Positions 1 through 64,000 of a DNA stretch of 64,000 nt are shown here, piece after piece (the first letter of the stretch is position 1; every line of letters starts with the position of its first letter). The stretch is taken from contig JAIDWS010000035.1 in assembly GCA_029059055.1 (NCBI GenBank), forward strand, positions 8,670 through 72,669. The letters are read 5' to 3'. The notes below the pieces were generated by a model. That model made no database searches and was not told where the DNA came from. It was given only the letters and a program-made list of their open reading frames with translations. This DNA comes from Alphaproteobacteria bacterium (GTDB lineage: Bacteria > Pseudomonadota > Alphaproteobacteria > Rs-D84). The position numbers and the translations under genes were made by a program.

Positions 1-360
1 GAATATGCCGACACACGCATCATCCGTTTCCACGACGTTCCATTTGGCGCCACGGGTTCTGAATTACACATGCCGCCATACCCCGCATCCACAGATTTGA
101 CACGGAATTTAAAAATCTGGATTCCGAAAATTCATATGGCGTATTTACGCCAGGACGATAAAATGCGGCGTTATAAATTTTATACCGCGAACGTGTCCAC
201 CGACACAAATCCGGCATACCACCGCCATGCGTTATCCATTGCGGACACACATGTAACGTGCAAAAAATATATCACACCAATGCAAACATTGGCCGCGTAT
301 TTTCGGGGCCGAACGCACTATCTGCGTATCAGACGCACTTTAAAAAAATATGGGAAATAA
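1..360 (+). CDS. 3'-partial CDS, C-terminal ~120 aa of an unidentified protein; frame 1 is open from position 1 to the TAA at 358-360
   Basis: Open frame from the window edge; no recognisable motif. Sits next to glycosyltransferase and methyltransferase genes. Confidence 0.3.
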   Translation, partial: EYADTRIIRFHDVPFGATGSELHMPPYPASTDLTRNLKIWIPKIHMAYLRQDDKMRRYKFYTANVSTDTNPAYHRHALSIADTHVTCKKYITPMQTLAAYFRGRTHYLRIRRTLKKYGK

Positions 361-362
361 AA

Positions 363-1589
363 ATGACGATTAAAAAAGCACTTAAAAAGACATTTCGATT
401 TGTTCGCGACATTGTAACGGTTCGCCCCCTGCGCAAATATGTGGGGCGCAAAATCGCCATACAAAAATACCGGCGCATTGTCCAAGATGTCGAATCCCGA
501 TATACCGGCCGTGTGGTATTGATATTCCAACATGCGATGTTTGACACGCGTGGCGAAAAATGTTTCAACGGCGGCGCAGAACGCTATGTAACCGACCTGG
601 CGGATATCTTAACAGACCGCGGATACACCCCGGTTTTGATTCAGATGGGCGATACCGGGGTTGGCCTGTGGGAACAGCGCGTCGGCAACCTGCGCATTTT
701 CGGCATGCCGGTCCGGGATTATCTGGCGGTTTTGCCCCTGTTTCGAAAATATGAATTCGCCATTTATTCCGGCGCGACGCATTGGGGTAAAAAACTGCAT
801 CCGAACATCATGATATCGCATGGCATTACATGGGACGTTCATGGTCATGATGTAAAGCCCAACGATATTCTGTCCATGTTTGCCGGTGTGGACAAATTCG
901 TATCGGTCGACACAAACACAATTTCATGGTTGCGCACAACATTTGCAAAAACATTGCGTCACTTTGATGCAAATTATGTACCGAATTATGTCGACACATC
1001 CATCTATACCCCCAATCCCCGCAAACCAGACGGCCATATTCAAATTACATTTCCGCGGCGCGCCGCGCCCGAACGCGGATATTGGTTAATGTCGGCCGCA
1101 TTGCCGCCCATTATGGAAAAATATCCGAATGTCGTTTTTGACTTTGTGGGTTTTGCACACGGTGACGCCATCAACAACGACATCAAAAAATTGATTGCGC
1201 AATTCCCGGGCCGCGTTAAACACTATGTCTGCGCACCGGACGAAATGCCCGCAATTTATCAACGCGCAGACATATCCCTGGTCCCGACCATCTATGCCGA
1301 AGGCACATCCCTGTCCTGTCTGGAAGCCCAATCCACCGGCAACATCGTCATTGCGACCAATATTGGCGGATTGCCGAATTTGGTGTTTGACGGGTATAAC
1401 GGATTACTGATTAACCCCGACGCATACAGTCTGATGACAGCATTGGACCGTGTATTGGCAGACCCGGATTTACAGAAAAAATTATCCCGCAACGCCATTG
1501 CCGTCGCGACCGCGTTTGACAAGAAAAACTGGATACGCCGCTGGGGGAATATTATCGATTCAATGAACACGGGGGAAATACAGAAATGA
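363..1589 (+). CDS. Glycosyltransferase, GT-B fold family 1/4 (group 1 glycosyl transferase)
   Basis: C-terminal EGTSLSCLEAQSTGNIVIATNIGGLPNLVFDGYNGLL matches the GT1/GT4 EX7E-type signature. Probable start is the ATG at 363 after gggaaataaaa. Its stop overlaps the next gene (ATGA). Confidence 0.7.
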   Translation: MTIKKALKKTFRFVRDIVTVRPLRKYVGRKIAIQKYRRIVQDVESRYTGRVVLIFQHAMFDTRGEKCFNGGAERYVTDLADILTDRGYTPVLIQMGDTGVGLWEQRVGNLRIFGMPVRDYLAVLPLFRKYEFAIYSGATHWGKKLHPNIMISHGITWDVHGHDVKPNDILSMFAGVDKFVSVDTNTISWLRTTFAKTLRHFDANYVPNYVDTSIYTPNPRKPDGHIQITFPRRAAPERGYWLMSAALPPIMEKYPNVVFDFVGFAHGDAINNDIKKLIAQFPGRVKHYVCAPDEMPAIYQRADISLVPTIYAEGTSLSCLEAQSTGNIVIATNIGGLPNLVFDGYNGLLINPDAYSLMTALDRVLADPDLQKKLSRNAIAVATAFDKKNWIRRWGNIIDSMNTGEIQK

Positions 1590-2404
1590 AAAATCCGTTT
1601 CGCCGTCATAAACATTGCGCCCCCGCGGGGACCGACCAAATCGCCCGATTTTTGCACGACATCAAATCGGCCGCGCCGCAATCATACGACCGCCTGACCA
1701 GTGATGCGTGGGCGGCGGCACACGATGACCAATGCGCCCAAATACAAACCCAGATTCGCAGTGACGCATTTCTGAACGAATGGACGGCGGAAATGGAACG
1801 TCTGACCATGCCGGGTGAAACAGTTTTGGAAATCGGATGCGCATTGGGGGCAACGTCCCTGTATCTGGCGCGACGCGGTCGCCATGTGACCGGATTGGAT
1901 TATGCGCAACGCATGTGTGATACATTTGTGGCCAATGCGGCGGCGCTGGGGTTAAACGTGTCATCCATTTGCGCCGACATAACGCGCCCATTGCCGATTA
2001 CAGACAACACATTCGACGTCGTCTGGCATGCGGGTGTTATTGAACATTTTTCCCCCGCCGAATCCCAATTTATCATTCGCGAAAACGCCCGCGTGGCACG
2101 TCGATGCGTGATATCAATGGCCCCGAACGCGGCGTCCATTGCATACCGCATCGGCAAAGAATACGCAGAACGCACCGGCGCATGGCGGGCCGGCACCGAA
2201 TACCCAAAATACACCCAACAAGATTTGTTTATCAACGCGGGGCTGGGTGATATTCGCGAATATTCCATCGACATGGATTTTGCCCTGGCATTTTTACCGC
2301 CCGGCCAATTGCGCGACACATTGGCAACGATTTATCACAATCTGCCGACCGATGATGATATTCACCAGGGCTATTTATTGGTCACCATCGGATACAAAAA
2401 ATAA
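1586..2404 (+). CDS. Class I SAM-dependent methyltransferase
   Basis: Motif I-like VLEIGCALGATSLYLARRGRHVTGLDYAQRM, then post-I acidic loop and motif II. 4-bp overlap with the upstream glycosyltransferase suggests an operon. Confidence 0.7.
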   Translation: MKNPFRRHKHCAPAGTDQIARFLHDIKSAAPQSYDRLTSDAWAAAHDDQCAQIQTQIRSDAFLNEWTAEMERLTMPGETVLEIGCALGATSLYLARRGRHVTGLDYAQRMCDTFVANAAALGLNVSSICADITRPLPITDNTFDVVWHAGVIEHFSPAESQFIIRENARVARRCVISMAPNAASIAYRIGKEYAERTGAWRAGTEYPKYTQQDLFINAGLGDIREYSIDMDFALAFLPPGQLRDTLATIYHNLPTDDDIHQGYLLVTIGYKK

Positions 2405-2427
2405 AACGGGGCGTCGCCCCGTTTTTT
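2405..2427. terminator. Bidirectional rho-independent terminator (acggggcgtcgccccgt hairpin with a T-run)
   Basis: GC hairpin flanked by A-run and T-run between convergent genes. Confidence 0.55.
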
Positions 2428-3499
2428 ATTTCAATTCATCGGCCAGTGTTGCGACCGCAATCGCATACCAGTTTGAATTATTCCATTTTTTAATCCGATA
2501 AAAATTCGGATATGTCAAATATGCCACAATAACGGGCCGCGGCGCGACATCTGTATCTGCGTCTGCGCCATATTGGGATTGTACGTCATCGACAACCGTC
2601 CCCGCCGCGGTCAATGCATCTTGGTTCAAATCAGCCACCAGCCCGGCCACCATATTTGCCAACGGGATTGGGGTTCCATCCGGATTTGTCACACCCATTG
2701 CGGCCCAATCCGCCAAATCTTTTTTGGTTTTACCATCCAACAGCGACACATCAAAATCCGCCGGCAAAACCACACGGCGCACGATACGCTGTGCCGGGTC
2801 CCACCCCAGTTTATTCAGATAATTACCCGCGCTGAACATCGCATCACCCACACTGTTGATGATATCGATTTTACCATCCCCGTTTCCATCCGCGCCATAT
2901 TGTTCCAGTGTGGTTGGGATAAATTGAAAATGCCCCATGGCCCCGGCCCAGCTGCCGTGGATATCGGTAATATCCAATTTATTTTTACTGGCGATTTTCA
3001 TCAGCGCCAGCAATTGCTTTTTAAAGAACGTTTCACGTCGTCCTTCGTACATCAGGGTTAAAAACGCATCGGTTAATTGATGGCGTGCCTTGGTGGCCCC
3101 ATAATTTGATTCCAGCCCCCAAAACGCCAAAATCACATGCGCCGGCACACCGTACGTGGATTCGACCCGCCCCAGCATCGTGGGATAAACATCGCGCATT
3201 TTTCGTCCTGTGGCGATACGGTTTTGATTAATCATACGCCCCAGATATTGGTCCAATGTCAATTTAAATTCGGCCTGGTTGGCGTCGCTGCGAACGATTG
3301 ACGGGATAAATTGCGGCGACCGCAAAGCATCTTTGATTGTATCGGCATCGACACCGGCGGCACTGGCACTGGTGCGAACATCGGCCAAAATGGCATCCCA
3401 CCGGTCCATGTCAAAGCATCCCCGATCCGCGCCCATCGCGCCCCCCGACACCAGGCACAGCACCACCAGCCCGCACAAACGTGACATAAAATGATTCAT
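2426..3499 (-). CDS. Lytic murein transglycosylase (MltB/Slt35-like) with signal peptide
   Basis: N-terminal signal MNHFMSRLCGLVVLCLVSGGAMG. Motifs AFWGLESNYG and GAMGHFQFIP are typical of MltB-family lytic transglycosylases. Confidence 0.75.
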   Translation of the reverse strand: MNHFMSRLCGLVVLCLVSGGAMGADRGCFDMDRWDAILADVRTSASAAGVDADTIKDALRSPQFIPSIVRSDANQAEFKLTLDQYLGRMINQNRIATGRKMRDVYPTMLGRVESTYGVPAHVILAFWGLESNYGATKARHQLTDAFLTLMYEGRRETFFKKQLLALMKIASKNKLDITDIHGSWAGAMGHFQFIPTTLEQYGADGNGDGKIDIINSVGDAMFSAGNYLNKLGWDPAQRIVRRVVLPADFDVSLLDGKTKKDLADWAAMGVTNPDGTPIPLANMVAGLVADLNQDALTAAGTVVDDVQSQYGADADTDVAPRPVIVAYLTYPNFYRIKKWNNSNWYAIAVATLADELK

Positions 3500-3523
3500 A
3501 TCAACAACCTTGGTTTAAAAAAA

Positions 3524-5005
3524 CTAAAACGCGTACTTTACACCGATGTGCAATCCGAACGATTGCCACGTGGCATATTTCAAAGAATTCGATACATCTT
3601 CGGTATGTGCCGGCACCGTTTCCAAAATCGGCAGATTATTGTCATCCAAGATATACTGGCCATTTTCATCAATCAAATAATGGCTGTATTCCGCGATGTA
3701 CAATTTGCCCGGGATTTTTCCCACATGGAAACAGTTTGTATCAACCTTGATTGACAATTTCAACCGGTCGGACAATCGGTAATCGTATTCCATTTCTGCG
3801 ACATACGAATATGCGCCTTTGCTGCCTTCGTCCAAGAAACTGGGGTTTTGTTGCCAATCCGTACGGTTGGGCCAAATACCTTCGGATGAATACTTTGGCA
3901 AACCGAACTGAACGTAAAAGCGCAACTTGTCGTTCAGTGTCATTTGCTTTTCCACTTCTAACCCGACGTAAAAACCACTCCATGTCGTGTTATAAATGTG
4001 CGTTGTACCGTCAATCCGCACCATGCCGTCACCACCGATGATGACGCAATCCCCGGCTTCAACACCCCACGGAATGGTACCCATGGCCGGGTCATAATCG
4101 CCGGTCACCAACTGGTTCCCCAATTCAAAGAACCCACTGCCTGGGGCCTGGACCAATTTGATATCTTCGGGCGACATACAAACCTGGTACCAATCATCGG
4201 GCGCGGTTGTCCCGACCGGCAACGTAAAATAATACCCTTCGGCATTGCCGTAAACATAATCGCCCTTGTCCGTCATTAACGGCAGATATATCCCGGGATT
4301 GGGATAAATATGGTCGGACATTTCCAGGTTATGTTTAAATATTTCGTATCCGATGGACGGCGACAATTTCCACCCGCCAATATCCCAGATATGATATGCC
4401 CCCAATCCGATACGCAAATGATTACTGCGCCCGGACATATCCCCCATGGAAATTGTAAATATCCCTTCGTATGGGCGCGCATGGTCGAACGGTTCCAAAT
4501 CGTAATCCATGGACAATCCCCCATGGTTTAAATCACCGTACGTATATTCGCCATACGCAAACAAATCGAAATTACGCAACGCAAAGTTATGTCGCGCCCC
4601 GACGGTCAATTCGTTAAAGACCATGTCATCCCATTCCAAGATGGAATTAACGCCGGTTTTAAATGTAAAATCTGCAAAGCGCCGTGTATATCCGGCATAA
4701 ATACTGGGCCCCTTTTCCGCGTCGGGCGCCAACGCAATACCGTTGGGCGTCATGGTGCCGTATGTTTGCGGCAAGGTTGCGGTGGCACGTGGCACTTCGT
4801 ACGATTGGGTGCGCGTTCCGACCACCTGTTTTTGTCCGGATTGGCCCACGTATTTGGTATACCCCTGGGCGGCATATTGCCCGTATCCCATTTGATTGGC
4901 GTTCTGGGTCTGGGTTTGATAATAAACAGGCACCCCTTCTTGGGCGGCAATCGCCCCCCCAGACATCAAGATTACAGACAAAAATGCAAAAAATCGTGTA
5001 TTCAT
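3524..5005 (-). CDS. Outer-membrane beta-barrel protein (porin-like), signal peptide MNTRFFAFLSVILMSGGAIAA
   Basis: Signal peptide. Tyr/Gly-rich alternating hydrophobic strands. C-terminal ...KYAF aromatic residue typical of BAM substrates. The in-frame extension to 5182 lacks an RBS and is not used. Confidence 0.5.
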   Translation of the reverse strand: MNTRFFAFLSVILMSGGAIAAQEGVPVYYQTQTQNANQMGYGQYAAQGYTKYVGQSGQKQVVGTRTQSYEVPRATATLPQTYGTMTPNGIALAPDAEKGPSIYAGYTRRFADFTFKTGVNSILEWDDMVFNELTVGARHNFALRNFDLFAYGEYTYGDLNHGGLSMDYDLEPFDHARPYEGIFTISMGDMSGRSNHLRIGLGAYHIWDIGGWKLSPSIGYEIFKHNLEMSDHIYPNPGIYLPLMTDKGDYVYGNAEGYYFTLPVGTTAPDDWYQVCMSPEDIKLVQAPGSGFFELGNQLVTGDYDPAMGTIPWGVEAGDCVIIGGDGMVRIDGTTHIYNTTWSGFYVGLEVEKQMTLNDKLRFYVQFGLPKYSSEGIWPNRTDWQQNPSFLDEGSKGAYSYVAEMEYDYRLSDRLKLSIKVDTNCFHVGKIPGKLYIAEYSHYLIDENGQYILDDNNLPILETVPAHTEDVSNSLKYATWQSFGLHIGVKYAF

Positions 5006-5068
5006 ACCTACTAATATCACGGGTATTATAACATAAAAATACAACCCACGCAAAGCGTTAATTATTCC

Positions 5069-6163
5069 GTGACAATCGCCCCGCCACAGATTATGATGAA
5101 AATCATGACACCGGCACACAATCTGTATATTCACGTCCCGTTTTGCATATCGAAATGCAATTACTGCGCTTTTTTTTCGCACCCATGTCGCACACCCGAT
5201 TGGGACGCGTACGCATCCGCCATTTGCGACGAAATCAAATCATGGCGCGAACGCCTGGGGCAAATTGTCATCCCCACCGTTTTTTTCGGCGGCGGGACAC
5301 CGTCACTGATGCCGACACAAACATTCGGCCAAATCATGACATGCATTGCACAAAATTTTGACATTGCGCCGGGGGCGGAAATTACCCTGGAATCCAATCC
5401 GGGGACACTGGACGCGGCGCGCCTGCGTGAATTTATGGCCCATGGGATTAACCGTCTGTCGGTGGGGGTTCAATCATTGAACGATGACACGTTGCGCTTT
5501 TTGGGGCGACGCCACACGGCGGCGGACGCATTAACACTGATTGACACGGCGCACAAAATGGGACTGCGCACGTCGGGGGATTTTATATACGGCATCCCAG
5601 ACCAAACGGCCGACGATGTAACCCGCATGTGCCGGCAAATCAACGCGGTGGGATTACGCCATTGTTCCATGTACGAATTAACCATCGAACCCGACACACC
5701 ATTTGGAAAAATGAATCTGGCGATGCCGTCAAACGACACAATGGCCGACATGTACACCGCGATTGGCGAAACGTTGGCATTGCCCCGGTACGAAGTGTCG
5801 AATTACGCCGCCCTACCCGACCAATGCCGCCACAATGCGAACATCTGGGCGGGGGACGCATATATCGGATTGGGTCGCGGCGCGGCGGGGCGCGTTGTCA
5901 TTGACGGCATTTGGCACGACCAGATGGGGGCGGGCCTGCGCTGTGCGCCGATGACGTCCCACGACCGTGCGGTTGAAAAAATCATCACCGGCATGCGCAC
6001 CATGCGCGGCGTTCAATTAACAGATGACGTACGCGCGGCACTGGATTGGGATGCGGTTACGACATGCACCGACGCGGTGACCCTGCGCCCGGACGGATTC
6101 TTGGCCCCCACCGCAAAAGGCATATTGATTTTGGACAATTTACTGGTAAAATTAATTCGGTAA
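5069..6163 (+). CDS. hemW: Radical SAM heme chaperone HemW (HemN-like coproporphyrinogen oxidase family)
   Basis: LYIHVPFCISKCNYCAF (CxxxCxxC radical SAM), GGGTPS, HemW-type C-terminus. Confidence 0.8.
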   Translation: MTIAPPQIMMKIMTPAHNLYIHVPFCISKCNYCAFFSHPCRTPDWDAYASAICDEIKSWRERLGQIVIPTVFFGGGTPSLMPTQTFGQIMTCIAQNFDIAPGAEITLESNPGTLDAARLREFMAHGINRLSVGVQSLNDDTLRFLGRRHTAADALTLIDTAHKMGLRTSGDFIYGIPDQTADDVTRMCRQINAVGLRHCSMYELTIEPDTPFGKMNLAMPSNDTMADMYTAIGETLALPRYEVSNYAALPDQCRHNANIWAGDAYIGLGRGAAGRVVIDGIWHDQMGAGLRCAPMTSHDRAVEKIITGMRTMRGVQLTDDVRAALDWDAVTTCTDAVTLRPDGFLAPTAKGILILDNLLVKLIR

Positions 6164-6166
6164 AAA

Positions 6167-8152
6167 ATGGAAAGCAAATTCTGGAACATCATTGGCGTTA
6201 TTGCGGTTGCCGCCGCCGTCGCCATTGCATATTTTGTATCAAAGGAAACACACATGACCACAGGCATCAAGACAGAAAACATGGACACCAGCGTTCGCCC
6301 CGGCGACGATTTTTATGATTACGCGACATTGGGCTGGCGCCGTGCCAATCCGATTCCGGACGATTACACACGTTACGGGTCGTTTGACGTTCTGCGGGAC
6401 CAGAATTTGAACCGCGTCCGCGAAATTGCCGAAACCGACGACGGAAAAATCGGCACATTGTACCGCGTGGCGATGGACGCAGACAAATTGAACGCCGACG
6501 GCACCGCGCCGGTTCAACCGTACCTGGCGGAAATTGACGCGATAAAATCGACGGATGAATTACCGGCATTTTTGGGCCGGATGCACCACCACGCAACGGC
6601 GTTCTGGGGCGACTGGGTTGCACTGGACGAAATGGACAGCACGCATTTCCTGTATAACATTGGCCAGGGTGCCATTGGTCTGTCGCGCGATTATTATTTT
6701 GATGACGATGAAAAATCCCGCGAAATCCGCACCAAGTACAAAAAATACATCACAGACCAAATGGCCAATTTCGGCATTCCGGTCGACGCGGAAAAATTAT
6801 ACACCCTGGAAGAACGCATGGCCAAATCATTTTATCCAAAAGAAAAACTGCGCGATCCCCACGCCAATTATCACAAGATGTCATTGGCGCAAATCCGCGC
6901 AGAATTTCCAGATTTTGATTGGGACGCATTTTTATCGGCACGCGGTGCAACCCCCGAATACATCAACATCGCCCAGGTTGAACCCATCGCCGAATCCATC
7001 AAAATCATGCACGACACAGATTTGGATTTGATTAAAACATATTTGAAATGGCGGATGATTAATTCTGGCGTGTCGTTGTTGGACGACAAAACATACGACA
7101 TCGCATTTGATTTTTACAATCGCACCATGGCGGGCCAACCCACGCCCAAGGCACGATGGAAACGCGCGGTATATTTACTGGACGATTCCCTGGGCGAAGA
7201 AATCGGCCGTCTGTACGTCAAAAAATATTTTTCCCCCGCGGCCAAAGACCGCATGCAGCATCTGGTTCAAAATCTGCAACGCGCATATCGGATGCGTATT
7301 GAAAAACTGGATTGGATGTCGGACGAAACCAAAGAAAAAGCCCTGGAAAAACTGGACACATTCCGCGCAAAAATCGGATATCCCGACCGTTGGCGTGATT
7401 ATTCGAAACTGGACATCCGGGATGATTCCCTGTGGGATAATATGGTGCGCGTCGCCGAATTCCAGGACCGCTTTTGGTTGGACAAAATCGGCGGTCCGAA
7501 CGATCCGACCCTGTGGTATATGAACGCCCACGAAGTCAACGCATATTACGACCCGTCGACCAACGAAATCTGTTTCCCGGCCGGCATTTTGCAACCGCCG
7601 TTTTTCGACATGGCGGCCGACGACGCGTTTAATTACGGCGCCATCGGCAGTGTGATTGGCCACGAAATGACGCACGGATTTGACGATTCCGGACGCAAAT
7701 TCGACCGCGATGGAAACCTGCGCGATTGGTGGACGGCGGCCGATGGCGCGCGCTTTGACGCCCAGGCATCCGTTCTGCGCGATTTTTTCAATAACATCCT
7801 GGTGGCACCCGGCACATATGCCAACGGTGAATTTACACTGGGCGAAAACTTGGCAGATTACGGCGGCATTACAATCGCGTTCACCGCGTACCAGAATTTT
7901 GCCACACCCGCCGCAACCGATGAACACGGCATGACGGGCGACATGCGCTTTTTCATCGCATACGCCGGGACCGAAGCCGGCAACATCCGCGACGACGCGA
8001 TTTTATTGCGGACAAAAACCGACGAACATTCGCTGTCGCGGTGGCGCGTAAACGGCATTTTGCCCCATATTGACGCATGGTACGACGCGTTCAACATCGG
8101 CCCGAACGACAAACTGTATGTCGCCCCGGATAAACGCATTAAATTATGGTAA
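6167..8152 (+). CDS. M13 family zinc metallopeptidase (neprilysin/PepO-like), type II membrane anchor
   Basis: N-terminal TM anchor, HEMTHGFDD (HExxH) and downstream GENLAD motif. Confidence 0.85.
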   Translation: MESKFWNIIGVIAVAAAVAIAYFVSKETHMTTGIKTENMDTSVRPGDDFYDYATLGWRRANPIPDDYTRYGSFDVLRDQNLNRVREIAETDDGKIGTLYRVAMDADKLNADGTAPVQPYLAEIDAIKSTDELPAFLGRMHHHATAFWGDWVALDEMDSTHFLYNIGQGAIGLSRDYYFDDDEKSREIRTKYKKYITDQMANFGIPVDAEKLYTLEERMAKSFYPKEKLRDPHANYHKMSLAQIRAEFPDFDWDAFLSARGATPEYINIAQVEPIAESIKIMHDTDLDLIKTYLKWRMINSGVSLLDDKTYDIAFDFYNRTMAGQPTPKARWKRAVYLLDDSLGEEIGRLYVKKYFSPAAKDRMQHLVQNLQRAYRMRIEKLDWMSDETKEKALEKLDTFRAKIGYPDRWRDYSKLDIRDDSLWDNMVRVAEFQDRFWLDKIGGPNDPTLWYMNAHEVNAYYDPSTNEICFPAGILQPPFFDMAADDAFNYGAIGSVIGHEMTHGFDDSGRKFDRDGNLRDWWTAADGARFDAQASVLRDFFNNILVAPGTYANGEFTLGENLADYGGITIAFTAYQNFATPAATDEHGMTGDMRFFIAYAGTEAGNIRDDAILLRTKTDEHSLSRWRVNGILPHIDAWYDAFNIGPNDKLYVAPDKRIKLW

Positions 8153-8181
8153 AAAAAACACCGGCAAATGCCGGTGTTTTT
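8151..8181. terminator. Bidirectional terminator, hairpin caccggcaaatgccggtg (copy 1 of 3 of this hairpin family)
   Basis: A-run, perfect 7-bp stem, T-run; lies between convergent genes. Confidence 0.6.
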
Positions 8182-8431
8182 ATTCACGTTCATATTCGGG
8201 CAATGGGGTTGGAATAAATTTGGCGAAATCGTCCATCCGCGCCCCGGTCGACGCCAGAATTTTGGACAAACTGTGCATGGATGGCCAGCGTGGTTTTCCT
8301 TCCTTGGACCAGCGTTTACTGCGGTTAAACGTGGTCGGGTCCAACCCACTGCATTTGGCCAACCCCGAACAAGACATCTTATGTTCGCTGGCGAACCGTT
8401 CAATGGCATTCCATATATCTTCGTGCGTCAT
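8180..8431 (-). CDS. Small XRE/Cro-like helix-turn-helix DNA-binding protein
   Basis: HTH-like segment MSCSGLAKCSGLDPTTFNRSKRWSKEG; 83 aa. Confidence 0.45.
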   Translation of the reverse strand: MTHEDIWNAIERFASEHKMSCSGLAKCSGLDPTTFNRSKRWSKEGKPRWPSMHSLSKILASTGARMDDFAKFIPTPLPEYERE

Positions 8432-8547
8432 TTCTCTCTCCTGTTGCTGTAAAAATCAGAATACAATACATAAATTATCGGCGGCCAACCGGCCCCATAT
8501 ATCAAACACCAGGGTAAAATACAGCGCAAAAAAATGGTACAGGTTTG

Positions 8548-8997
8548 TTATCCTGCGATTTTCAGATTGGGTCGCATCGCCCGCAAATTATTCAGTGATT
8601 TTTCCTGGGCAACGCGGAATTCGGCCGGGTTCCAGATTTGAAAGCTGTTCCCGCGTCCGACAAAGACAGCCGTATCTGTGATACCGGCATGTTGCAGCAA
8701 TTCGGCCGGAATAACGATACGCCCGGTTACATCGAACGCCAACGGCCGCGCATCCGCGAACAGCATGGCCGACAAATCGTCCATTTCGCTGTCAAAGACG
8801 CCCATTTGGTCGGTTGCCGCCGCCATTTTTTCCATGCGGCCCATGGCCAACCCTTCGATACAATTGTGTGTGAACGACCGGTACAGAACGACCCCCGGGA
8901 ACGCATCATGCGCAACCGAAGCACGGAAAGACGCCGGGACGGAAATGCGTCCCTTGCTATCCAAACGGTTTTCATAAGATGAGAGAAACAATGACAT
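8548..8997 (-). CDS. mraZ: Transcriptional regulator MraZ, with no downstream dcw genes
   Basis: MSLFLSSYENRLDSKGRISVPASFRA... shows the duplicated SpoVT/AbrB-like halves typical of MraZ. Confidence 0.85.
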   Translation of the reverse strand: MSLFLSSYENRLDSKGRISVPASFRASVAHDAFPGVVLYRSFTHNCIEGLAMGRMEKMAAATDQMGVFDSEMDDLSAMLFADARPLAFDVTGRIVIPAELLQHAGITDTAVFVGRGNSFQIWNPAEFRVAQEKSLNNLRAMRPNLKIAG

Positions 8998-9367
8998 TTC
9001 TGTATTCCGTACGGGGCGTGTCCCTGTGCATCCTTCTGGCTTCTGATACAGACGGTAGCATGGTCACCAATGGTTGTCAATGACATTTTATAATCCACGC
9101 ATGGGATTTCATGGTTTTACAAGTAAAATTGCATATTTTTAAAATAATTTTCAAATAAACTTATTTTTCGCTTGACCATCGATTCGTTTTTGTTCTATGA
9201 TTCGTGTATAGACAACCAAGAAATTAACAAAAAGCCCAGAAAACCGCCTAAAAACCGGATTTCTGCCAAAAACAAAAGCGAAACAAAAAATTTGATTCAG
9301 GAATTTGTAAATACAAACTCTGGCTTGGATTTTTGATTTCAATCAAAAGAAAGGGGGGAACCGCATC

Positions 9368-9703
9368 ATGCAAAAGAATATCAAAGAAATTATGATTGCC
9401 CTGAACAAAGTCCTGACGACAACTGTTTGGGTCGACGAAAACCGCCAAATCGTATCGTTAAGTGACCAGTTGCAAATTGGCCGCAACAACGCGCCGCGTT
9501 CCATCGAAGATTTGTCACGCCCGTCCCTGGTTGGGGCATACGTATCGTTGCAAATTCGCACGGACAATTTTGACATCGCGGCCGAAAGCATGGATACCAA
9601 GGCATTGGCCATGCGCGTCAAAGAAATGGTCTTTGCCGAAGCAAAAAAGATTATGGACGCCGGCGACGCCGCATCGTCCGACAAGTTTGCCATGGCGGCA
9701 TAA
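9368..9703 (+). CDS. Hypothetical 111-aa protein downstream of an AT-rich intergenic region
   Basis: RBS aaaggggggaa; terminator hairpin at 9735-9770. Confidence 0.4.
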   Translation: MQKNIKEIMIALNKVLTTTVWVDENRQIVSLSDQLQIGRNNAPRSIEDLSRPSLVGAYVSLQIRTDNFDIAAESMDTKALAMRVKEMVFAEAKKIMDAGDAASSDKFAMAA

Positions 9704-9780
9704 CAGTTTCCGGTCCATACCGGAAGGAAGGGAGCCTGTCGGTCCATTCGGACCGACAGTTTTTTTATCATGACCATTTT

Positions 9781-9900
9781 ACTGGATTGCCACGCTGCGC
9801 TGACGCTTGCTCGCAATGACAAAGGAGGTGAAATTCCTGGAACTTTATCACCCTTGTCATTGCGAGCCATCGGCGAAGCAATCCAGTAAATAAATCCCCA
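9781..9900. repeat. Imperfect-palindromic repeat element of about 105-120 bp, copy 1 (actggattgc ... cgcaatgacaa ... ttgtcattgcga ... gcaatccagt, aataaatcccc tail)
   Basis: Nested inverted repeats; a second copy lies at 15560-15680. Confidence 0.7.
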
Positions 9901-9920
9901 CACCAATAAATTCAAATTCC

Positions 9921-9949
9921 TTGAAACTTCGCGTGGGATGCGATATACT
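9921..9949 (+). promoter_or_regulatory. Sigma70-like promoter TTGAAA-17-TATACT for leader A and its downstream gene
   Basis: Hexamers at 9921-9926 and 9944-9949, 17-bp spacer. Confidence 0.5.
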
Positions 9950-9955
9950 TTCCTT

Positions 9956-10125
9956 GCATTGGGAAACCGGTGTAGGCTTCAAAACCTAATAGTACTGTCA
10001 GTGATGACATTAAACTATCTCCAACCGTTGGTTGGGGGGCTGTGAATATATTGAATAAACAGCGCTATTGTACTAATAGTTTTGAACCTCCAACCACCCA
10101 AATGTTTTGGGTGGTGTTTTTAATA
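9956..10125 (+). ncRNA. Structured 5' leader / attenuator RNA A, with a possible 14-codon leader ORF at 9997-10041 and a terminator at 10089-10122
   Basis: Paralogous to 14259-14437. Conserved CCAACC..GGTTGG..GGTGAATA..GAATAAAC..TCCAACCACC blocks and a terminal hairpin with a T-run. Confidence 0.55.
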
Positions 10126-10147
10126 AAAAACCAAGGGAGTTTAAACT

Positions 10148-10375
10148 ATGGCAAAATTATTAATCGACGCCAATTACTATGGCAATATTATGCGATGCGC
10201 GCGACAACACCTGCGTATCAGCGTGGCCGATGCCGCCGCATTGTTGAAGATGAGCAAGAAAGATTACAAAAAATGCGAACGCGGGCATGATTTATTTGAC
10301 GAAGGTATCATGCGCCGATTTTACCACGGCGCATTTGCGATGCTGGTGATAAAGCGGGGTAAAAATAATCTGTGA
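10148..10375 (+). CDS. Small XRE-type HTH protein (75 aa) downstream of leader A
   Basis: RBS ccaagggag; HTH-like LRISVADAAALLKMSKKDYKKCERG. Confidence 0.45.
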   Translation: MAKLLIDANYYGNIMRCARQHLRISVADAAALLKMSKKDYKKCERGHDLFDEGIMRRFYHGAFAMLVIKRGKNNL

Positions 10376-10404
10376 CAGACCACCTGGCGGGGGCGTTTCC
10401 ACAT

Positions 10405-10434
10405 AAAAAACACCGGCAAATACCGGTGTTTTTT
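10405..10434. terminator. Bidirectional terminator, hairpin caccggcaaataccggtg (copy 2 of the family)
   Basis: Between convergent 10148-10375 (+) and ihfA (-). Confidence 0.6.
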
Positions 10435-10439
10435 GATGA

Positions 10440-10721
10440 TTATGCAACACGCTTTCTGAATTCGGTGCTGGGGCGGAATGTCGCCACGCGCCGCGCCGTT
10501 ATTAATGCCGGCGCACCCGTTTTCGGGTTGCGTCCCATACGGGGAGCTTTGTCCAAAATCTTGAAACTGCCCAGGCCCGCAAATTTGACTTCTTCGCCGT
10601 GAATCAATGATTCTTGGATTTCACCAAAAATCACATCCACCAATTTATACGAATCCGTCGTGGTCAGACCAAACTGTTCACGCAATTTGTTTGCAAAATC
10701 CATTCTGGTTATTGTTGCCAT
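10440..10721 (-). CDS. ihfA: Integration host factor subunit alpha
   Basis: GLGSFKILDKAPRMGRNPKTGAPALITARRVATF; conserved position downstream of fabH. Confidence 0.85.
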   Translation of the reverse strand: MATITRMDFANKLREQFGLTTTDSYKLVDVIFGEIQESLIHGEEVKFAGLGSFKILDKAPRMGRNPKTGAPALITARRVATFRPSTEFRKRVA

Positions 10722-10724
10722 TTT

Positions 10725-11663
10725 TTACACCCTGATTAATGCCGCGCCCCATGTTAAACCACTGCCGAACGCGGGATACAAAATCAATTGCCCACGTTGA
10801 ATCAGACCGCGGTCCATCCCATATGCCAACGCCAAAACACCCGATGCGCCACTGGTATTGGCATGTTTGTCCACGGTGACCAAAATCTTGTCCAGTGGGA
10901 AACCCAATCTTTCCGCGCCACTGTTAATAATGCGCAGATTCGCCTGGTGTGGGATAATCCAATCCACATTGTCCGCCGTGATGCCTGCATGTTGCATGAT
11001 GTAACTGGCGGCTTCGGGCATTAATGTGACGGCCTTTTTATACGTTTCGGGACCGTTCATAGAAATCTTGTGATCGGGCGTCCCGTGCAACATATCAAAC
11101 GATTTGCCGTCCGCCATCACAACCGTGTCAATAATGCCGGAATAACTGGACGTGGAATGTTCGAAAATCAATGCGCCCGCGCCATCACCGAACAATACGG
11201 CCGTGCTGCGGTCATCCCAATTGATAAACCGGGTCATTTTTTCCGCGCCGATAACCATGATACGGTGGTGAATCCCCGCGGTAAAGAACGCGCGCGCGCA
11301 ATGCAGTGCATAAATATATCCCGTACATGCCCCGCGCACGTCAAATGCCGGCTGGTCCCGGGTGGCGCCCAGTTTACCCAAAATCTGGACCCCGACCGAC
11401 GGGAAATCCAATTCGGATGTTGTTGTGGCCACCACCACCATATCGATATCGTCAATCGTCAGATTCGCATTATCCAGCGCACGCTGGGCCGCAATTGCGC
11501 CCATATCCACAACGGTTTCGTCATCGCGTGCAAAGTGGCGTTCGCGCATCCCGGTGCGTTGAACAATCCATTCGTCGGATGTGTCCATAATCTTTTCAAA
11601 ATCTTGATTGGTCATAATTTTTTCAGGCAAATATGACCCGTACCCAACCAGTCTGCTACCCAT
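10725..11663 (-). CDS. fabH: 3-oxoacyl-ACP synthase III
   Basis: Active-site GACTGYIYAL (Cys), ...IPHQAN..., ...GFGSGLTWGAALIRV. Confidence 0.9.
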   Translation of the reverse strand: MGSRLVGYGSYLPEKIMTNQDFEKIMDTSDEWIVQRTGMRERHFARDDETVVDMGAIAAQRALDNANLTIDDIDMVVVATTTSELDFPSVGVQILGKLGATRDQPAFDVRGACTGYIYALHCARAFFTAGIHHRIMVIGAEKMTRFINWDDRSTAVLFGDGAGALIFEHSTSSYSGIIDTVVMADGKSFDMLHGTPDHKISMNGPETYKKAVTLMPEAASYIMQHAGITADNVDWIIPHQANLRIINSGAERLGFPLDKILVTVDKHANTSGASGVLALAYGMDRGLIQRGQLILYPAFGSGLTWGAALIRV

Positions 11664-11752
11664 AACTTTTTCTCCATACTTATTTGACTATTATAGTCTG
11701 GCCGATAATAACTTGCAATATTAAAATCCAGCGAATAAGATATAAGGAATAC

Positions 11753-11828
11753 GTCCCCATAGTTCAATTGGATAGAACAAATTCCTCCTAAGAATTAAAT
11801 ACAGGTTCGATTCCTGTTGGGGATACCA
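11753..11828 (+). tRNA. tRNA-Arg (anticodon CCT)
   Basis: Manual cloverleaf: acceptor GTCCCCA/TGGGGAT, D-arm GTTC..GAAC, anticodon loop CTCCTAA, T-arm ACAGG-TTCGATT-CCTGT, CCA end; 76 nt. Confidence 0.85.
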
Positions 11829-11845
11829 TAAAAATCGCGTATAAT

Positions 11846-12181
11846 GTGGACGTCATGAAAAATAAAGCTGTAAAGATTGGAATCATCGCATCGCTGTTGC
11901 CGCATGTGTTTTGTTGCGGATTGCCGATTGCGCTGTCGATTATCGGATTGATTGCGCCGGAATCTGCGCATCTGCATATTATTCCGCAATGGCTGGAACC
12001 GTGGCTGTTCGTGTTTTCGGCCGGGATGTTGGGTCTGTCGTGGGTGTTGGTGGTGCGTGATTGCCGATGCGAATGCGACCATTGTCACGGCAATGACGGC
12101 CACAAACCCCAGAAATTTATTTTGGGCATCATCACCCTGATTTTTATCACCAGTGTGATTTTACATCTGATGTCGCATTAA
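11846..12181 (+). CDS. Small three-TM membrane protein with a CC motif in TM1 and a cytoplasmic CRCECDHC cluster (MerT-like metal transporter topology)
   Basis: HVFCCGLPIALSII in TM1 and a Cys cluster between TM2 and TM3 mirror MerT. Confidence 0.45.
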   Translation: MDVMKNKAVKIGIIASLLPHVFCCGLPIALSIIGLIAPESAHLHIIPQWLEPWLFVFSAGMLGLSWVLVVRDCRCECDHCHGNDGHKPQKFILGIITLIFITSVILHLMSH

Positions 12182-12182
12182 A

Positions 12183-12212
12183 ACAGAAACGGGGCCGGGC
12201 CCCGTTTTTTTA
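12183..12212. terminator. Bidirectional terminator (acggggccgggccccgt)
   Basis: GC hairpin with a T-run between convergent genes. Confidence 0.5.
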
Positions 12213-12752
12213 TTTGCCGATTTCGACCAACCATTCCTGTATCACGGGGCCTGCGTTTGCCGCATCCCCACCACGAATGGCGATGGCGCGCCCGTGCATG
12301 GAATTCGGGGTTAATTTTTCCACATCGGCGGCAATGGTGCCGGTACCGCTGCCTTCGTGGGTGTTAAACGGGATGACGGTTTTACCCGACAAATCCGCCG
12401 TGGTTAAAAACGTATGTACCGGACCGGCCATCGTCCCCCACCAACATGGCGTGCCGACAAATACCGTATCGTATTGCGTTAAATCCGGTATGGCGTTAAT
12501 CGCCGGGAAAGTACCGTTTTCAATTTCTGATTTGGCAACGACGGTGGCCGAACGATATTCGGCGGGATAATGGTTTGCGTCGGCCGTCGTGATTTCAAAG
12601 ATATCGGCATCGGTGGCCGATTTAATCAATTCCGCCACCGTCGCCGTATTACCCGAACGTGAATAATACGCGACCAGACTTTTGGCATCCGCCGCCCCGC
12701 ACAGTGCGACACCCGCGCACAATCCCCAGAATAAATGTTTCATGTTTTCCAT
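12210..12752 (-). CDS. Flavodoxin-like fold protein with N-terminal signal peptide
   Basis: SLVAYYSRSGNTATVAELI (flavodoxin T/SxTGxT-like loop). Hydrophobic N-terminus ...GLCAGVALCGAADA. Confidence 0.6.
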   Translation of the reverse strand: MENMKHLFWGLCAGVALCGAADAKSLVAYYSRSGNTATVAELIKSATDADIFEITTADANHYPAEYRSATVVAKSEIENGTFPAINAIPDLTQYDTVFVGTPCWWGTMAGPVHTFLTTADLSGKTVIPFNTHEGSGTGTIAADVEKLTPNSMHGRAIAIRGGDAANAGPVIQEWLVEIGK

Positions 12753-12765
12753 CCTGTTGTTAAGT

Positions 12766-13716
12766 TTATTTTTCGTCCAAATTGACCAATTCGTATGTCC
12801 GCACCCCCAGGCCGATTTCCGCCGCCGATTCCAACGTATGCAATCCGTTGCGTTCTGCGATGCGTTGCATCAGCGCGGCATTACCGTCGGCACGCGACAC
12901 CATGTCGATGGCGGCCTGGTCGATGGCAACGGGGTCGGTCGAAACCAAAATACCAATATCATGGATATCGGGTTCGGCCGGGTTGCCATTGCAATCACAA
13001 TCGATACTGATGCGGTTTAATACATTTATGTAAATGATGTTATCGCGCCCCAAATGGTCGACAACAGATTTGCCGGCGTCCGCCATTGATTCCAGAAATG
13101 CCGTTTGTTCCCCGCCCCACGGGTTGGTTTTACTGGTCCCGCCGCTGTGAATCCAAGATTTACCCATGCGACTGCCCAGGCCGATGGAAATATTCTTTAT
13201 CGCGCCGCCATATCCGGCCATGGCATGTCCCTTGAAATGCGACAGAATGATATAAGAATCATAATCATCAAAATGCGAACCGACATAATTTTCGGTTAAC
13301 ACTTTGCCCCCGTGAACCGGCAAAGCCATATCGCCATCTTCGTCCTGGATATCGACGGGCGCAACGTCAAAGAATCCGTGTTCTTTGACAACGCGCCAGT
13401 GATTGGCACTGTTGGCGCGCGCGCCGTCATATGCCGTATTGCATTCCACAATCGTCCCATCGACCGATTGAATCAAATCCCGCACCAAATCGGGGCGCAA
13501 ATAATTACTGCGCGGCGGTTCCCCCGTCGTCATTTTGACGGCGACGCGTCCCCGCGGCGTCCATCCGGCCGCACGGTATGCCCGGACCAGTCCCGCCGCC
13601 GAAATATCTGATGTAAAATAAACTTTTGGCATGGTTTCCCCCCTTGGTTTAAAAAATAAAAACAGCGCGGCTGAAACAATCACAATTCCCCCCGCAACAT
13701 ATGCCCAGATTTTCAT
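12766..13716 (-). CDS. DUF362 domain protein; second in-frame start with a strong SD at about 13632 (MPKVYF...)
   Basis: MPKVYFTSD...VAVKMTTGEPP matches the DUF362 N-terminal pattern. Both starts are preceded by GGGGGG-type SD sequences. Confidence 0.55.
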   Translation of the reverse strand: MKIWAYVAGGIVIVSAALFLFFKPRGETMPKVYFTSDISAAGLVRAYRAAGWTPRGRVAVKMTTGEPPRSNYLRPDLVRDLIQSVDGTIVECNTAYDGARANSANHWRVVKEHGFFDVAPVDIQDEDGDMALPVHGGKVLTENYVGSHFDDYDSYIILSHFKGHAMAGYGGAIKNISIGLGSRMGKSWIHSGGTSKTNPWGGEQTAFLESMADAGKSVVDHLGRDNIIYINVLNRISIDCDCNGNPAEPDIHDIGILVSTDPVAIDQAAIDMVSRADGNAALMQRIAERNGLHTLESAAEIGLGVRTYELVNLDEK

Positions 13717-13738
13717 CGGTTCACCCCCCTTTTTTTAT

Positions 13739-13785
13739 CTTGACTTTATTACTATAAATCTTAGACTTGTGTCTAAGTCAAGGAG
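13739..13785 (-). promoter_or_regulatory. MerR-type regulated promoter: on the minus strand TTGACT, a 19-bp spacer containing the dyad cttagac-N4-gtctaag, then TATAGT; divergent from merR
   Basis: The 19-bp spacer with a centred palindrome is the hallmark of MerR-family activated promoters. It drives the DUF362-flavodoxin operon. Confidence 0.6.
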
Positions 13786-13790
13786 TTTTT

Positions 13791-14198
13791 ATGCGTATCG
13801 GCGAAGTGGCCAAAATAACTGGTCTGACGGAACACACATTACGGTTTTATGAAAAATCGGGCCTGATGCCCGACACGGCCAAGCGGCGCGGTGGTATTCG
13901 TGATTATTGCGACACGGACATTGAACGGTTGGGGATTATTGAATGCCTGAAAAAGACGGGCATGCCCCTGCGCGATATCAAGACATTCATGCAATGGTGC
14001 GCCCAGGGCGACGCCAGCATTGAACAGCGTTACCAAATGTTTATCCAGCGCAAAGAAATTGTCCGGCAACAAATGGCGGAATTGAAAAAGACCATGTCGG
14101 TCATCGATTTTAAAATCAAATATTACGGTGACGCGCGCGATGCAGGCACGCTGGACATTTACAAAGATAAAAAGATTAAGAAGCCTGTATTTTTTTAA
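13791..14198 (+). CDS. MerR family transcriptional regulator with no metal-binding Cys pair
   Basis: MRIGEVAKITGLTEHTLRFYEKSGL (MerR HTH); SD AAGGAG; coiled-coil dimerisation region. Confidence 0.8.
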   Translation: MRIGEVAKITGLTEHTLRFYEKSGLMPDTAKRRGGIRDYCDTDIERLGIIECLKKTGMPLRDIKTFMQWCAQGDASIEQRYQMFIQRKEIVRQQMAELKKTMSVIDFKIKYYGDARDAGTLDIYKDKKIKKPVFF

Positions 14199-14223
14199 CC
14201 CATGCGCACCCATTTAAAAATGG

Positions 14224-14252
14224 GTGACATTTTCCAAAACATGCGATATAAT
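14224..14252 (+). promoter_or_regulatory. Sigma70-like promoter GTGACA-17-TATAAT for leader B
   Basis: Hexamers at 14224-14229 and 14247-14252. Confidence 0.5.
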
Positions 14253-14258
14253 ATGCCC

Positions 14259-14437
14259 CGTGGTGGCCGATGGCACCATGGGGCTTTACAACCCGTTGAA
14301 CGCGTCCGCGTGACGATAAACATTCCAACCCATTTGGTTGGAGTGTGGTGAATACATCGAATAAACCGCGCAATTCGTTCAATTGTTGTAAAACTCCAAC
14401 CACCTGAAAAAAATCCGGTGGTTTTATTTTTTGTTCG
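14259..14437 (+). ncRNA. Structured 5' leader / attenuator RNA B (paralogue of 9956-10125), with a possible 13-codon leader ORF at 14307-14348 and a terminator at 14394-14437
   Basis: Same conserved blocks and the same hairpin competition as leader A. Confidence 0.55.
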
Positions 14438-14446
14438 GGGTTAACA

Positions 14447-15235
14447 ATGAAATTTGTTTTATGGACAATTGCGTGCGTGATGGGGATGCCGGCGGTGGCA
14501 TGGGGCGTATGCGATGGGGGAATGTATTTAAACGGCACCACATGCGAAAAATGCGTCGATGGGTATTATTGTCCCGGTGACGACACGCAACATCCATGTC
14601 CGACGGACACGACCGATTGGTACGGATTCGTATCAACACTGTACCCGGTGGACCGGGTGACGCAACAATCATGGCTGATGTCGTGGGACCCCGGTTCATC
14701 GACAAACGGGGCCATCTGGCCGGCGCATTGTTTCGCAGGTGTCTTTATATCCAGCCCATATGGGGAACTGTATATCGAAAGCTGGTATAACGGCACCAAT
14801 TACTGGAACGGCGAACAGGCGTTTTTGTGGTACCAGGCCAACCCCGGATATTATTTGGCCCAATATGTCGGGACGACATATCATGTCTGGTACCGATACG
14901 CCCGGCCATGCACAAATCTGCCGGAACATGCACATTATACCGGCGCCGGCACGCCCGATTCCGCCGATGGCACCATTCGGGATGCAAACGATTGCCCGTG
15001 GGAATGCGATGACGGATACGGCAATCATGACGGGGTGTGCGTGCCGTTGTGCGACGGCGTCAATCGGTTAAAGACCGGCAACGGTCGAACATTTAATTTA
15101 TACCCCATGGCATATACCACGCCGTCATTGCGCATTGAATATGGCGGCAAAACATGCTATGGCGTGTTAAAGTCGGGCGCGGCCGCATCAATCAATCTGC
15201 GATACAATAACCAAACGTATCACCTGTCTGACTAA
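14447..15235 (+). CDS. Secreted cysteine-rich protein (signal peptide; CEKCVDGYYCPG furin/TNFR-like Cys repeats; Trp/Tyr-rich core)
   Basis: Signal peptide MKFVLWTIACVMGMPAVAWG; Cys spacing reminiscent of eukaryotic Cys-rich repeats. Confidence 0.5.
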   Translation: MKFVLWTIACVMGMPAVAWGVCDGGMYLNGTTCEKCVDGYYCPGDDTQHPCPTDTTDWYGFVSTLYPVDRVTQQSWLMSWDPGSSTNGAIWPAHCFAGVFISSPYGELYIESWYNGTNYWNGEQAFLWYQANPGYYLAQYVGTTYHVWYRYARPCTNLPEHAHYTGAGTPDSADGTIRDANDCPWECDDGYGNHDGVCVPLCDGVNRLKTGNGRTFNLYPMAYTTPSLRIEYGGKTCYGVLKSGAAASINLRYNNQTYHLSD

Positions 15236-15308
15236 GGCTGGATTTTCATCCTGTATATTTTGCGCCATCACTGTGATACAATATCCCCAGAAACAGAAAG
15301 GTTATATC

Positions 15309-15476
15309 ATGCCCCTGAAACAAGGTTGCACCCGCAAAACCATATCCGAAAACATCCGCGCCGAAGTCCATGCCGGCCGCCCCCAGAAACAGGCGGTGGC
15401 GATTGCCCTGTCGATTGCGGACAAAAACGCATACAAATGCCGCCCCCGCAAACCATCCCTGAAAAAGGCGAAATAA
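15309..15476 (+). CDS. Small basic conserved protein (55 aa; KQAVAIALSIA motif)
   Basis: Resembles a widespread small-protein family with a ...RKQA(I/V)AIALS.A... core. The ORF extends in-frame back to 15273. Confidence 0.35.
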   Translation: MPLKQGCTRKTISENIRAEVHAGRPQKQAVAIALSIADKNAYKCRPRKPSLKKAK

Positions 15477-15559
15477 AATCCCCCGCAACCGCCGTTTTTT
15501 TGTTAAATCACTTTGTCCCTTTTGGCATCCCATAACGCGCACAATGCCCTATTCCTATT

Positions 15560-15680
15560 ACTGGATTGCTTCACTGCGTTCGCAATGACAATGGTGTTTA
15601 ATTTCCCGGCTACTTCATCCCCTTTGTCATTGCGAAGGAGTGAAACGACTGCGGCAATCCAGTGAATAAAATCCCCGCCA
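15560..15680. repeat. Imperfect-palindromic repeat element, copy 2
   Basis: Same termini (actggattgc/gcaatccagt) and core (cgcaatgacaa/ttgtcattgcga) as 9781-9900. Confidence 0.7.
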
Positions 15681-15695
15681 TGGGCGGGGCGCAAA

Positions 15696-15727
15696 CAAAA
15701 AATCCCCCGATTGGGGGGATTTTTATT
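15696..15727. terminator. Terminator hairpin aaaaaatcccccgattggggggattttt downstream of plsX
   Basis: A-run, 7-bp GC stem, T-run. Confidence 0.5.
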
Positions 15728-16790
15728 CTTCGGCGTGGATTAATTCGGCCTTAATCGGTGCCAATGCTTCCACATGCGCGCTGATTTTATGATACACGTC
15801 GGATTTGGTTAAATCCAGCGCACTGCGTATTGCATTGGCAAATGCCAACGCATCACTGTTGCCGTGCGTTTTAATCGCAAACCCACGCAATCCCAAAAAC
15901 ATCGCCCCGGCATACGAACGCGGGTCAATTTTATGTTTTAACCGCTTAAACACATGGACCAAGAAAAATGCCCCGATAACCGCCAACACGGATTTTTTCA
16001 GGTTTTCCATCAACACGCGCTTAATCAATTTGGCGGTACCTTCCACCGTTTTTAAAACGATGTTGCCGGTGAACCCGTCGGTCACGACAACCTGGACATT
16101 ACCGGCACTGATATCGGTTCCTTCGACAAATCCGATGTATTCATACGGTAATTCATCCTTGTGCGCCATCAGCAATTTGTTCAACCGTTGCAGGGTTTCG
16201 TTCCCCTTGGTATCTTCTTCGCCGATGTTTAACACGCCCAATTTCGGGTGCGGCATATGACCGATAACGTCGGCATACACACTGCCCAGGACGGCAAAAT
16301 CGAACAGATTTTCGGCATCACATTGAACATTCGCCCCCAAATCCAGCATGACCACACGGCTGTCACCGCCACCGGACGGCAACATGGTTGTAATCGCCGG
16401 GCGCGAAATCCCATCGACCGTTTTCAATGCCAATTTAGACAGGGCCATCAACACACCGGTATTTCCCGCACTGATGACGGCGGTTGAATTTCCTTCGCGG
16501 ACATCCTTGATCGCCATATACATGGACGTATTTTGCGCATGACGGATGACATCGCGCACCTTGTCTGTGCCACGAATGACATCGGGGGCATGAATGATTT
16601 CGCAATTACGCGCGACACGCGGGTATTTGTTCATCATCCTGCGCAGACGCTTTTCATCACCGAACACACGGAAAAACGCCATGTCTTCGCCATTTTGATA
16701 CAGGAACTGGTTCATTCCCCCCAGAACGGCGCCGGGTGCCTTGTCCCCGCCCATTGCGTCAATTGAAATAATTTGTTTTTCACCGGACAT
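15723..16790 (-). CDS. plsX: Phosphate acyltransferase PlsX
   Basis: ISIDAMGGDKAPGAVLGG N-terminus; full-length PlsX-like. Confidence 0.9.
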   Translation of the reverse strand: MSGEKQIISIDAMGGDKAPGAVLGGMNQFLYQNGEDMAFFRVFGDEKRLRRMMNKYPRVARNCEIIHAPDVIRGTDKVRDVIRHAQNTSMYMAIKDVREGNSTAVISAGNTGVLMALSKLALKTVDGISRPAITTMLPSGGGDSRVVMLDLGANVQCDAENLFDFAVLGSVYADVIGHMPHPKLGVLNIGEEDTKGNETLQRLNKLLMAHKDELPYEYIGFVEGTDISAGNVQVVVTDGFTGNIVLKTVEGTAKLIKRVLMENLKKSVLAVIGAFFLVHVFKRLKHKIDPRSYAGAMFLGLRGFAIKTHGNSDALAFANAIRSALDLTKSDVYHKISAHVEALAPIKAELIHAEE

Positions 16791-16859
16791 GATACATAAA
16801 AGAAGGCAGAAGGCACAATTGAATGAACCGCCCCTTCTGCCATTATATCTTGTTACAGA

Positions 16860-17009
16860 TTATTTAGACCCGCACGCTGCGCAGACGTGATGCGGGCGTT
16901 TCTTTTCGCCGCATGCCTTGCAAACGGTGGACGGCATGATTGTCAGCGCATCATGCGAACGACGCTGTGCGGAACGTGCTTTGCTTGTTTTACTTTTTGG
17001 CGTTGCCAT
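16860..17009 (-). CDS. rpmF: 50S ribosomal protein L32 (49 aa; not in the ORF track because it is shorter than 60 aa)
   Basis: Manual translation: MATPKSKTSKARSAQRRSHDALTIMPSTVCKACGEKKRPHHVCAACGSK*. Canonical position upstream of plsX. Confidence 0.85.
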   Translation of the reverse strand: MATPKSKTSKARSAQRRSHDALTIMPSTVCKACGEKKRPHHVCAACGSK

Positions 17010-17076
17010 TTTACAATCCTTTTATAATTTACAGTTAGACATTTTATTAAAATCTTGCGGATATGCAAGAAAAACT

Positions 17077-17475
17077 TTAATCCGATATGACCTGGGCGAC
17101 AAACATGCCGTGATTGTGCATTAATCCGACAACGGCGCTGTGGTCATCCAGTCCCAGATAAAATTTATATCCCTGTGATTCCAGGTCTGCGATGGTTGCG
17201 ACCTTGAATTCTGCGGTTGTGCCGGGGTAATCGTGCGGTTTGCAGAACACCCGTTTTTTGATATTCGGCAATAAATTTTGGATATGGGCTTCGACCTTTT
17301 GCTGGCCCATGGCCCATCGCCCTGTGATAAAGACGATGACAAAATCCCGCCCCAGCGTTTCCAAGACCCGAATCATATTTTCGTTTGGTTCACCGAAACG
17401 GTCATAATTTGCAATCGCGAATTTTTTATTCACGACGCCATCAATATCACAAAAGATTGCCGGAATTTCTGTCAT
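17077..17475 (-). CDS. HAD-superfamily hydrolase-like protein
   Basis: N-terminal FCDIDGVVN (DxDG motif I). Confidence 0.45.
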   Translation of the reverse strand: MTEIPAIFCDIDGVVNKKFAIANYDRFGEPNENMIRVLETLGRDFVIVFITGRWAMGQQKVEAHIQNLLPNIKKRVFCKPHDYPGTTAEFKVATIADLESQGYKFYLGLDDHSAVVGLMHNHGMFVAQVISD

Positions 17476-17545
17476 TGTTTTTCAGACCAATTGCGCCCGG
17501 TGTCCCATGATTGGGATGCCGGGCGCGGTTGGTAATTCACAGCCC

Positions 17546-20500
17546 CTAGATATCCAACAGCTGCTGCTGGACATTGCCTTCGCGGGCCAGCTTTTCCGCT
17601 TTTTCTTCTTCTTTGGCGATTTCGCGTACGCGACGGACATATGCCCCGGTTCCAATCGGAATCAAACGACCCACAATCAGGTTTTCGTTAATCCCGACCA
17701 GTTTATCGGTTGCCCCGCTGATGGCGGCATCCACCAACACTTTGGTCGTCTGTTGGAACGACGCGTTGGAAATGAACGAACGGGATGTCAACGACGCACG
17801 GGTCAAACCGACCAAGACCTGGGACGCTTCGGCGGCTTTGCCACCGTCGCGGATGACGCGCGCGTTTTCTTCTTCGAAATCGACGCGGTCGACCACCTGG
17901 CCCATCAAGAATCCCGTATCACCCGGATTGGTGATTTCCACACGGCGTGTCATTTCACGGATCAAGATTTCGATATGCTTGTCGTTGATGATAACGCCCT
18001 GCAAGCGGTAAACCTGCTGAATCTGTTCGACCATAAATGTTGCCAAGGCTTTCTGGCCCAAGATGCGCAGAATATCCTGGGGCACGGGGTCGCCATCGAC
18101 CAGCTTTTCGGCCTTTTTCACCGTATCGCCGCTGCGCACCAACAGGTTTGTTCCCTTTGGCACGGCGTATTCGACCGGTGCGGTACCGTCATCCGGTTCA
18201 ATACGGATGATGATTTTGGATTTGGCATCTTCCAGTTCGATGGTTCCATCCACTTCGGCCAGCAATGCCGGGTTTGTCGGACGGCGGACTTCCAACAGCG
18301 CTTCGACGCGCGGCAGCCCACCCGTAATGTCGCTGGTACGTTTGGTCTGGACCGGAATACGTGCCAAGATGTCCCCGGCGGCAACGCGGTCGCCATTGGC
18401 CACGTTCAGCACCGAATAAATCGGCAACAGATATTCCGCGATTTTCTTTCCCCCCAGGGAAACAACTTCGCCCTTGTCATTGACCAGTGTAACCGCCGGC
18501 TTCAATGCCTTTTTGGTGTTTGTTTTCCAATTGATAACCTTGCGCGAAACGATACCGGTCACGGCGTCGACTTCTTCTTGGAACGAAACGTTTTCAATCA
18601 AATCGTTAAAGTTCACAATACCGTCTTTTTCCGCGATAATGGTGTTGGAATACGGATCCCATTCGGCCACTTTGGCGCCTTTTTCAACGGTGTCACCGTC
18701 ATTGACAATCAACATGGACGCATACGGCAACGCCGCAGTGAACAGTTTTTCACCCTTGTCATCGACGACGGACAATTCGCCATTACGGGACAGAACCACA
18801 ACACGTCCCACCGAATTTTTAATCGTGTTAACACCCGACAATTTGATGGTACCGGACACGGGCACTTCGATAAAGTGGCTTTCCGCGCCCCCGGACGCAA
18901 TCCCCCCAATGTGGAAGGTTCGCAGTGTCAACTGGGTCCCCGGTTCACCGATGGATTGACCGGCGATAACACCGACGGCTTCGCCGACGTGGGCCAAACT
19001 GCCGCGGGACAAATCCATACCGTAACATTTCGCACACAGACCGTCACTGCAACATGTCAGTACGCTGCGGACATCAACGGACGGGATACCGGCTTCGTTA
19101 ATCTTTTTCGCGGCGGATTTTGTGACCAATTCACCGGCGGGAACGATAACTTCCTTGGAAATGGGATGAACGATGTCATGCGCCGCCGTACGTCCCAAAA
19201 CAACATCACCCAACGGCACGGACAGTGCGCTGCCCTGGTACACGGGTTTGGCCGTGATGTATTCGGTTGTGCCGCAATCATGTTCGGTGATGACGGTGTT
19301 CTGCGCCAATTCCACCAAACGACGGGTCAAATACCCCGCTTCGGCGGTTTTCAACGCGGTATCCGACATCCCCTTACGCGCACCGTGGGTGGACGTAAAG
19401 TATTCGGACATGGTCAGACCTTCCTTAAAGTTCGAAATAATCGGAACTTCGATAATGGAACCGTCGGGCTTCTGCATCATACCACGCATACCGGCCAACT
19501 GCTGAATCTGTCCTTTGGACCCACGGGCGCCGGACAACGCCATCATCAACACGGAATTCCAATTGTCGCCTTCGGTCTTGCCCAACGCGGCATATGCCAA
19601 ATCCCCCAGTTTATCGGTGGTTTTCTGCCACAAGTCAATCAACTTGTTATATCTTTCGCCATGGGACAGCAACCCATTCTGGTACTGCTGTTCGATTTCT
19701 TCGGCGGCTTTTTCCGCATCGGCAATCATGTCTTTCTTTTCTTCTGGGATGACGATATCGTCAAAACCGATGGAAATACCACTGCGGGCGGCCTGTTCAA
19801 AGCCGGTGTTTTTCAACGCGTCCGCCAACAAAATCATATCTTTGTCGCCGCAACGTTCGTATGTTGTCGCCAACAAGTTTTTGATTTCTTTTTTCGAAAA
19901 AACTTTATTGACCAAATCGAACGGCATATTGTCTTTCTTGGGCAACAATTCACCCAGAATCATACGACCGGCGGTTGTCTGATATGTTTTCCCGTCGATA
20001 CGCGCGATAATCGGCGTATGCAATGTGATGGTCTTGTTTTCCAGGGCCAATTTCACTTCGTCCATGTTGGCAAAGCGCGGCGATTTTTCCGAATGTTCGC
20101 CGTTAATCAGCGAAATGTAGTAAATCCCCAATACCATGTCCTGGGACAATTCAATCATGGGTTCACCGTTCGCCGGCGACAACACGTTGTTCGACGACAG
20201 CATCAATGTGCGCGCTTCCAATTGCGCTTCCAGCGAAATCGGCACGTGCACGGACATCTGGTCACCGTCAAAGTCCGCATTAAATCCTTTACACACCAAC
20301 GGGTGCAGACGGATGGCCTTGCCTTCGATTAAGACCGGTTCAAACGCCAACAATGACAAACGGTGCAATGTCGGCGCACGGTTCAACAGAACCGGATGCT
20401 GATAAATCACTTTTTCCAGGATTTCCCAAACGATTTCTTCGCCGTTTTCGACCATTTTGCGTGCGGTCTTTAACGTGTTGGCATAATCACCCGCCAACAG

Positions 20501-21655
20501 ACGCGCAAACACGAACGGTTTGAACAATTCCAACGCCATTGTTTTCGGCAAACCGACCTGATGCAATTTCAGGGTGGGTCCCGACACAATTACAGAACGT
20601 CCGGAATAATCCACACGTTTACCCAACATGTTCATACGGAAACGTCCGGATTTCCCACGCAGCGAATCCGACAAAGATTTCAGCGGGCGGCGGTTCTGGG
20701 ACACCATCGGGCGTGCCTTGTGACCATTGTCGAACAATGAATCGACGGCTTCCTGTAACATGCGCTTTTCATTGCGGACAATGATTTCCGGCGCATGCAT
20801 ATCAATAAATCTTTTCAAACGGTTGTTACGGATGATAACGCGACGATACAAATCGTTCAAATCCGATGCCGCGACGTGCCCCGCATCCAATGTCACCAAG
20901 GGACGCATATCCGGCGGGATAACCGGCAGAATGTCCGGCAACATCCAGGCCGGGTCGGTCTTGGATTCCAAGAACGCTTCGACCAGTTTCAATTGCTTAA
21001 TCAAAGCCTTGCGTTTGGCTTCGGATTTTGTTTCGGCCAATTCCGCGCGCAGACGGCGACGTTCGTCACCCATATCCAGGTTGGCAATAATGCTGCGCAC
21101 ACCTTCGGCACCGATGCCGACATGGAACGCATCCGCGCCGAATTCTTCGACGGCGGCCTGGTATTCGTCTTCGCTGATAACGTCATACATTTTCAAGCTG
21201 GTCAGGCCCGGTTCCGTCACGATATACGCATCGTAATAAATCACCTGTTCCAGTTTTTTCTGGGGCAGATTGTTCAACAATGTCGCGATTTTACCTTCGC
21301 GCATGAACCATGTGTGGGACACCGGCATCGCCAATTTGATGTGGCCCATACGTTCACGGCGCACGGACGAAGACCCGATTTCAACCCCGCAACGTTCACA
21401 GACCACGCCACGGAATTTGATGCGCTTGTACTTACCACATGCGCATTCATAATCCTTCACAGGTCCGAAAATCTGCTGACAGAACAACCCGTCGGCTTCC
21501 GGTTTCAGGGAATGATAGTTAATTGTTTCCGGCTTTTTAACTTCGCCATGGGACCAAGACAGGATTTCTTCGGGTGATGCGATTGTAATCCGCAGTGCGT
21601 CGAACTGTTCTTTGGTTTCAATTTGTCCAAATATCTTTTGCAACATATTGGTCAT
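17546..21655 (-). CDS. rpoC: DNA-directed RNA polymerase subunit beta'
   Basis: 1369 aa; NADFDGDQM catalytic motif; Zn-binding Cys. Confidence 0.97.
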   Translation of the reverse strand: MTNMLQKIFGQIETKEQFDALRITIASPEEILSWSHGEVKKPETINYHSLKPEADGLFCQQIFGPVKDYECACGKYKRIKFRGVVCERCGVEIGSSSVRRERMGHIKLAMPVSHTWFMREGKIATLLNNLPQKKLEQVIYYDAYIVTEPGLTSLKMYDVISEDEYQAAVEEFGADAFHVGIGAEGVRSIIANLDMGDERRRLRAELAETKSEAKRKALIKQLKLVEAFLESKTDPAWMLPDILPVIPPDMRPLVTLDAGHVAASDLNDLYRRVIIRNNRLKRFIDMHAPEIIVRNEKRMLQEAVDSLFDNGHKARPMVSQNRRPLKSLSDSLRGKSGRFRMNMLGKRVDYSGRSVIVSGPTLKLHQVGLPKTMALELFKPFVFARLLAGDYANTLKTARKMVENGEEIVWEILEKVIYQHPVLLNRAPTLHRLSLLAFEPVLIEGKAIRLHPLVCKGFNADFDGDQMSVHVPISLEAQLEARTLMLSSNNVLSPANGEPMIELSQDMVLGIYYISLINGEHSEKSPRFANMDEVKLALENKTITLHTPIIARIDGKTYQTTAGRMILGELLPKKDNMPFDLVNKVFSKKEIKNLLATTYERCGDKDMILLADALKNTGFEQAARSGISIGFDDIVIPEEKKDMIADAEKAAEEIEQQYQNGLLSHGERYNKLIDLWQKTTDKLGDLAYAALGKTEGDNWNSVLMMALSGARGSKGQIQQLAGMRGMMQKPDGSIIEVPIISNFKEGLTMSEYFTSTHGARKGMSDTALKTAEAGYLTRRLVELAQNTVITEHDCGTTEYITAKPVYQGSALSVPLGDVVLGRTAAHDIVHPISKEVIVPAGELVTKSAAKKINEAGIPSVDVRSVLTCCSDGLCAKCYGMDLSRGSLAHVGEAVGVIAGQSIGEPGTQLTLRTFHIGGIASGGAESHFIEVPVSGTIKLSGVNTIKNSVGRVVVLSRNGELSVVDDKGEKLFTAALPYASMLIVNDGDTVEKGAKVAEWDPYSNTIIAEKDGIVNFNDLIENVSFQEEVDAVTGIVSRKVINWKTNTKKALKPAVTLVNDKGEVVSLGGKKIAEYLLPIYSVLNVANGDRVAAGDILARIPVQTKRTSDITGGLPRVEALLEVRRPTNPALLAEVDGTIELEDAKSKIIIRIEPDDGTAPVEYAVPKGTNLLVRSGDTVKKAEKLVDGDPVPQDILRILGQKALATFMVEQIQQVYRLQGVIINDKHIEILIREMTRRVEITNPGDTGFLMGQVVDRVDFEEENARVIRDGGKAAEASQVLVGLTRASLTSRSFISNASFQQTTKVLVDAAISGATDKLVGINENLIVGRLIPIGTGAYVRRVREIAKEEEKAEKLAREGNVQQQLLDI

Positions 21656-21739
21656 GTATTTTTGCTCCTTATCGTCGCTAAGAGTGCTAGTGGCAAGTAT
21701 GACCGACGGCGCGACCGCCGGTCATGGATGCCCCCGCCA

Positions 21740-24700
21740 CTAATCAATTTTCTTCGGTGTCATGGCCAGCCCCAGACCGCGCAATTCACGTACGAATACG
21801 TTAAAGGCTTCTGGTGTGCCGGTTTGGATGTCGTTGCTGCCGGAAATGATGGATTCGTACATCTTGTTTCGGCCGGCGATGTCGTCCGATTTGACGGTCA
21901 ACATTTCGCGCAGCAAATGTGCGGCCCCATGCGCTTCCAGCGCCCAGACTTCCATTTCCCCCAGTCGCTGACCACCCATGTGGGCTTTACCGGACAACGG
22001 CTGTTGTGTAACCAGGGAATAATTACCAATCGAACGTGCGTGAATCTTTTCATCAACAAAGTGATGCAGTTTCAGCATGTACATCACACCGACGGTAACC
22101 GGACGTGCGAACGGTTCACCCGTCATCCCGTCATACAGTGTGAACTGACCGGTTTCCGGCAATTTCGCCAGCTTTAACATGCGGCGAATATCTTCGGGTG
22201 TCGCACCGTCGAATGTCGGGGTTGCCATCGGCACACCGTTTTTCAACAACGCGGCTTCCGCGCGGACGTCCGTATCGGTCATTTTATCCAATTTTTCGGA
22301 AACATCCTTGCCGTAAACCTTGCCCATGACACTGCGCAGGTCATCTGTCACGGCACGTTTTTGTTTAACTTCTTCCAGAACATCGCCAATCTGCTGGCCC
22401 AGCGCACGCGCCGCCATCCCCAGGTGGGTTTCCAGAATCTGACCAATGTTCATACGCGACGGCACACCCAACGGGTTCAACACCAAATCAACCGGTGTCC
22501 CATCGGCCAAGTGCGGCATATCTTCAATCGGCACAACCTTGGACACGATACCCTTGTTACCGTGACGTCCGGCCATTTTATCCCCGGGCTGCAATTTCAT
22601 TTTATGCGCGATGTAAACCTTGACTTCTTTCAAGACACCGGCATTCAGCGAATTGCTTTCGGTTGCTTTTGCGACTTCTGCATCAGCCTTTTCGTTCAGC
22701 TGTTTCAGCTTGATAATATGCTGTTCACGCAATTCATCGATACGCGTCTGCGCTTCTTTGTTGCGCACGACAATCTTTTTCATATCGGCGGGGCGGATAC
22801 CTTCGAAAACTTCTTCGGTCAATTTTTTACCGACGAACGGTTTCAAACTGCCGGTTCCGGCGTCAATGACGGCCCCTTCGGCAATCTGGAAGATTTGGTC
22901 GGCAAAGCCCTTTTCGATAATGGCGATTTCTTCTTCGCGATCTTTGTTAATCTTTTCGATTTTTTGCAGTTCAATCATCTGGGTGCGTTCGTCTTTTTTG
23001 ACACCATGACGGGTCAAGACGTTCACGCCGATAACTGTCCCTTCTTCGTTGGGTCCCACGCGCAGCGATGTATCTTTCACATTCAACGCCTTTTCCCCAA
23101 AGATGTTACGCAACAAGGCTTCTTCTGGGGTCAGCAATGTTTCGGATTTCGGCGAAACACGACCGACCAAGATGTCGCCCTGTTTCACGCGCGCCCCGAC
23201 ATAAATGATACCGGATTCGTCCAGATTTTTCAGTGCTTCTTCACTGACGTTCGGGATATCGCGGGTCAAGCTTTCCGGGCCCAACTGTGTATCGCGGACC
23301 TTGAATTCTTTTTCAACGATTTTAACCGATGTGTACACGTCATCGCGGGAAATACGTTCGGAAATAACAATCGAATCTTCATAGTTATATCCACGCCACG
23401 GCATAAACGCGACCAAAACGTTGCGTCCCAACGCCAATTCACCGTAATTCATCGACGACCCGTCGGCAATGATGTCGCCCGCAGAAATACGGTCGCCAAC
23501 TTTTACCAGCGGTTTTTGATGAATCAATGTTTCACTGTTGGAACGTTCGAATTTTTCCAGGTTGTAAATATCAACCCCGGTCACGACGTTGCGGCTGTTC
23601 ATACATTTAACCACGATACGGTTCGCATCAACGGATTCGACGACACCGCTGTGCTTGGCAACCTTTCCGGTGCGGGAATCGCGGGCCACTTCGCGTTCAA
23701 TACCTGTACCGACCAACGGGGCTTCGACGCGCAGCAACGGCACAGCCTGGCGCTGCATGTTCGATCCCATCAAGGCACGGTTCGCGTCGTCGGATTCAAC
23801 GAACGGAATCAAACCGGTTGCGATGGACATAACCTGGCGCGGTTCAACGTCGATTAAATCGATTTCTTCTTTCGGCACCATGGTAAATTCGCCGTCGACA
23901 CGTGCGGTCACGACATCTTCGGACAAGACGCCCGCCGCGGTTGTCGGGGTGTTACCCTGGGCAATTTTATGGCCCAGTTCTTCGTCCGCCGTCAGATAAA
24001 CGATTTTATCTGTAATTTTGCTGTTTTCGACCACATAGTACGGTGTTTCGATAAACCCATACGGATTCACGCGCGCATACGCGGCCAAATGGTTAATCAG
24101 CCCAATGTTGGCCCCTTCGGGGGTGTGAATCGGGCACAAACGGCCATAGTGTGTCGGATGTACGTCGCGGACGTCGATACCGGCACGGTCGCGGTTCAAC
24201 CCACCCGGCCCCAACGCCGAAATACGACGTTTGTGTTCCAATTCTGCCAACGGATTATACGCATCCATAAACTGGGACAATTGGGATGTCCCCAAGAATT
24301 CAGACACCAACGACATCAACGGTTTAACGTTAATGACATCCTGGGGCTGCATATTGGCAATGTTCGGGCTGGACAACGCTTCACGGACCAGACGTTCAAT
24401 ACGAACCATCCCGGTGCGGAAATTCTGTTCCAGCAATTCGCCAACCGTACGCACGCGACGGTTCGACAGATTGTCGATATCATCAACGACGTCTTTGCGG
24501 TCAATGATATTGGTCAGTGTTTTCAACACAGCCAAGAAATCCGCCTTGGTCAGCAAGCGTTCATCTTCGGGCTTCTTGCCGGATTCGATTTTCAAACGCT
24601 TGTTCATCTTAAAGCGACCAACCGCAGACAAATCATAATACGCGGCTTCGAATCCCTGGCGCAGGAACAGGTTAATGGCTGCTTCCAGTGTCGGACGTTC

Positions 24701-25876
24701 ACCCGGACGGATGATGTTATAAATTTCAATCAACGCTTCTTCGCGGTTGGTGGTCTTGTCGGCCATCAAAGTATTGCGGATATGCGCGCTGATGGTGGCA
24801 TTGTCAATGGAAATCAGGGAAATGTTTTTAATATCCCGCTTTTCCAAATCGGCCAAAACTTCTTCTGTGATTTCGGTACCGGCCGGGTACAAAACTTCGT
24901 CCCCCACCATAATCGGATCAAACAGATATTCCCCAATCAGGGCATCTGTCGCCATACCGAATTCTTTGGACGCGGCCATGATTTTGGCCAAACGTTTCGC
25001 GTTCAAACGGTCACCCTTGGACGCCAAAACTTTCTTGTCCTTGGGGTTAATGATATCGTAATTCAAACGATATTTATCCAGCCCTTCGAACACAGCGGTT
25101 TCACCAACCCACAGTTTGCCGTCAAAGGCCAACGGGATACGCTTGTAAAACGCGGCCAAGATTTCTGTTTCACTCATCCCGCGGATGGATGTCTTGCGCG
25201 GGTCGGCCAACCATTTCTTTTCATCTTCGGCCGCCGGCAGGCAACGCAACAACACCGTTGCCGGGATTTTACGGCGACGGTCGATGCGGACATAGATAAC
25301 GCCCTTGGCTTCTTCGAAATCAATCCAGCTGCCATGTTCGGGGATGATACGCGCTGTATACGTAACCGGGTTACCGGCGACCTTGGATTCTTTGGTCGTA
25401 CCGAACACAACACCCTGGGCGCGGTGCATCTGGGAAACGATAACACGTTCGACACCCGATGCGATAAAGCTGCCGCGTTCAGTCATCAGCGGCACTTCGC
25501 CCATAAATATTTCTTGTTCCTTGATATCGCGCAAAGACTTCTTACCATCTTCTGCGACATCCCATAAAATCAATCTCAGCTTCAATTTCAGCTTGCTGGA
25601 ATATGTCATATTACGCAGCATGCATTCTTTTACGTTGTAGACAGGCTTGTCCAATGTGTATTCAACGAATTCCAGGTCGGCAACGCCGGCATAATCCTTG
25701 ATCGGGAACATGGACGAGAATACGTTTTGCAGCCCAATATTTTTACGGTTCTGTGGGTCTACATCTGCCTGCAAAAAATCTTTGTAAGAATTATATTGAA
25801 TTTCAACTAAATCAGGAAGCGGAGTTTGCAAAAAACTTTTACCAAAAGATTTTCTAAGTTTCTGGATAACTGCCAT
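21740..25876 (-). CDS. rpoB: DNA-directed RNA polymerase subunit beta
   Basis: 1378 aa; conserved rifampicin-cluster region and C-terminus. Confidence 0.97.
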   Translation of the reverse strand: MAVIQKLRKSFGKSFLQTPLPDLVEIQYNSYKDFLQADVDPQNRKNIGLQNVFSSMFPIKDYAGVADLEFVEYTLDKPVYNVKECMLRNMTYSSKLKLKLRLILWDVAEDGKKSLRDIKEQEIFMGEVPLMTERGSFIASGVERVIVSQMHRAQGVVFGTTKESKVAGNPVTYTARIIPEHGSWIDFEEAKGVIYVRIDRRRKIPATVLLRCLPAAEDEKKWLADPRKTSIRGMSETEILAAFYKRIPLAFDGKLWVGETAVFEGLDKYRLNYDIINPKDKKVLASKGDRLNAKRLAKIMAASKEFGMATDALIGEYLFDPIMVGDEVLYPAGTEITEEVLADLEKRDIKNISLISIDNATISAHIRNTLMADKTTNREEALIEIYNIIRPGERPTLEAAINLFLRQGFEAAYYDLSAVGRFKMNKRLKIESGKKPEDERLLTKADFLAVLKTLTNIIDRKDVVDDIDNLSNRRVRTVGELLEQNFRTGMVRIERLVREALSSPNIANMQPQDVINVKPLMSLVSEFLGTSQLSQFMDAYNPLAELEHKRRISALGPGGLNRDRAGIDVRDVHPTHYGRLCPIHTPEGANIGLINHLAAYARVNPYGFIETPYYVVENSKITDKIVYLTADEELGHKIAQGNTPTTAAGVLSEDVVTARVDGEFTMVPKEEIDLIDVEPRQVMSIATGLIPFVESDDANRALMGSNMQRQAVPLLRVEAPLVGTGIEREVARDSRTGKVAKHSGVVESVDANRIVVKCMNSRNVVTGVDIYNLEKFERSNSETLIHQKPLVKVGDRISAGDIIADGSSMNYGELALGRNVLVAFMPWRGYNYEDSIVISERISRDDVYTSVKIVEKEFKVRDTQLGPESLTRDIPNVSEEALKNLDESGIIYVGARVKQGDILVGRVSPKSETLLTPEEALLRNIFGEKALNVKDTSLRVGPNEEGTVIGVNVLTRHGVKKDERTQMIELQKIEKINKDREEEIAIIEKGFADQIFQIAEGAVIDAGTGSLKPFVGKKLTEEVFEGIRPADMKKIVVRNKEAQTRIDELREQHIIKLKQLNEKADAEVAKATESNSLNAGVLKEVKVYIAHKMKLQPGDKMAGRHGNKGIVSKVVPIEDMPHLADGTPVDLVLNPLGVPSRMNIGQILETHLGMAARALGQQIGDVLEEVKQKRAVTDDLRSVMGKVYGKDVSEKLDKMTDTDVRAEAALLKNGVPMATPTFDGATPEDIRRMLKLAKLPETGQFTLYDGMTGEPFARPVTVGVMYMLKLHHFVDEKIHARSIGNYSLVTQQPLSGKAHMGGQRLGEMEVWALEAHGAAHLLREMLTVKSDDIAGRNKMYESIISGSNDIQTGTPEAFNVFVRELRGLGLAMTPKKID

Positions 25877-26049
25877 TGTTTGAATCCTTTCTTTTTTGTG
25901 TTTTGCAAACGAAAAAGTTTGCGAATTATTCGCTGTCCCTTTTTACGCCTGGATGCCCGCCTGGGATATACAGCATCCCAAGCGGGCGGCGAAATCGCAA
26001 ATTTGCGATTTTACAGATTGGTGGGACCGCCCCCGCGGTCCCGGCGGAA

Positions 26050-26415
26050 TTATTTCAATTCCACTTTCGCGCCAGCGGCTTCCAAGGTCGCTTTCAGCTT
26101 TTCAGCTTCGTCCTTGCTGGCACCTTCTTTGACAGCCTTCGGCGCGGATTCGACCAAAGCTTTCGCTTCGCCCAAGCCCAAACCTGTGATGTCTTTTACA
26201 GCCTTGATGACAGCCAATTTGTTCGCACCGGCTTCGGCCAGAACGACATCAAATTCTGTCTTTTCTTCTGCGGCGGCCGCGGCCGGACCAGCAGCAACTG
26301 CAACAGCTGCGGCGGCGCTGACGCCCCATGTTTCTTCCAACGCTTTGGACAGTTCAACAGCTTCCAAAACGGACAATTTGGACAATTCTTCAACCAATTT
26401 CTGAATGTCTGCCAT
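26050..26415 (-). CDS. rplL: 50S ribosomal protein L7/L12
   Basis: Ala-rich hinge; [16 protein letters not shown]. Confidence 0.95.
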
Positions 26416-26463
26416 TTTATACTCCTATTCGGGTGTTTTGCAGAATGTTTCCATTCTGTATTA

Positions 26464-26943
26464 TTATTGTTCTTTTTTTCCATACTCTGCGGAAACACGG
26501 GCCAGGCGTGACGCCGGTTCGACCAAGATACGTGCAATCGTACCACGGATTTCCAACAGGGACGGAAGCTTGGATAATTGCATAACGCCGTCTGTATCCA
26601 GAAGTTCCGCGTCCATTTTACCACCAACGATGGTCAGATTCGGATGGGCTTCGGCAAATTTGGCCAAAACCTTGGTCACGGCCAGCGCGTCTGTCGCCAC
26701 TGCAACAGCGGTGGGCCGTTTCATCAAATCAGAAACGGGCGCAAAGTCGGTGTCTTTCAACGCCAACTTCATCAAACGGTTTTTCACGACTTTGAACACG
26801 GAAACCAAACCGCGCAATTCATTACGCAGGCTTTCCATTTCCTTAACCGTCAAACCGTGGTTTTCAACAACGAAAACACCGTTCGCTTCTTTCAGGGACG
26901 ACTGTAACGCTGAAATCAAATCTGATTTTTCTTCGCGTCTCAT
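26464..26943 (-). CDS. rplJ: 50S ribosomal protein L10
   Basis: Start MRREEKSDLISAL... The upstream in-frame extension to 27051 is not conserved. Confidence 0.9.
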   Translation of the reverse strand: MRREEKSDLISALQSSLKEANGVFVVENHGLTVKEMESLRNELRGLVSVFKVVKNRLMKLALKDTDFAPVSDLMKRPTAVAVATDALAVTKVLAKFAEAHPNLTIVGGKMDAELLDTDGVMQLSKLPSLLEIRGTIARILVEPASRLARVSAEYGKKEQ

Positions 26944-27160
26944 TTTGTCATTTTCCTTCAAGCTTCTTTTGTTTAACTTTCCATCCCGGGTTTCCCCGGG
27001 GTGGGGCTGTTTCCCGTCCGGTTGCCCGGGCGGGGCTTTTTCCTGCCCCAAAGAATTTTTTCTTTGTCTATGATGGCGTTTGGTTTAAGCGTTTAATCGC
27101 ACCATCAGTCTTGGACAGAAATCTGTTTTGCCGTCCGGCGCGAACGCCGGACATGCGGTA
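26944..27160 (-). promoter_or_regulatory. Putative L10(L12) autoregulatory leader upstream of rplJ (GC-rich hairpins)
   Basis: Position and strong secondary-structure potential (cccgggcgggg..., ccccggggtgggg). Confidence 0.35.
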
Positions 27161-27835
27161 TTATTTCGCTTCGACTTTCAGACCCGGGCCCTGGGTGGTC
27201 GCAATTGCGCAACCCAAGATGTATTGACCCTTGCTGGTGGCCGGCTTTACCTTTTTCAGCTGTTCAATCAACGCATTCGCGTTTTCAACCAACTGCTGTG
27301 TGGCAAAGGACATTTTACCGATACCGGCGTGAACGATACCTTTCTTTTCCGCACGGTATTCAATCTGACCGGCTTTGGCTGTTGCAACCGCTTCGGCGAC
27401 GTTGTTGGTAACCGTCCCCAGTTTCGGGTTCGGCATCAGCCCCTTGGGCCCCAAGATACGTGCAACCTTGGACATTTTCGGCATCATATCCGGTGTGGCG
27501 ATAACACGGTCGAAATTGATTTCACCGGCTGCGACTTTTTCAATCAAATCTTCGCCACCAACGACATCGGCGCCGGCCTTTTTGGCTTCGTCCTGGGCAT
27601 TGGCTGTGAACACCGCAACGCGGACGGTTTTACCCGTACCATGCGGCAAAGACAACATACCACGAATGTTCTGGTCTGCCTTGGCCACATCGACGCCCAA
27701 ACGAACGGCGATTTCCAGGCTTTCATCGAATTTCTTGGAACAATACGGACGCAGTGCTTCGATTGCATCGGCAATGGAATAAACTTTGTCTGTGTCCAGG
27801 TTCGCCCAAGTTTTTTGTCTTTTTGTAACTTTCAT
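27161..27835 (-). CDS. rplA: 50S ribosomal protein L1
   Basis: Full-length L1. Confidence 0.95.
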   Translation of the reverse strand: MKVTKRQKTWANLDTDKVYSIADAIEALRPYCSKKFDESLEIAVRLGVDVAKADQNIRGMLSLPHGTGKTVRVAVFTANAQDEAKKAGADVVGGEDLIEKVAAGEINFDRVIATPDMMPKMSKVARILGPKGLMPNPKLGTVTNNVAEAVATAKAGQIEYRAEKKGIVHAGIGKMSFATQQLVENANALIEQLKKVKPATSKGQYILGCAIATTQGPGLKVEAK

Positions 27836-27838
27836 ATC

Positions 27839-28270
27839 TTATTCCCCCACCTTTACGCCCATGGAACGGCACTGACCGGCGACGATATTCATCGCAGATT
27901 CAATGGTAGAGCAATTTAAGTCCGGCATTTTCGCTTCGGCAATCTGTTTGATTTGGTCCTGGGAAATGGTCCCGACGAAATCACGGCCCGGTTTGTGGGA
28001 CCCGATTTTCAGCTTCAACGCCTTTTTGATGTAATACGACACCGGCGGCAGCTTCATAATGAATTCAAAGCTGCGGTCTGTATAAACCGTGATAATGCAC
28101 GGAATCGGCATACCCGGTTCCTTGTCCGCGGTTTTGTCGTTAAACTGTTTGCAGAATTCGGCGATATTCACGCCGGCCGCACCCAACGCCGGCCCAATCG
28201 GTGGCGCAGGATTCGCTTGTTTTGCGGGAACGACCAGTTTGACCACTCCCTTTACTTCTTTCTTTGCCAT
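27839..28270 (-). CDS. rplK: 50S ribosomal protein L11
   Basis: [14 protein letters not shown] motif. Confidence 0.95.
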
Positions 28271-28541
28271 TTTTCACTCCATTTAATTTTTGATGCACAT
28301 GCATCTGGTTGTGCCGTGGTACGATGTGGCGCATCCACCACGGTTTTGCGATTTTTACAAAAACCGCATAAAAAACTCTGTTCTACTCAGCGACTTTTTG
28401 CCTTTAACCGGGCATAATAATCTGCAATCGCTTTTCGGGCCCAATCCGGATTTTTGGTTTTAAAGCCGGATACCAGCAACGCCACCGTCACCATATTTTT
28501 CAGCTTTTCTTTGGTCGGCGCCACCCATACAAACTCTTTCA

Positions 28542-29075
28542 TTATACACGTTCCACCTGGGTAAAGTCCAATTCCACACTGGTTTCACGTCCAAAGACCA
28601 AAATGGTCACGGTCATTTTCTGCTTTAAATTATCCACTTCGGATGCGATACCGTTAAAGTTCGCAAACGGTCCGTCGATAACATGAACTTCTTGGCCGAC
28701 TTCGTATTCGACATCGTCCATAACGACCGCCCCTTCTTCGACCTGCTTTTGCAGGCGACGGGCTTCTTCTTCGCTGACGGCGATGGGTTTATTCTTCTGG
28801 CCCAGGAACATAACCACCTGGGGCATTAATTTCACCAATGAAAATGTTTCGTTGGTCAACACCATCTGCACGACGATATAGCCCGGGAAAAACTTTTTTT
28901 CAGATTTAACGCGCTTGCCGGCCTTTACTTCTGTAACTTCGCGTGTCGGGACCAAAATTTCCCCAAACAACGCGTTCAAACGACGCTTGTCAATCTGTTC
29001 ACGCAAACCACGTGCGACCTTGTCTTCGCACCCTGTGTGAACATTTACGACAAACCACTGCATTTTGCCTTCCAT
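28542..29075 (-). CDS. nusG: Transcription termination/antitermination factor NusG
   Basis: NGN and KOW domains. Start ambiguous (MEGKMQWF...); an alternative start is 29063. Confidence 0.9.
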   Translation of the reverse strand: MEGKMQWFVVNVHTGCEDKVARGLREQIDKRRLNALFGEILVPTREVTEVKAGKRVKSEKKFFPGYIVVQMVLTNETFSLVKLMPQVVMFLGQKNKPIAVSEEEARRLQKQVEEGAVVMDDVEYEVGQEVHVIDGPFANFNGIASEVDNLKQKMTVTILVFGRETSVELDFTQVERV

Positions 29076-29094
29076 ATGCACTTCCTTTGCCCGT

Positions 29095-29274
29095 TTAGAA
29101 AATCCAACCAACAATCGCGTTCAGCACGCTGTCGACAACAAAGAAGAACAGCGCCGCCAAACCAGAAAACACCAGAATCATGATAGTTGTACGAATAACA
29201 GTATCACGCGACGGCCAAACAATCTTGAACCATTCGCTACGAACCGATTTGATATATTCTAGTAATTTCTTCAT
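29095..29274 (-). CDS. secE: Preprotein translocase subunit SecE (short single-TM form, 59 aa; found by manual translation)
   Basis: MKKLLEYIKSVRSEWFKIVWPSRDTVIRTTIMILVFSGLAALFFFVVDSVLNAIVGWIF*. Canonical position between tRNA-Trp and nusG. Confidence 0.8.
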   Translation of the reverse strand: MKKLLEYIKSVRSEWFKIVWPSRDTVIRTTIMILVFSGLAALFFFVVDSVLNAIVGWIF

Positions 29275-29370
29275 AAATAAAAATCCGGTTTTTTATCAGT
29301 ATTCCTGGCGTTTTTGCGACCACATGACATCCAAATGTTCAAAACATGCCTTCGCCATGTTTCAGGAATT

Positions 29371-29444
29371 TGGCAGGGGCAGAAGGAATCGAACCCTCAT
29401 CCGCGGTTTTGGAGACCGATATTCTACCGTTGAACTATGCCCCT
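29371..29444 (-). tRNA. tRNA-Trp (anticodon CCA)
   Basis: Reverse complement AGGGGCATAGTTCAACGGTAGAATATCGGTCTCCAAAACCGCGGATGAGGGTTCGATTCCTTCTGCCCCTGCCA; 74 nt. Confidence 0.85.
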
Positions 29445-29644
29445 GTTTTGTATCAGCGACAAATCAACACACGGCCCCAAACGCCTGTATTTCATCTGTC
29501 CCCCATACCGCTTTACGCCAGTAGTCTGCGCTACAATAGCACAAACATTCCAGAAATCAAGCGGAAAGTATTATAAGACTTTAATCGGTCCAGCGCAAGC
29601 AATTTTTCATTTCCCCCATGCTTTTGACCAATAAAAACATGTAA

Positions 29645-29673
29645 TTGACACACTTTTCGCTTGCGCATATGCT
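29645..29673 (+). promoter_or_regulatory. Sigma70-like promoter TTGACA-17-TATGCT upstream of the virB8-like operon
   Basis: Hexamers at 29645-29650 and 29668-29673. Confidence 0.5.
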
Positions 29674-29716
29674 TATTTTTTGTCTACAATTCCATTAATA
29701 GAAGGGAGAACAGGCC

Positions 29717-30376
29717 GTGGCAGACCGCATAGAGCCGCCGATTTTACTGTCCAGACTGATGACATTCGTCTTTGCCGCCGCGTTGGTGGTGGTGGTCGTA
29801 TTGGTGGTCACACTGGCCAAGATGTTCCCGCTGAACCGGCCCCAGATATTCTTTTTAACGACCCAGCCGCGCGCCGATTTGGAAATCCGGCTGTATCCGA
29901 TGCCGCCCAGCGACGAAAACGTTGATATTTACAAGCGCAGCTTTATCAAGGAATATATCAAGGCCCGCAATGAAATCATCCCGAACGTCGGCGTAATGCG
30001 CCGCAAATGGTCAAATACCGACGACGGCATCGTGAACATGTGGTCAACACCGGATGTGTATGCCACCATGACCCAGACGGATTTATGGACCGCGTACATG
30101 AACGATGTGCCGGACACAGAATTCTATTGCCCGGTGGAATTTGCCCCCAACGCCATTGCCCCGCGTTCAGAAAACACATATGCGGTCAGTTTTACGTATT
30201 TTTGCACAAATAATAATGGACAGACCGATAAAAAAGATTATACAATTGTAATCAGATTGGAATCTGACGAAAACCCGACGATTAAGTGGGGGGACCGCCT
30301 GAATAACCCGTTGGGGATTCGTGTGGCCGAATATACGGTTGAATCCGGAAACGGTGACCCGTTGGACTTTAAATAA
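29717..30376 (+). CDS. virB8: VirB8/TrbF-like bitopic inner-membrane protein (short cytoplasmic tail, one TM, periplasmic domain with C-terminal NPLG motif); GTG start
   Basis: Topology and C-terminal ...RLNNPLGIRVAEYTV (NPxG motif of the VirB8/NTF2-like family). First gene of a 3-gene operon with VirB9/VirB10 homologues. Confidence 0.5.
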   Translation: MADRIEPPILLSRLMTFVFAAALVVVVVLVVTLAKMFPLNRPQIFFLTTQPRADLEIRLYPMPPSDENVDIYKRSFIKEYIKARNEIIPNVGVMRRKWSNTDDGIVNMWSTPDVYATMTQTDLWTAYMNDVPDTEFYCPVEFAPNAIAPRSENTYAVSFTYFCTNNNGQTDKKDYTIVIRLESDENPTIKWGDRLNNPLGIRVAEYTVESGNGDPLDFK

Positions 30377-30415
30377 ACCGGCGCGTCGGACGATATACTA
30401 AGGAAAGGGACCATA

Positions 30416-31954
30416 ATGACTTTTTCAAAAGCATTGAAGTTAAACGTATCCGTAATTTGCCTGGGGGCGTTGTGCTGTGCGGCACCGGCCGGGGCGGCGA
30501 CCGAATACGGGATTCAATCGGCATGGGACAATCCCAACGCCAACATGGCCGCCGGCAGTATTAAGCCCGGATATGCCCAGTTGTCTTGGTCCGCGGGCAA
30601 TGTTTTGCCGATTAAATTGCGCAATGGTATGGTGACAATGGTCACGTTGCCCAACGGCGAACAGATTGCCGACGCCCAGATTGGTAACGCCGGTCTGTTT
30701 GATATCCAGGCGACCCAGGGTGAACGCACCATGTTCATCAGCCCCATGCCGGACAATCTGGGGTCGGATACGAACCTGATTGTGATTGGCAAATCGGGCA
30801 ATGTTTATACTTTTTATCTGCGCAGCGAACCGTCGAATTCCAGTGAAATCACCCATTCCCAGGTGGACGTCGTTCTGGACGGCAACGCCAGTCTGCCGAT
30901 GGCATCGGCCACCGGCACCACATCGGGCGGCATGAATTCTATATTCAAGAAAAAGGCGTCATCGACCGCATCCACTGTTGGTGTTGACGGCGAAGATTAC
31001 GGTTGGATTAAATCGATGAAAATCGACCCGTCGGAATTTCGTTTCGATTTGGATATTTTCGTACCGAACCCGGATGATTACGTCATTGCGCCCGAACGCG
31101 TCTGGCGCGACCGCATCTTTACATACATTGATTTCGGGGACAAAGTCATCGCCATGACCCAGCGTCCGGTTGTATCCCTGTTGGTCGAAGGTGGCGAATC
31201 CCCGGTCGGATTCCGCACCGATGGCGAAGACGGTCGTCTGTTAATTGTCGAAGCGGTTGGCGACATGGTTCTGCGCAGTGGCCAACGCATCGTTTGTATT
31301 AAAAAGCGTGAAAAACCGTTCTTGATTGCGGATACGGCGTCTGTTATGGCATTGGCCGAAGCGAACGTTGCCCAATCCATGTTGTCGGGTCAATCGCTGA
31401 ACAATATTGCGTATAACGCAGACCTGGCCGCGATGAGTGGGTCTGTCAACAATTACACCACGACACCAATGTTTTCGTATAATGGCGCCGCGCCCCAGCA
31501 GATGAACGCCGGCGTATACGGCGGATATTATGCACCCACGGGTTATAATGCACCGGCACCGACATCGGGTGGTGTGACCATGTTGCCGACCGAACGCAAC
31601 ACGGCGGGGGCATATTTGCCGCAAACAAACATTCCGTTAATCACCAGCAACCAAACCGGCGTTGCGGTGGAATTGAAATCCGACACATCGGTCAAGGCTT
31701 TGAATGATTACTGGACGGGCTTGCTGGCGAAATTCAGCGGCGAAGACGGCCAGGGTCTGTTGACACCGTACAAAGACAGCGTGTTCTTTGCGGTCGATGA
31801 ACAGGGTGTCGGCGACCTGGGGGCGGATTCATCAACGGCGCGCCTGTACCGTTTGCGCATCGGGCCGATGTCCGACATTGACACCGCCCAGCGTCTGTGT
31901 GACCAGATGTTGAAATTCAGCGGCACCAGTTGCCACGTTGTGCGCATTCAGTAA
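30416..31954 (+). CDS. virB9: VirB9/TrbG/CagX-like protein with a low-complexity linker and a C-terminal SPOR-like domain
   Basis: Signal peptide; N-terminal domain ...TNLIVIGKSGNVYTFYLRS; C-terminal beta-sandwich ...GDMVLRSGQRIVCIKKRE. Terminal RLRIGPMSDIDTAQRLCDQMLKFSGTSCHVVRIQ resembles the FtsN SPOR domain (RVVIGPVKGKENADSTLNRLKMAGHTNCIRL). Confidence 0.7.
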   Translation: MTFSKALKLNVSVICLGALCCAAPAGAATEYGIQSAWDNPNANMAAGSIKPGYAQLSWSAGNVLPIKLRNGMVTMVTLPNGEQIADAQIGNAGLFDIQATQGERTMFISPMPDNLGSDTNLIVIGKSGNVYTFYLRSEPSNSSEITHSQVDVVLDGNASLPMASATGTTSGGMNSIFKKKASSTASTVGVDGEDYGWIKSMKIDPSEFRFDLDIFVPNPDDYVIAPERVWRDRIFTYIDFGDKVIAMTQRPVVSLLVEGGESPVGFRTDGEDGRLLIVEAVGDMVLRSGQRIVCIKKREKPFLIADTASVMALAEANVAQSMLSGQSLNNIAYNADLAAMSGSVNNYTTTPMFSYNGAAPQQMNAGVYGGYYAPTGYNAPAPTSGGVTMLPTERNTAGAYLPQTNIPLITSNQTGVAVELKSDTSVKALNDYWTGLLAKFSGEDGQGLLTPYKDSVFFAVDEQGVGDLGADSSTARLYRLRIGPMSDIDTAQRLCDQMLKFSGTSCHVVRIQ

Positions 31955-32000
31955 TCAGTTGGGGGGACCGCATACACATGCGGCGGGTAACGGGTAACAG

Positions 32001-34436
32001 ATGAATAAGATAGCCAAACAATTTTCCGACCTGCGTCAGACAACGCCAAAGCATATCCAGTGGTTACTGTTGGTGGCGGCGTTTATCGTTGTGTTGATTT
32101 TGTTGACACTGTTGCTGCGGGGGCGCGCGGATAAATCCGACGCCGTAACATTGCCCGACGATGAAAATTTGACATTGACGATTGACCCCGACAGCGTGGA
32201 TTGGGCCACCACCACCGTCGGCACGAAAAAGACGCAAAAAATCACCATATCCACCACCGGTGCGGTAAAAATTGTGGCGGTACGTCTGTCCCGCGAAGTG
32301 GCGGGATTATCCACCCCCAAAACGACATGCACCAACATGGGTGAAATCAATGACAAGATTTCATGTACAATCAACCTGACCTATGAACCGACGGTCCCGA
32401 TGGATACAACGGGGGTATCGCTGTTTGTGGATTGGCGTGGCGTGGACGCCCCCGACGGCATGACGCGCGCGGAAAAAATCCCGATGGCGCTGGGGGCGGT
32501 GTCGCCCACCCCGGTGATTCAACCGGCGACAAAACCGGAACCGGCGATCATTGAACCGACCCCGGAACCGACGCCTGTGGTCATGCCGGAACCCGAACCC
32601 AAACGTTCCGAACCGAAACAGGAAATCCAACGTGACATCGCAACCATCGCGCCCCCTGTGCCGATGATTGATTCCAAATCGGAACCGACACCGACGGTGA
32701 CCAGTGCGCCGGCCATCGCCACCCCGGTTTCAGACAACGCCCCCATCCCGACGGATGGCTGTTCGGATTTTTCATTCCCGGGATATAACACATCGGGTCA
32801 ACAGATTGGGTGGATAAAACCGGACCGCGGTGCGTATTATTTCTATCCATTTTCGGACCGCGAATGCAAAAACGCCACCGGCAAATATAATCCCGACAAC
32901 GGTATTATCACGGCCATCAACAATCCGGCCCAGAAAATCGGAACAGACGCCGAACATATCGGATACACAACAATATCCAATGGTTCGGTACCGCAATTGT
33001 CGAACCCGGCGGACACCCGAAATGTTAATCGGGCGCGCCAACTGACCAGTGCTGAATTGACCCAATCCATGGGCGGTGGCATGGGCGCGGCCCGCGTTAA
33101 TTTGAACCCGGCCCCGGCATCGGATATTTTATATACGACATCCGACACAAATGTTATTCCATCAACCCAGCCGTATGACCGGTCGTTCATCCTGCGCCAA
33201 TATAAACCGATTCCGGCCACCATCGTATCTGATGTGCGCGCCGACGCCACATTGATTAATGGCCAACAATTCTTGCCTGTGCGCGCAACGGTTGACCGCA
33301 ATGTGTATTCGGACAACGGCCGTACGGTTATTATCCCGACCGGGACATTGATGTTGGGGTATGTCACCGGCGAAGTGCCCGGCCCATACAAGACCATTGG
33401 TCGCATGGAAATCAAATGGTACCAGTTTGTTTTGCCCAACGGCGTTGAATTTAATTTCGGCGGCGCGACCGATCCGTTTTCCGGTGATGCCCAGGGGCGT
33501 ATTGGCGTTCCCGGCCGGGGCAGTACGGATTATCTGGAACAATTTGTGATGCCCATGCTGACGGCGATTGTACCGGCGGCGGTCAACATGATTGCGCCCA
33601 TTGCGGATAAATTTGTGAACCAAATTGATTTGGATAACAATACGGTTGTGCAATCCGGCACGGTCCGTTCATCCGAATTGGCGAAAAATGAAATCATCAC
33701 GGCCTGGAACCAGGTGGCCCAGAAATTAATGGTCGACATGATGGACAACACCACACCGCCATTTACCATTGCGGCCGGGACACGCATTACGGTTTATTCG
33801 CCCCAGGATTTGGCGGTGGTCTGCATGGATGATTCCAAGAAATGTTCGTTACAACATTTAATGCAAAAATCCCCGACGGGTAACTCTGCGCGTGCGACCC
33901 CATCGCCTAATATCACATATAATCCCAATGACGGTTCATGGGTTGGCCAGGCACGTTCATTTAACATGGATCAATATTGCAAACAAAATGCGAACAAGGT
34001 TTGGGAAGTAGACAGTTCGCTGGCGGCACAAATCACCCAAGATTCCGGGTATTCATACAGCACCGTGGTTGCGTATTGCCAATCCAAGAATTACCAGGCC
34101 ATTAATAATGCCAGACAAGATGCCCTGTTCCAGAACCAGCAACAGACATTTGGCCAGAATGTAACATCCAGTTCCACAAATCTGACGGGGATATCTGGTG
34201 ATACCACATATAACCAGGAAATCTTGGGCTTGAAATATAACGACAATGGCACTATACAAAATCCGTTCCAGCAATTACCGGTTGAAACACCGCCGGCGCC
34301 CACCCTTACATGTGAAGATGGGACCAACCCGGATGCCAACGGTTGCTGTACCGGGGAAATCTATACCGACATGGGCGACCAGGGATTTAACTGTTGCCCG
34401 GAAACCGGTGGCGATTGTTTCCCGCCGATATTATAA
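32001..34436 (+). CDS. virB10: VirB10/TrbI-like protein (N-terminal TM, Pro-rich linker, VirB10 beta-barrel domain) with a ~250-aa Cys-rich C-terminal extension
   Basis: Pro-rich PTPEPTPVVMPEPEPK. VirB10 domain: IPATIVSDVRADATL..VRATVDRNVYSDNGRTVIIPTGTLMLGYV..RMEIKWYQFVLPNGVEFNF..GDAQGRIGV..TIAAGTRITVYSPQDLAV. Extension ends CCTGEIYTDMGDQGFNCCPETGGDCFPPIL. Confidence 0.75.
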   Translation: MNKIAKQFSDLRQTTPKHIQWLLLVAAFIVVLILLTLLLRGRADKSDAVTLPDDENLTLTIDPDSVDWATTTVGTKKTQKITISTTGAVKIVAVRLSREVAGLSTPKTTCTNMGEINDKISCTINLTYEPTVPMDTTGVSLFVDWRGVDAPDGMTRAEKIPMALGAVSPTPVIQPATKPEPAIIEPTPEPTPVVMPEPEPKRSEPKQEIQRDIATIAPPVPMIDSKSEPTPTVTSAPAIATPVSDNAPIPTDGCSDFSFPGYNTSGQQIGWIKPDRGAYYFYPFSDRECKNATGKYNPDNGIITAINNPAQKIGTDAEHIGYTTISNGSVPQLSNPADTRNVNRARQLTSAELTQSMGGGMGAARVNLNPAPASDILYTTSDTNVIPSTQPYDRSFILRQYKPIPATIVSDVRADATLINGQQFLPVRATVDRNVYSDNGRTVIIPTGTLMLGYVTGEVPGPYKTIGRMEIKWYQFVLPNGVEFNFGGATDPFSGDAQGRIGVPGRGSTDYLEQFVMPMLTAIVPAAVNMIAPIADKFVNQIDLDNNTVVQSGTVRSSELAKNEIITAWNQVAQKLMVDMMDNTTPPFTIAAGTRITVYSPQDLAVVCMDDSKKCSLQHLMQKSPTGNSARATPSPNITYNPNDGSWVGQARSFNMDQYCKQNANKVWEVDSSLAAQITQDSGYSYSTVVAYCQSKNYQAINNARQDALFQNQQQTFGQNVTSSSTNLTGISGDTTYNQEILGLKYNDNGTIQNPFQQLPVETPPAPTLTCEDGTNPDANGCCTGEIYTDMGDQGFNCCPETGGDCFPPIL

Positions 34437-34437
34437 G

Positions 34438-34463
34438 CCCGCATCATGCGGGTTTATTTTTAT
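34438..34463 (+). terminator. Rho-independent terminator (cccgcatcatgcggg with T-run) ending the virB-like operon
   Basis: Hairpin with T-run immediately after the stop codon. Confidence 0.6.
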
Positions 34464-34696
34464 CACTTTTTAAAACCGCAATTTTTTGGGGCGCACTGAT
34501 ACGCCCCAAATTCTGCGTCAATCACATGGTGAACCGGGCGGCATCGCAATGCGATTCGAACAGCCAAAAATAAAACCGCCCAGCGAATCAGATTTCCGAT
34601 TTGCACTTCAACCGTTGGTTGTAACATTTTACAGGAAACAATTCATATTTTATATATAAAAAGTCCGCAATATTTTATCAACAAGGAGAGTGAAAA

Positions 34697-35044
34697 ATGA
34701 CACAACAAACCATGCAGACATCCATCCCGGCCGAAAAGTTTCAAAGTGCGGAACAACTGTGGTTTTGGTTTTTGTACGCGCGCAGCGTACGCAATGGGTT
34801 TGTCCGGGGCCACATGTCGTCCCAGCGTCGCGTATGCGAATTGCTGGACGTGGAAACATTGGTAACGAAACTGTATTTGGCGGGTCGGTTATCCGACGCG
34901 CAACTGGCCGTCATGAAAGAATTTGGCGACCGGCGCCGCGCCCCGCACCAGCACATCTGGGCAGAAAATAAAAAGGCTGAATTATGGCGCACCGCCATGT
35001 CGGTTTTAAATGCTGCGGCGACCGCACGTGGTTGGATTGAATAA
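34697..35044 (+). CDS. Hypothetical protein (115 aa)
   Basis: RBS caaggagag; no recognisable motif. Confidence 0.35.
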   Translation: MTQQTMQTSIPAEKFQSAEQLWFWFLYARSVRNGFVRGHMSSQRRVCELLDVETLVTKLYLAGRLSDAQLAVMKEFGDRRRAPHQHIWAENKKAELWRTAMSVLNAAATARGWIE

Positions 35045-35066
35045 CATACCGGGGGAAAACCAAGTC

Positions 35067-35414
35067 ATGATTATCATTGCATTTGCCCAAACCACATCCC
35101 GGATATGGCCACGCATCGTTTGTCGACATTTCCGCCACAGTGCCGTTATCGTCCCCCATGGGGATAAATTGGTATTGTATCAATTCACACGCCGGGGCAT
35201 GGTCAACACATTGACCATCAGCCCACGTGACATTCAAATCTTGGGACGGCATGGCTGGGCGTTTATCTATCTGCCGGGCAATCTGGCATCAGATTTCTGT
35301 GGCACCGATGCCCGCACATGCGTTGATATGGCCAAACGCGCCGCGGGGATTCGTGCCCCATGGGTTCAAACACCACTGGCATTGTATAAATATCTGATGC
35401 GCCGCACATTGTAA
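35067..35414 (+). CDS. Hypothetical protein (115 aa from the SD-supported start MIIIAF...)
   Basis: SD gggggaaaacc; conserved Cys/His positions but no confident family. Confidence 0.3.
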   Translation: MIIIAFAQTTSRIWPRIVCRHFRHSAVIVPHGDKLVLYQFTRRGMVNTLTISPRDIQILGRHGWAFIYLPGNLASDFCGTDARTCVDMAKRAAGIRAPWVQTPLALYKYLMRRTL

Positions 35415-35423
35415 CACCGGATA

Positions 35424-35455
35424 TAAAAAATCCCCCGTTCGGGGGGATTTTTATT
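35424..35455. terminator. Bidirectional terminator aaaaaatcccccgttcggggggattttt
   Basis: Between convergent genes; overlaps the yidC stop. Confidence 0.5.
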
Positions 35456-37037
35456 TCCGGGTGGACCGTTTAATGATGTACATCTGGCCGATACCAAACA
35501 AATTCGACACCGTCCAATACAACACCAGTCCCGCCGGCATCCATGCAAACATCACGGTGAACAATACCGGCATCCATTTCATCATGCGCTGTGTCTGGGC
35601 GGCGACATCATTTCCGGTGGTGGCACCGCCGGATTGCAAACGCTGTTGCCACCACATTGTCGCCCCCATCAGCACCGGCAGAATAAAGTACGGGTCCATC
35701 ACCGCCAAATCCGAAATCCACAGGAATTGCGCACTGCGCATCTGGACCGAAATCAATAACGCTTTGTACAATGCAAAGAAAATCGGAATCTGAATCAGCA
35801 TCGGCAGACATCCCGACATCGGCGACGTCTTGTGCGTTTGATACAGACGCATCATTTCCATCTGCATGCGCGGTTTATCATTGGCGTACAGCTTTTGAAT
35901 ACGGGCCATTTCCGGCTGCATTTTTTGCATGGCCATCATCGACGTATACGATTTGCGTGTCAACGGCCACAAAATCCCGCGCAACGCCAGCGTCAGCAAA
36001 ATAATCGCCACGCCATAATTCATCACAATCCCATACAGCCCGTTTAACGCCCACAGCATTGGCCGTGCCAAGAACCAAAACCAACCGTAATCCATTGTTT
36101 TATCCACACCCGGAATAACTGTTGCGGCCGCGGACAAGATACGCTGTTCGCGCGGACCGGCATACAAATGCGTGGTTATCGTTTCGGTTTGACCGTTGGC
36201 CACCTGGCGCGGGCCGGCGGCGGCATCCACCTGGAACCGGGCAACGTCGTAATTGTCATCCAATTTTTTCATCCGGATGGTTTGATCGGGTGAATCAATG
36301 GCGACAAAGGTTTCCCAGTATTGGTCCGCAAATCCGACAAATCCGTTTGTTGTCGTATACGCATACGCCCGGCGGTCCAAATCGCGCCAATCTTCGCGTT
36401 CGATATCGGAATTAATGTACGCCATGGCGCCGGTGAACACACCGGCCGACGATTTATCCGCATTATCGCGCACAATGCGTGCATACGGGGCAATGCTGAT
36501 GTCGCGCCCGCTGTTGTTTGTAATTTCATCTGTAACGGTAATGATATAATTATCGCCGGACACCGTACGCCGATATGAAACGCCATCGGCGTTACGCCAT
36601 GTCATGATACCACTCGTCCCATCCACACGCCATGCGGTATTGGCCGCCGGCGCCGTGGTGCCGGTCGCCAACAATCCGATTTCTGCGAAATCCGCATCAC
36701 CGTTCAACAACGTGACCGGCCCGTCTGTTTCAGATTTCTTGGATTTGGCAAAATCCTTTAACTGAATCCGATTGATGCGCAGTCCCTGGACCCGGGCGTC
36801 AATCACATCGGTGGATTCATTAAAACTGGGAACCGCCGACATATCAACGGCCGGTGCCGGGGTGGCGACAACATCAGTATGCTTTTTCGGGCCGAACCAG
36901 ACGGACACCAACCACCACGAAATCAAAAACAAAATAATCCACCACAGAACACCGGAAAAGCGCGGCTTTTTCACCGCCGCGCTGTTATTTGCGTTCCATT
37001 GGTTGAAACCAGAATTTTTATCCAAGAACTTTACCAT
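35451..37037 (-). CDS. yidC: Membrane protein insertase YidC
   Basis: Large periplasmic domain then 5 TMs; C-terminal ...GLVLYWTVSNLFGIGQMYIIKR. Confidence 0.85.
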   Translation of the reverse strand: MVKFLDKNSGFNQWNANNSAAVKKPRFSGVLWWIILFLISWWLVSVWFGPKKHTDVVATPAPAVDMSAVPSFNESTDVIDARVQGLRINRIQLKDFAKSKKSETDGPVTLLNGDADFAEIGLLATGTTAPAANTAWRVDGTSGIMTWRNADGVSYRRTVSGDNYIITVTDEITNNSGRDISIAPYARIVRDNADKSSAGVFTGAMAYINSDIEREDWRDLDRRAYAYTTTNGFVGFADQYWETFVAIDSPDQTIRMKKLDDNYDVARFQVDAAAGPRQVANGQTETITTHLYAGPREQRILSAAATVIPGVDKTMDYGWFWFLARPMLWALNGLYGIVMNYGVAIILLTLALRGILWPLTRKSYTSMMAMQKMQPEMARIQKLYANDKPRMQMEMMRLYQTHKTSPMSGCLPMLIQIPIFFALYKALLISVQMRSAQFLWISDLAVMDPYFILPVLMGATMWWQQRLQSGGATTGNDVAAQTQRMMKWMPVLFTVMFAWMPAGLVLYWTVSNLFGIGQMYIIKRSTRK

Positions 37038-37039
37038 AA

Positions 37040-37582
37040 TTATTTATCACCCTTTGTTTGACAGGCCGCCATACACCGCCGTCTGTTCAGATACCAGTTC
37101 AGTATATATAATCCGACGCCAACCGCAATACAAGTGTCGGCCACATTAAACGCCGGCCAGTGAATTCCACCGATATGAAAATCCAAGAAATCAATCACCG
37201 CCCCAAAACGCACACGGTCAATCAGATTGCCAATCGCCCCGCCCATAATCAGCGCCAACGGCACCCGTTCATACGGGCATGCGCGGCAAAACAAATAATG
37301 CCCGATAAATCCGACAATCGCCCCGGTAAAGATAACGATGACGATTGGTGCCGCTTCGCCCAGGCCGCGAAACAGTGAAAACGACGCGCCCGGATTCCAT
37401 GTAAACACCACGTTAAAGAAATTCGTCACCTGGTCCATCAGATACGGCACCGGCACCAAATCCCATGCCCCGCCAAACACCGGCACGCCCCCCGTCAACA
37501 GGTATAATAAATACCCCTTGGACAGTTGGTCCAGAACGATAACGCCCAAAATAATTGCCAAATATGTGAATATCTTTTTCAT
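37040..37582 (-). CDS. lspA: Lipoprotein signal peptidase II
   Basis: ...FNVVFTWNPGASF..., ...WPAFNVADTCI...; start MKKIFTYLAI. Confidence 0.8.
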   Translation of the reverse strand: MKKIFTYLAIILGVIVLDQLSKGYLLYLLTGGVPVFGGAWDLVPVPYLMDQVTNFFNVVFTWNPGASFSLFRGLGEAAPIVIVIFTGAIVGFIGHYLFCRACPYERVPLALIMGGAIGNLIDRVRFGAVIDFLDFHIGGIHWPAFNVADTCIAVGVGLYILNWYLNRRRCMAACQTKGDK

Positions 37583-37702
37583 ATGCTTTCCCCGTTTTGC
37601 GCAATATAGCAATTCGCCCCCGCAAAAGCAAATAAAATGTCCCCCATGGCGTTATAAAACCATGGGGAACAATTCCTGGGGAGCCGGCGGCGCCGGGCGA
37701 TA

Positions 37703-39406
37703 TTATTTTTTATCGTCCGACGGTGCAATCCGGGCGTAATTATTTGCCCGCATCGCATCCAGCAACGCATCAATTTTGTGTTCTGACACACCGACGTTTT
37801 CCAGCACCCCGTATGCCAAACGCAACGACGATTCAATGGTTTCCGGTTGTGCTTCGGTGACACCCTGGGCCATTAATTCTTTGCTTTCCGCCAGATTACG
37901 CGCACGGGCAAAAATCTTGACCCGCGGGGCAATGGCATGCACACATCGCACCGTGTTATGGGCCGTCGTTGAATTATCCAGTGCCACCACCACCGCGCGC
38001 GTTTTTCGCGGCACCAACCCGAAATCCCGCAGAACGGTTTCACTGCTGGTGTCGCCATAATAAACATTGTATCCGCGGTCGCGTCCAATCATCACCGCAT
38101 CCACATTCAAATCCAGCGCAACATAGCTGATTTTTTCCGCTTCCAACATCTGGGCGACGATTTGTCCCACGCGCCCAAATCCACAGATAATCACATCAGG
38201 CTTCTGCTGGGGCAGATTTTTATTCATCTGTTTCTGGCGCCAGTGTGAAAATAATTTCCCAGATTTTTGCAATCTGTCATATATCGCCAATAATATCGGC
38301 GTTGTAACCATCGACAGAATGATAATCGCGGTCAAAATTTCTTCGTGCAGAACGGGGATGGCATCGATTCCACTGTTCTTCATCGTCTGCAAAATCAGCA
38401 ATCCGAATTCCCCCCCCTGGGCCAGAATCAATGCAATCATTGCCGCATCCTGGGACAGCACCCCCCGCACCCGCGCCACGATGTAAATCGCCGCGAATTT
38501 CAAGAACACCAGCCCCATCAATCCCAACACCACAATCAGCCAGTTATCGACCAAGAACGGGATATTCAGCCCCATCCCCAACGACACAAAGAACAATGCG
38601 ATAAACATCATTGCATACGGCCCGATTTCCGCCCGAATCTGGTGGCGATAAATGGTTTCCGACAACAGCATCCCGCCCAAAAACGCCCCCAACGCCGGCG
38701 GCAATCCGACAAAATCCATCACGACCGCCCACACGATGATGTTCAACATGATGGCCAGTAAGAATGCTTCTTTGGATTTCAAACGTGCAACCATCCGCAT
38801 TACCGGGTTCAGAATCAATCGCGCGACAATCATCACCCCCAGAACCAGCCCCACCGACATGACCAACACATCGATAACCGCCGCCCCCAGATTAAATGAT
38901 TTTCCCGCCAACACCGGCAACATCGCCAGCAACGGAATCGCCAGCAAATCTTGGAACAATAATATGGAAAACGTCTGGCGTCCCATTGTGGTCGACAATT
39001 CATTACGGTCGGCCAACAACTGCAAATCTTCGGATGAACTGGACATCGCCAGAATCAGCGACACCATCACGCATCCCATAATGGTCCACGGCGTCAACCC
39101 GAACAACACCGGGAACAGCACCGCCGCCACCATCATCACCTGGGCGGCACCGAAACCGAAAATGGTATGCTTCATCTGCCACAATCGCTTGATATTCAAT
39201 TCCAGCCCGATATTAAACCACAGGAACATGATACCCAATTCCCCCAGGAACGTCCACGTATCGGTCAACTGGAACAAATTCATCAAATACGGCCCGGACA
39301 AAATCCCGGCGAACAAAAACGCCAACAACGTCCCCACCCGCGCCAAGCGTAAAACAAACACCAAAATAAATGCGATTCCAAAAAACGCCAAAACAGACAG
39401 CGGCAT
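37703..39406 (-). CDS. CPA2-family monovalent cation/H+ antiporter (KefB/KefC-like) with a C-terminal TrkA-N (RCK) domain
   Basis: About 12 TMs, then VIICGFGRVGQIVAQMLE Rossmann motif. Confidence 0.8.
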   Translation of the reverse strand: MPLSVLAFFGIAFILVFVLRLARVGTLLAFLFAGILSGPYLMNLFQLTDTWTFLGELGIMFLWFNIGLELNIKRLWQMKHTIFGFGAAQVMMVAAVLFPVLFGLTPWTIMGCVMVSLILAMSSSSEDLQLLADRNELSTTMGRQTFSILLFQDLLAIPLLAMLPVLAGKSFNLGAAVIDVLVMSVGLVLGVMIVARLILNPVMRMVARLKSKEAFLLAIMLNIIVWAVVMDFVGLPPALGAFLGGMLLSETIYRHQIRAEIGPYAMMFIALFFVSLGMGLNIPFLVDNWLIVVLGLMGLVFLKFAAIYIVARVRGVLSQDAAMIALILAQGGEFGLLILQTMKNSGIDAIPVLHEEILTAIIILSMVTTPILLAIYDRLQKSGKLFSHWRQKQMNKNLPQQKPDVIICGFGRVGQIVAQMLEAEKISYVALDLNVDAVMIGRDRGYNVYYGDTSSETVLRDFGLVPRKTRAVVVALDNSTTAHNTVRCVHAIAPRVKIFARARNLAESKELMAQGVTEAQPETIESSLRLAYGVLENVGVSEHKIDALLDAMRANNYARIAPSDDKK

Positions 39407-39445
39407 TATATCCCCCCTACTCTTGCCAATAAAATCTTGCTGGTA

Positions 39446-40282
39446 TTATACCAAAATATGCGCGGCCAGTTCAGCAAATTTTTCCGGCGATAATTCTTCG
39501 GCGCGTTCCATCCCCGTCAAACCAAATTGTTCCCAATCCACATTCGGGATAATACCGCGAATCATCTTGCGCCGCTGGCCGAATAACTTGGCCGTCATGG
39601 CCGAAATCCGCCGGATGTCACCGATACGCTGAATCTTGTCCATGTTCGGCGTAACCTGGACGATGGCCGATTCCACCTTGGGCCGCGGGACAAAGGCCGT
39701 CGACGGCACATCAAACAAAATATGCGCATCCGCAATCAATGACGTCAACACCCCCAGCCGCCCGTATTGTTTATCCCCGGGACGCGCGACGATACGCTGG
39801 GCAACTTCGCGTTGAAACATTAATGTCAATGATTGAATCCCGTGCCCATCGGTTTGCCCCGCCATTTTGTGCAGCCAATGAATGAATAATTCCGTCCCGA
39901 CATTATACGGCAAATTCGAACATATCGCATAATCGGTTAAATCAAATTGCGCGGTATCAACCTGTAACGCGTCACCAAAAACAATTTCCATGCGGCCCGA
40001 TGCACTGTCGGCGATACGCGTCAAAATGGGGGCGGTTGTTTTATCTTTTTCAATCACAATTAACCGCGGCGTTCCCGCCATCAACAATGCCCGCGTTAAT
40101 CCACCCGGGCCCGGCCCCACTTCGACCACAGGCATCTGTGCAATATTTGGCACACTGCGTGCGATACGCCCCGTCAGATTTAAATCAAATAAAAAATTTT
40201 GTCCCAATTGCTTTTTGGGTTCCAGTCCGCAATCACGCATCATTTCCGACACCGGCGGCAAAGATTCAATTGTGTATGTCAT
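39446..40282 (-). CDS. rsmA: 16S rRNA (adenine1518/1519-N6)-dimethyltransferase RsmA/KsgA
   Basis: LGQNFLFDLNLTGRIA..., VVEVGPGPGGLT, ...NLPYNVGT. Confidence 0.85.
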   Translation of the reverse strand: MTYTIESLPPVSEMMRDCGLEPKKQLGQNFLFDLNLTGRIARSVPNIAQMPVVEVGPGPGGLTRALLMAGTPRLIVIEKDKTTAPILTRIADSASGRMEIVFGDALQVDTAQFDLTDYAICSNLPYNVGTELFIHWLHKMAGQTDGHGIQSLTLMFQREVAQRIVARPGDKQYGRLGVLTSLIADAHILFDVPSTAFVPRPKVESAIVQVTPNMDKIQRIGDIRRISAMTAKLFGQRRKMIRGIIPNVDWEQFGLTGMERAEELSPEKFAELAAHILV

Positions 40283-40878
40283 AATGCCTTGCGCCCCCCG
40301 AACGCCAATGTCAACGTCCCGTCATCCAAATAATCCAAATCCCCGCCCAGCGGCACACCCGACGCCAGTTCGGAAAATGTCACCCCGTCACGCGCGCCGA
40401 CGACCGACATGACATAGTGCTGTGTTGTTTTTCCTTCGACTGTGTTAGGCAGGGCGAAAATAATTTCCGTAATATTTTCATCGGCCACGCGCCCCGGCAA
40501 AGACGCAATATTCAAATCATCGGGCGTGACGCCCGCCACACCGGACAATTGCCCCCCCAAAATATGATACCGCCCGCGGAACACGGCGGATTTTTCCAGT
40601 GTCCAAACATCGGCCAAATCGCGCACCACGGCAATCTGTCCGTTGGCACGCGCGGCATCGCGACAAAATTCACATCGCCCCGCCCCCACGTCTGTCAACA
40701 CCCCGCACACCGGACATGGCGCGATGGATTCGGCCGCATCATTTAATGCCGCCGCCAATGCCGCCGCGCGTCCCGATTTATCCTGTAACAGCCCCAGTGT
40801 GATACGCTGGGCCGCGCGATTACCGACACGGGGCAATTTGGCAAATTGTTTGATTAATTTTTCAATTTTCGGATTCAT
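40279..40878 (-). CDS. recR: Recombination protein RecR
   Basis: HhH N-terminus, C4 zinc finger CPVCGVLTD...CEFC, Toprim domain. Confidence 0.9.
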   Translation of the reverse strand: MNPKIEKLIKQFAKLPRVGNRAAQRITLGLLQDKSGRAAALAAALNDAAESIAPCPVCGVLTDVGAGRCEFCRDAARANGQIAVVRDLADVWTLEKSAVFRGRYHILGGQLSGVAGVTPDDLNIASLPGRVADENITEIIFALPNTVEGKTTQHYVMSVVGARDGVTFSELASGVPLGGDLDYLDDGTLTLAFGGRKAL

Positions 40879-40890
40879 GGTATAAAAACT

Positions 40891-42003
40891 TTAATGAAAG
40901 ATAAAACAATCGATACCGTTGGCCGATGCGTTGGCTTTCAAATTGGCCGCCGCACCGTCTGATAAATTATTCACGCGCACCCGGAACATTCCGTTCGGCG
41001 CCGGTTCAATTGTCGGCGTGACATTCAACGCCGCACGCACGCGCGCAATCTGGGTCTGGGCCGCGTCCCGCGATGCAAATGCCCCGAATTGAACACCCGC
41101 ATTTCCCGGCGTATGCGTTGTCGGGGGCGTCGTCACAGTTGATGCACGCACCGGCACATTTTGCGTTGGCGCCGCGGTTTTTGTGGATTGAACCGTTACC
41201 GGCGCGGTGCCGTTGTCCAACATGGCGAACCCCTTGTTCAACATGTTTGTCGACACAGCCGCCCGAACATCTTTGTTTTCCGCCCCCAACACCACCGATA
41301 TCAGACGACGGTTTCCCCGCTTGGCCGTGGCGACCAATGAATATTTGGATTTGTTGGTAAATCCGGTCTTCATCCCGTCACAGCCCGGATACGTTCCCAA
41401 CAACCGGTTACCGTTGGTATATGTTTTTCCGTTATACGTCCACGATTTGATGCCGAAATATTTCCAATATTGCGGAAAATGTTTATACACCGCCATCGAC
41501 AATAATGCGATGTCCCGGGCGGTTGACATCTGGTCATCGTTGGGCAACCCGGATGAATTTTCAAAGTGCGTTTTGGCCAATCCGATTTCGGTGGCGACGC
41601 GCGTCATCAGTGATGCAAAGTTCCCTTCTTTGCCACCCTTTAAATTTTCGGCCAACACGCGTGCGACATCATTCGCACTTAACACTGCGACGGCCTTAAT
41701 CGCGTCTTCGACGGTGATTTTGCTGCCCGCGGCCAGCCCCAGTTTAACCGGCGACGCGTTTGCCGCCGATTGCGACACAATCAGATAATCATCCAGATGT
41801 AACCGTCCATGTTCCAACGCATCAAACGTCAGATACAACGTCATAATTTTGGTAAGACTTGCCGGGTAATTCAAATCGCCCGCATTTTCAGAATACAGCA
41901 CACGCCCCGTATCCATATCGGCAACCAATGCCGCGCGATATCCACCGGCATTTGCCACCCCACACAGGCATATTAATAAAAAGGATACGATGCCAAATCT
42001 CAT
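40891..42003 (-). CDS. D-alanyl-D-alanine carboxypeptidase (PBP5/DacC-like) with a C-terminal SPOR domain
   Basis: SLTKIMT (SxxK), SGN, KTG motifs; C-terminal ...FRVRVNNLSDGAAANLKANASANGIDCFIFH. Confidence 0.8.
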   Translation of the reverse strand: MRFGIVSFLLICLCGVANAGGYRAALVADMDTGRVLYSENAGDLNYPASLTKIMTLYLTFDALEHGRLHLDDYLIVSQSAANASPVKLGLAAGSKITVEDAIKAVAVLSANDVARVLAENLKGGKEGNFASLMTRVATEIGLAKTHFENSSGLPNDDQMSTARDIALLSMAVYKHFPQYWKYFGIKSWTYNGKTYTNGNRLLGTYPGCDGMKTGFTNKSKYSLVATAKRGNRRLISVVLGAENKDVRAAVSTNMLNKGFAMLDNGTAPVTVQSTKTAAPTQNVPVRASTVTTPPTTHTPGNAGVQFGAFASRDAAQTQIARVRAALNVTPTIEPAPNGMFRVRVNNLSDGAAANLKANASANGIDCFIFH

Positions 42004-42069
42004 ACCCGAAATAATACAAAAAATCCGCCCCCATGGTCAAGGGCGGATATCATCTGTAACGCTGTCAAA

Positions 42070-43440
42070 TTATCCCAATTTGCGCAGGGAAATTTTTTCA
42101 CCGTCAACAATGACCAGAATCCCAGATTCCAGACCGAACCATTTGGCGGCGGCGATGGCATCTTTGGATTCGAACATCTGTTCGTTGCACACGGAAAATA
42201 CACCGCGCGACAGACACAGCTGGTTTGCAACAACCGCTTCGCGGGCAACGGCATAGACCGGCACATCCGGACGACGGCACGAAATCCATGTGGCCGCGCG
42301 GGTATCGGTTGCGAATACAACAATCGCCGCGGCTTTGTTCAATTCCGCCATCAATGTGACCGACAACGCCCAGTCATTTTCCGGCAATTCTTCGGCATCG
42401 GACCAATCCTGGCCGTTTTCGATGGAATCTTCGTCGGCATGCTTCAATACCTTGGCCATGGTTTCGACCACGAACGCCGGGTTATTGCTGATGGTTGTTT
42501 CTTCGGATGTCATTGTGGAATCAACATGCAGATATGCGGCGGTCGCGATATCGGAAATTTCCGCACGGGTCGGGAATTCACTGCTGACCATCGACCCCAG
42601 CATCTGTGTCGCCATGATAACCGGTTTGTTCTTTTCACGGCACAGACGGATAATACGACGGGAAATGGCCGGGACCTGTTCGAACGGCACTTCGACCGCC
42701 AAATCACCACGGGCAATCATGATACCGTCGGCAACATCGACGATGGCATCGATTTTTTCGACCGCCTGGGGGCGTTCGATTTTCGCGATGATTTTAACCG
42801 GGTGCGATGTACGGGCCTGGATAAATTCACGTGTTTCGATAACATCTTCGGGTTTCTGGACGAACGAAATCGCAACAAAGTCCGGATTTTTGGTCAAAAC
42901 ATATTCCAAATCCGCGCGGTCTTTGGCGGTCAGAACCGATGTCGCAACTTCTGTATCCGGCAAATTGAACCCGCGGCGGGACCAGATTTCGGTACCACGA
43001 ACAACGGTTGCTTCGATGCTGTCGGAATTAACCTTTTCCACTTTCATTTCAATTTTACCGTCGTTCAGCAAAACGCGGTCACCCGGTTTCAACGAATGAA
43101 TAACATCCATATCCGGCAACTGAACACGGTTGGAATTACCCGGTGTCGGGTCGTTGTCAAAGACAAACTTTTGCCCGGCGACGATGGGGAATTTATCTTC
43201 TGTTTCAAAGACACCAATGCGGTGTTTCGGGCCCTGCAAATCGGCCAGAACCGCAACCGGTTTGCCGGTTTCTGCGGAAATTTCACGGATAAAGTCGATT
43301 TTTTTACCCTGGGCATCACCAACGTCATGGCTAAAATTCAGACGGCATACATTAACGCCGGCATCAATCATTTTAGACAAGACTTCTTTGCTTTCGCTGT
43401 TCGGTCCAATGGACGAAGTGATTTTTGTAAATTTTTTCAT
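42070..43440 (-). CDS. pyk: Pyruvate kinase
   Basis: Start MKKFTKITSSIGP...; ...MVARGDLGVE-like motif; full length. Confidence 0.9.
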   Translation of the reverse strand: MKKFTKITSSIGPNSESKEVLSKMIDAGVNVCRLNFSHDVGDAQGKKIDFIREISAETGKPVAVLADLQGPKHRIGVFETEDKFPIVAGQKFVFDNDPTPGNSNRVQLPDMDVIHSLKPGDRVLLNDGKIEMKVEKVNSDSIEATVVRGTEIWSRRGFNLPDTEVATSVLTAKDRADLEYVLTKNPDFVAISFVQKPEDVIETREFIQARTSHPVKIIAKIERPQAVEKIDAIVDVADGIMIARGDLAVEVPFEQVPAISRRIIRLCREKNKPVIMATQMLGSMVSSEFPTRAEISDIATAAYLHVDSTMTSEETTISNNPAFVVETMAKVLKHADEDSIENGQDWSDAEELPENDWALSVTLMAELNKAAAIVVFATDTRAATWISCRRPDVPVYAVAREAVVANQLCLSRGVFSVCNEQMFESKDAIAAAKWFGLESGILVIVDGEKISLRKLG

Positions 43441-43505
43441 TTTTGTTTCCTTGATTTTTGCGTTTATTGATATATCATAAAGTTTTGAAATAAACAAGGG
43501 GAAAC

Positions 43506-43760
43506 TTGATGATGAAAAATCCAAATCATGGCGCCATTGACAACGAACAATTGGTCAGCATTATTGAACGCATTGAAAAATTGAACGAAGACACTGCGGC
43601 CATTGCGGCAGATATCAAGGAAATTTACAGCGAAGCCAAAAGCGCCGGTTTTGACCCGAAATACATCCGCCAGATGATACGCCTGCGCAAGCTGGACCCG
43701 GATGAATTGGACGAAGCGGACGAATTAACCAAAATGTACCGCAACGCGTTGGGGATTTAA
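43506..43760 (+). CDS. gapR: GapR/DUF2312 (UPF0335) nucleoid-associated protein
   Basis: LVSIIERIEKLNEDTAAIAADIKEIYSEAKSAGFDPKYIRQMIRLRKLDPDE matches the family consensus. Confidence 0.8.
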   Translation: MMMKNPNHGAIDNEQLVSIIERIEKLNEDTAAIAADIKEIYSEAKSAGFDPKYIRQMIRLRKLDPDELDEADELTKMYRNALGI

Positions 43761-44074
43761 TGAAATCTTTTACCCGTAAAATCGAAGATTTTGACTGCGC
43801 CCATTGCGGCGCAGTCGTTCATGGCAACGGATACACCAATCATTGCCCAAACTGTCTGTGGTCGCGCCACGTGGATAACAATCCGGGCGACCGGGCGGCG
43901 ACGTGCCACGGCATGATGCCCCCCATTGGTGTGGAACGTGAATCCGACCATTTTATCATCACGCACAAATGTGAAAAGTGTGGCAAATTAAAACGCCAAC
44001 GAACCACCGATGCCGACAACATCGACGCCATTATCGCATTAATGGCAAACCCATCTTTTATCTTTGGCAAATAA
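43760..44074 (+). CDS. RNHCP-domain zinc-finger protein
   Basis: CAHCG...YTNHCPNCLWSRH...HKCEKCG. Confidence 0.5.
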   Translation: MKSFTRKIEDFDCAHCGAVVHGNGYTNHCPNCLWSRHVDNNPGDRAATCHGMMPPIGVERESDHFIITHKCEKCGKLKRQRTTDADNIDAIIALMANPSFIFGK

Positions 44075-44077
44075 TCA

Positions 44078-46069
44078 TTGCGAATGCGTGGTATAAATTC
44101 CTATACTCTATCCATGCGGGAATTTATCAGCGAACAGTTTGCAAACCGGTTCTTGTGGACGCCATTCTTGATGGCGTTTGGTGCGGCGTTGTATTTTGCC
44201 ATGGGCACCGAACCCGTCATTCCCGGGATGGGCATTATGGCTGCGATACTGTTTGCGGCCGCGTTTGTTTCGCGCATACCGCTGATTCTGCGCGGGATGT
44301 TTCTGTTCGCATTTGGATTCTGCTATGCGGCGGCATTTACACATGTTATCGACACACCGCAAATTTCACGCAATTTGCGTGACCTGGATATTTCCGGAAC
44401 AATCACCAAAATTGAATATACAGATACCAAGACGCGTGTCCATATTCGCATCCCGGCCAATTTGATTAACCGCGATATGCCGCAACACCGCCACGCAAAC
44501 ATCCGCGTATCAATGTCTGAAATGCCAACGCCCATCCATATCGGCGATATCATTGATGCGCGCGTTTCACTGTTTCGACCGGCCGGCGCATATATGCCCG
44601 AAACATTTGATTATGCACGTTGGACGTATTTCAACAGATTGTCCGCAACCGGTTTTGTTCAAAATTATACCGTTACCCCAACCCAGACCCGCAATATCAA
44701 CACGATGCGTGATGCGATTCACAACCATGCGCATTCGTTTTTGTCCGACACACTGGTTCTGGGATATAAATCGGCATTACCGGATGACGACCGCACCATT
44801 TGGACGACAAACGGTGTGGGTCATGTTTGGTCCATCAGTGGATTTCACATGACATTGGTGTCGGGATGGTTATTTGCGTTTTTCTATTTAATCTTTCGCA
44901 TGATATCACCATTGACCCGGCGCGTACCGGCCCGCATCCCCGCCATGATTTGCGCATGGGTGGGATTGCTGTTTTATCTGTTTCTGTCGGGTGGCGGAAT
45001 TGCAACCATCCGTGCATTTATGATGACCAGTTTAATCTTTGCGGCATTTGTCAGTGGCCGCGAAGCCCTGTCGATGCGAAACATATGCCTGGCATTTTGT
45101 CTGATATTTCTGATAAATCCGCACTATGTCATGCAACCGGGATTTCAATTATCATTTTCCGCCGTGTTTGGATTGATTTGGTATTTTCGCGACACCACGT
45201 ATCAAAAACGCACATTGCCCCAGAAAATCAGACGCGCCATTTGTGCCGCGGCCATGACATCGGTCATCGCCACGATTTTCACCATGCCGTTTGTCGCCGC
45301 CCACTTTTATCAAATACCGACATATTCACTGATTGGCAACCTGATACTGTTGCCGGTGTTTTCCGTGATGATTATGCCACTGGTCATGGTGGGGACGTTA
45401 ACCGCAACATTGGGATGGACCGGCCCGTTGGTTTTGGCGGAAATGATTTACAACGTTGTGTTGGTGGTGGCGACCCGGATTGCGTCATTGCCGTTTGCCA
45501 CCATATTGACACCGCATGTGCCAAACAGTGCGATTGTATTCATGATATTGGGATTTTTGTGTCTGATGTTTATCCGCGCATCACGCCCCAGAATCAATTA
45601 CATATTATGCGCGACATGTATCGGTGTCGGCATGGGTATCACCGCATTAACACCGCGCCCGATATTCTATGCAACGGCCGACCATGAATTGATTGGATTT
45701 GTGGCGGCGGATGGTAAACTGGAATTTAACAAATCGCGCGCATCCAATCATTTCTTTGCGTTCGACACGTGGAAGCAAATAAATATCGAACCGCCCCGCA
45801 CACCAAACCGTCGGCGTAAATGCGTACATGGTGTTTGCAAATTTGAAACTGAAAATTGGATACTGGCATATACCCAGAAATTTGTACCGACGATGAATAA
45901 TATTGTTCAATTTTGTCGCGACCCGTCAATTGATTACATCGTGTCATATTTTGATATCGATGCACCGCACTGTAACCATAAAATTCTGCGGGGCGGATTT
46001 GCGATTTATAAATCCGGTCGCGTGCGCCATGTGACTATGCGTCGTCCGTGGCATAATCCGCGCCGATAA
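44078..46069 (+). CDS. comEC: ComEC/Rec2-family DNA-internalisation membrane protein (no C-terminal beta-lactamase domain)
   Basis: Polytopic; ...VGHVWSISGFHMTLVSGWLF... competence-domain signature. Confidence 0.7.
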   Translation: MRMRGINSYTLSMREFISEQFANRFLWTPFLMAFGAALYFAMGTEPVIPGMGIMAAILFAAAFVSRIPLILRGMFLFAFGFCYAAAFTHVIDTPQISRNLRDLDISGTITKIEYTDTKTRVHIRIPANLINRDMPQHRHANIRVSMSEMPTPIHIGDIIDARVSLFRPAGAYMPETFDYARWTYFNRLSATGFVQNYTVTPTQTRNINTMRDAIHNHAHSFLSDTLVLGYKSALPDDDRTIWTTNGVGHVWSISGFHMTLVSGWLFAFFYLIFRMISPLTRRVPARIPAMICAWVGLLFYLFLSGGGIATIRAFMMTSLIFAAFVSGREALSMRNICLAFCLIFLINPHYVMQPGFQLSFSAVFGLIWYFRDTTYQKRTLPQKIRRAICAAAMTSVIATIFTMPFVAAHFYQIPTYSLIGNLILLPVFSVMIMPLVMVGTLTATLGWTGPLVLAEMIYNVVLVVATRIASLPFATILTPHVPNSAIVFMILGFLCLMFIRASRPRINYILCATCIGVGMGITALTPRPIFYATADHELIGFVAADGKLEFNKSRASNHFFAFDTWKQINIEPPRTPNRRRKCVHGVCKFETENWILAYTQKFVPTMNNIVQFCRDPSIDYIVSYFDIDAPHCNHKILRGGFAIYKSGRVRHVTMRRPWHNPRR

Positions 46070-46781
46070 AATACAGCCCCGATGCCGGCGCCGTCGGGCC
46101 GGCCGCACTGCGCGCACGTGCGGCAAAGATATCATCAATATCGTACGGTTTGCCCAGACCAATTTCCACCAACGTTCCAACCATATTGCGCACCATGTGG
46201 TGCAGGAAAGATTGTGCGGAAAATTCAAAAATAATTTCATCCCCCCGACGCGTTACGCGGGCAACATCCAATGTTTTCATGGGGCTTTTCGCCTGGCATC
46301 CGGTGGCACGAAAACTGGTAAAATCATGCGCGCCAACCAACCGCGCGGCCGCACGCGCCATCGCATCCAAATCCAGCGCACGCGGCACCCACCACACACG
46401 GTCTTTGTTCAATACCGCCGGCGCACGACGATTTAACACAACGTATTTGTAATGACGACCGCGGCATGAAAACCGCGCATGAAAATCATCCGATACCACA
46501 CGGCATTCCAAGACCGCCACCGGTTTATCCGCCAGATAAAAATTCATTGCCCGCATGACCGTATCCGCCGCCGGCGCGCCATCCAAATCGACATGCGCAA
46601 CCATGGCGACCGCATGCACACCCGCATCCGTGCGGCCCGCCGCAACAACGTCTGTATCTTGGCCACAGAAGCTTTTGATTGCATCCTGTAACAACGATTG
46701 GACGGATGGCCCCTGGCGGTTTTGCTGCCACCCGATTAAATCCGTTCCATCGTATTCCAAAATTAATTTATATCGCGTCAT
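46035..46781 (-). CDS. truA: tRNA pseudouridine(38-40) synthase TruA
   Basis: YKLILEYDGTDLIGWQ...GRTDAGVHA catalytic Asp motif. Confidence 0.9.
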   Translation of the reverse strand: MTRYKLILEYDGTDLIGWQQNRQGPSVQSLLQDAIKSFCGQDTDVVAAGRTDAGVHAVAMVAHVDLDGAPAADTVMRAMNFYLADKPVAVLECRVVSDDFHARFSCRGRHYKYVVLNRRAPAVLNKDRVWWVPRALDLDAMARAAARLVGAHDFTSFRATGCQAKSPMKTLDVARVTRRGDEIIFEFSAQSFLHHMVRNMVGTLVEIGLGKPYDIDDIFAARARSAAGPTAPASGLYFIGADYATDDA

Positions 46782-47210
46782 TTATTTGGTCTTTGGTTGA
46801 TGTTCCTGGCACAATTGGCACACCGTCTTTGCAAAGATATCCTGTACCCGGTCGACCAGGGCACGATATTGACTGCATGTGTGACAATGCCCACCCGGAC
46901 ATCCGATACAATCACATTTACCGTTGTCGTTATGGGTGCTGTTGACAACATGCGCATGCCACAGACCGCACAACCGGGTTTCATTGGGCTGCATTTAACG
47001 CGTCCTTTCGTTCAATTTCTTGCGCAGGGCAATCTTGTGACACGTATCTGTCGGCATAACCGGGCGCGGTCCCCAAAAGACCATACGCAACCACGATACG
47101 TCGCAACAATATAATTTTCCCGTATTATAGTCGCGCGTGCTGCTTTCGCAATTTTGACAAATTTTTTTCTGCTGGCCACAACATGCCAACATTTCACCAT
47201 CTTGTTCCAT
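46782..47210 (-). pseudogene. Cys-rich reading frame split by an in-frame TAA (46995-46997), giving two ~70-aa ORFs with CxxC motifs; possible nonsense-disrupted gene or a coupled gene pair
   Basis: ORFs 46995..47210 and 46782..46994 share a frame and are separated only by TAA followed directly by ATG. Confidence 0.3.
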
Positions 47211-47213
47211 ATG

Positions 47214-48020
47214 TTATTCCCCTATTTTTATATCTGCGCCACGCTGGCCATTGACAAAGCTTTTCCAATCCATCGGCTTTTTCCCGGCGGGCTGGATGGT
47301 CAAAATGTCCAATTTTCCATCATGGACGCGCGTCTGCAAAATCTTGACATCCATGCCGTTAATTTTCGTCCGCCCCGCCCCCAGCGCACGTACCTGGTTA
47401 TGAATATCGCGGGCGCTGCGCGTCCAATCAATGATTTCATCCGCCCCGGCAAATTTACGTGTAAATGTCACATCCCCCGATTGCGGCACCGGCGGAAAAT
47501 CCCCGGGCCGGGACAAATATTCGATTAACATTTCCGCCCCGATTTCCGACACACGGCGTTCGACATCTGCGTTGGTATCGTTTTCGCCGATATCAAACGC
47601 GCGCCGCATATATACATCACCTGCATCCATTTCGGCGGTCACCTGCATCAAGCAAACTGCCGATGACGCATCCCCGTTGAATATGGCGGTCCGTATCGGT
47701 GACGGCCCACGGTATTGGGGCAAAGAACTGGGGTGAATATTCACGCACGGCGCCGATTTCAAAACATTGTCGCGCAATATCACGCCATACGACACCACGA
47801 CAATCATGTCGGGATTGTAATTATATTCACCGATATTGGTATGCACATTCAACCCATGCGCATCGGCCCATTGATGCACCGGTGACGGGGTCAAGACTTG
47901 CTTGCGCCCGACCGGTTTTGGCGCACGGGTAAACACCGCGACAATTTCATGCCCGGCCGTCCGCACCGCATCAAAAATCGGCACGACAAAATCGTTTGTC
48001 CCCATTAAAACCAGTTTCAT
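47214..48020 (-). CDS. fmt: Methionyl-tRNA formyltransferase
   Basis: MKLVLMGTNDFVVPIF..., ...NIHPSSLPQYRGPSPI... Confidence 0.9.
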   Translation of the reverse strand: MKLVLMGTNDFVVPIFDAVRTAGHEIVAVFTRAPKPVGRKQVLTPSPVHQWADAHGLNVHTNIGEYNYNPDMIVVVSYGVILRDNVLKSAPCVNIHPSSLPQYRGPSPIRTAIFNGDASSAVCLMQVTAEMDAGDVYMRRAFDIGENDTNADVERRVSEIGAEMLIEYLSRPGDFPPVPQSGDVTFTRKFAGADEIIDWTRSARDIHNQVRALGAGRTKINGMDVKILQTRVHDGKLDILTIQPAGKKPMDWKSFVNGQRGADIKIGE

Positions 48021-48523
48021 GATTTTCTTCTCCGCACTTTGCGCATTAACATTTCCCGCTTAATCGGGGACAGATAATCGATAAACAGTTTTCCATCCAA
48101 ATGGTCTGTTTCATGTTGCACAATACGTGCCGGCAATCCGGACATCTGGGCGCGCATTTTTTTACCGGTTTCATCCGTCCATTCAACATCAACAGATTTT
48201 GGGCGCACCACATTGGAATACACCGGCAAATTATCGGCGCCCAATACGGACAGGCATCCTTCTTCCATGACGCATGTATCGCCGCTGCGCGCAGTGATGA
48301 CGGGATTTAACATTTTGAACACCGTATTGCTGTCGGGGTCCATCATGACCAAGAACCGCTGTAATAATCCCACCTGGGGGGCGGCCAACCCGACCCCGTT
48401 TTGGGCATGCATCATACGCACCATTTCATCCATCGCGTCCAAGATTTCCGGGGTGATTTTTTCAACCGGCGCACAGACCGACCGCAACACCAAATCCCCA
48501 CAAAGTTTCATTTGCAACATCAA
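48017..48523 (-). CDS. def: Peptide deformylase
   Basis: GVGLAAPQVG, EGCLS, HETDHLDG motifs. Confidence 0.9.
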   Translation of the reverse strand: MMLQMKLCGDLVLRSVCAPVEKITPEILDAMDEMVRMMHAQNGVGLAAPQVGLLQRFLVMMDPDSNTVFKMLNPVITARSGDTCVMEEGCLSVLGADNLPVYSNVVRPKSVDVEWTDETGKKMRAQMSGLPARIVQHETDHLDGKLFIDYLSPIKREMLMRKVRRRKS

Positions 48524-48562
48524 TAATTCCTTTTATAATGGATTTTATCAAAGGATTGGGAA

Positions 48563-49432
48563 ATGACAACTTATATTTTAATCTTGCTGGTATTGATTGT
48601 TGTGCTGTTGATTGCGGTGTTGATGCGGCCTGTGACGGTGGATTTGGCATCCCTGCGCGAAGATAATGCCCGTCTGCGCGAACGTCTGGCGGAACGCTTG
48701 GGCGCATTGGCGCAAAACGCAACGGAATTAAAGAATATCAGTGCCGACATTGCCAATTTTAAAAACATCCTGATGGGCAATAAACAGGCCCGCGGCACAT
48801 TCGGCGAACGCCAACTGGAAGATATTGTGGCCGACATCATGCCACCGGAAACATACGCGTTTCAGTGTGTTTTGGAAACAGGCGTGCGCCCCGATTGTGT
48901 TATTCGTTTGCCATATCCGCCGGGCGACATGATTATCGACAGTAAATTTCCACTGGAAAGCTATGCCCATCTGCACGAAGACAATATTTATCGCAAACAA
49001 TTTGAATTGGACGTACGCAAACACATCGACGCCATCGCAGACAAATATATTATTCCCGGCCGCACGGCGGAATCGGCAATGATGTTTATCGCATCGGAAT
49101 CGATTTTTGAAACATTGCATCGCGAATTTCCGGGCGCGGTTGATTATGCCGCCCGGAAAAAGGTGTTTATCGTATCCCCATCCACCCTGTGGGCGACATT
49201 GAACACCATTCGGGCGGTTCTGTCGGATATCAAGATAAAACGTGTCGCCGCGCAAATTAAAAAAGAATTGGATTACCTGTTAACAGACCTGGGACGATTG
49301 GCGGACCGTGCGGGCAATCTGCAACGTCATTTTGACCAAACCACATCCGACATTGAACAATTGCAAACATCGATAAAAAAGATTGCACCGCGCGCGGAAA
49401 AATTACGGGAACTGGATTTCGGTGAAGATTAA
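48563..49432 (+). CDS. rmuC: DNA recombination protein RmuC (short form)
   Basis: N-terminal TM, coiled coil, GERQLEDIVADIMPPETYAFQ...CVIRLP... RmuC core. Confidence 0.7.
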   Translation: MTTYILILLVLIVVLLIAVLMRPVTVDLASLREDNARLRERLAERLGALAQNATELKNISADIANFKNILMGNKQARGTFGERQLEDIVADIMPPETYAFQCVLETGVRPDCVIRLPYPPGDMIIDSKFPLESYAHLHEDNIYRKQFELDVRKHIDAIADKYIIPGRTAESAMMFIASESIFETLHREFPGAVDYAARKKVFIVSPSTLWATLNTIRAVLSDIKIKRVAAQIKKELDYLLTDLGRLADRAGNLQRHFDQTTSDIEQLQTSIKKIAPRAEKLRELDFGED

Positions 49433-49454
49433 TTTCCGGTCCGCCCCAGCGCCA

Positions 49455-49484
49455 CAAAAAAACACCGGCAAATGCCGGTGTTTT
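49455..49484. terminator. Bidirectional terminator, hairpin caccggcaaatgccggtg (copy 3 of the family)
   Basis: Between convergent rmuC and the RND pump gene. Confidence 0.6.
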
Positions 49485-49485
49485 C

Positions 49486-52400
49486 TTACTTCTTTTGGGA
49501 TTTGTTTATCTTGCGCTTTTTAAACAAATGCTTTACCCGGGTGCGCAATCCTTCCATCAAGAAGAACAACGCAGGCGTCAGCGTAAATGTCCAAATCAGC
49601 GATGCCAACATCCCCCCAATCATCACCGCGGCCATGGCGACCTTGGTTCCATCGGTACTCCACATCTGGGGCAACATCCCTGTGATAACCGCAATTGACG
49701 TCATCAGAACCATGTTCTTTTTTTCGGTCAATTCCGTCCACAATGCCACGCGCGGCACCGCACCGTTGGCAATACGGGCAATGGTCGGTTCCAACACCAA
49801 AATGTTGTTATTCACCACCAACCCCACCAACATAACGAACGCCATCATCGCCCCGACGTTCATCGTCGCCCCCGACAGGAACATGATAATAAACACGCCT
49901 GCGAAACTGGTGATAATGGATGTTGCAATGGTGAACGGATGCACCATAGAATTCAGAATCGCCGCCAACAACATGAATGTCAAAATTGTCGCCAACAAGA
50001 AAGCCTTGCCGATTTCACCGGCGGTTTCATCCTGGGTTTCGGACATACCGCCAAATTCGGCGCGATATCCGGTTTTCCATTCCATGGCATCCAGACCGGC
50101 CTGAATCTTTTGCTGGACGGGTCCCATGGTGGATTTACCGATATTGATATCGATTTCTGTAATTCTGGTTTTGTCCAGACGATTGATATTGGGCGTCGCC
50201 GGCAAGCTTTTAATTTCGCCCAATTTGGACAATGCCACCATGCCTTTTTGTGAATTGACATAGACATTGTCAAACATCGCCACGTTCTTGAACGATTTGT
50301 CCAGTTCCAGAATAATCGGATATTCTTCACCGCGTTCTTTGTATTTGTAATCGTCATTCCCGTACAGCGCCGCACGCAACGTCGCCCCGGCGTACGCATT
50401 CTGAACACCCCAGAAATTCATCTTGGCCTGGTCGGGGATGAACTGGATTTCATTATTCGGTGCCGGCACCGCCAAAACAGCCGTTTGCACTTCTGGAATT
50501 TGGTTAATCATATCCAGAATCTGGGCGGCATAGGCTTCGCGGGTGGCGTCATCTTCGCCATAGATGTTCAAAACCATGTCCGATGTCTGGGATGCAGACA
50601 TGCCGGCGCCGGCCTTGATTTGGAATTCCGTATCGGGAATTTCGGCCAACCGCGGTAAAATCTGGCGGGCCAATTCTTTGTCCGATGTGCGACGCGGGTT
50701 CCCCAGATCCGCCAATTCCAATTTAATGGTGATATTCTGCAAACCGCGTTCACCGATTTTAACAGTTGATGCGGTTACATCGGGAAATTCTTTCAGTACA
50801 TCTTCGACCTGGGCCGCGATATGCGCAGATTTTTCATACGTCGCCCCCATCGGCGCACGTGCCGTAATGGTAATTTCATTTGTATCGGTCGCCGGCGAAA
50901 ATTCATTTCCGACAAACCGCATCAGCATTGACGACGCAATCAGAATCACAAACGCCCCCAACACAACGCGTCCCGGATGACGGAACTGATAATCGAACCA
51001 CTGGCGCAGGGGTGTTTTATCCACAACGACCGTCTGGGTTGTATCGATTTTCTGGGGCTTGGGTTCACGAATACGCAAGAACTGGGCAATCATCATTGGT
51101 GCCAACGTAAACGAAAACATTAACGACAACAGCGTCAGATACACAACCGTCATCCCAAATTGGGACATAAATTGCCCCGCAATACCGCCCATAAAGGCCA
51201 ACGGTAAAAACACCACGACGTTTGTTCCGACACCGGCCAAAACGGATACGGCAACCTTTTTGGTTCCATCAACCGCGGCGCGTTGCGGATTTTTCCCATT
51301 GCGCATTTCTTGCAATGCGGATTCAATCAAAATAATGGCATTGGACACCAACGTCCCCAGCGCAGACGAATACGCCAACAAAGTCATCGCATTGATGGTA
51401 AACCCACTGCCGTCCATAAAGAAGAACCCAGCAATCAACGATGCCGGAATCACGACACCGGCGATGATGGTCGACCGCCAATTGCGTGTAAAGACCAACA
51501 ATACCAAAACCGTAAAGATAATCCCCAGGATAATCCCGTAAATCGTGCTGTATGTTTCATCGGCAATTGATGTCGACGAATCCGACACGATAATCATTTC
51601 CGAACCCGGGAAACGGGTTTGCATATCGGCCTGGAACTGGGACAATTTTTCGCGCAGTGCGCCGGAAATCTTAATCGCGTTACCATCGGATGCCTTGACC
51701 ACGGATGCAACCACGACATCTTGGCCGTTGTACCGGGCGCCGTTTTCAATATCACGCGCGGCATCGGTTACGGTCGCAATATCTGCGATACGGAATTTCT
51801 GACCTTCCATGGTGACGATTTGTTGATTGCGAATTTCATCAACGGACGCGAATTCCCCGATAAAGCGCACGTTGGATGACGACGCCCGCCCTTCGATTTT
51901 ACCGCCGGGAACATTCAAATTCTTGCTGCCCAGGGCTGATACCACATCCATAATCGTGACGCCGCGTGCCGCCATTAATTCGGGATCCATCTGAATGCGC
52001 ACGGCGCGTTCACGTCCACCAAACACAGACACACTGGCGACCCCGTTAATCGCGGTGATTTTATTCGACAAATTGTTGTCGACATATTCTTCTAAATCAC
52101 GCGCATCGGCCCCACGCAAAACGATATCGACGACCGATTCTTGCAACGGGTTTAATTTTTCAACAACCGGTTGCTTTAACGCATCGGGGAATTCCGACCC
52201 CAACGCATCGATTTTTGTTTTAACTTCGGCTGCTTTGTCATTGACATTAACCCCCAGATTAAATTCAGCCATCACATACCCGCCGTTTTCAAACGCCTGG
52301 GACGTGATTTTTTTCAATCCGGCCACTTCGGAAATCGCGTCTTCGGCTTTTTTAATGACCTGGGATTCGATTTCAGACGGCGCGGCACCGGGATAAACAA

Positions 52401-52539
52401 AGTTCGCCGTCACCATCGGGAAATCCAACGATGGCGTACGTTCAATGTTCATCTTGGGAAAAGACACCAAACCCAACACAACCCAGAACATAACAAACAT
52501 CAGGGTGGTTATCGGTCTGCGAACGAAAAAGTTTAACAT
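49486..52539 (-). CDS. RND efflux transporter permease (HAE1/AcrB family)
   Basis: 1017 aa, 12 TMs with two large periplasmic loops. Confidence 0.9.
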   Translation of the reverse strand: MLNFFVRRPITTLMFVMFWVVLGLVSFPKMNIERTPSLDFPMVTANFVYPGAAPSEIESQVIKKAEDAISEVAGLKKITSQAFENGGYVMAEFNLGVNVNDKAAEVKTKIDALGSEFPDALKQPVVEKLNPLQESVVDIVLRGADARDLEEYVDNNLSNKITAINGVASVSVFGGRERAVRIQMDPELMAARGVTIMDVVSALGSKNLNVPGGKIEGRASSSNVRFIGEFASVDEIRNQQIVTMEGQKFRIADIATVTDAARDIENGARYNGQDVVVASVVKASDGNAIKISGALREKLSQFQADMQTRFPGSEMIIVSDSSTSIADETYSTIYGIILGIIFTVLVLLVFTRNWRSTIIAGVVIPASLIAGFFFMDGSGFTINAMTLLAYSSALGTLVSNAIILIESALQEMRNGKNPQRAAVDGTKKVAVSVLAGVGTNVVVFLPLAFMGGIAGQFMSQFGMTVVYLTLLSLMFSFTLAPMMIAQFLRIREPKPQKIDTTQTVVVDKTPLRQWFDYQFRHPGRVVLGAFVILIASSMLMRFVGNEFSPATDTNEITITARAPMGATYEKSAHIAAQVEDVLKEFPDVTASTVKIGERGLQNITIKLELADLGNPRRTSDKELARQILPRLAEIPDTEFQIKAGAGMSASQTSDMVLNIYGEDDATREAYAAQILDMINQIPEVQTAVLAVPAPNNEIQFIPDQAKMNFWGVQNAYAGATLRAALYGNDDYKYKERGEEYPIILELDKSFKNVAMFDNVYVNSQKGMVALSKLGEIKSLPATPNINRLDKTRITEIDINIGKSTMGPVQQKIQAGLDAMEWKTGYRAEFGGMSETQDETAGEIGKAFLLATILTFMLLAAILNSMVHPFTIATSIITSFAGVFIIMFLSGATMNVGAMMAFVMLVGLVVNNNILVLEPTIARIANGAVPRVALWTELTEKKNMVLMTSIAVITGMLPQMWSTDGTKVAMAAVMIGGMLASLIWTFTLTPALFFLMEGLRTRVKHLFKKRKINKSQKK

Positions 52540-52569
52540 TTAATTTCTCCTATCCTGTTGGACCATGAC

Positions 52570-53190
52570 TTATTTTTTCATCCGAACGCGCGCGCCGTCG
52601 GCAACCTGGCTGGTGATGACGATATCACCATCGCCCAGACCGTCGATGACCATGACGTTTTCACTGTCGCTGCGCCCTGTTTTAACCGTGCGCGCACGCG
52701 CCGTGCCGTTGTCATAAATCATCACGACATCCCCATGCAGTGCATGCGTTGGAATAAAATATCCCGTTGCGCGATATTCGGCCATATTCAATCCGTCTGT
52801 TACACCGCGCGTACGTACAACATACATACCGGTATCCAAATCAATATTCTGGGCAACCGATACAATTGTCCCGTCACCGACGGTTTGGCCAACCCGGAAA
52901 TGTCCCAATCGGGCGCCGGACACCAATGCCCGGTTATTTTTGACCGACAACGGTTCACGTAACACACCGGCATCGCGGTGCATTTCCATCACTTCGACCA
53001 CGGCACCGTTTTCCGCTGCATCACGGGTGGGATTAAAAACGAACATGCGATTCTGGGCCGCCACCATGGCGAACCGAAACACCACCCACGCCACCAGTAA
53101 TACAACACCGGCCGCATACATTCTTTTCTTGGTGCGGGGCCGACGGACCCAGCCCCCCAATGTGTTTAATTTTTCCTGAAAATTATTCAT
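52570..53190 (-). CDS. Efflux periplasmic adaptor (membrane-fusion protein), atypically short (206 aa) and apparently lacking the alpha-hairpin
   Basis: N-terminal TM; beta-barrel and membrane-proximal-like C-terminus. Sits inside the tolC/RND operon. Confidence 0.5.
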   Translation of the reverse strand: MNNFQEKLNTLGGWVRRPRTKKRMYAAGVVLLVAWVVFRFAMVAAQNRMFVFNPTRDAAENGAVVEVMEMHRDAGVLREPLSVKNNRALVSGARLGHFRVGQTVGDGTIVSVAQNIDLDTGMYVVRTRGVTDGLNMAEYRATGYFIPTHALHGDVVMIYDNGTARARTVKTGRSDSENVMVIDGLGDGDIVITSQVADGARVRMKK

Positions 53191-53193
53191 TGT

Positions 53194-54531
53194 TTATTCC
53201 CCTATTTTCTTGACCGATTCCGCTGCCATAACAATCTTGTACTTGGAATTCAGCAACGCCATATCCAACTGATACAGACCGGCGGACGCTTCGGACAATT
53301 CAATTGCAGACGTCTGTCCGGCGGCGAAACGTTCCTGGGAAAATCTGTACGCTTTGGCGGCCAGATTGCGCGCTTCTTGCAATTTGTCCATATTCCCGCG
53401 CAGATGGTTATACTGTAACACAGCGTTATTATATTCTTCGGTTTTCATTTTTTTGGATTTATCCAAATCTTGGCGTGCGGCTTCTGCATCCATGGCATCC
53501 ATCGTTGCGTTCGCGCGTACGGCACCACCACTGAATATCGGCATTTGCAACGCCAATCCCCAATACGCAGACTGGGACCCGCTGCGTTCAAACATCGTAT
53601 CGTATTCCGGCCCCATTGCCATAAAACTGTACGATGCGGTTGCCGCCAATGTGGGCAAATATCCCGCGCGGGAAGATTTTGCCTTGGATTCATACATCTG
53701 AATCTGCTGGTTCAAGATATCCCATTCCGGCGTATTTTTCAGCGGCCCCGCGTTCAGTCCCGCAAACGTCGCCGGGAAATTATCCGTCAATGTGATTTCC
53801 GTATCCATATCAATACCGGCCAGAATTTTCAGCATTCTGTACGCGGTATCGCGATTGAATTCGGCATCCGACAGATTAATTTCCTTGGTCGCGATATCCG
53901 ATTCAATTTTGACCAAATTGGCACGCGACGCACGTCCCGCCGCCCCCAGGTTACGCCGCGCATCACGCGCATCGCGCAAATCTGCGGCGGAAATCCGAAC
54001 GATTTCATCGGTCATTTTGGCGGTCCAATAAACATTGGCGGCACTGTACCGCACCTCGCGCAGGGTCATTTCACGACTGGACTGCGTCATTTTAATGGCG
54101 GCCTTGACACTTTTGACCGCATTGCCGATTTTGCCAAACGTATAAATCGGTTGGGACGCACTGACCCCCACCATCAAGATATTATCCGGAATTTCGATAT
54201 GCACCGATTGGTCTTTCAGGCTTTCCGAAATCAGTCCCCCAAACGCCGGCGGCAAATCAATACCGGTTGATTTGGACGGATTTTCCACATTTACCATATT
54301 CATATAAGTGGCCGACCCGTCGATTTTAAACCACCGATTTGCATTGGCCGCCGTTAATTGTGCCTGGGCCTTTTTCAAATTGGCATCGGCCTTTTTCATA
54401 TCTTGCGATTCCGCGACAATTTTTTCAATCGCATCGTTCAGCGACAAATCCAACGCATATGCGCCGGGCGCAAAAAAGACTGGGCTTAACAATCCCAGCA
54501 TTGATAAGTGTTTTATTTTAAGCATTACCAA
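53194..54531 (-). CDS. TolC-family outer-membrane efflux protein
   Basis: Signal peptide and duplicated coiled-coil/beta repeats. Confidence 0.8.
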   Translation of the reverse strand: MVMLKIKHLSMLGLLSPVFFAPGAYALDLSLNDAIEKIVAESQDMKKADANLKKAQAQLTAANANRWFKIDGSATYMNMVNVENPSKSTGIDLPPAFGGLISESLKDQSVHIEIPDNILMVGVSASQPIYTFGKIGNAVKSVKAAIKMTQSSREMTLREVRYSAANVYWTAKMTDEIVRISAADLRDARDARRNLGAAGRASRANLVKIESDIATKEINLSDAEFNRDTAYRMLKILAGIDMDTEITLTDNFPATFAGLNAGPLKNTPEWDILNQQIQMYESKAKSSRAGYLPTLAATASYSFMAMGPEYDTMFERSGSQSAYWGLALQMPIFSGGAVRANATMDAMDAEAARQDLDKSKKMKTEEYNNAVLQYNHLRGNMDKLQEARNLAAKAYRFSQERFAAGQTSAIELSEASAGLYQLDMALLNSKYKIVMAAESVKKIGE

Positions 54532-54967
54532 GCTCCATTTTTTGTAAAACTTCCTTTACCGTTTTTAACGCCCCCGTTAACTTTGCTTCGTCCGCCGGGG
54601 CCAGCTGTGAAAACAACTGTTCAATATGACTTTGAAAATTTTCCATGGCATTGACGGCGATTTTTTCACCCTTGTCCGTGACGGCATACCACACATTGCG
54701 CCGGTCGTTTTCATCAATTTCACGGACCAGCAATCCGTCCCGTTCCAGTTTACGAAACGCCGCACATAAATTCGGCGCCGACACCATTTCCCGTCGTGCA
54801 ATATCCTTTAACCGGCCGCGGCCGCCCATGTGCAACCGCACCAGAATCCGCAACAGTTGACGCGGATACCCGGATAAATACGTGGGTTCAATGCGCATTT
54901 TCCCGGCCAACCGGTCCAAAGTGATAATATTATCTTCCATCAAATGAACAAATTCCTTGCGCGGCAT
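54518..54967 (-). CDS. MarR family transcriptional regulator
   Basis: wHTH ...LLRILVRLHMGGRGRLKDIARREMVSAPNLCAAFRKLERDGLL. Confidence 0.8.
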   Translation of the reverse strand: MPRKEFVHLMEDNIITLDRLAGKMRIEPTYLSGYPRQLLRILVRLHMGGRGRLKDIARREMVSAPNLCAAFRKLERDGLLVREIDENDRRNVWYAVTDKGEKIAVNAMENFQSHIEQLFSQLAPADEAKLTGALKTVKEVLQKMELGNA

Positions 54968-55139
54968 TTAATTATCCTTTATAATAGAAAATGTATTCCA
55001 ATTATTAAAAACGTGAATCATTATATGTTTTAATGATTTAAATGCAAGCACAAATTTGAATAAATTTCTATTTTTTTTACGGTTTGTTATTTTTATTATT
55101 GCAAAACCGCATCAGATATTTATAATCAGTGTTGCTTTT

Positions 55140-55213
55140 TGGGGTGTCGTCTAATGGTAGGACAAGAGATTTTGGTTCTCTTTATCATGGTTCGAATCCG
55201 TGCGCCCCAACCA
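55140..55213 (+). tRNA. tRNA-Gln (anticodon TTG)
   Basis: TGGGGTGTCGTCTAATGGTAGGACAAGAGATTTTGGTTCTCTTTATCATGGTTCGAATCCGTGCGCCCCAACCA; anticodon loop TTTTGGT. Confidence 0.8.
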
Positions 55214-55251
55214 CAGTTTCAAAACCCGCCCATCAGGGCGGTTTTGTGTTG
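55199..55251 (+). repeat. att-like direct repeat 1 (includes the tRNA-Gln 3' end and a terminator-like hairpin)
   Basis: 52/53-bp repeat (2 mismatches) with 55374-55426; a partial third copy lies at 56255-56343. Confidence 0.7.
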
Positions 55252-55373
55252 GGCGCGGGCCACGGTTCGCAATCGCGACGAATGTCGCCGGTTCGACTAT
55301 GAGTTGGCGTTTGGCACGCGCGCGGCGAACGCCATACGAATGCCCCGCAGGCGCACCGCGCCGAGGGAATTGA

Positions 55374-55472
55374 GTGCGCCCCAACCATAGTTTCAAAATC
55401 CGCCCATCAGGGCGGTTTTGTGTTGGATTTGCAACCAACGCACAGAGTTCGAAAGTTTAGTTTTGAAAATGG
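55374..55472 (+). repeat. att-like direct repeat 2 (extended unit of about 87 bp)
   Basis: gtgcgccccaaccatagtttcaaaatccgcccatcagggcggttttgtgttgg plus a tail shared with copy 3. Confidence 0.7.
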
Positions 55473-55557
55473 CTAAATTCTGCTAACATTCGAACCCGGA
55501 CACTAAACATTCACAAACAAGCATATCTATGATACAATCACGGCAAAGGATTATATT

Positions 55558-56148
55558 ATGGCTGCAAAGACAATTTATATTTTTAGACATGGTCAAACAG
55601 ACTATAACGCCACAGGGCGCGTTATGGGTCGGTTGGATATACCATTGAACGAAACAGGGATACAACAGGCAACAGAACTGGCCAATAAAATGTCGGGCAT
55701 TGATATTAAGGCAATATATTCTTCGCCACTGTCACGTGCGATGCAAACAGCACAAATCGTGGCTAACAAAATCGGCGTAAAGATAACACCAAATGACGGG
55801 TTAATGGAACGACATAATGGGAATCTGCAAGGGCATATTGTTCATATAACAGATAATCCCGAACAATATCAGACCGACTATAAACAAACAGAACTTGTTT
55901 TGCCGGCAGAACAATTAAACGATGAAAATTGGCGACCCGAAGGCGGTGAATCACGAATAGAATGCTTTAAACGCGCCCAACAAACGATTACGGACATCAT
56001 AAAAACATCCCCTTATGACACAATTGCCATATCAACACATGGCGGACCAATGGTCGGGATATTGGATTTAGTTGGCGGCACATCAGAGCGCATTGGAAAC
56101 TGTGACTATGTAAAATTAACCTTTGATGGTAAAAAGTTAGAGAGATAA
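55558..56148 (+). CDS. Histidine phosphatase (phosphoglycerate-mutase-like) family protein
   Basis: IYIFRHGQTDYNATGR (RHG catalytic motif); ...STHGGPM... Confidence 0.75.
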   Translation: MAAKTIYIFRHGQTDYNATGRVMGRLDIPLNETGIQQATELANKMSGIDIKAIYSSPLSRAMQTAQIVANKIGVKITPNDGLMERHNGNLQGHIVHITDNPEQYQTDYKQTELVLPAEQLNDENWRPEGGESRIECFKRAQQTITDIIKTSPYDTIAISTHGGPMVGILDLVGGTSERIGNCDYVKLTFDGKKLER

Positions 56149-56254
56149 AATTTAACATAGGGCATCCGTTGCCCTATGTTTTTAATACAGACTTCACTGA
56201 TTCAATTTCATCTCTCATTTTGATTAAATCAGTTCGAAAATTGCTAGTCAGACA

Positions 56255-56343
56255 CAACCACAGTTAAAAAATCCGCCCACCGGGGCGGTTTTTAGTTGAA
56301 TCTGCAATCATCGTGCCAAGTTCGAATGTTTGATTTTCAAAAT
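56255..56343 (+). repeat. att-like direct repeat 3 (degenerate copy)
   Basis: aaccacagttaaaaaatccgcccaccggggcggttttt..tgcaatcatcg..agttcgaatgtttgattttcaaaat parallels copy 2. Confidence 0.55.
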
Positions 56344-56391
56344 CGTTAATTTTTGATAACTTTCGAACTTGTTTATGGTATAATATTCTAT

Positions 56392-57489
56392 ATGAAAACA
56401 GATAGTTATACAAAAGCCATAGACAATATTTATAATCGGATTGGCCATGCCGTAGTACAAGGTATACCAACCTTAGATCATATTATGGGTGTTGAAAATA
56501 TGTCTGAAGCAGATAAAATCTGGTACGAAGCATATAAAAAATACGGCAACCGAAATCACACATGGCAAGATTTTAGAGATATGTTTTATGGTGATGTTGA
56601 CGTTATGCAAAAGACAGTTGTACACTGGAAAACATGGGACGAAATAAATAACACGTTATCACAAGCATATGATTTAGTGCCAGAAATAAGAAGATTGATG
56701 AGAGAATATGGTATTAACTCTATCAATGTGACCAAATTAGAAGAATACAAACAATACCCTGATTTAGTATCAGTCTGCAAAAAATATCGTGAAATTGGTA
56801 GTATGGCGTATCAAAACTATTCTACATTTAATCCACAGATTGCAAAACTGGAAAAAGCGTTCGAAAAAAAATCGAAACTGATAGCGGTCGATGACAAAAA
56901 AGCAAAAATTGATTTAATTGTAGAATACCTAGAAAAAATGGATGAGTATGTAGATTTGCAAAATGGCGATTTTGTCGTTGCAGAACGCATAGAAACATAT
57001 CGTGAAATTATATTAAAAGACCAACAAATATTAAAGCTGGCAAAAGATTTTGATAAAATATCTGGCTCACAAAAGGTTGATTTAGCACGTATGATTTTAA
57101 ACAAAAGTGCAAAAATTACAGGCACACCAACAGGCCAAGTTATTCAAGATGACGCCCCGGCTGGCCCGCATGTCCTAACCGGTAATCAAGTCGCCGGATA
57201 TGTTGAGAATCGTAAAGAATTTTTATTCAGAGGTGATGATTTAACGACCCTATGGACCTTTTTGAAATATTTGGTCCATGAAGATGCTCATAGAATAGAT
57301 TACTATAATGCAGAATATGGGATGATTGGAACGCAACTTATGAAATTTGTGAATGATAATTATGTTAATAATGCAGACATAGATGTTGAATTGTATCGTA
57401 AATTTGCCACAGAACAAAGTTCATATTATCTTGATCGCACTACGGCTTCTGCTTTAGAATATGCAATAATGCATCAATCTCGTGGCTAA
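56392..57489 (+). CDS. Hypothetical protein (366 aa) in the AT-rich island
   Basis: AT-rich; no recognisable motif. Confidence 0.4.
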   Translation: MKTDSYTKAIDNIYNRIGHAVVQGIPTLDHIMGVENMSEADKIWYEAYKKYGNRNHTWQDFRDMFYGDVDVMQKTVVHWKTWDEINNTLSQAYDLVPEIRRLMREYGINSINVTKLEEYKQYPDLVSVCKKYREIGSMAYQNYSTFNPQIAKLEKAFEKKSKLIAVDDKKAKIDLIVEYLEKMDEYVDLQNGDFVVAERIETYREIILKDQQILKLAKDFDKISGSQKVDLARMILNKSAKITGTPTGQVIQDDAPAGPHVLTGNQVAGYVENRKEFLFRGDDLTTLWTFLKYLVHEDAHRIDYYNAEYGMIGTQLMKFVNDNYVNNADIDVELYRKFATEQSSYYLDRTTASALEYAIMHQSRG

Positions 57490-57621
57490 TCTTAATTAAA
57501 TCAATTCAACTACGCATAGGTAAGCCAAACGTAGTGTCGGCGAACCGTCAGGAATACCGCACTGAAGCAATACAGGACTGAATAGAAGTGTTTCTAGCGT
57601 TTTTGTTCATCGAAGAAGTAA

Positions 57622-58829
57622 TTAATCATAAAACACAATTAACTGCTCAAGAGATATATTAACACCTGCTTTTTGTAATTCTCTGATATTGGTTTCATAA
57701 AGCTTTGTTAATATATCGCGTTTTTCATTATCTGTTGCCAAATGTACCTGCCGATGACAGACAGGACACAGAGCAACGATATTTTCAACAATATCAATAT
57801 TTACATCAAACTCATTGCGTTTACAAAACGGTATCAAGTGATGCCCTTCTACAAATGGCATATTGTTAGCTTTGGCTGTAAATGTTCTATGACGCGGATT
57901 CACTTCACACATATAACGACTGCGCAATTTTCGCGCTTCTTTAACATTTGGATTGGCATGTAATAACGTATCTACATCGTCATCATTGTCTAATCCTAAA
58001 GCTAATCGTTTCTTTAATAATTCTTGCTCTGCAATTCGCCCATCTTGATAGTCTATCGCTAATTTGTTTATCTGTAATGCTCTGTTATAATTCTTATATT
58101 CCTTTACATTAGATAAATCTTGTTTATCAAAATACAAACCATCTATCTGTGTAAGATGCTTCCCGGTTTCCTTTTCATAAAAAGACCTTTTAAAGGGATA
58201 CAAGAATCCATATTCAGACACAAAAATTTTTAGCGGTATTCTGAACTGGTCGTTCTTTGCCTTACTATTTTTTTGCAATACTCGTGGATTAAAATTAAAA
58301 AATTGTCCAGTCATATTAGACAGTGTCATATATTTACGCCTGGCTAAATTTGGATATTTTTTCTTTTCCCAATCAACAGTTACCAGTTTTCTACTAAAAT
58401 CCAGTGAACAACGAGCATTAAATAAACCAGAAACAAAATATCGAATACATTCGTTTGAAAAATCCATTGTAGCTTTTTCAATATACCCATAAATGCGCGC
58501 CCTGCCTATTTCAGTAGTATCATCTAAACTATTAGTTTCAGTAAATTTGACAGAACAAACCCAAGATGTCTTATTAGACGAACAATCTATATCATCAGAT
58601 AATATCGCAGTTCCTTTGATAAAGTCTGCAAGAACTTGCCTGTTTGGCTCATTTAATTGCGTGTATTCATTATCACTAAAATTCTTGCGTATTCTAGTGC
58701 CTGTCCTTCCAGACGAATATGCCAACACATAACCATTTTTTACAATTGGCCAACCATAAACCATGCCCAAAAAGAATGCATATTTAGGATTTTTTTTGGA
58801 TTGTTCAAGTAATTCATTAAATGTCATTA
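57622..58829 (-). CDS. HNH-nuclease-domain protein, putative restriction endonuclease
   Basis: C-terminal ...FVEGHHLIPF...NIVALCPVCHRQVHL (HNH, Zn-binding Cys). Adjacent to two DNA methyltransferases. Confidence 0.55.
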
Positions 58830-59557
58830 AAAATCCTTTTATAAGCCATGTTATAATATGTGTCGTCCAATTCAATACCAATAAAGTTACGATTTTGTTT
58901 TATGCACGCAATTCCTGTGCTACCGCTTCCCATAAATGGGTCCAAAACCGTATTGTCTTTGTTTGTAAATATCTTGACCAACTCTTCCATCAAAAATACC
59001 GGCTTTTGAGTTGGATGACCTAACCGTTCTTTACCAGATGGACACGGACATTTTATTTCTGGCCTTAAATAGCTATCAGTAGAATTGTTAAACGTCCATT
59101 TTGACTTTCCTTTAACACACCATATAGCCAATTCATAGTCGGCCACAAAACGACTATCCATATTACGTGGCATAGGATTTGGTTTTAACCATCGTATCAA
59201 GTCTTTTACGGCATAACCTTTGGCTTCTAAATATTTTGCAATATTTCCTATATTCAAAAAACTATTAAAAACAATAATATTACCACCGTCTTTTAACAAT
59301 TTATCCGCAACATCAAGCCACGTAAATAAATCAAAGCCCTTATCCCAGGTTCCAAAATCAATCCCTTGCCGTTTAGCATTTTTCATCGTGGAAAAATTAT
59401 TGTCTTTTGAAATATTGTATGGTGGGTCAGTTATTATTGCATCGACTTTTATTTTATCTTTAATCAGACCAGCCATGACATTCACGCAATCACCGTGTAA
59501 TAATTGTACGGATTCTCTTTGAAACCAATCAGTAAAATATTGTTCTTTTTTAGTCAT
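58817..59557 (-). CDS. DNA methyltransferase (N6-adenine/N4-cytosine class, DPPY motif)
   Basis: AIITDPPYN (motif IV) precedes the SAM-binding motif: beta-class amino-methyltransferase. Confidence 0.8.
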   Translation of the reverse strand: MTKKEQYFTDWFQRESVQLLHGDCVNVMAGLIKDKIKVDAIITDPPYNISKDNNFSTMKNAKRQGIDFGTWDKGFDLFTWLDVADKLLKDGGNIIVFNSFLNIGNIAKYLEAKGYAVKDLIRWLKPNPMPRNMDSRFVADYELAIWCVKGKSKWTFNNSTDSYLRPEIKCPCPSGKERLGHPTQKPVFLMEELVKIFTNKDNTVLDPFMGSGSTGIACIKQNRNFIGIELDDTYYNMAYKRIFNDI

Positions 59558-60612
59558 TGTCAGCCTTAATTATTTCCAAAGCAATTGCTTTCGCTAATTT
59601 TGGGGGCACAGCATTGCCAATTTGTTTTATTACAGATGATTTATTCCCATAAAAAATATAGGCGTCGGGAAACGATTGAATCCTTGCCGCTTCGCGTGGG
59701 GTGATAGAACGATTTAAGAACGGATGATTATTCTGTCCATTAGACGGTGTATCAAATCTCGTCACAATCGTTGGCGATGGCTTATCTTTCTCTAATCTGC
59801 ACCAGGTTCCACCGAATGTTGATTTAGTTAGATGTTCCTTTGGTAAAAATTCTTTACCTTTTTCAGGCGGAATCATTGCTAGTCTCTGTATCGCAACATC
59901 TGAATGTTTTGTCGCCATATGGTTGTATAACTTCTTGCTATTTGCTCTCAATTCTTTTTGATATTTAGATTCAGACTTGTTTTTATAATCAGCAACAAAT
60001 TCCCCTTCGCCAGATTCTAAATAGGCCAAATCAGATATCGCATCCCAAACCGAAACAATTTTCTGTTTTGTATCCATTTTTGGTATTTTTGCTTTACCAT
60101 CACGCGAACCTATAAATACGGCTCTACGTCTAGTTTGCGGAACACCAAAATATCTTGCATCCAAAATACCATAATCAACTTTATATCCCTGTTCCCGTGC
60201 TTCTTTTAAAATCAAATCTAAGAAATAGCCATCAGCGGTCCCCAACAAGGCAGCAACATTCTCAATAACGAAATACTTAGGCTTGAAAAAAGAAGTGTAT
60301 TTAAAGAATTCTTTAAACAGATAATTTCTTTCGTCATCTTTACCGAGACATTTTCCACGAGTTGAAAAACCCTGGCAAGGCGGCCCTCCAACTATAATAT
60401 CAATCGGCTGTTTAAGGGCTTTTGCAACTGCTTTTATGTCTAGTTTGCAAATATCACCAATGAAAACTTTTGTGTTAGGATTGTTTTTAGCATAAGAATC
60501 TGCAATAGACGGCTCTAATTCTAACGCACCAACTAGATTAAAACAGCCAGTTTGTTCAAAACCAAGACTCAGCCCACCAACGCCTGCGAATAATTCTAGC
60601 AGATTTAACTTT
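59550..60612 (-). CDS. DNA (cytosine-5)-methyltransferase
   Basis: LELFAGVGG (motif I), GGPPCQGFS (motif IV), ENV (motif VI). Real start MRKLNLLELF... Confidence 0.85.
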
Positions 60613-60867
60613 CTCATTTCTTTTCCGTCTCTTTGAGAATGAATTATAATAAAGTCAATAAAAAAATGATATAAAAAAATTATATCATCCCATATTCTAC
60701 TTGTTATCCGTGGCTTCAAGTAAACAAGTACACACAAACTGTGTATACATAATGAGCAAGATCCACATAAAAAGAAAATATACGTATACAGAAAGCTCGG
60801 GATGCCCTTTACACACAAATTACTAAGCCACCCAACAAAAATAAAACCCGCCGGGTGGCGGGTATGA

Positions 60868-62493
60868 TTATTGCGACAGCACCCCCGTATTCAACCCCAG
60901 GAAATTGATTACCGCCGCAATCTGCACATCGTTTTGATTTTCACGCACATTTGATGATGCCAACGTTACTTCGCCACTGATACCCAATTCACGCGCCGGA
61001 TTGACATAGACCAATTTCATATCGGATTTCACAACATTGATTTTGGTCCCGTTTTTCACCGCCATCGCCCAGAACCAGACATCGTCGGCCGACGGCGCCA
61101 AATGCTGGAACAAATCTGCGCGCACCACATCCCCGCACAGGCAATGCGGCGGATACAACACACCCCCGACACCGGTTTGAAAATTCCCATACGACGGGGA
61201 CACACCCTGGATTTCAGCATGCCACATATTGTATGGCAAAATATTGTTCTGATACCCCAATCCCACACGGTGCGCCCGCATGCAATGCACCATATCGGGA
61301 TTCTGCAAATACGCGTCATACAATTTTTCCACCAGATATTCCGGATAAAAGATATCATCATCAACCGTTATAATAATGTCATCGGGATATTGCTGTAATG
61401 CCGGCACCAACTTGGTATACGAACGCATATCCGTGCACCATTGAATACGTATTCCCATCCGAACCAGGCGCAATACCGATTCCGGTAAATCCTTTTCACG
61501 ATTGGGGAATTTATCCGCCCCCAGCCACAACACAATTTCATCCGGCACCACGGTTTGTTTCAGCAACGAAAACAACGTATAATGAATATCGCCCATCCGT
61601 GCGGGAAACGACGTCAACGACACGATAATTCTGGGACGTCGCCCCGACGGCGCATCGGCAATCGGCGCACGCCACGCGTCAATTTCCCCATCAATGGCCG
61701 ATTTGGAAATATGCGGAATTTCATTCAATCGGCGTTGCCGGTCGGCGGCCAAGGCCGCCGGATTTAATCTGTCCCACGAAATACCACGTCGCACAATCTG
61801 TCCGGGATTACCCGCGATGACAACACCCGCATCGCCATAATCACGATAACAGACCGCACCACCGCTGACGATGGAATGATTGTGAATACGGGCACGTTTG
61901 GTGATTCTGGCGCCTTCGCCAATCCAGACATGGTCGCCGATAACAACGGGGCCGGACGGCTGGTTTAAAATTTCGCGGGTGGCGGCATCCAAAACAGAAT
62001 GCCCATCCGATGCCCAGATATTAATGGAATTCGATAACATACAATCCCGCCCGATGATGCAACCGCTGTGTTCCGCCAGCTTTATATTCACCCCATAACA
62101 GGTCGTATGCGACCCGATTTTACAAACCTGGCCTGCACCACAACGGCAATCAATGCGTAACCGCTTTAAACAGGGCGACGTGCCAATATCGACCGTCACA
62201 TCATCATTTTCGATGACTATCTTGGATTTTTCGGCCACAATCGGTAATTCCAGCGTGACCGTATTATTATTTCCCACAATAATGATATCCAATCCCGCAA
62301 TGCGCCGTCCCCGCGCCAGCGGCATCCGCACCCCGCCATCAATGACAAAGATGCGGTTGTTTTTGCCGCGCACCCGATACCGGGCGCCACGCACCAGATG
62401 ACGCGGCCCCTTTTGATAACTGATGATTTTCATGCCACAAAAATAAATGTGGCGCCGACCGTTATTGAAACGTTGTTTACAGAATATTTTCAT
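60868..62493 (-). CDS. Bifunctional left-handed-beta-helix acyltransferase / glycosyltransferase-like protein
   Basis: N-terminal hexapeptide repeats (..VIGDHVWIGEGARI..); C-terminal domain with an ...ITVDDDIFYP... DxD-type motif. Confidence 0.5.
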   Translation of the reverse strand: MKIFCKQRFNNGRRHIYFCGMKIISYQKGPRHLVRGARYRVRGKNNRIFVIDGGVRMPLARGRRIAGLDIIIVGNNNTVTLELPIVAEKSKIVIENDDVTVDIGTSPCLKRLRIDCRCGAGQVCKIGSHTTCYGVNIKLAEHSGCIIGRDCMLSNSINIWASDGHSVLDAATREILNQPSGPVVIGDHVWIGEGARITKRARIHNHSIVSGGAVCYRDYGDAGVVIAGNPGQIVRRGISWDRLNPAALAADRQRRLNEIPHISKSAIDGEIDAWRAPIADAPSGRRPRIIVSLTSFPARMGDIHYTLFSLLKQTVVPDEIVLWLGADKFPNREKDLPESVLRLVRMGIRIQWCTDMRSYTKLVPALQQYPDDIIITVDDDIFYPEYLVEKLYDAYLQNPDMVHCMRAHRVGLGYQNNILPYNMWHAEIQGVSPSYGNFQTGVGGVLYPPHCLCGDVVRADLFQHLAPSADDVWFWAMAVKNGTKINVVKSDMKLVYVNPARELGISGEVTLASSNVRENQNDVQIAAVINFLGLNTGVLSQ

Positions 62494-62841
62494 AATCAAA
62501 ACTATATCGTCCCCCATCCCGCCATTCAAGAAATAATATAAAAAAACATTGATTTCGCCAATTTGCATTGTTAAAATAATTATTGAACACACAGGGATGT
62601 GCGTTCAGGGTCGTCAAAAAGCCCATCTACAAGCAATGCGAATGCATTGTATCCGCAACAATATGCGGCGCAAATGGCGCCTTTTATTGTAACACCCCGC
62701 ACGGTCGGGGAGCCGTCAGTTATAAAACAGGCTTTTCACCAAAGGCTGGCGGGGTCACACTTGTGGATGATTTTTTGAACTCCCTGACCATCAGATTCCT
62801 TGATGGTCTTATTCATTTAGAAAACAAACCAGGAGTCAAAA

Positions 62842-63588
62842 ATGAAAAAACTTATCATTACATCAACTGCCGTCATGGCAATGTTTACCGGGGCATCCCA
62901 CGCAGACGGATTTTATATCAGCCCGCGCATCGCATGGTCGGACATGCACATTGACGAAACGCGCATCGAAAAAAAGCCCGTCAATGGTGCATGGTCGGAT
63001 TTTGCCGGGGCCAAGCATGAATCTTGGTCTGACAACGACGGCAATCTGGCCCCGAAATTCGCGGTCGGTTATGATTACAACACCAACAAATACGGTATTT
63101 TGGGGCTGGAAATTGAATATGGTCAAACGTCCAATCATTTTGACCCCACACGCAGTGACGTTGATTTTGACGGCAATCTGTTGAACGACAGTGACAGCCG
63201 CGATTTCAAATACAGTGAATCCACATTGTCATTGAACGCGACATACGGATATGATTTCAAATACGTCATCGGGTTTGTCACGGCCGGGATTGGTTATACA
63301 ACAATTGATTCCGAAAACAATTTCCGCAGCGGTACATATTGGTGGGAAACCCGCGACAGCGAACGTAACGCATCATGGAATATTGGTGCCGGCATTGCGG
63401 TTCCGGTTACGAAAAATGTTTCGGTTACATTGGCATATCGCTATACAGATTTGGGCAATGTTAAATACACCAACCGTATGTATCACGAAAATGCCCGTGC
63501 TGGTAATAATGGGATTGAACGCCACTTTGATTCCGACGTTGATTTAAGCAAACATGAAATCATTGCCGGGATGAAGGTCGCCTTTTAA
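62842..63588 (+). CDS. Outer-membrane beta-barrel protein (OmpA/OmpW-like 8-strand barrel), signal peptide
   Basis: MKKLIITSTAVMAMFTGASHA; alternating strands; C-terminal ...AGMKVAF. Confidence 0.6.
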   Translation: MKKLIITSTAVMAMFTGASHADGFYISPRIAWSDMHIDETRIEKKPVNGAWSDFAGAKHESWSDNDGNLAPKFAVGYDYNTNKYGILGLEIEYGQTSNHFDPTRSDVDFDGNLLNDSDSRDFKYSESTLSLNATYGYDFKYVIGFVTAGIGYTTIDSENNFRSGTYWWETRDSERNASWNIGAGIAVPVTKNVSVTLAYRYTDLGNVKYTNRMYHENARAGNNGIERHFDSDVDLSKHEIIAGMKVAF

Positions 63589-63752
63589 CCCCACCCAATC
63601 AACACACACAAACGCGGACAGCTTTAAGGTGGGCATAACGCCCACCTTAAACATTTGGCAAGCGCAACTGAACAATTCACGAACTGATGACATCCACGAT
63701 TTATTGCAATTTGGCAAAGAGATTAAGGCGTTTTAAGCAAACATCACCACAA

Positions 63753-64000
63753 TCAAATTTGAAAAATGGTGTCGATTCTTATATTCTTTGCAAACATTTC
63801 ATCATGCGATACCAGTAATATTGCGCCTTGATATTGATTAAGGGCATTTTCTAATATTGCGATACTTTTTATTTCCAGATTGTTCGTTGGCTCGTCCAAT
63901 ATCAACAAGTCGGGTTGCGTGACACCACCCAGTATCGCCGCCAATGTTGCCTTTAATAATTCCCCGCCAGATAATGTTCCAACACGTCGCCCACCTGTAT
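63753..64000 (-). CDS. ABC transporter ATP-binding protein (ABC-F-like), C-terminal part only; N-terminus lies beyond the window
   Basis: Walker [13 protein letters not shown] and H-loop ...LLVSHD... Confidence 0.6.

Follow-up and report, generated by a model that had tools for sequence, protein, structure and literature searches.

An island that was probably built by serial integration at the 3' end of a tRNA-Gln(TTG) gene, and that now has no integrase, was found in the 64,000-nt stretch of DNA analysed here (the window). The inserts started at 55214, immediately 3' of the tRNA gene, and the array would read outwards as a 135-nt module (unit A), a 0.87-kb histidine-phosphatase cassette, a ~1.2-kb cassette encoding a 365-aa protein and a 3.07-kb restriction-modification (RM) operon (Table 1). 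As an integration hotspot, a stack of small imported cassettes beside a tRNA is ordinary, but the junction sequences here were unusually modular and conserved.

Table 1. Positions of the features at the tRNA-Gln locus, numbered as in the window.
Feature	Positions	Strand	Evidence
tRNA-Gln(TTG), anchor of the array	55140-55213	+	ARAGORN; Rfam tRNA, 57.7 bits
Repeat copy 1: tRNA tail and terminator-like hairpin 1 (stem 55226-55241)	55200-55252	+	
Unit A, conserved structured 135-nt module between copies 1 and 2	55253-55387	+	Covariance model R1, 123.6 bits
Composite 2: copy 2 (core and hairpin 2) and inverted GTTCGAA pair (55447-55456, 55486-55495)	55373-55495	+	Composite HMM, E=5e-37
Cargo 1, histidine-phosphatase superfamily gene, 196 aa	55558-56148	+	Pfam His_Phos_1, 2.4e-41
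P-left distal junction of cassette 1 (..TCAATTTCATCTCTCATTTTGATTAAATCAGTTCGAAAATTGCTAGTCAG), then core 3 (ACACAACCA, 56252-56260)	56190-56260	+	P-left HMM built without the window, E=1.4e-12
Composite 3: copy 3 (diverged core and hairpin 3) and inverted GTTCGAA pair (56320-56329, 56359-56368)	56246-56368	+	Composite HMM, E=4e-34
Cargo 2, 365-aa protein, lineage-restricted family	56392-57489	+	
Truncated P-left remnant at the end of cargo 2	57474-57507	+	Direct repeat D3 with 56202-56235, 76%
Mobile 3-gene Type II RM operon, overlapping genes, 3.07 kb	57620-60687	-	Pfam, NCBIfam, PADLOC
HNH nuclease	57622-58827	-	Pfam 2.1e-4; PDB 6ghc 1.7e-6; PADLOC REase_II 2e-6
N6/N4 methylase	58817-59557	-	N6_N4_Mtase 3.5e-44, profile positions 1-220 of 221
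C5 cytosine methylase	59550-60620	-	DNA_methylase 3e-75, profile positions 2-324 of 324
Promoter-like site of the RM operon	60707-60679	-	
AT-rich spacer, end of the GC fall	60688-60845		No homologue detected
Hairpin, bidirectional terminator, immediately 3' of the stop codon of the 60868-62568 gene	60846-60863		Terminator scan, both strands
Rest of the variable region within the window	60868-64000		Absent between both tRNAs in L007 and all other related loci
Hexapeptide-acetyltransferase/GT2-like gene	60868-62568	-	Pfam, NCBIfam
OMP beta-barrel gene	62842-63588	+	Pfam, NCBIfam
Ribosomal-protection-type ABC-F gene, 3' part	63753 to beyond the window	-	Pfam, NCBIfam
tRNA-Glu(CTC), outside the window	~65406-65480		

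The 53-nt repeat, made up of the last 14 nt of tRNA-Gln and a hairpin, was found again at 55374-55426 (51 of 53 positions identical to copy 1, 96%), as proposed in the initial annotation, and in diverged form at 56247-56299 (77% identical). Its shared “core” was CCCCAACCA, the 3'-terminal 9 nt of the tRNA (55205-55213). The 27-nt hairpin core had two exact occurrences in the window (0.00 expected from shuffles), and copies 2 and 3 matched each other over 123 nt (55373-55495 vs. 56246-56368, 76% ungapped). At the internal junctions, the tRNA 3' end was repeated in 14 of 14 positions (55374-55387) and in 10 of 14 (56247-56260). The second of these tails sits inside a significant match to the junction family, and copy 3 as a chance match was rejected: an HMM made only from the distal junctions of other genomes matched 56222-56298 (E=1.4e-12). 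The degenerate third copy proposed at the outset is real, but is not merely a decayed tRNA end; it is part of a distal junction (P-left, core and hairpin) that is carried by the elements themselves and conserved among them.

Two kinds of conserved junction module account for the repeats. The composite, on the tRNA side, consists of the tRNA tail, a hairpin and an inverted GTTCGAA pair; the distal module is a P-left followed by tail and hairpin. These modules bound single-gene cassettes, one for the histidine phosphatase and one for the lineage-specific 365-aa protein, with composite 2 as the proximal junction of the former and composite 3 as that of the latter. The composite HMM matched copies 2 and 3 of the window plus many related loci, and the P-left of the window was aligned with the junctions of L029, L041, L017, L034, L052 and L053 (L numbers designate related loci). 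Duplicated tRNA 3' ends had been taken to mark a site-specific integration hotspot with tandem inserts, and this reading was supported; the hotspot would be the 3' end of tRNA-Gln(TTG) in this gut Alphaproteobacteria lineage. Each insertion would involve recombination within or beside the 9-nt core at the end of the tRNA or of its mimic; a new tail, hairpin and inverted GTTCGAA pair would arrive next to the tRNA with the element, and the older junction would be shifted outwards, behind the P-left end of the new element. Under this scheme, the repeated tRNA tails would be attL-like and attR-like junctions. Among the relatives, L028 and L029 formed an empty/occupied pair: L029 equalled L028 plus a single-gene insert of about 1 kb at the tRNA tail, and its former junction was displaced and now lay behind a P-left.

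The two hairpins flanking an insert were more alike than crossover at a fixed core predicts (L052, L053, and copies 1 and 2 in the window), which could reflect homologous recombination or gene conversion. That the array was built chiefly by homologous recombination with no site-specific recombinase, from DNA received through transformation, gene-transfer agents or vesicles and with the tRNA and junction modules as homology arms, is nevertheless unlikely. It would agree with flanking hairpins that are alike within a genome and unlike between genomes (L052, L053), with repeats as long as 45-130 nt and with a window free of recombinases, but not with a P-left placed directly beside the core at different tRNAs, a core that switches to the local tRNA, or recombinase genes located exactly at the site in relatives; moreover, double-crossover replacement gives no direct repeats of a tRNA tail.

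Serial site-specific integration, the preferred reading, is less straightforward for unit A. The DNA between copies 1 and 2 might have been an anonymous islet, an option that was rejected: it is a conserved, structured module present in 42 places in related DNA. Its 3' end (GAGGGAATTGAGTGCGCCCCAACCA) mimics the 3' end of tRNA-Gln and is the start of repeat copy 2. The covariance model detected these 42 copies in 52 sources searched, all of them on the tRNA strand and usually directly 3' of tRNA-Gln. Covariation was strong (21 of 22 pairs; 88% of cells pair vs. 27-43% in slid controls), and unpaired motifs were conserved, including an invariant GGTTCGA. Unit A had no match in Rfam, the tRNA being the sole convincing match over 54900-61000 at E<=1. 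Being so widespread beside tRNA-Gln, unit A may be a native functional RNA and not an insert. It would then be a structured RNA gene transcribed after tRNA-Gln, the pair of copies 1 and 2 would be no integration scar, and the tail of its tRNA-like acceptor end would have become a second landing site; cassettes were indeed inserted after unit A instead of after the tRNA in several loci (L096, L100, L108). We regard this as possible, though rather doubtful. Unit A has, as an insert would, direct repeats of the tRNA tail on both sides; it occurs in tandem, in either order, with a second module type, unit B (L030, L032, L098, L111); and the copy in the window is 94% identical to that of L012, against only 76% for the backbone protein, which suggests horizontal spread. 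The counts of G.U and A.C (39 vs. 25) decide neither the strand nor the molecule.

No recombinase domain was detected in any ORF of the island (Pfam search), no integrase or replication genes were found between 55214 and 64000 (Pfam, NCBIfam), and the serine recombinase of the relatives gave only an antisense-tRNA artefact against the whole window (tblastn). The island is thus without an integrase, as had been stated initially, and the array would be unable to mobilise itself. Large serine recombinases (LSRs) with Resolvase, Recombinase and Zn_ribbon domains were present in L018, L024, L047, L056-L059, L063 and L076, and in the first three of these they lay at this very site. Relatives of these LSRs lie directly against the 3' ends of tRNA-Gln, Met, Asn and Arg, and truncated LSR 3' remnants of 36-88 codons were found beside tRNA-Gln in seven metagenomic contigs. 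In the relatives the LSR gene runs into the tRNA in antisense, and the GTTCGAA pair falls within its last ~50 codons, on the SSKV and LSN codons of the C-terminus and with the same spacing as in the composites; a read-through WLGR... ORF at cassette junctions is also tied to the LSR 3' end. The link between composites and LSRs is circumstantial, since the composites are non-coding and the GTTCGAA pair is the sole feature in common. The likeliest enzyme for the insertions would be this LSR family, and the cassettes of the window would be non-autonomous or decayed derivatives of LSR elements. Insertion by tyrosine integrases, as in classical tRNA-targeting islands and phages, appears improbable: units A and B match the tRNA exactly over 14-20 nt, as is typical of a tyrosine-integrase att core, and large tyrosine recombinases lie immediately 3' of tRNA-Gln in L009 and L040, but both the GTTCGAA pair of the composite and the WLGR... 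ORF link the junctions of the cassettes to the 3' end of the LSR gene.

Cargo 1 (GC3 0.355) was followed by a terminator-like hairpin (56154-56180, terminator scan). Cargo 2 has a HEDAH (HExxH-like) motif and had no Pfam, NCBIfam, PADLOC or PDB match; it had 68 homologues, and the three with a source name carried the label of Alphaproteobacteria MAGs. A homologue of cargo 2 forms a single-gene cassette between composite and P-left in L136 and L137, and the alignment to the L136 cassette ends near 57507. The genes had been called correctly in the initial annotation (His_Phos_1, a hypothetical protein with no Pfam match, an HNH nuclease, and N6_N4 and C5 methylases). The hypothetical, HNH and methyltransferase genes do follow copy 3, but not in one segment: since the cargo 2 cassette is homologous to L136 up to ~57507 and the RM operon is mobile by itself, they make up at least two units of separate origins.

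The two methylases span complete catalytic domains (Pfam; PADLOC MTase_II) and match the halves of one fused Type II methylase profile (PADLOC PDLC03279), and the HNH domain resembles McrA (PDB 6ghc). By gene content the operon is probably a complete, Type IIS-like restriction-modification system. With its C5 and N6/N4 methylases and HNH nuclease in one operon, it resembles the Eco31I/MnlI-type systems, which are Type IIS-like and combine an HNH nuclease with two methylases; a difference is that its nuclease belongs to a rare family, with 21 homologues in 5.8 billion proteins, none of them named. The operon is shared by L052, L053, L054 and L055, which keep the gene order C5 methylase, N6/N4 methylase, HNH nuclease, and nucleotide homology to the window is confined to ~57620-60687. 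It adjoins tRNA-Tyr in L052 and tRNA-Gln(CTG) in L053 and L054, with the same junction modules on both sides and a core that follows the local tRNA (CTCCCACCA for Tyr, CCCCAACCA for Gln). Elsewhere its GC content is 0.31-0.35 vs. 0.48-0.50 in the flanks. These comparisons show the operon to be independently mobile.

GC content fell from 0.494 in the backbone (45000-55139) to 0.394 in the histidine-phosphatase segment and to 0.348 over 56247-60834; the RM operon makes up most of the AT-rich DNA. GC3 was 0.26-0.30 in island genes vs. 0.54-0.56 in flanking genes. The AT-richness described at first was thus confirmed by the GC profile and also seen at third codon positions, and horizontal acquisition of this part was supported. 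A hairpin at ~60841-60868, initially suggested as the right boundary, proved to be the terminator of the neighbouring gene; its match to the junction HMM was not significant (E=2.1). Accordingly, the outer right edge had no significant repeat of the tRNA 3' end, and the RM segment of the window had no significant distal junction, the P-left after cargo 2 being truncated. Judged against the closest relative (L007), the variable region passes the end of the window and reaches tRNA-Glu at ~65406, next to which an inverted hairpin and GTTCGAA pair were found (composite HMM, E=2.8e-8).

The conserved backbone of the locus is GyrA-MerR-APH-tRNA-Glu ... tRNA-Gln-MarR-OEP, with MarR-OEP adjoining tRNA-Gln in 40+ related loci. 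The gap between tRNA-Gln and tRNA-Glu was 49 nt to 6.7 kb in relatives (283 nt in L007) and ~10.2 kb here. Cargo 3' of tRNA-Gln amounted to 117 ORFs in 94 clusters, and the cargo of the window was not found at this site in other species. The comparison of the locus that had been proposed at first thus gave differing content, not the same content with uniform composition, and the site is hypervariable across species. The source is a metagenome assembly, and three further assemblies of this species are interrupted at the tRNA or inside it, as they might be if the AT-rich segment had been joined on at the repeat by an assembly or binning error. Such a chimera is extremely unlikely: the independent assembly L006 (Logan SRR14411247) also has the arrangement GT-RM-Hyp365 (the 365-aa protein) and joins the backbone-like genes APH, ABC-F, OMP and GT566 to the RM operon and Hyp365 with identical proteins, the 89-kb contig is on record for two samples, and unrelated assemblies hold the same operon in the same kind of tRNA context.

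Several known systems resemble the array. Tycheposons of Prochlorococcus are tRNA-seeded islands formed by successive integrations, a minority of which use large serine recombinases (bioRxiv 10.1101/2020.12.28.424599). They share with the window a tRNA-adjacent island of tandem elements separated by partial tRNA copies, older elements pushed outwards by newer ones, degraded remnants and adaptive or defensive cargo. They differ in having their own tyrosine or large serine integrase and often replication genes, whereas the window island has neither, its units are far smaller (often one gene or 135 nt), it has two conserved junction modules (composite and P-left) and its host is an uncultured gut alphaproteobacterium. 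LSR integrative elements are similar in the Resolvase, Recombinase and zinc-ribbon LSRs that relatives have beside the junction, but the window itself has no LSR (tblastn). In one study of mycobacteria, the serine-integrase elements described are not located at tRNA genes, while tyrosine-integrase ones mostly are (PMC10654092). The LSR family described here differs from the former: it abuts tRNA 3' ends, with an ORF antisense into the tRNA.

The CIMEs related to the ICEs of Streptococcus thermophilus are integrase-less, cis-mobilisable elements derived from integrative elements. They are similar in that att sites surround DNA without a recombination module, movable only in trans; the window differs in its arrays of many small cassettes, and no helper element was identified in the genome. 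With integrons the array shares tandem single-gene cassettes, conserved and partly structured junctions and a fixed platform. However, no Phage_integrase domain was found in the ORFs of the window island, which has the tRNA-tail composite and P-left as its junctions and a tRNA gene as its platform, and relatives have a large serine recombinase as the associated enzyme. Cassettes of integrons usually lack promoters, whereas promoter-like sites were found upstream of the cassette genes in the window.

The initial annotation had described an AT-rich island at a tRNA-Gln gene, with repeats of the tRNA 3' end as the mark of site-specific integration; the feature is real and the core of this interpretation is right. 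The 27-nt core of the hairpin that follows the tRNA tail occurred twice in the window, versus none expected from shuffled sequences, and repeat copies 2 and 3 had 123 nt in common (55373-55495 and 56246-56368, 76% identity). The AT-richness was borne out, GC content being 0.348 over 56247-60834 and 0.394 in the histidine-phosphatase segment versus 0.494 in the backbone, and GC3 was 0.26-0.30 in island genes versus 0.54-0.56 in flanking genes. The gene calls agreed as well: a His_Phos_1 protein, a domainless 365-aa protein, an HNH protein, an N6_N4 methylase and a C5 methylase. As stated initially, there was no integrase in the island (zero recombinase domains among its ORFs), and the only match to the relatives' serine recombinase in a tblastn search of the whole window was an antisense-tRNA artefact. 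The window sequence came from an 89-kb metagenome contig (ENA ERZ14208469 NODE_14); the related loci were of animal and human gut origin, in records titled "uncultured Alphaproteobacteria bacterium" or "Candidatus Enterousia sp.", so that the host is an uncultured gut alphaproteobacterium.

Coordinates of the tRNA genes, repeats, structured units and recombinase genes (window numbering, or comparison locus where an L-number is given)
Feature	Position	Remarks
tRNA-Gln(TTG)	55140-55213	
Repeat copy 1	55200-55252	53-nt unit: last 14 nt of the tRNA + terminator-like hairpin
Unit A	55253-55387	135 nt, between copies 1 and 2
Repeat copy 2	55374-55426	96% identity to the 53-nt unit
Repeat copy 3	56247-56299	77% identity to the 53-nt unit
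tRNA-Glu(CTC)	~65406-65480	Just beyond the window end
Unit B	~40-185 nt past the tRNA-Gln 3' end	L007 (9127-9273), L012, L030, L032, L034
Large serine recombinase ORFs	L024:351-2006, L018:1975-3510, L047:1983-3536	Also in L056-L059, L063, L076

The tRNA-Gln locus was a hypervariable hotspot, as both its content and the spacing of its tRNA genes differed among relatives. Forty-four loci from other species (L-numbers denote comparison loci from related or metagenomic DNA), anchored on the neighbouring efflux gene, had the conserved backbone GyrA-MerR-APH-tRNA-Glu(CTC) ... tRNA-Gln-MarR-OEP-MFP-RND. In L042 and L050 the two tRNA genes were 49-51 nt apart, and in L007, the closest relative (OEP 91% identical), 283 nt; the largest gap among relatives was 6.7 kb (L029), and in the host genome it was approximately 10.2 kb. 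The 117 ORFs downstream of tRNA-Gln in all loci fell into 94 clusters, and the window cargo was not found at the same site in any of the other species compared. The condition named initially as refuting the island, relatives with equal content and uniform composition at the locus, was thus not borne out. Cargo at the site included defence systems, outer-membrane proteins, phosphotransferase-family proteins and a ribosomal-protection-type ABC-F protein. In an independent assembly (L006) the stretch between APH and the 365-aa gene, restriction-modification genes included, was arranged identically, and the island is thus probably stable within the species; three further assemblies ended at or within the tRNA gene.

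At this hotspot other species carried the gene for a Slam surface-lipoprotein translocator and, next to it, genes for paralogous proteins without known domains (L010, L040, L046; e.g. L046:2932-4290); ankyrin-repeat, Fic, NERD, OLD-like ATPase and polysaccharide-synthesis genes were further cargo. The tandem ORFs of L010, L040 and L046 had been considered a tyrosine-recombinase trio, a reading rejected when Pfam identified the Slam translocator and proteins with no hit; among the candidate ORFs (two batches of 10), Pfam detected no integrases.

By sequence comparison, two junction modules are conserved. The proximal one (the composite) comprised the tRNA tail with its 9-nt core CCCCAACCA, a long hairpin and the inverted pair GTTCGAAAGT-N31/32-ACTTTCGAAC; its HMM recovered copies 2 and 3 of the window, and complete copies in L012, L016, L017, L018, L024, L028, L029 and L034. 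The distal one consisted of a conserved element end (P-left, consensus ..TTGCCCAAT..AATTCAGTTCGCGAATTGCAC..) followed by core and hairpin. A distal-junction HMM from eight sites in other genomes matched window 56222-56298 (E=1.4e-12). Copy 3, initially taken as a degenerate tRNA end, was therefore indeed a junction repeat, but one borne by an element and more than a decayed tRNA 3' end. L028 and L029 also gave an empty/occupied pair: L029 corresponded to L028 plus an insert of about 1 kb (one outer-membrane-protein gene) at the tRNA tail, with the earlier composite pushed behind a P-left.

The island was the only part of the 64-kb window with the inverted GTTCGAA pair and, in L029, an opposite-strand gene adjoined the pair, for which reasons a genome-wide promoter/operator motif was rejected. 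In viral contigs the pair pattern was found once, within the C-terminal fragment of a large serine recombinase, in a search that itself selected for the pattern; the tail of unit A and the P-left motif gave zero matches there. A conserved stretch of about 90 nt (..AAAACTAATGAAAATCTGCTCTAACTGGTCTTTTTATTCAAAGTGTTTGYGGTCGGCCAGC..) lay 3' of the pair in L028 (8345-8430), L029 (down 1190-1285), L033, L017 and L016.

Single genes were found between such junctions. The histidine-phosphatase cassette ran from core 2 to core 3 (873 bp). The 365-aa protein belonged to a lineage-restricted family (68 homologues; all three with a source name were labelled Alphaproteobacteria MAGs), and in L136 and L137 an 84%-identical homologue formed a single-gene cassette after tRNA-Gln(CTG), in the order composite, gene, P-left (E=5e-11) and unit A. 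Homology of the window to L136 ended inside the P-left, at ~57507; a unit A fragment suspected after the 365-aa gene (~57541) was discarded, nhmmer finding none even at E<=100. Pfam, NCBIfam, PADLOC and PDB searches gave nothing usable on the function of the 365-aa protein. It contains VHEDAHR, an HExxH-like motif (residues ~285-291, window 57240-57260), and could be metallopeptidase-like, an assignment supported by no profile. Just upstream of tRNA-Gln(CTG), L136 also encoded a small serine recombinase (4420-5037; 205 aa, Resolvase domain), another possible candidate enzyme, and an HTH protein.

The restriction-modification operon had a nuclease of a rare family (21 homologues), and the order of its three overlapping genes was kept in L052 (84% amino acid identity), L053 and L054 (57%) and L055 (39%); nucleotide homology of other loci to the window was restricted to 57620-60687. 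The operon lay after tRNA-Tyr in L052 and after tRNA-Gln(CTG) in L053, was AT-rich in both (GC 0.31-0.35 versus 0.48-0.50), and was bounded in both by tRNA and composite at one end and by P-left, core and hairpin at the other, the core following the local tRNA (CTCCCACCA at Tyr, CCCCAACCA at Gln). The methylases each matched a different half of a single fused Type II methylase profile, and the nuclease matched a Type II REase profile and the HNH domain of McrA. With its set of C5 methylase, N6/N4 methylase and HNH nuclease, the operon is presumably similar to Type IIS systems such as those of Eco31I and MnlI.

Unit A is a candidate for a new structured RNA or single-stranded-DNA site. Its covariance model found 42 copies in 52 sources, every one on the tRNA strand (the window copy, L031:8407-8543, L111:9649-9786 and 39 other places), mostly directly 3' of tRNA-Gln and in some cases displaced distal to cassettes. 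Four or five helices covaried among the copies, GGTTCGA was invariant, and the 3' end GAGGGAATTGAGTGCGCCCCAACCA mimicked the T-arm, acceptor strand and CCA of tRNA-Gln. In the alignment fitted to the model, 21 of 22 pairs showed compensatory changes and 88% of cells paired, versus 27-43% with slid partners; when nine copies were aligned independently with MAFFT, the values were 11 of 22 pairs and 90%. Counts of G.U and A.C (39 versus 25) did not settle the strand or molecule, and Rfam contained no match. Identity of unit A between the window and L012 was 94%, with a backbone protein only 76% identical, which suggests horizontal spread. In other species unit A was accompanied or replaced by unit B, ~145 nt of four putative consecutive hairpins whose stems varied between species yet remained complementary, ending in the tRNA tail.

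A large serine recombinase (LSR; Resolvase, Recombinase and Zn_ribbon domains) lay directly after tRNA-Gln in L018, L024 and L047, and frameshifted in L043; large tyrosine recombinases occupied this position in L009 and L040. Metagenomic relatives of the LSR abutted, in antisense, tRNA-Gln(CTG), tRNA-Met, tRNA-Asn, tRNA-Arg and tRNA-Gln(TTG). The LSR ORF at tRNA-Gln ran antisense into the tRNA gene and ended ...SSKV..KRQ..LSN...WLGRTDSNHDKENQNLLSYH, its SSKV and LSN codons coinciding with the two GTTCGAA half-sites; at a P-left the reading frame would end WLGRVQFAN. Each of the LSR ORFs in the table crossed the 3' part of a tRNA gene (Gln, Met, Asn or Arg) in antisense, and its last ~20 residues were a reverse translation of the tRNA. 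Beside tRNA-Gln, seven contigs had nothing left of the gene but its final 36-88 codons, so that a graded series leads down to the non-coding composites of the window. The LSRs at the site, their antisense overlap, the GTTCGAA coincidence and the graded remnants together make this family the most likely agent of integration, the link being circumstantial: the pair region was the only part that composites shared with LSR genes. Within a genome, the hairpins on either side of an insert resembled each other more closely than would be expected from a fixed crossover, and homologous recombination or gene conversion may therefore have been at work.

In L024 (136-264 and 1820-1955), L057 (6480-6660) and L059 (9660-9860), the recombinase gene lay between the tRNA junction and an intact attP-like copy in inverted orientation (the reverse complement of P-left, core and the gene's final ~125 nt), and may constitute an invertible module. 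The distal core in L057 was of Gln type, although the tRNA was tRNA-Met. Beside tRNA-Met (T-loop GGTTCAAATCC) in L057:8600-8785 the pair motif was GGTTCAAAC/GTTTGAACC, and beside tRNAs with T-loop GGTTCGAATCC it was GTTCGAA (compare L056, L059, L076); in these very few cases (L057, and L058 in part) the motif seems to change with the T-loop of the tRNA targeted.

Both tRNA-associated islands and mobile restriction-modification systems are textbook knowledge, and as a tRNA island with such a system the region is ordinary. It is set apart by its modular junctions, single-gene cassettes, structured unit A and tRNA-abutting serine recombinase family: one-gene inserts with two junction modules conserved over at least three tRNA targets, linked circumstantially to these recombinases and accompanied by a strongly covarying 135-nt module outside Rfam, are less usual. 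The closest concept is that of a tRNA-seeded island which grows by one integration after another, as in tycheposons, which have partial tRNAs between elements and of which a few per cent use large serine recombinases (bioRxiv 10.1101/2020.12.28.424599); the units in the window were far smaller, lacked integrase and replication genes, and had two conserved junction modules. None of the mycobacterial serine-integrase elements described in one paper (PMC10654092) integrates at a tRNA gene, whereas the tyrosine-integrase ones mostly do. The cassette layout was like that of an integron, but the window array lacked every defining integron feature tested.

Rather doubtful, when all its parts are taken jointly, is a further reading by analogy, in which this lineage would have a tRNA-anchored counterpart of the integron. 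Single-gene cassettes, bounded by the ~50-nt P-left end and the ~130-nt tail/hairpin/GTTCGAA-pair module, would be captured and shuffled in trans by the LSR family; T-loop-like GTTCGAA motifs would be the recognition sequences of these enzymes, whose genes would lie antisense to tRNA 3' ends, and unit A would be a structured RNA or single-stranded-DNA mimic of the acceptor end, serving as a second landing pad. If cassettes were mobilised in trans, small-genome gut Alphaproteobacteria would have a compact means of gene exchange, and the recombinase toolbox would gain serine recombinases that are specific for tRNA genes and whose att sites can be defined.

At the proposed right boundary, the composition change was real, but the hairpin (60846-60863) was rejected as an att copy: it matched the junction family at just E=2.1, had a terminator score on both strands and followed directly on the stop codon of the gene at 60868-62568. 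Judging by the closest relative, the variable DNA also takes in the acetyltransferase/glycosyltransferase, outer-membrane-protein and ABC-F genes that follow. At its far end the region was closed by tRNA-Glu, with its own inverted hairpin and GTTCGAA pair downstream, so that the variable region was bracketed by two junctions facing each other. This hairpin and pair lay at ~65294-65399, outside the window (L005 ~7170-7275), tRNA-Glu converging on tRNA-Gln.

The 60868-62568 gene (566 aa; a hexapeptide acetyltransferase region and a weak GT2-like region) had backbone-like GC and was missing from the locus in all relatives. The beta-barrel outer-membrane protein (62842-63588) showed a weak likeness to the rickettsial adhesin Adr (NCBIfam 9e-10, under cut-off); genes for beta-barrel outer-membrane proteins were cargo in L029 too. 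The ABC-F gene (63753-64000, continuing to ~65135 beyond the window; L005:7434-8816) adjoined tRNA-Glu, and its product scored 388 bits against an NCBIfam cut-off of 380 for the ribosomal-protection type, a family that includes antibiotic-resistance factors.
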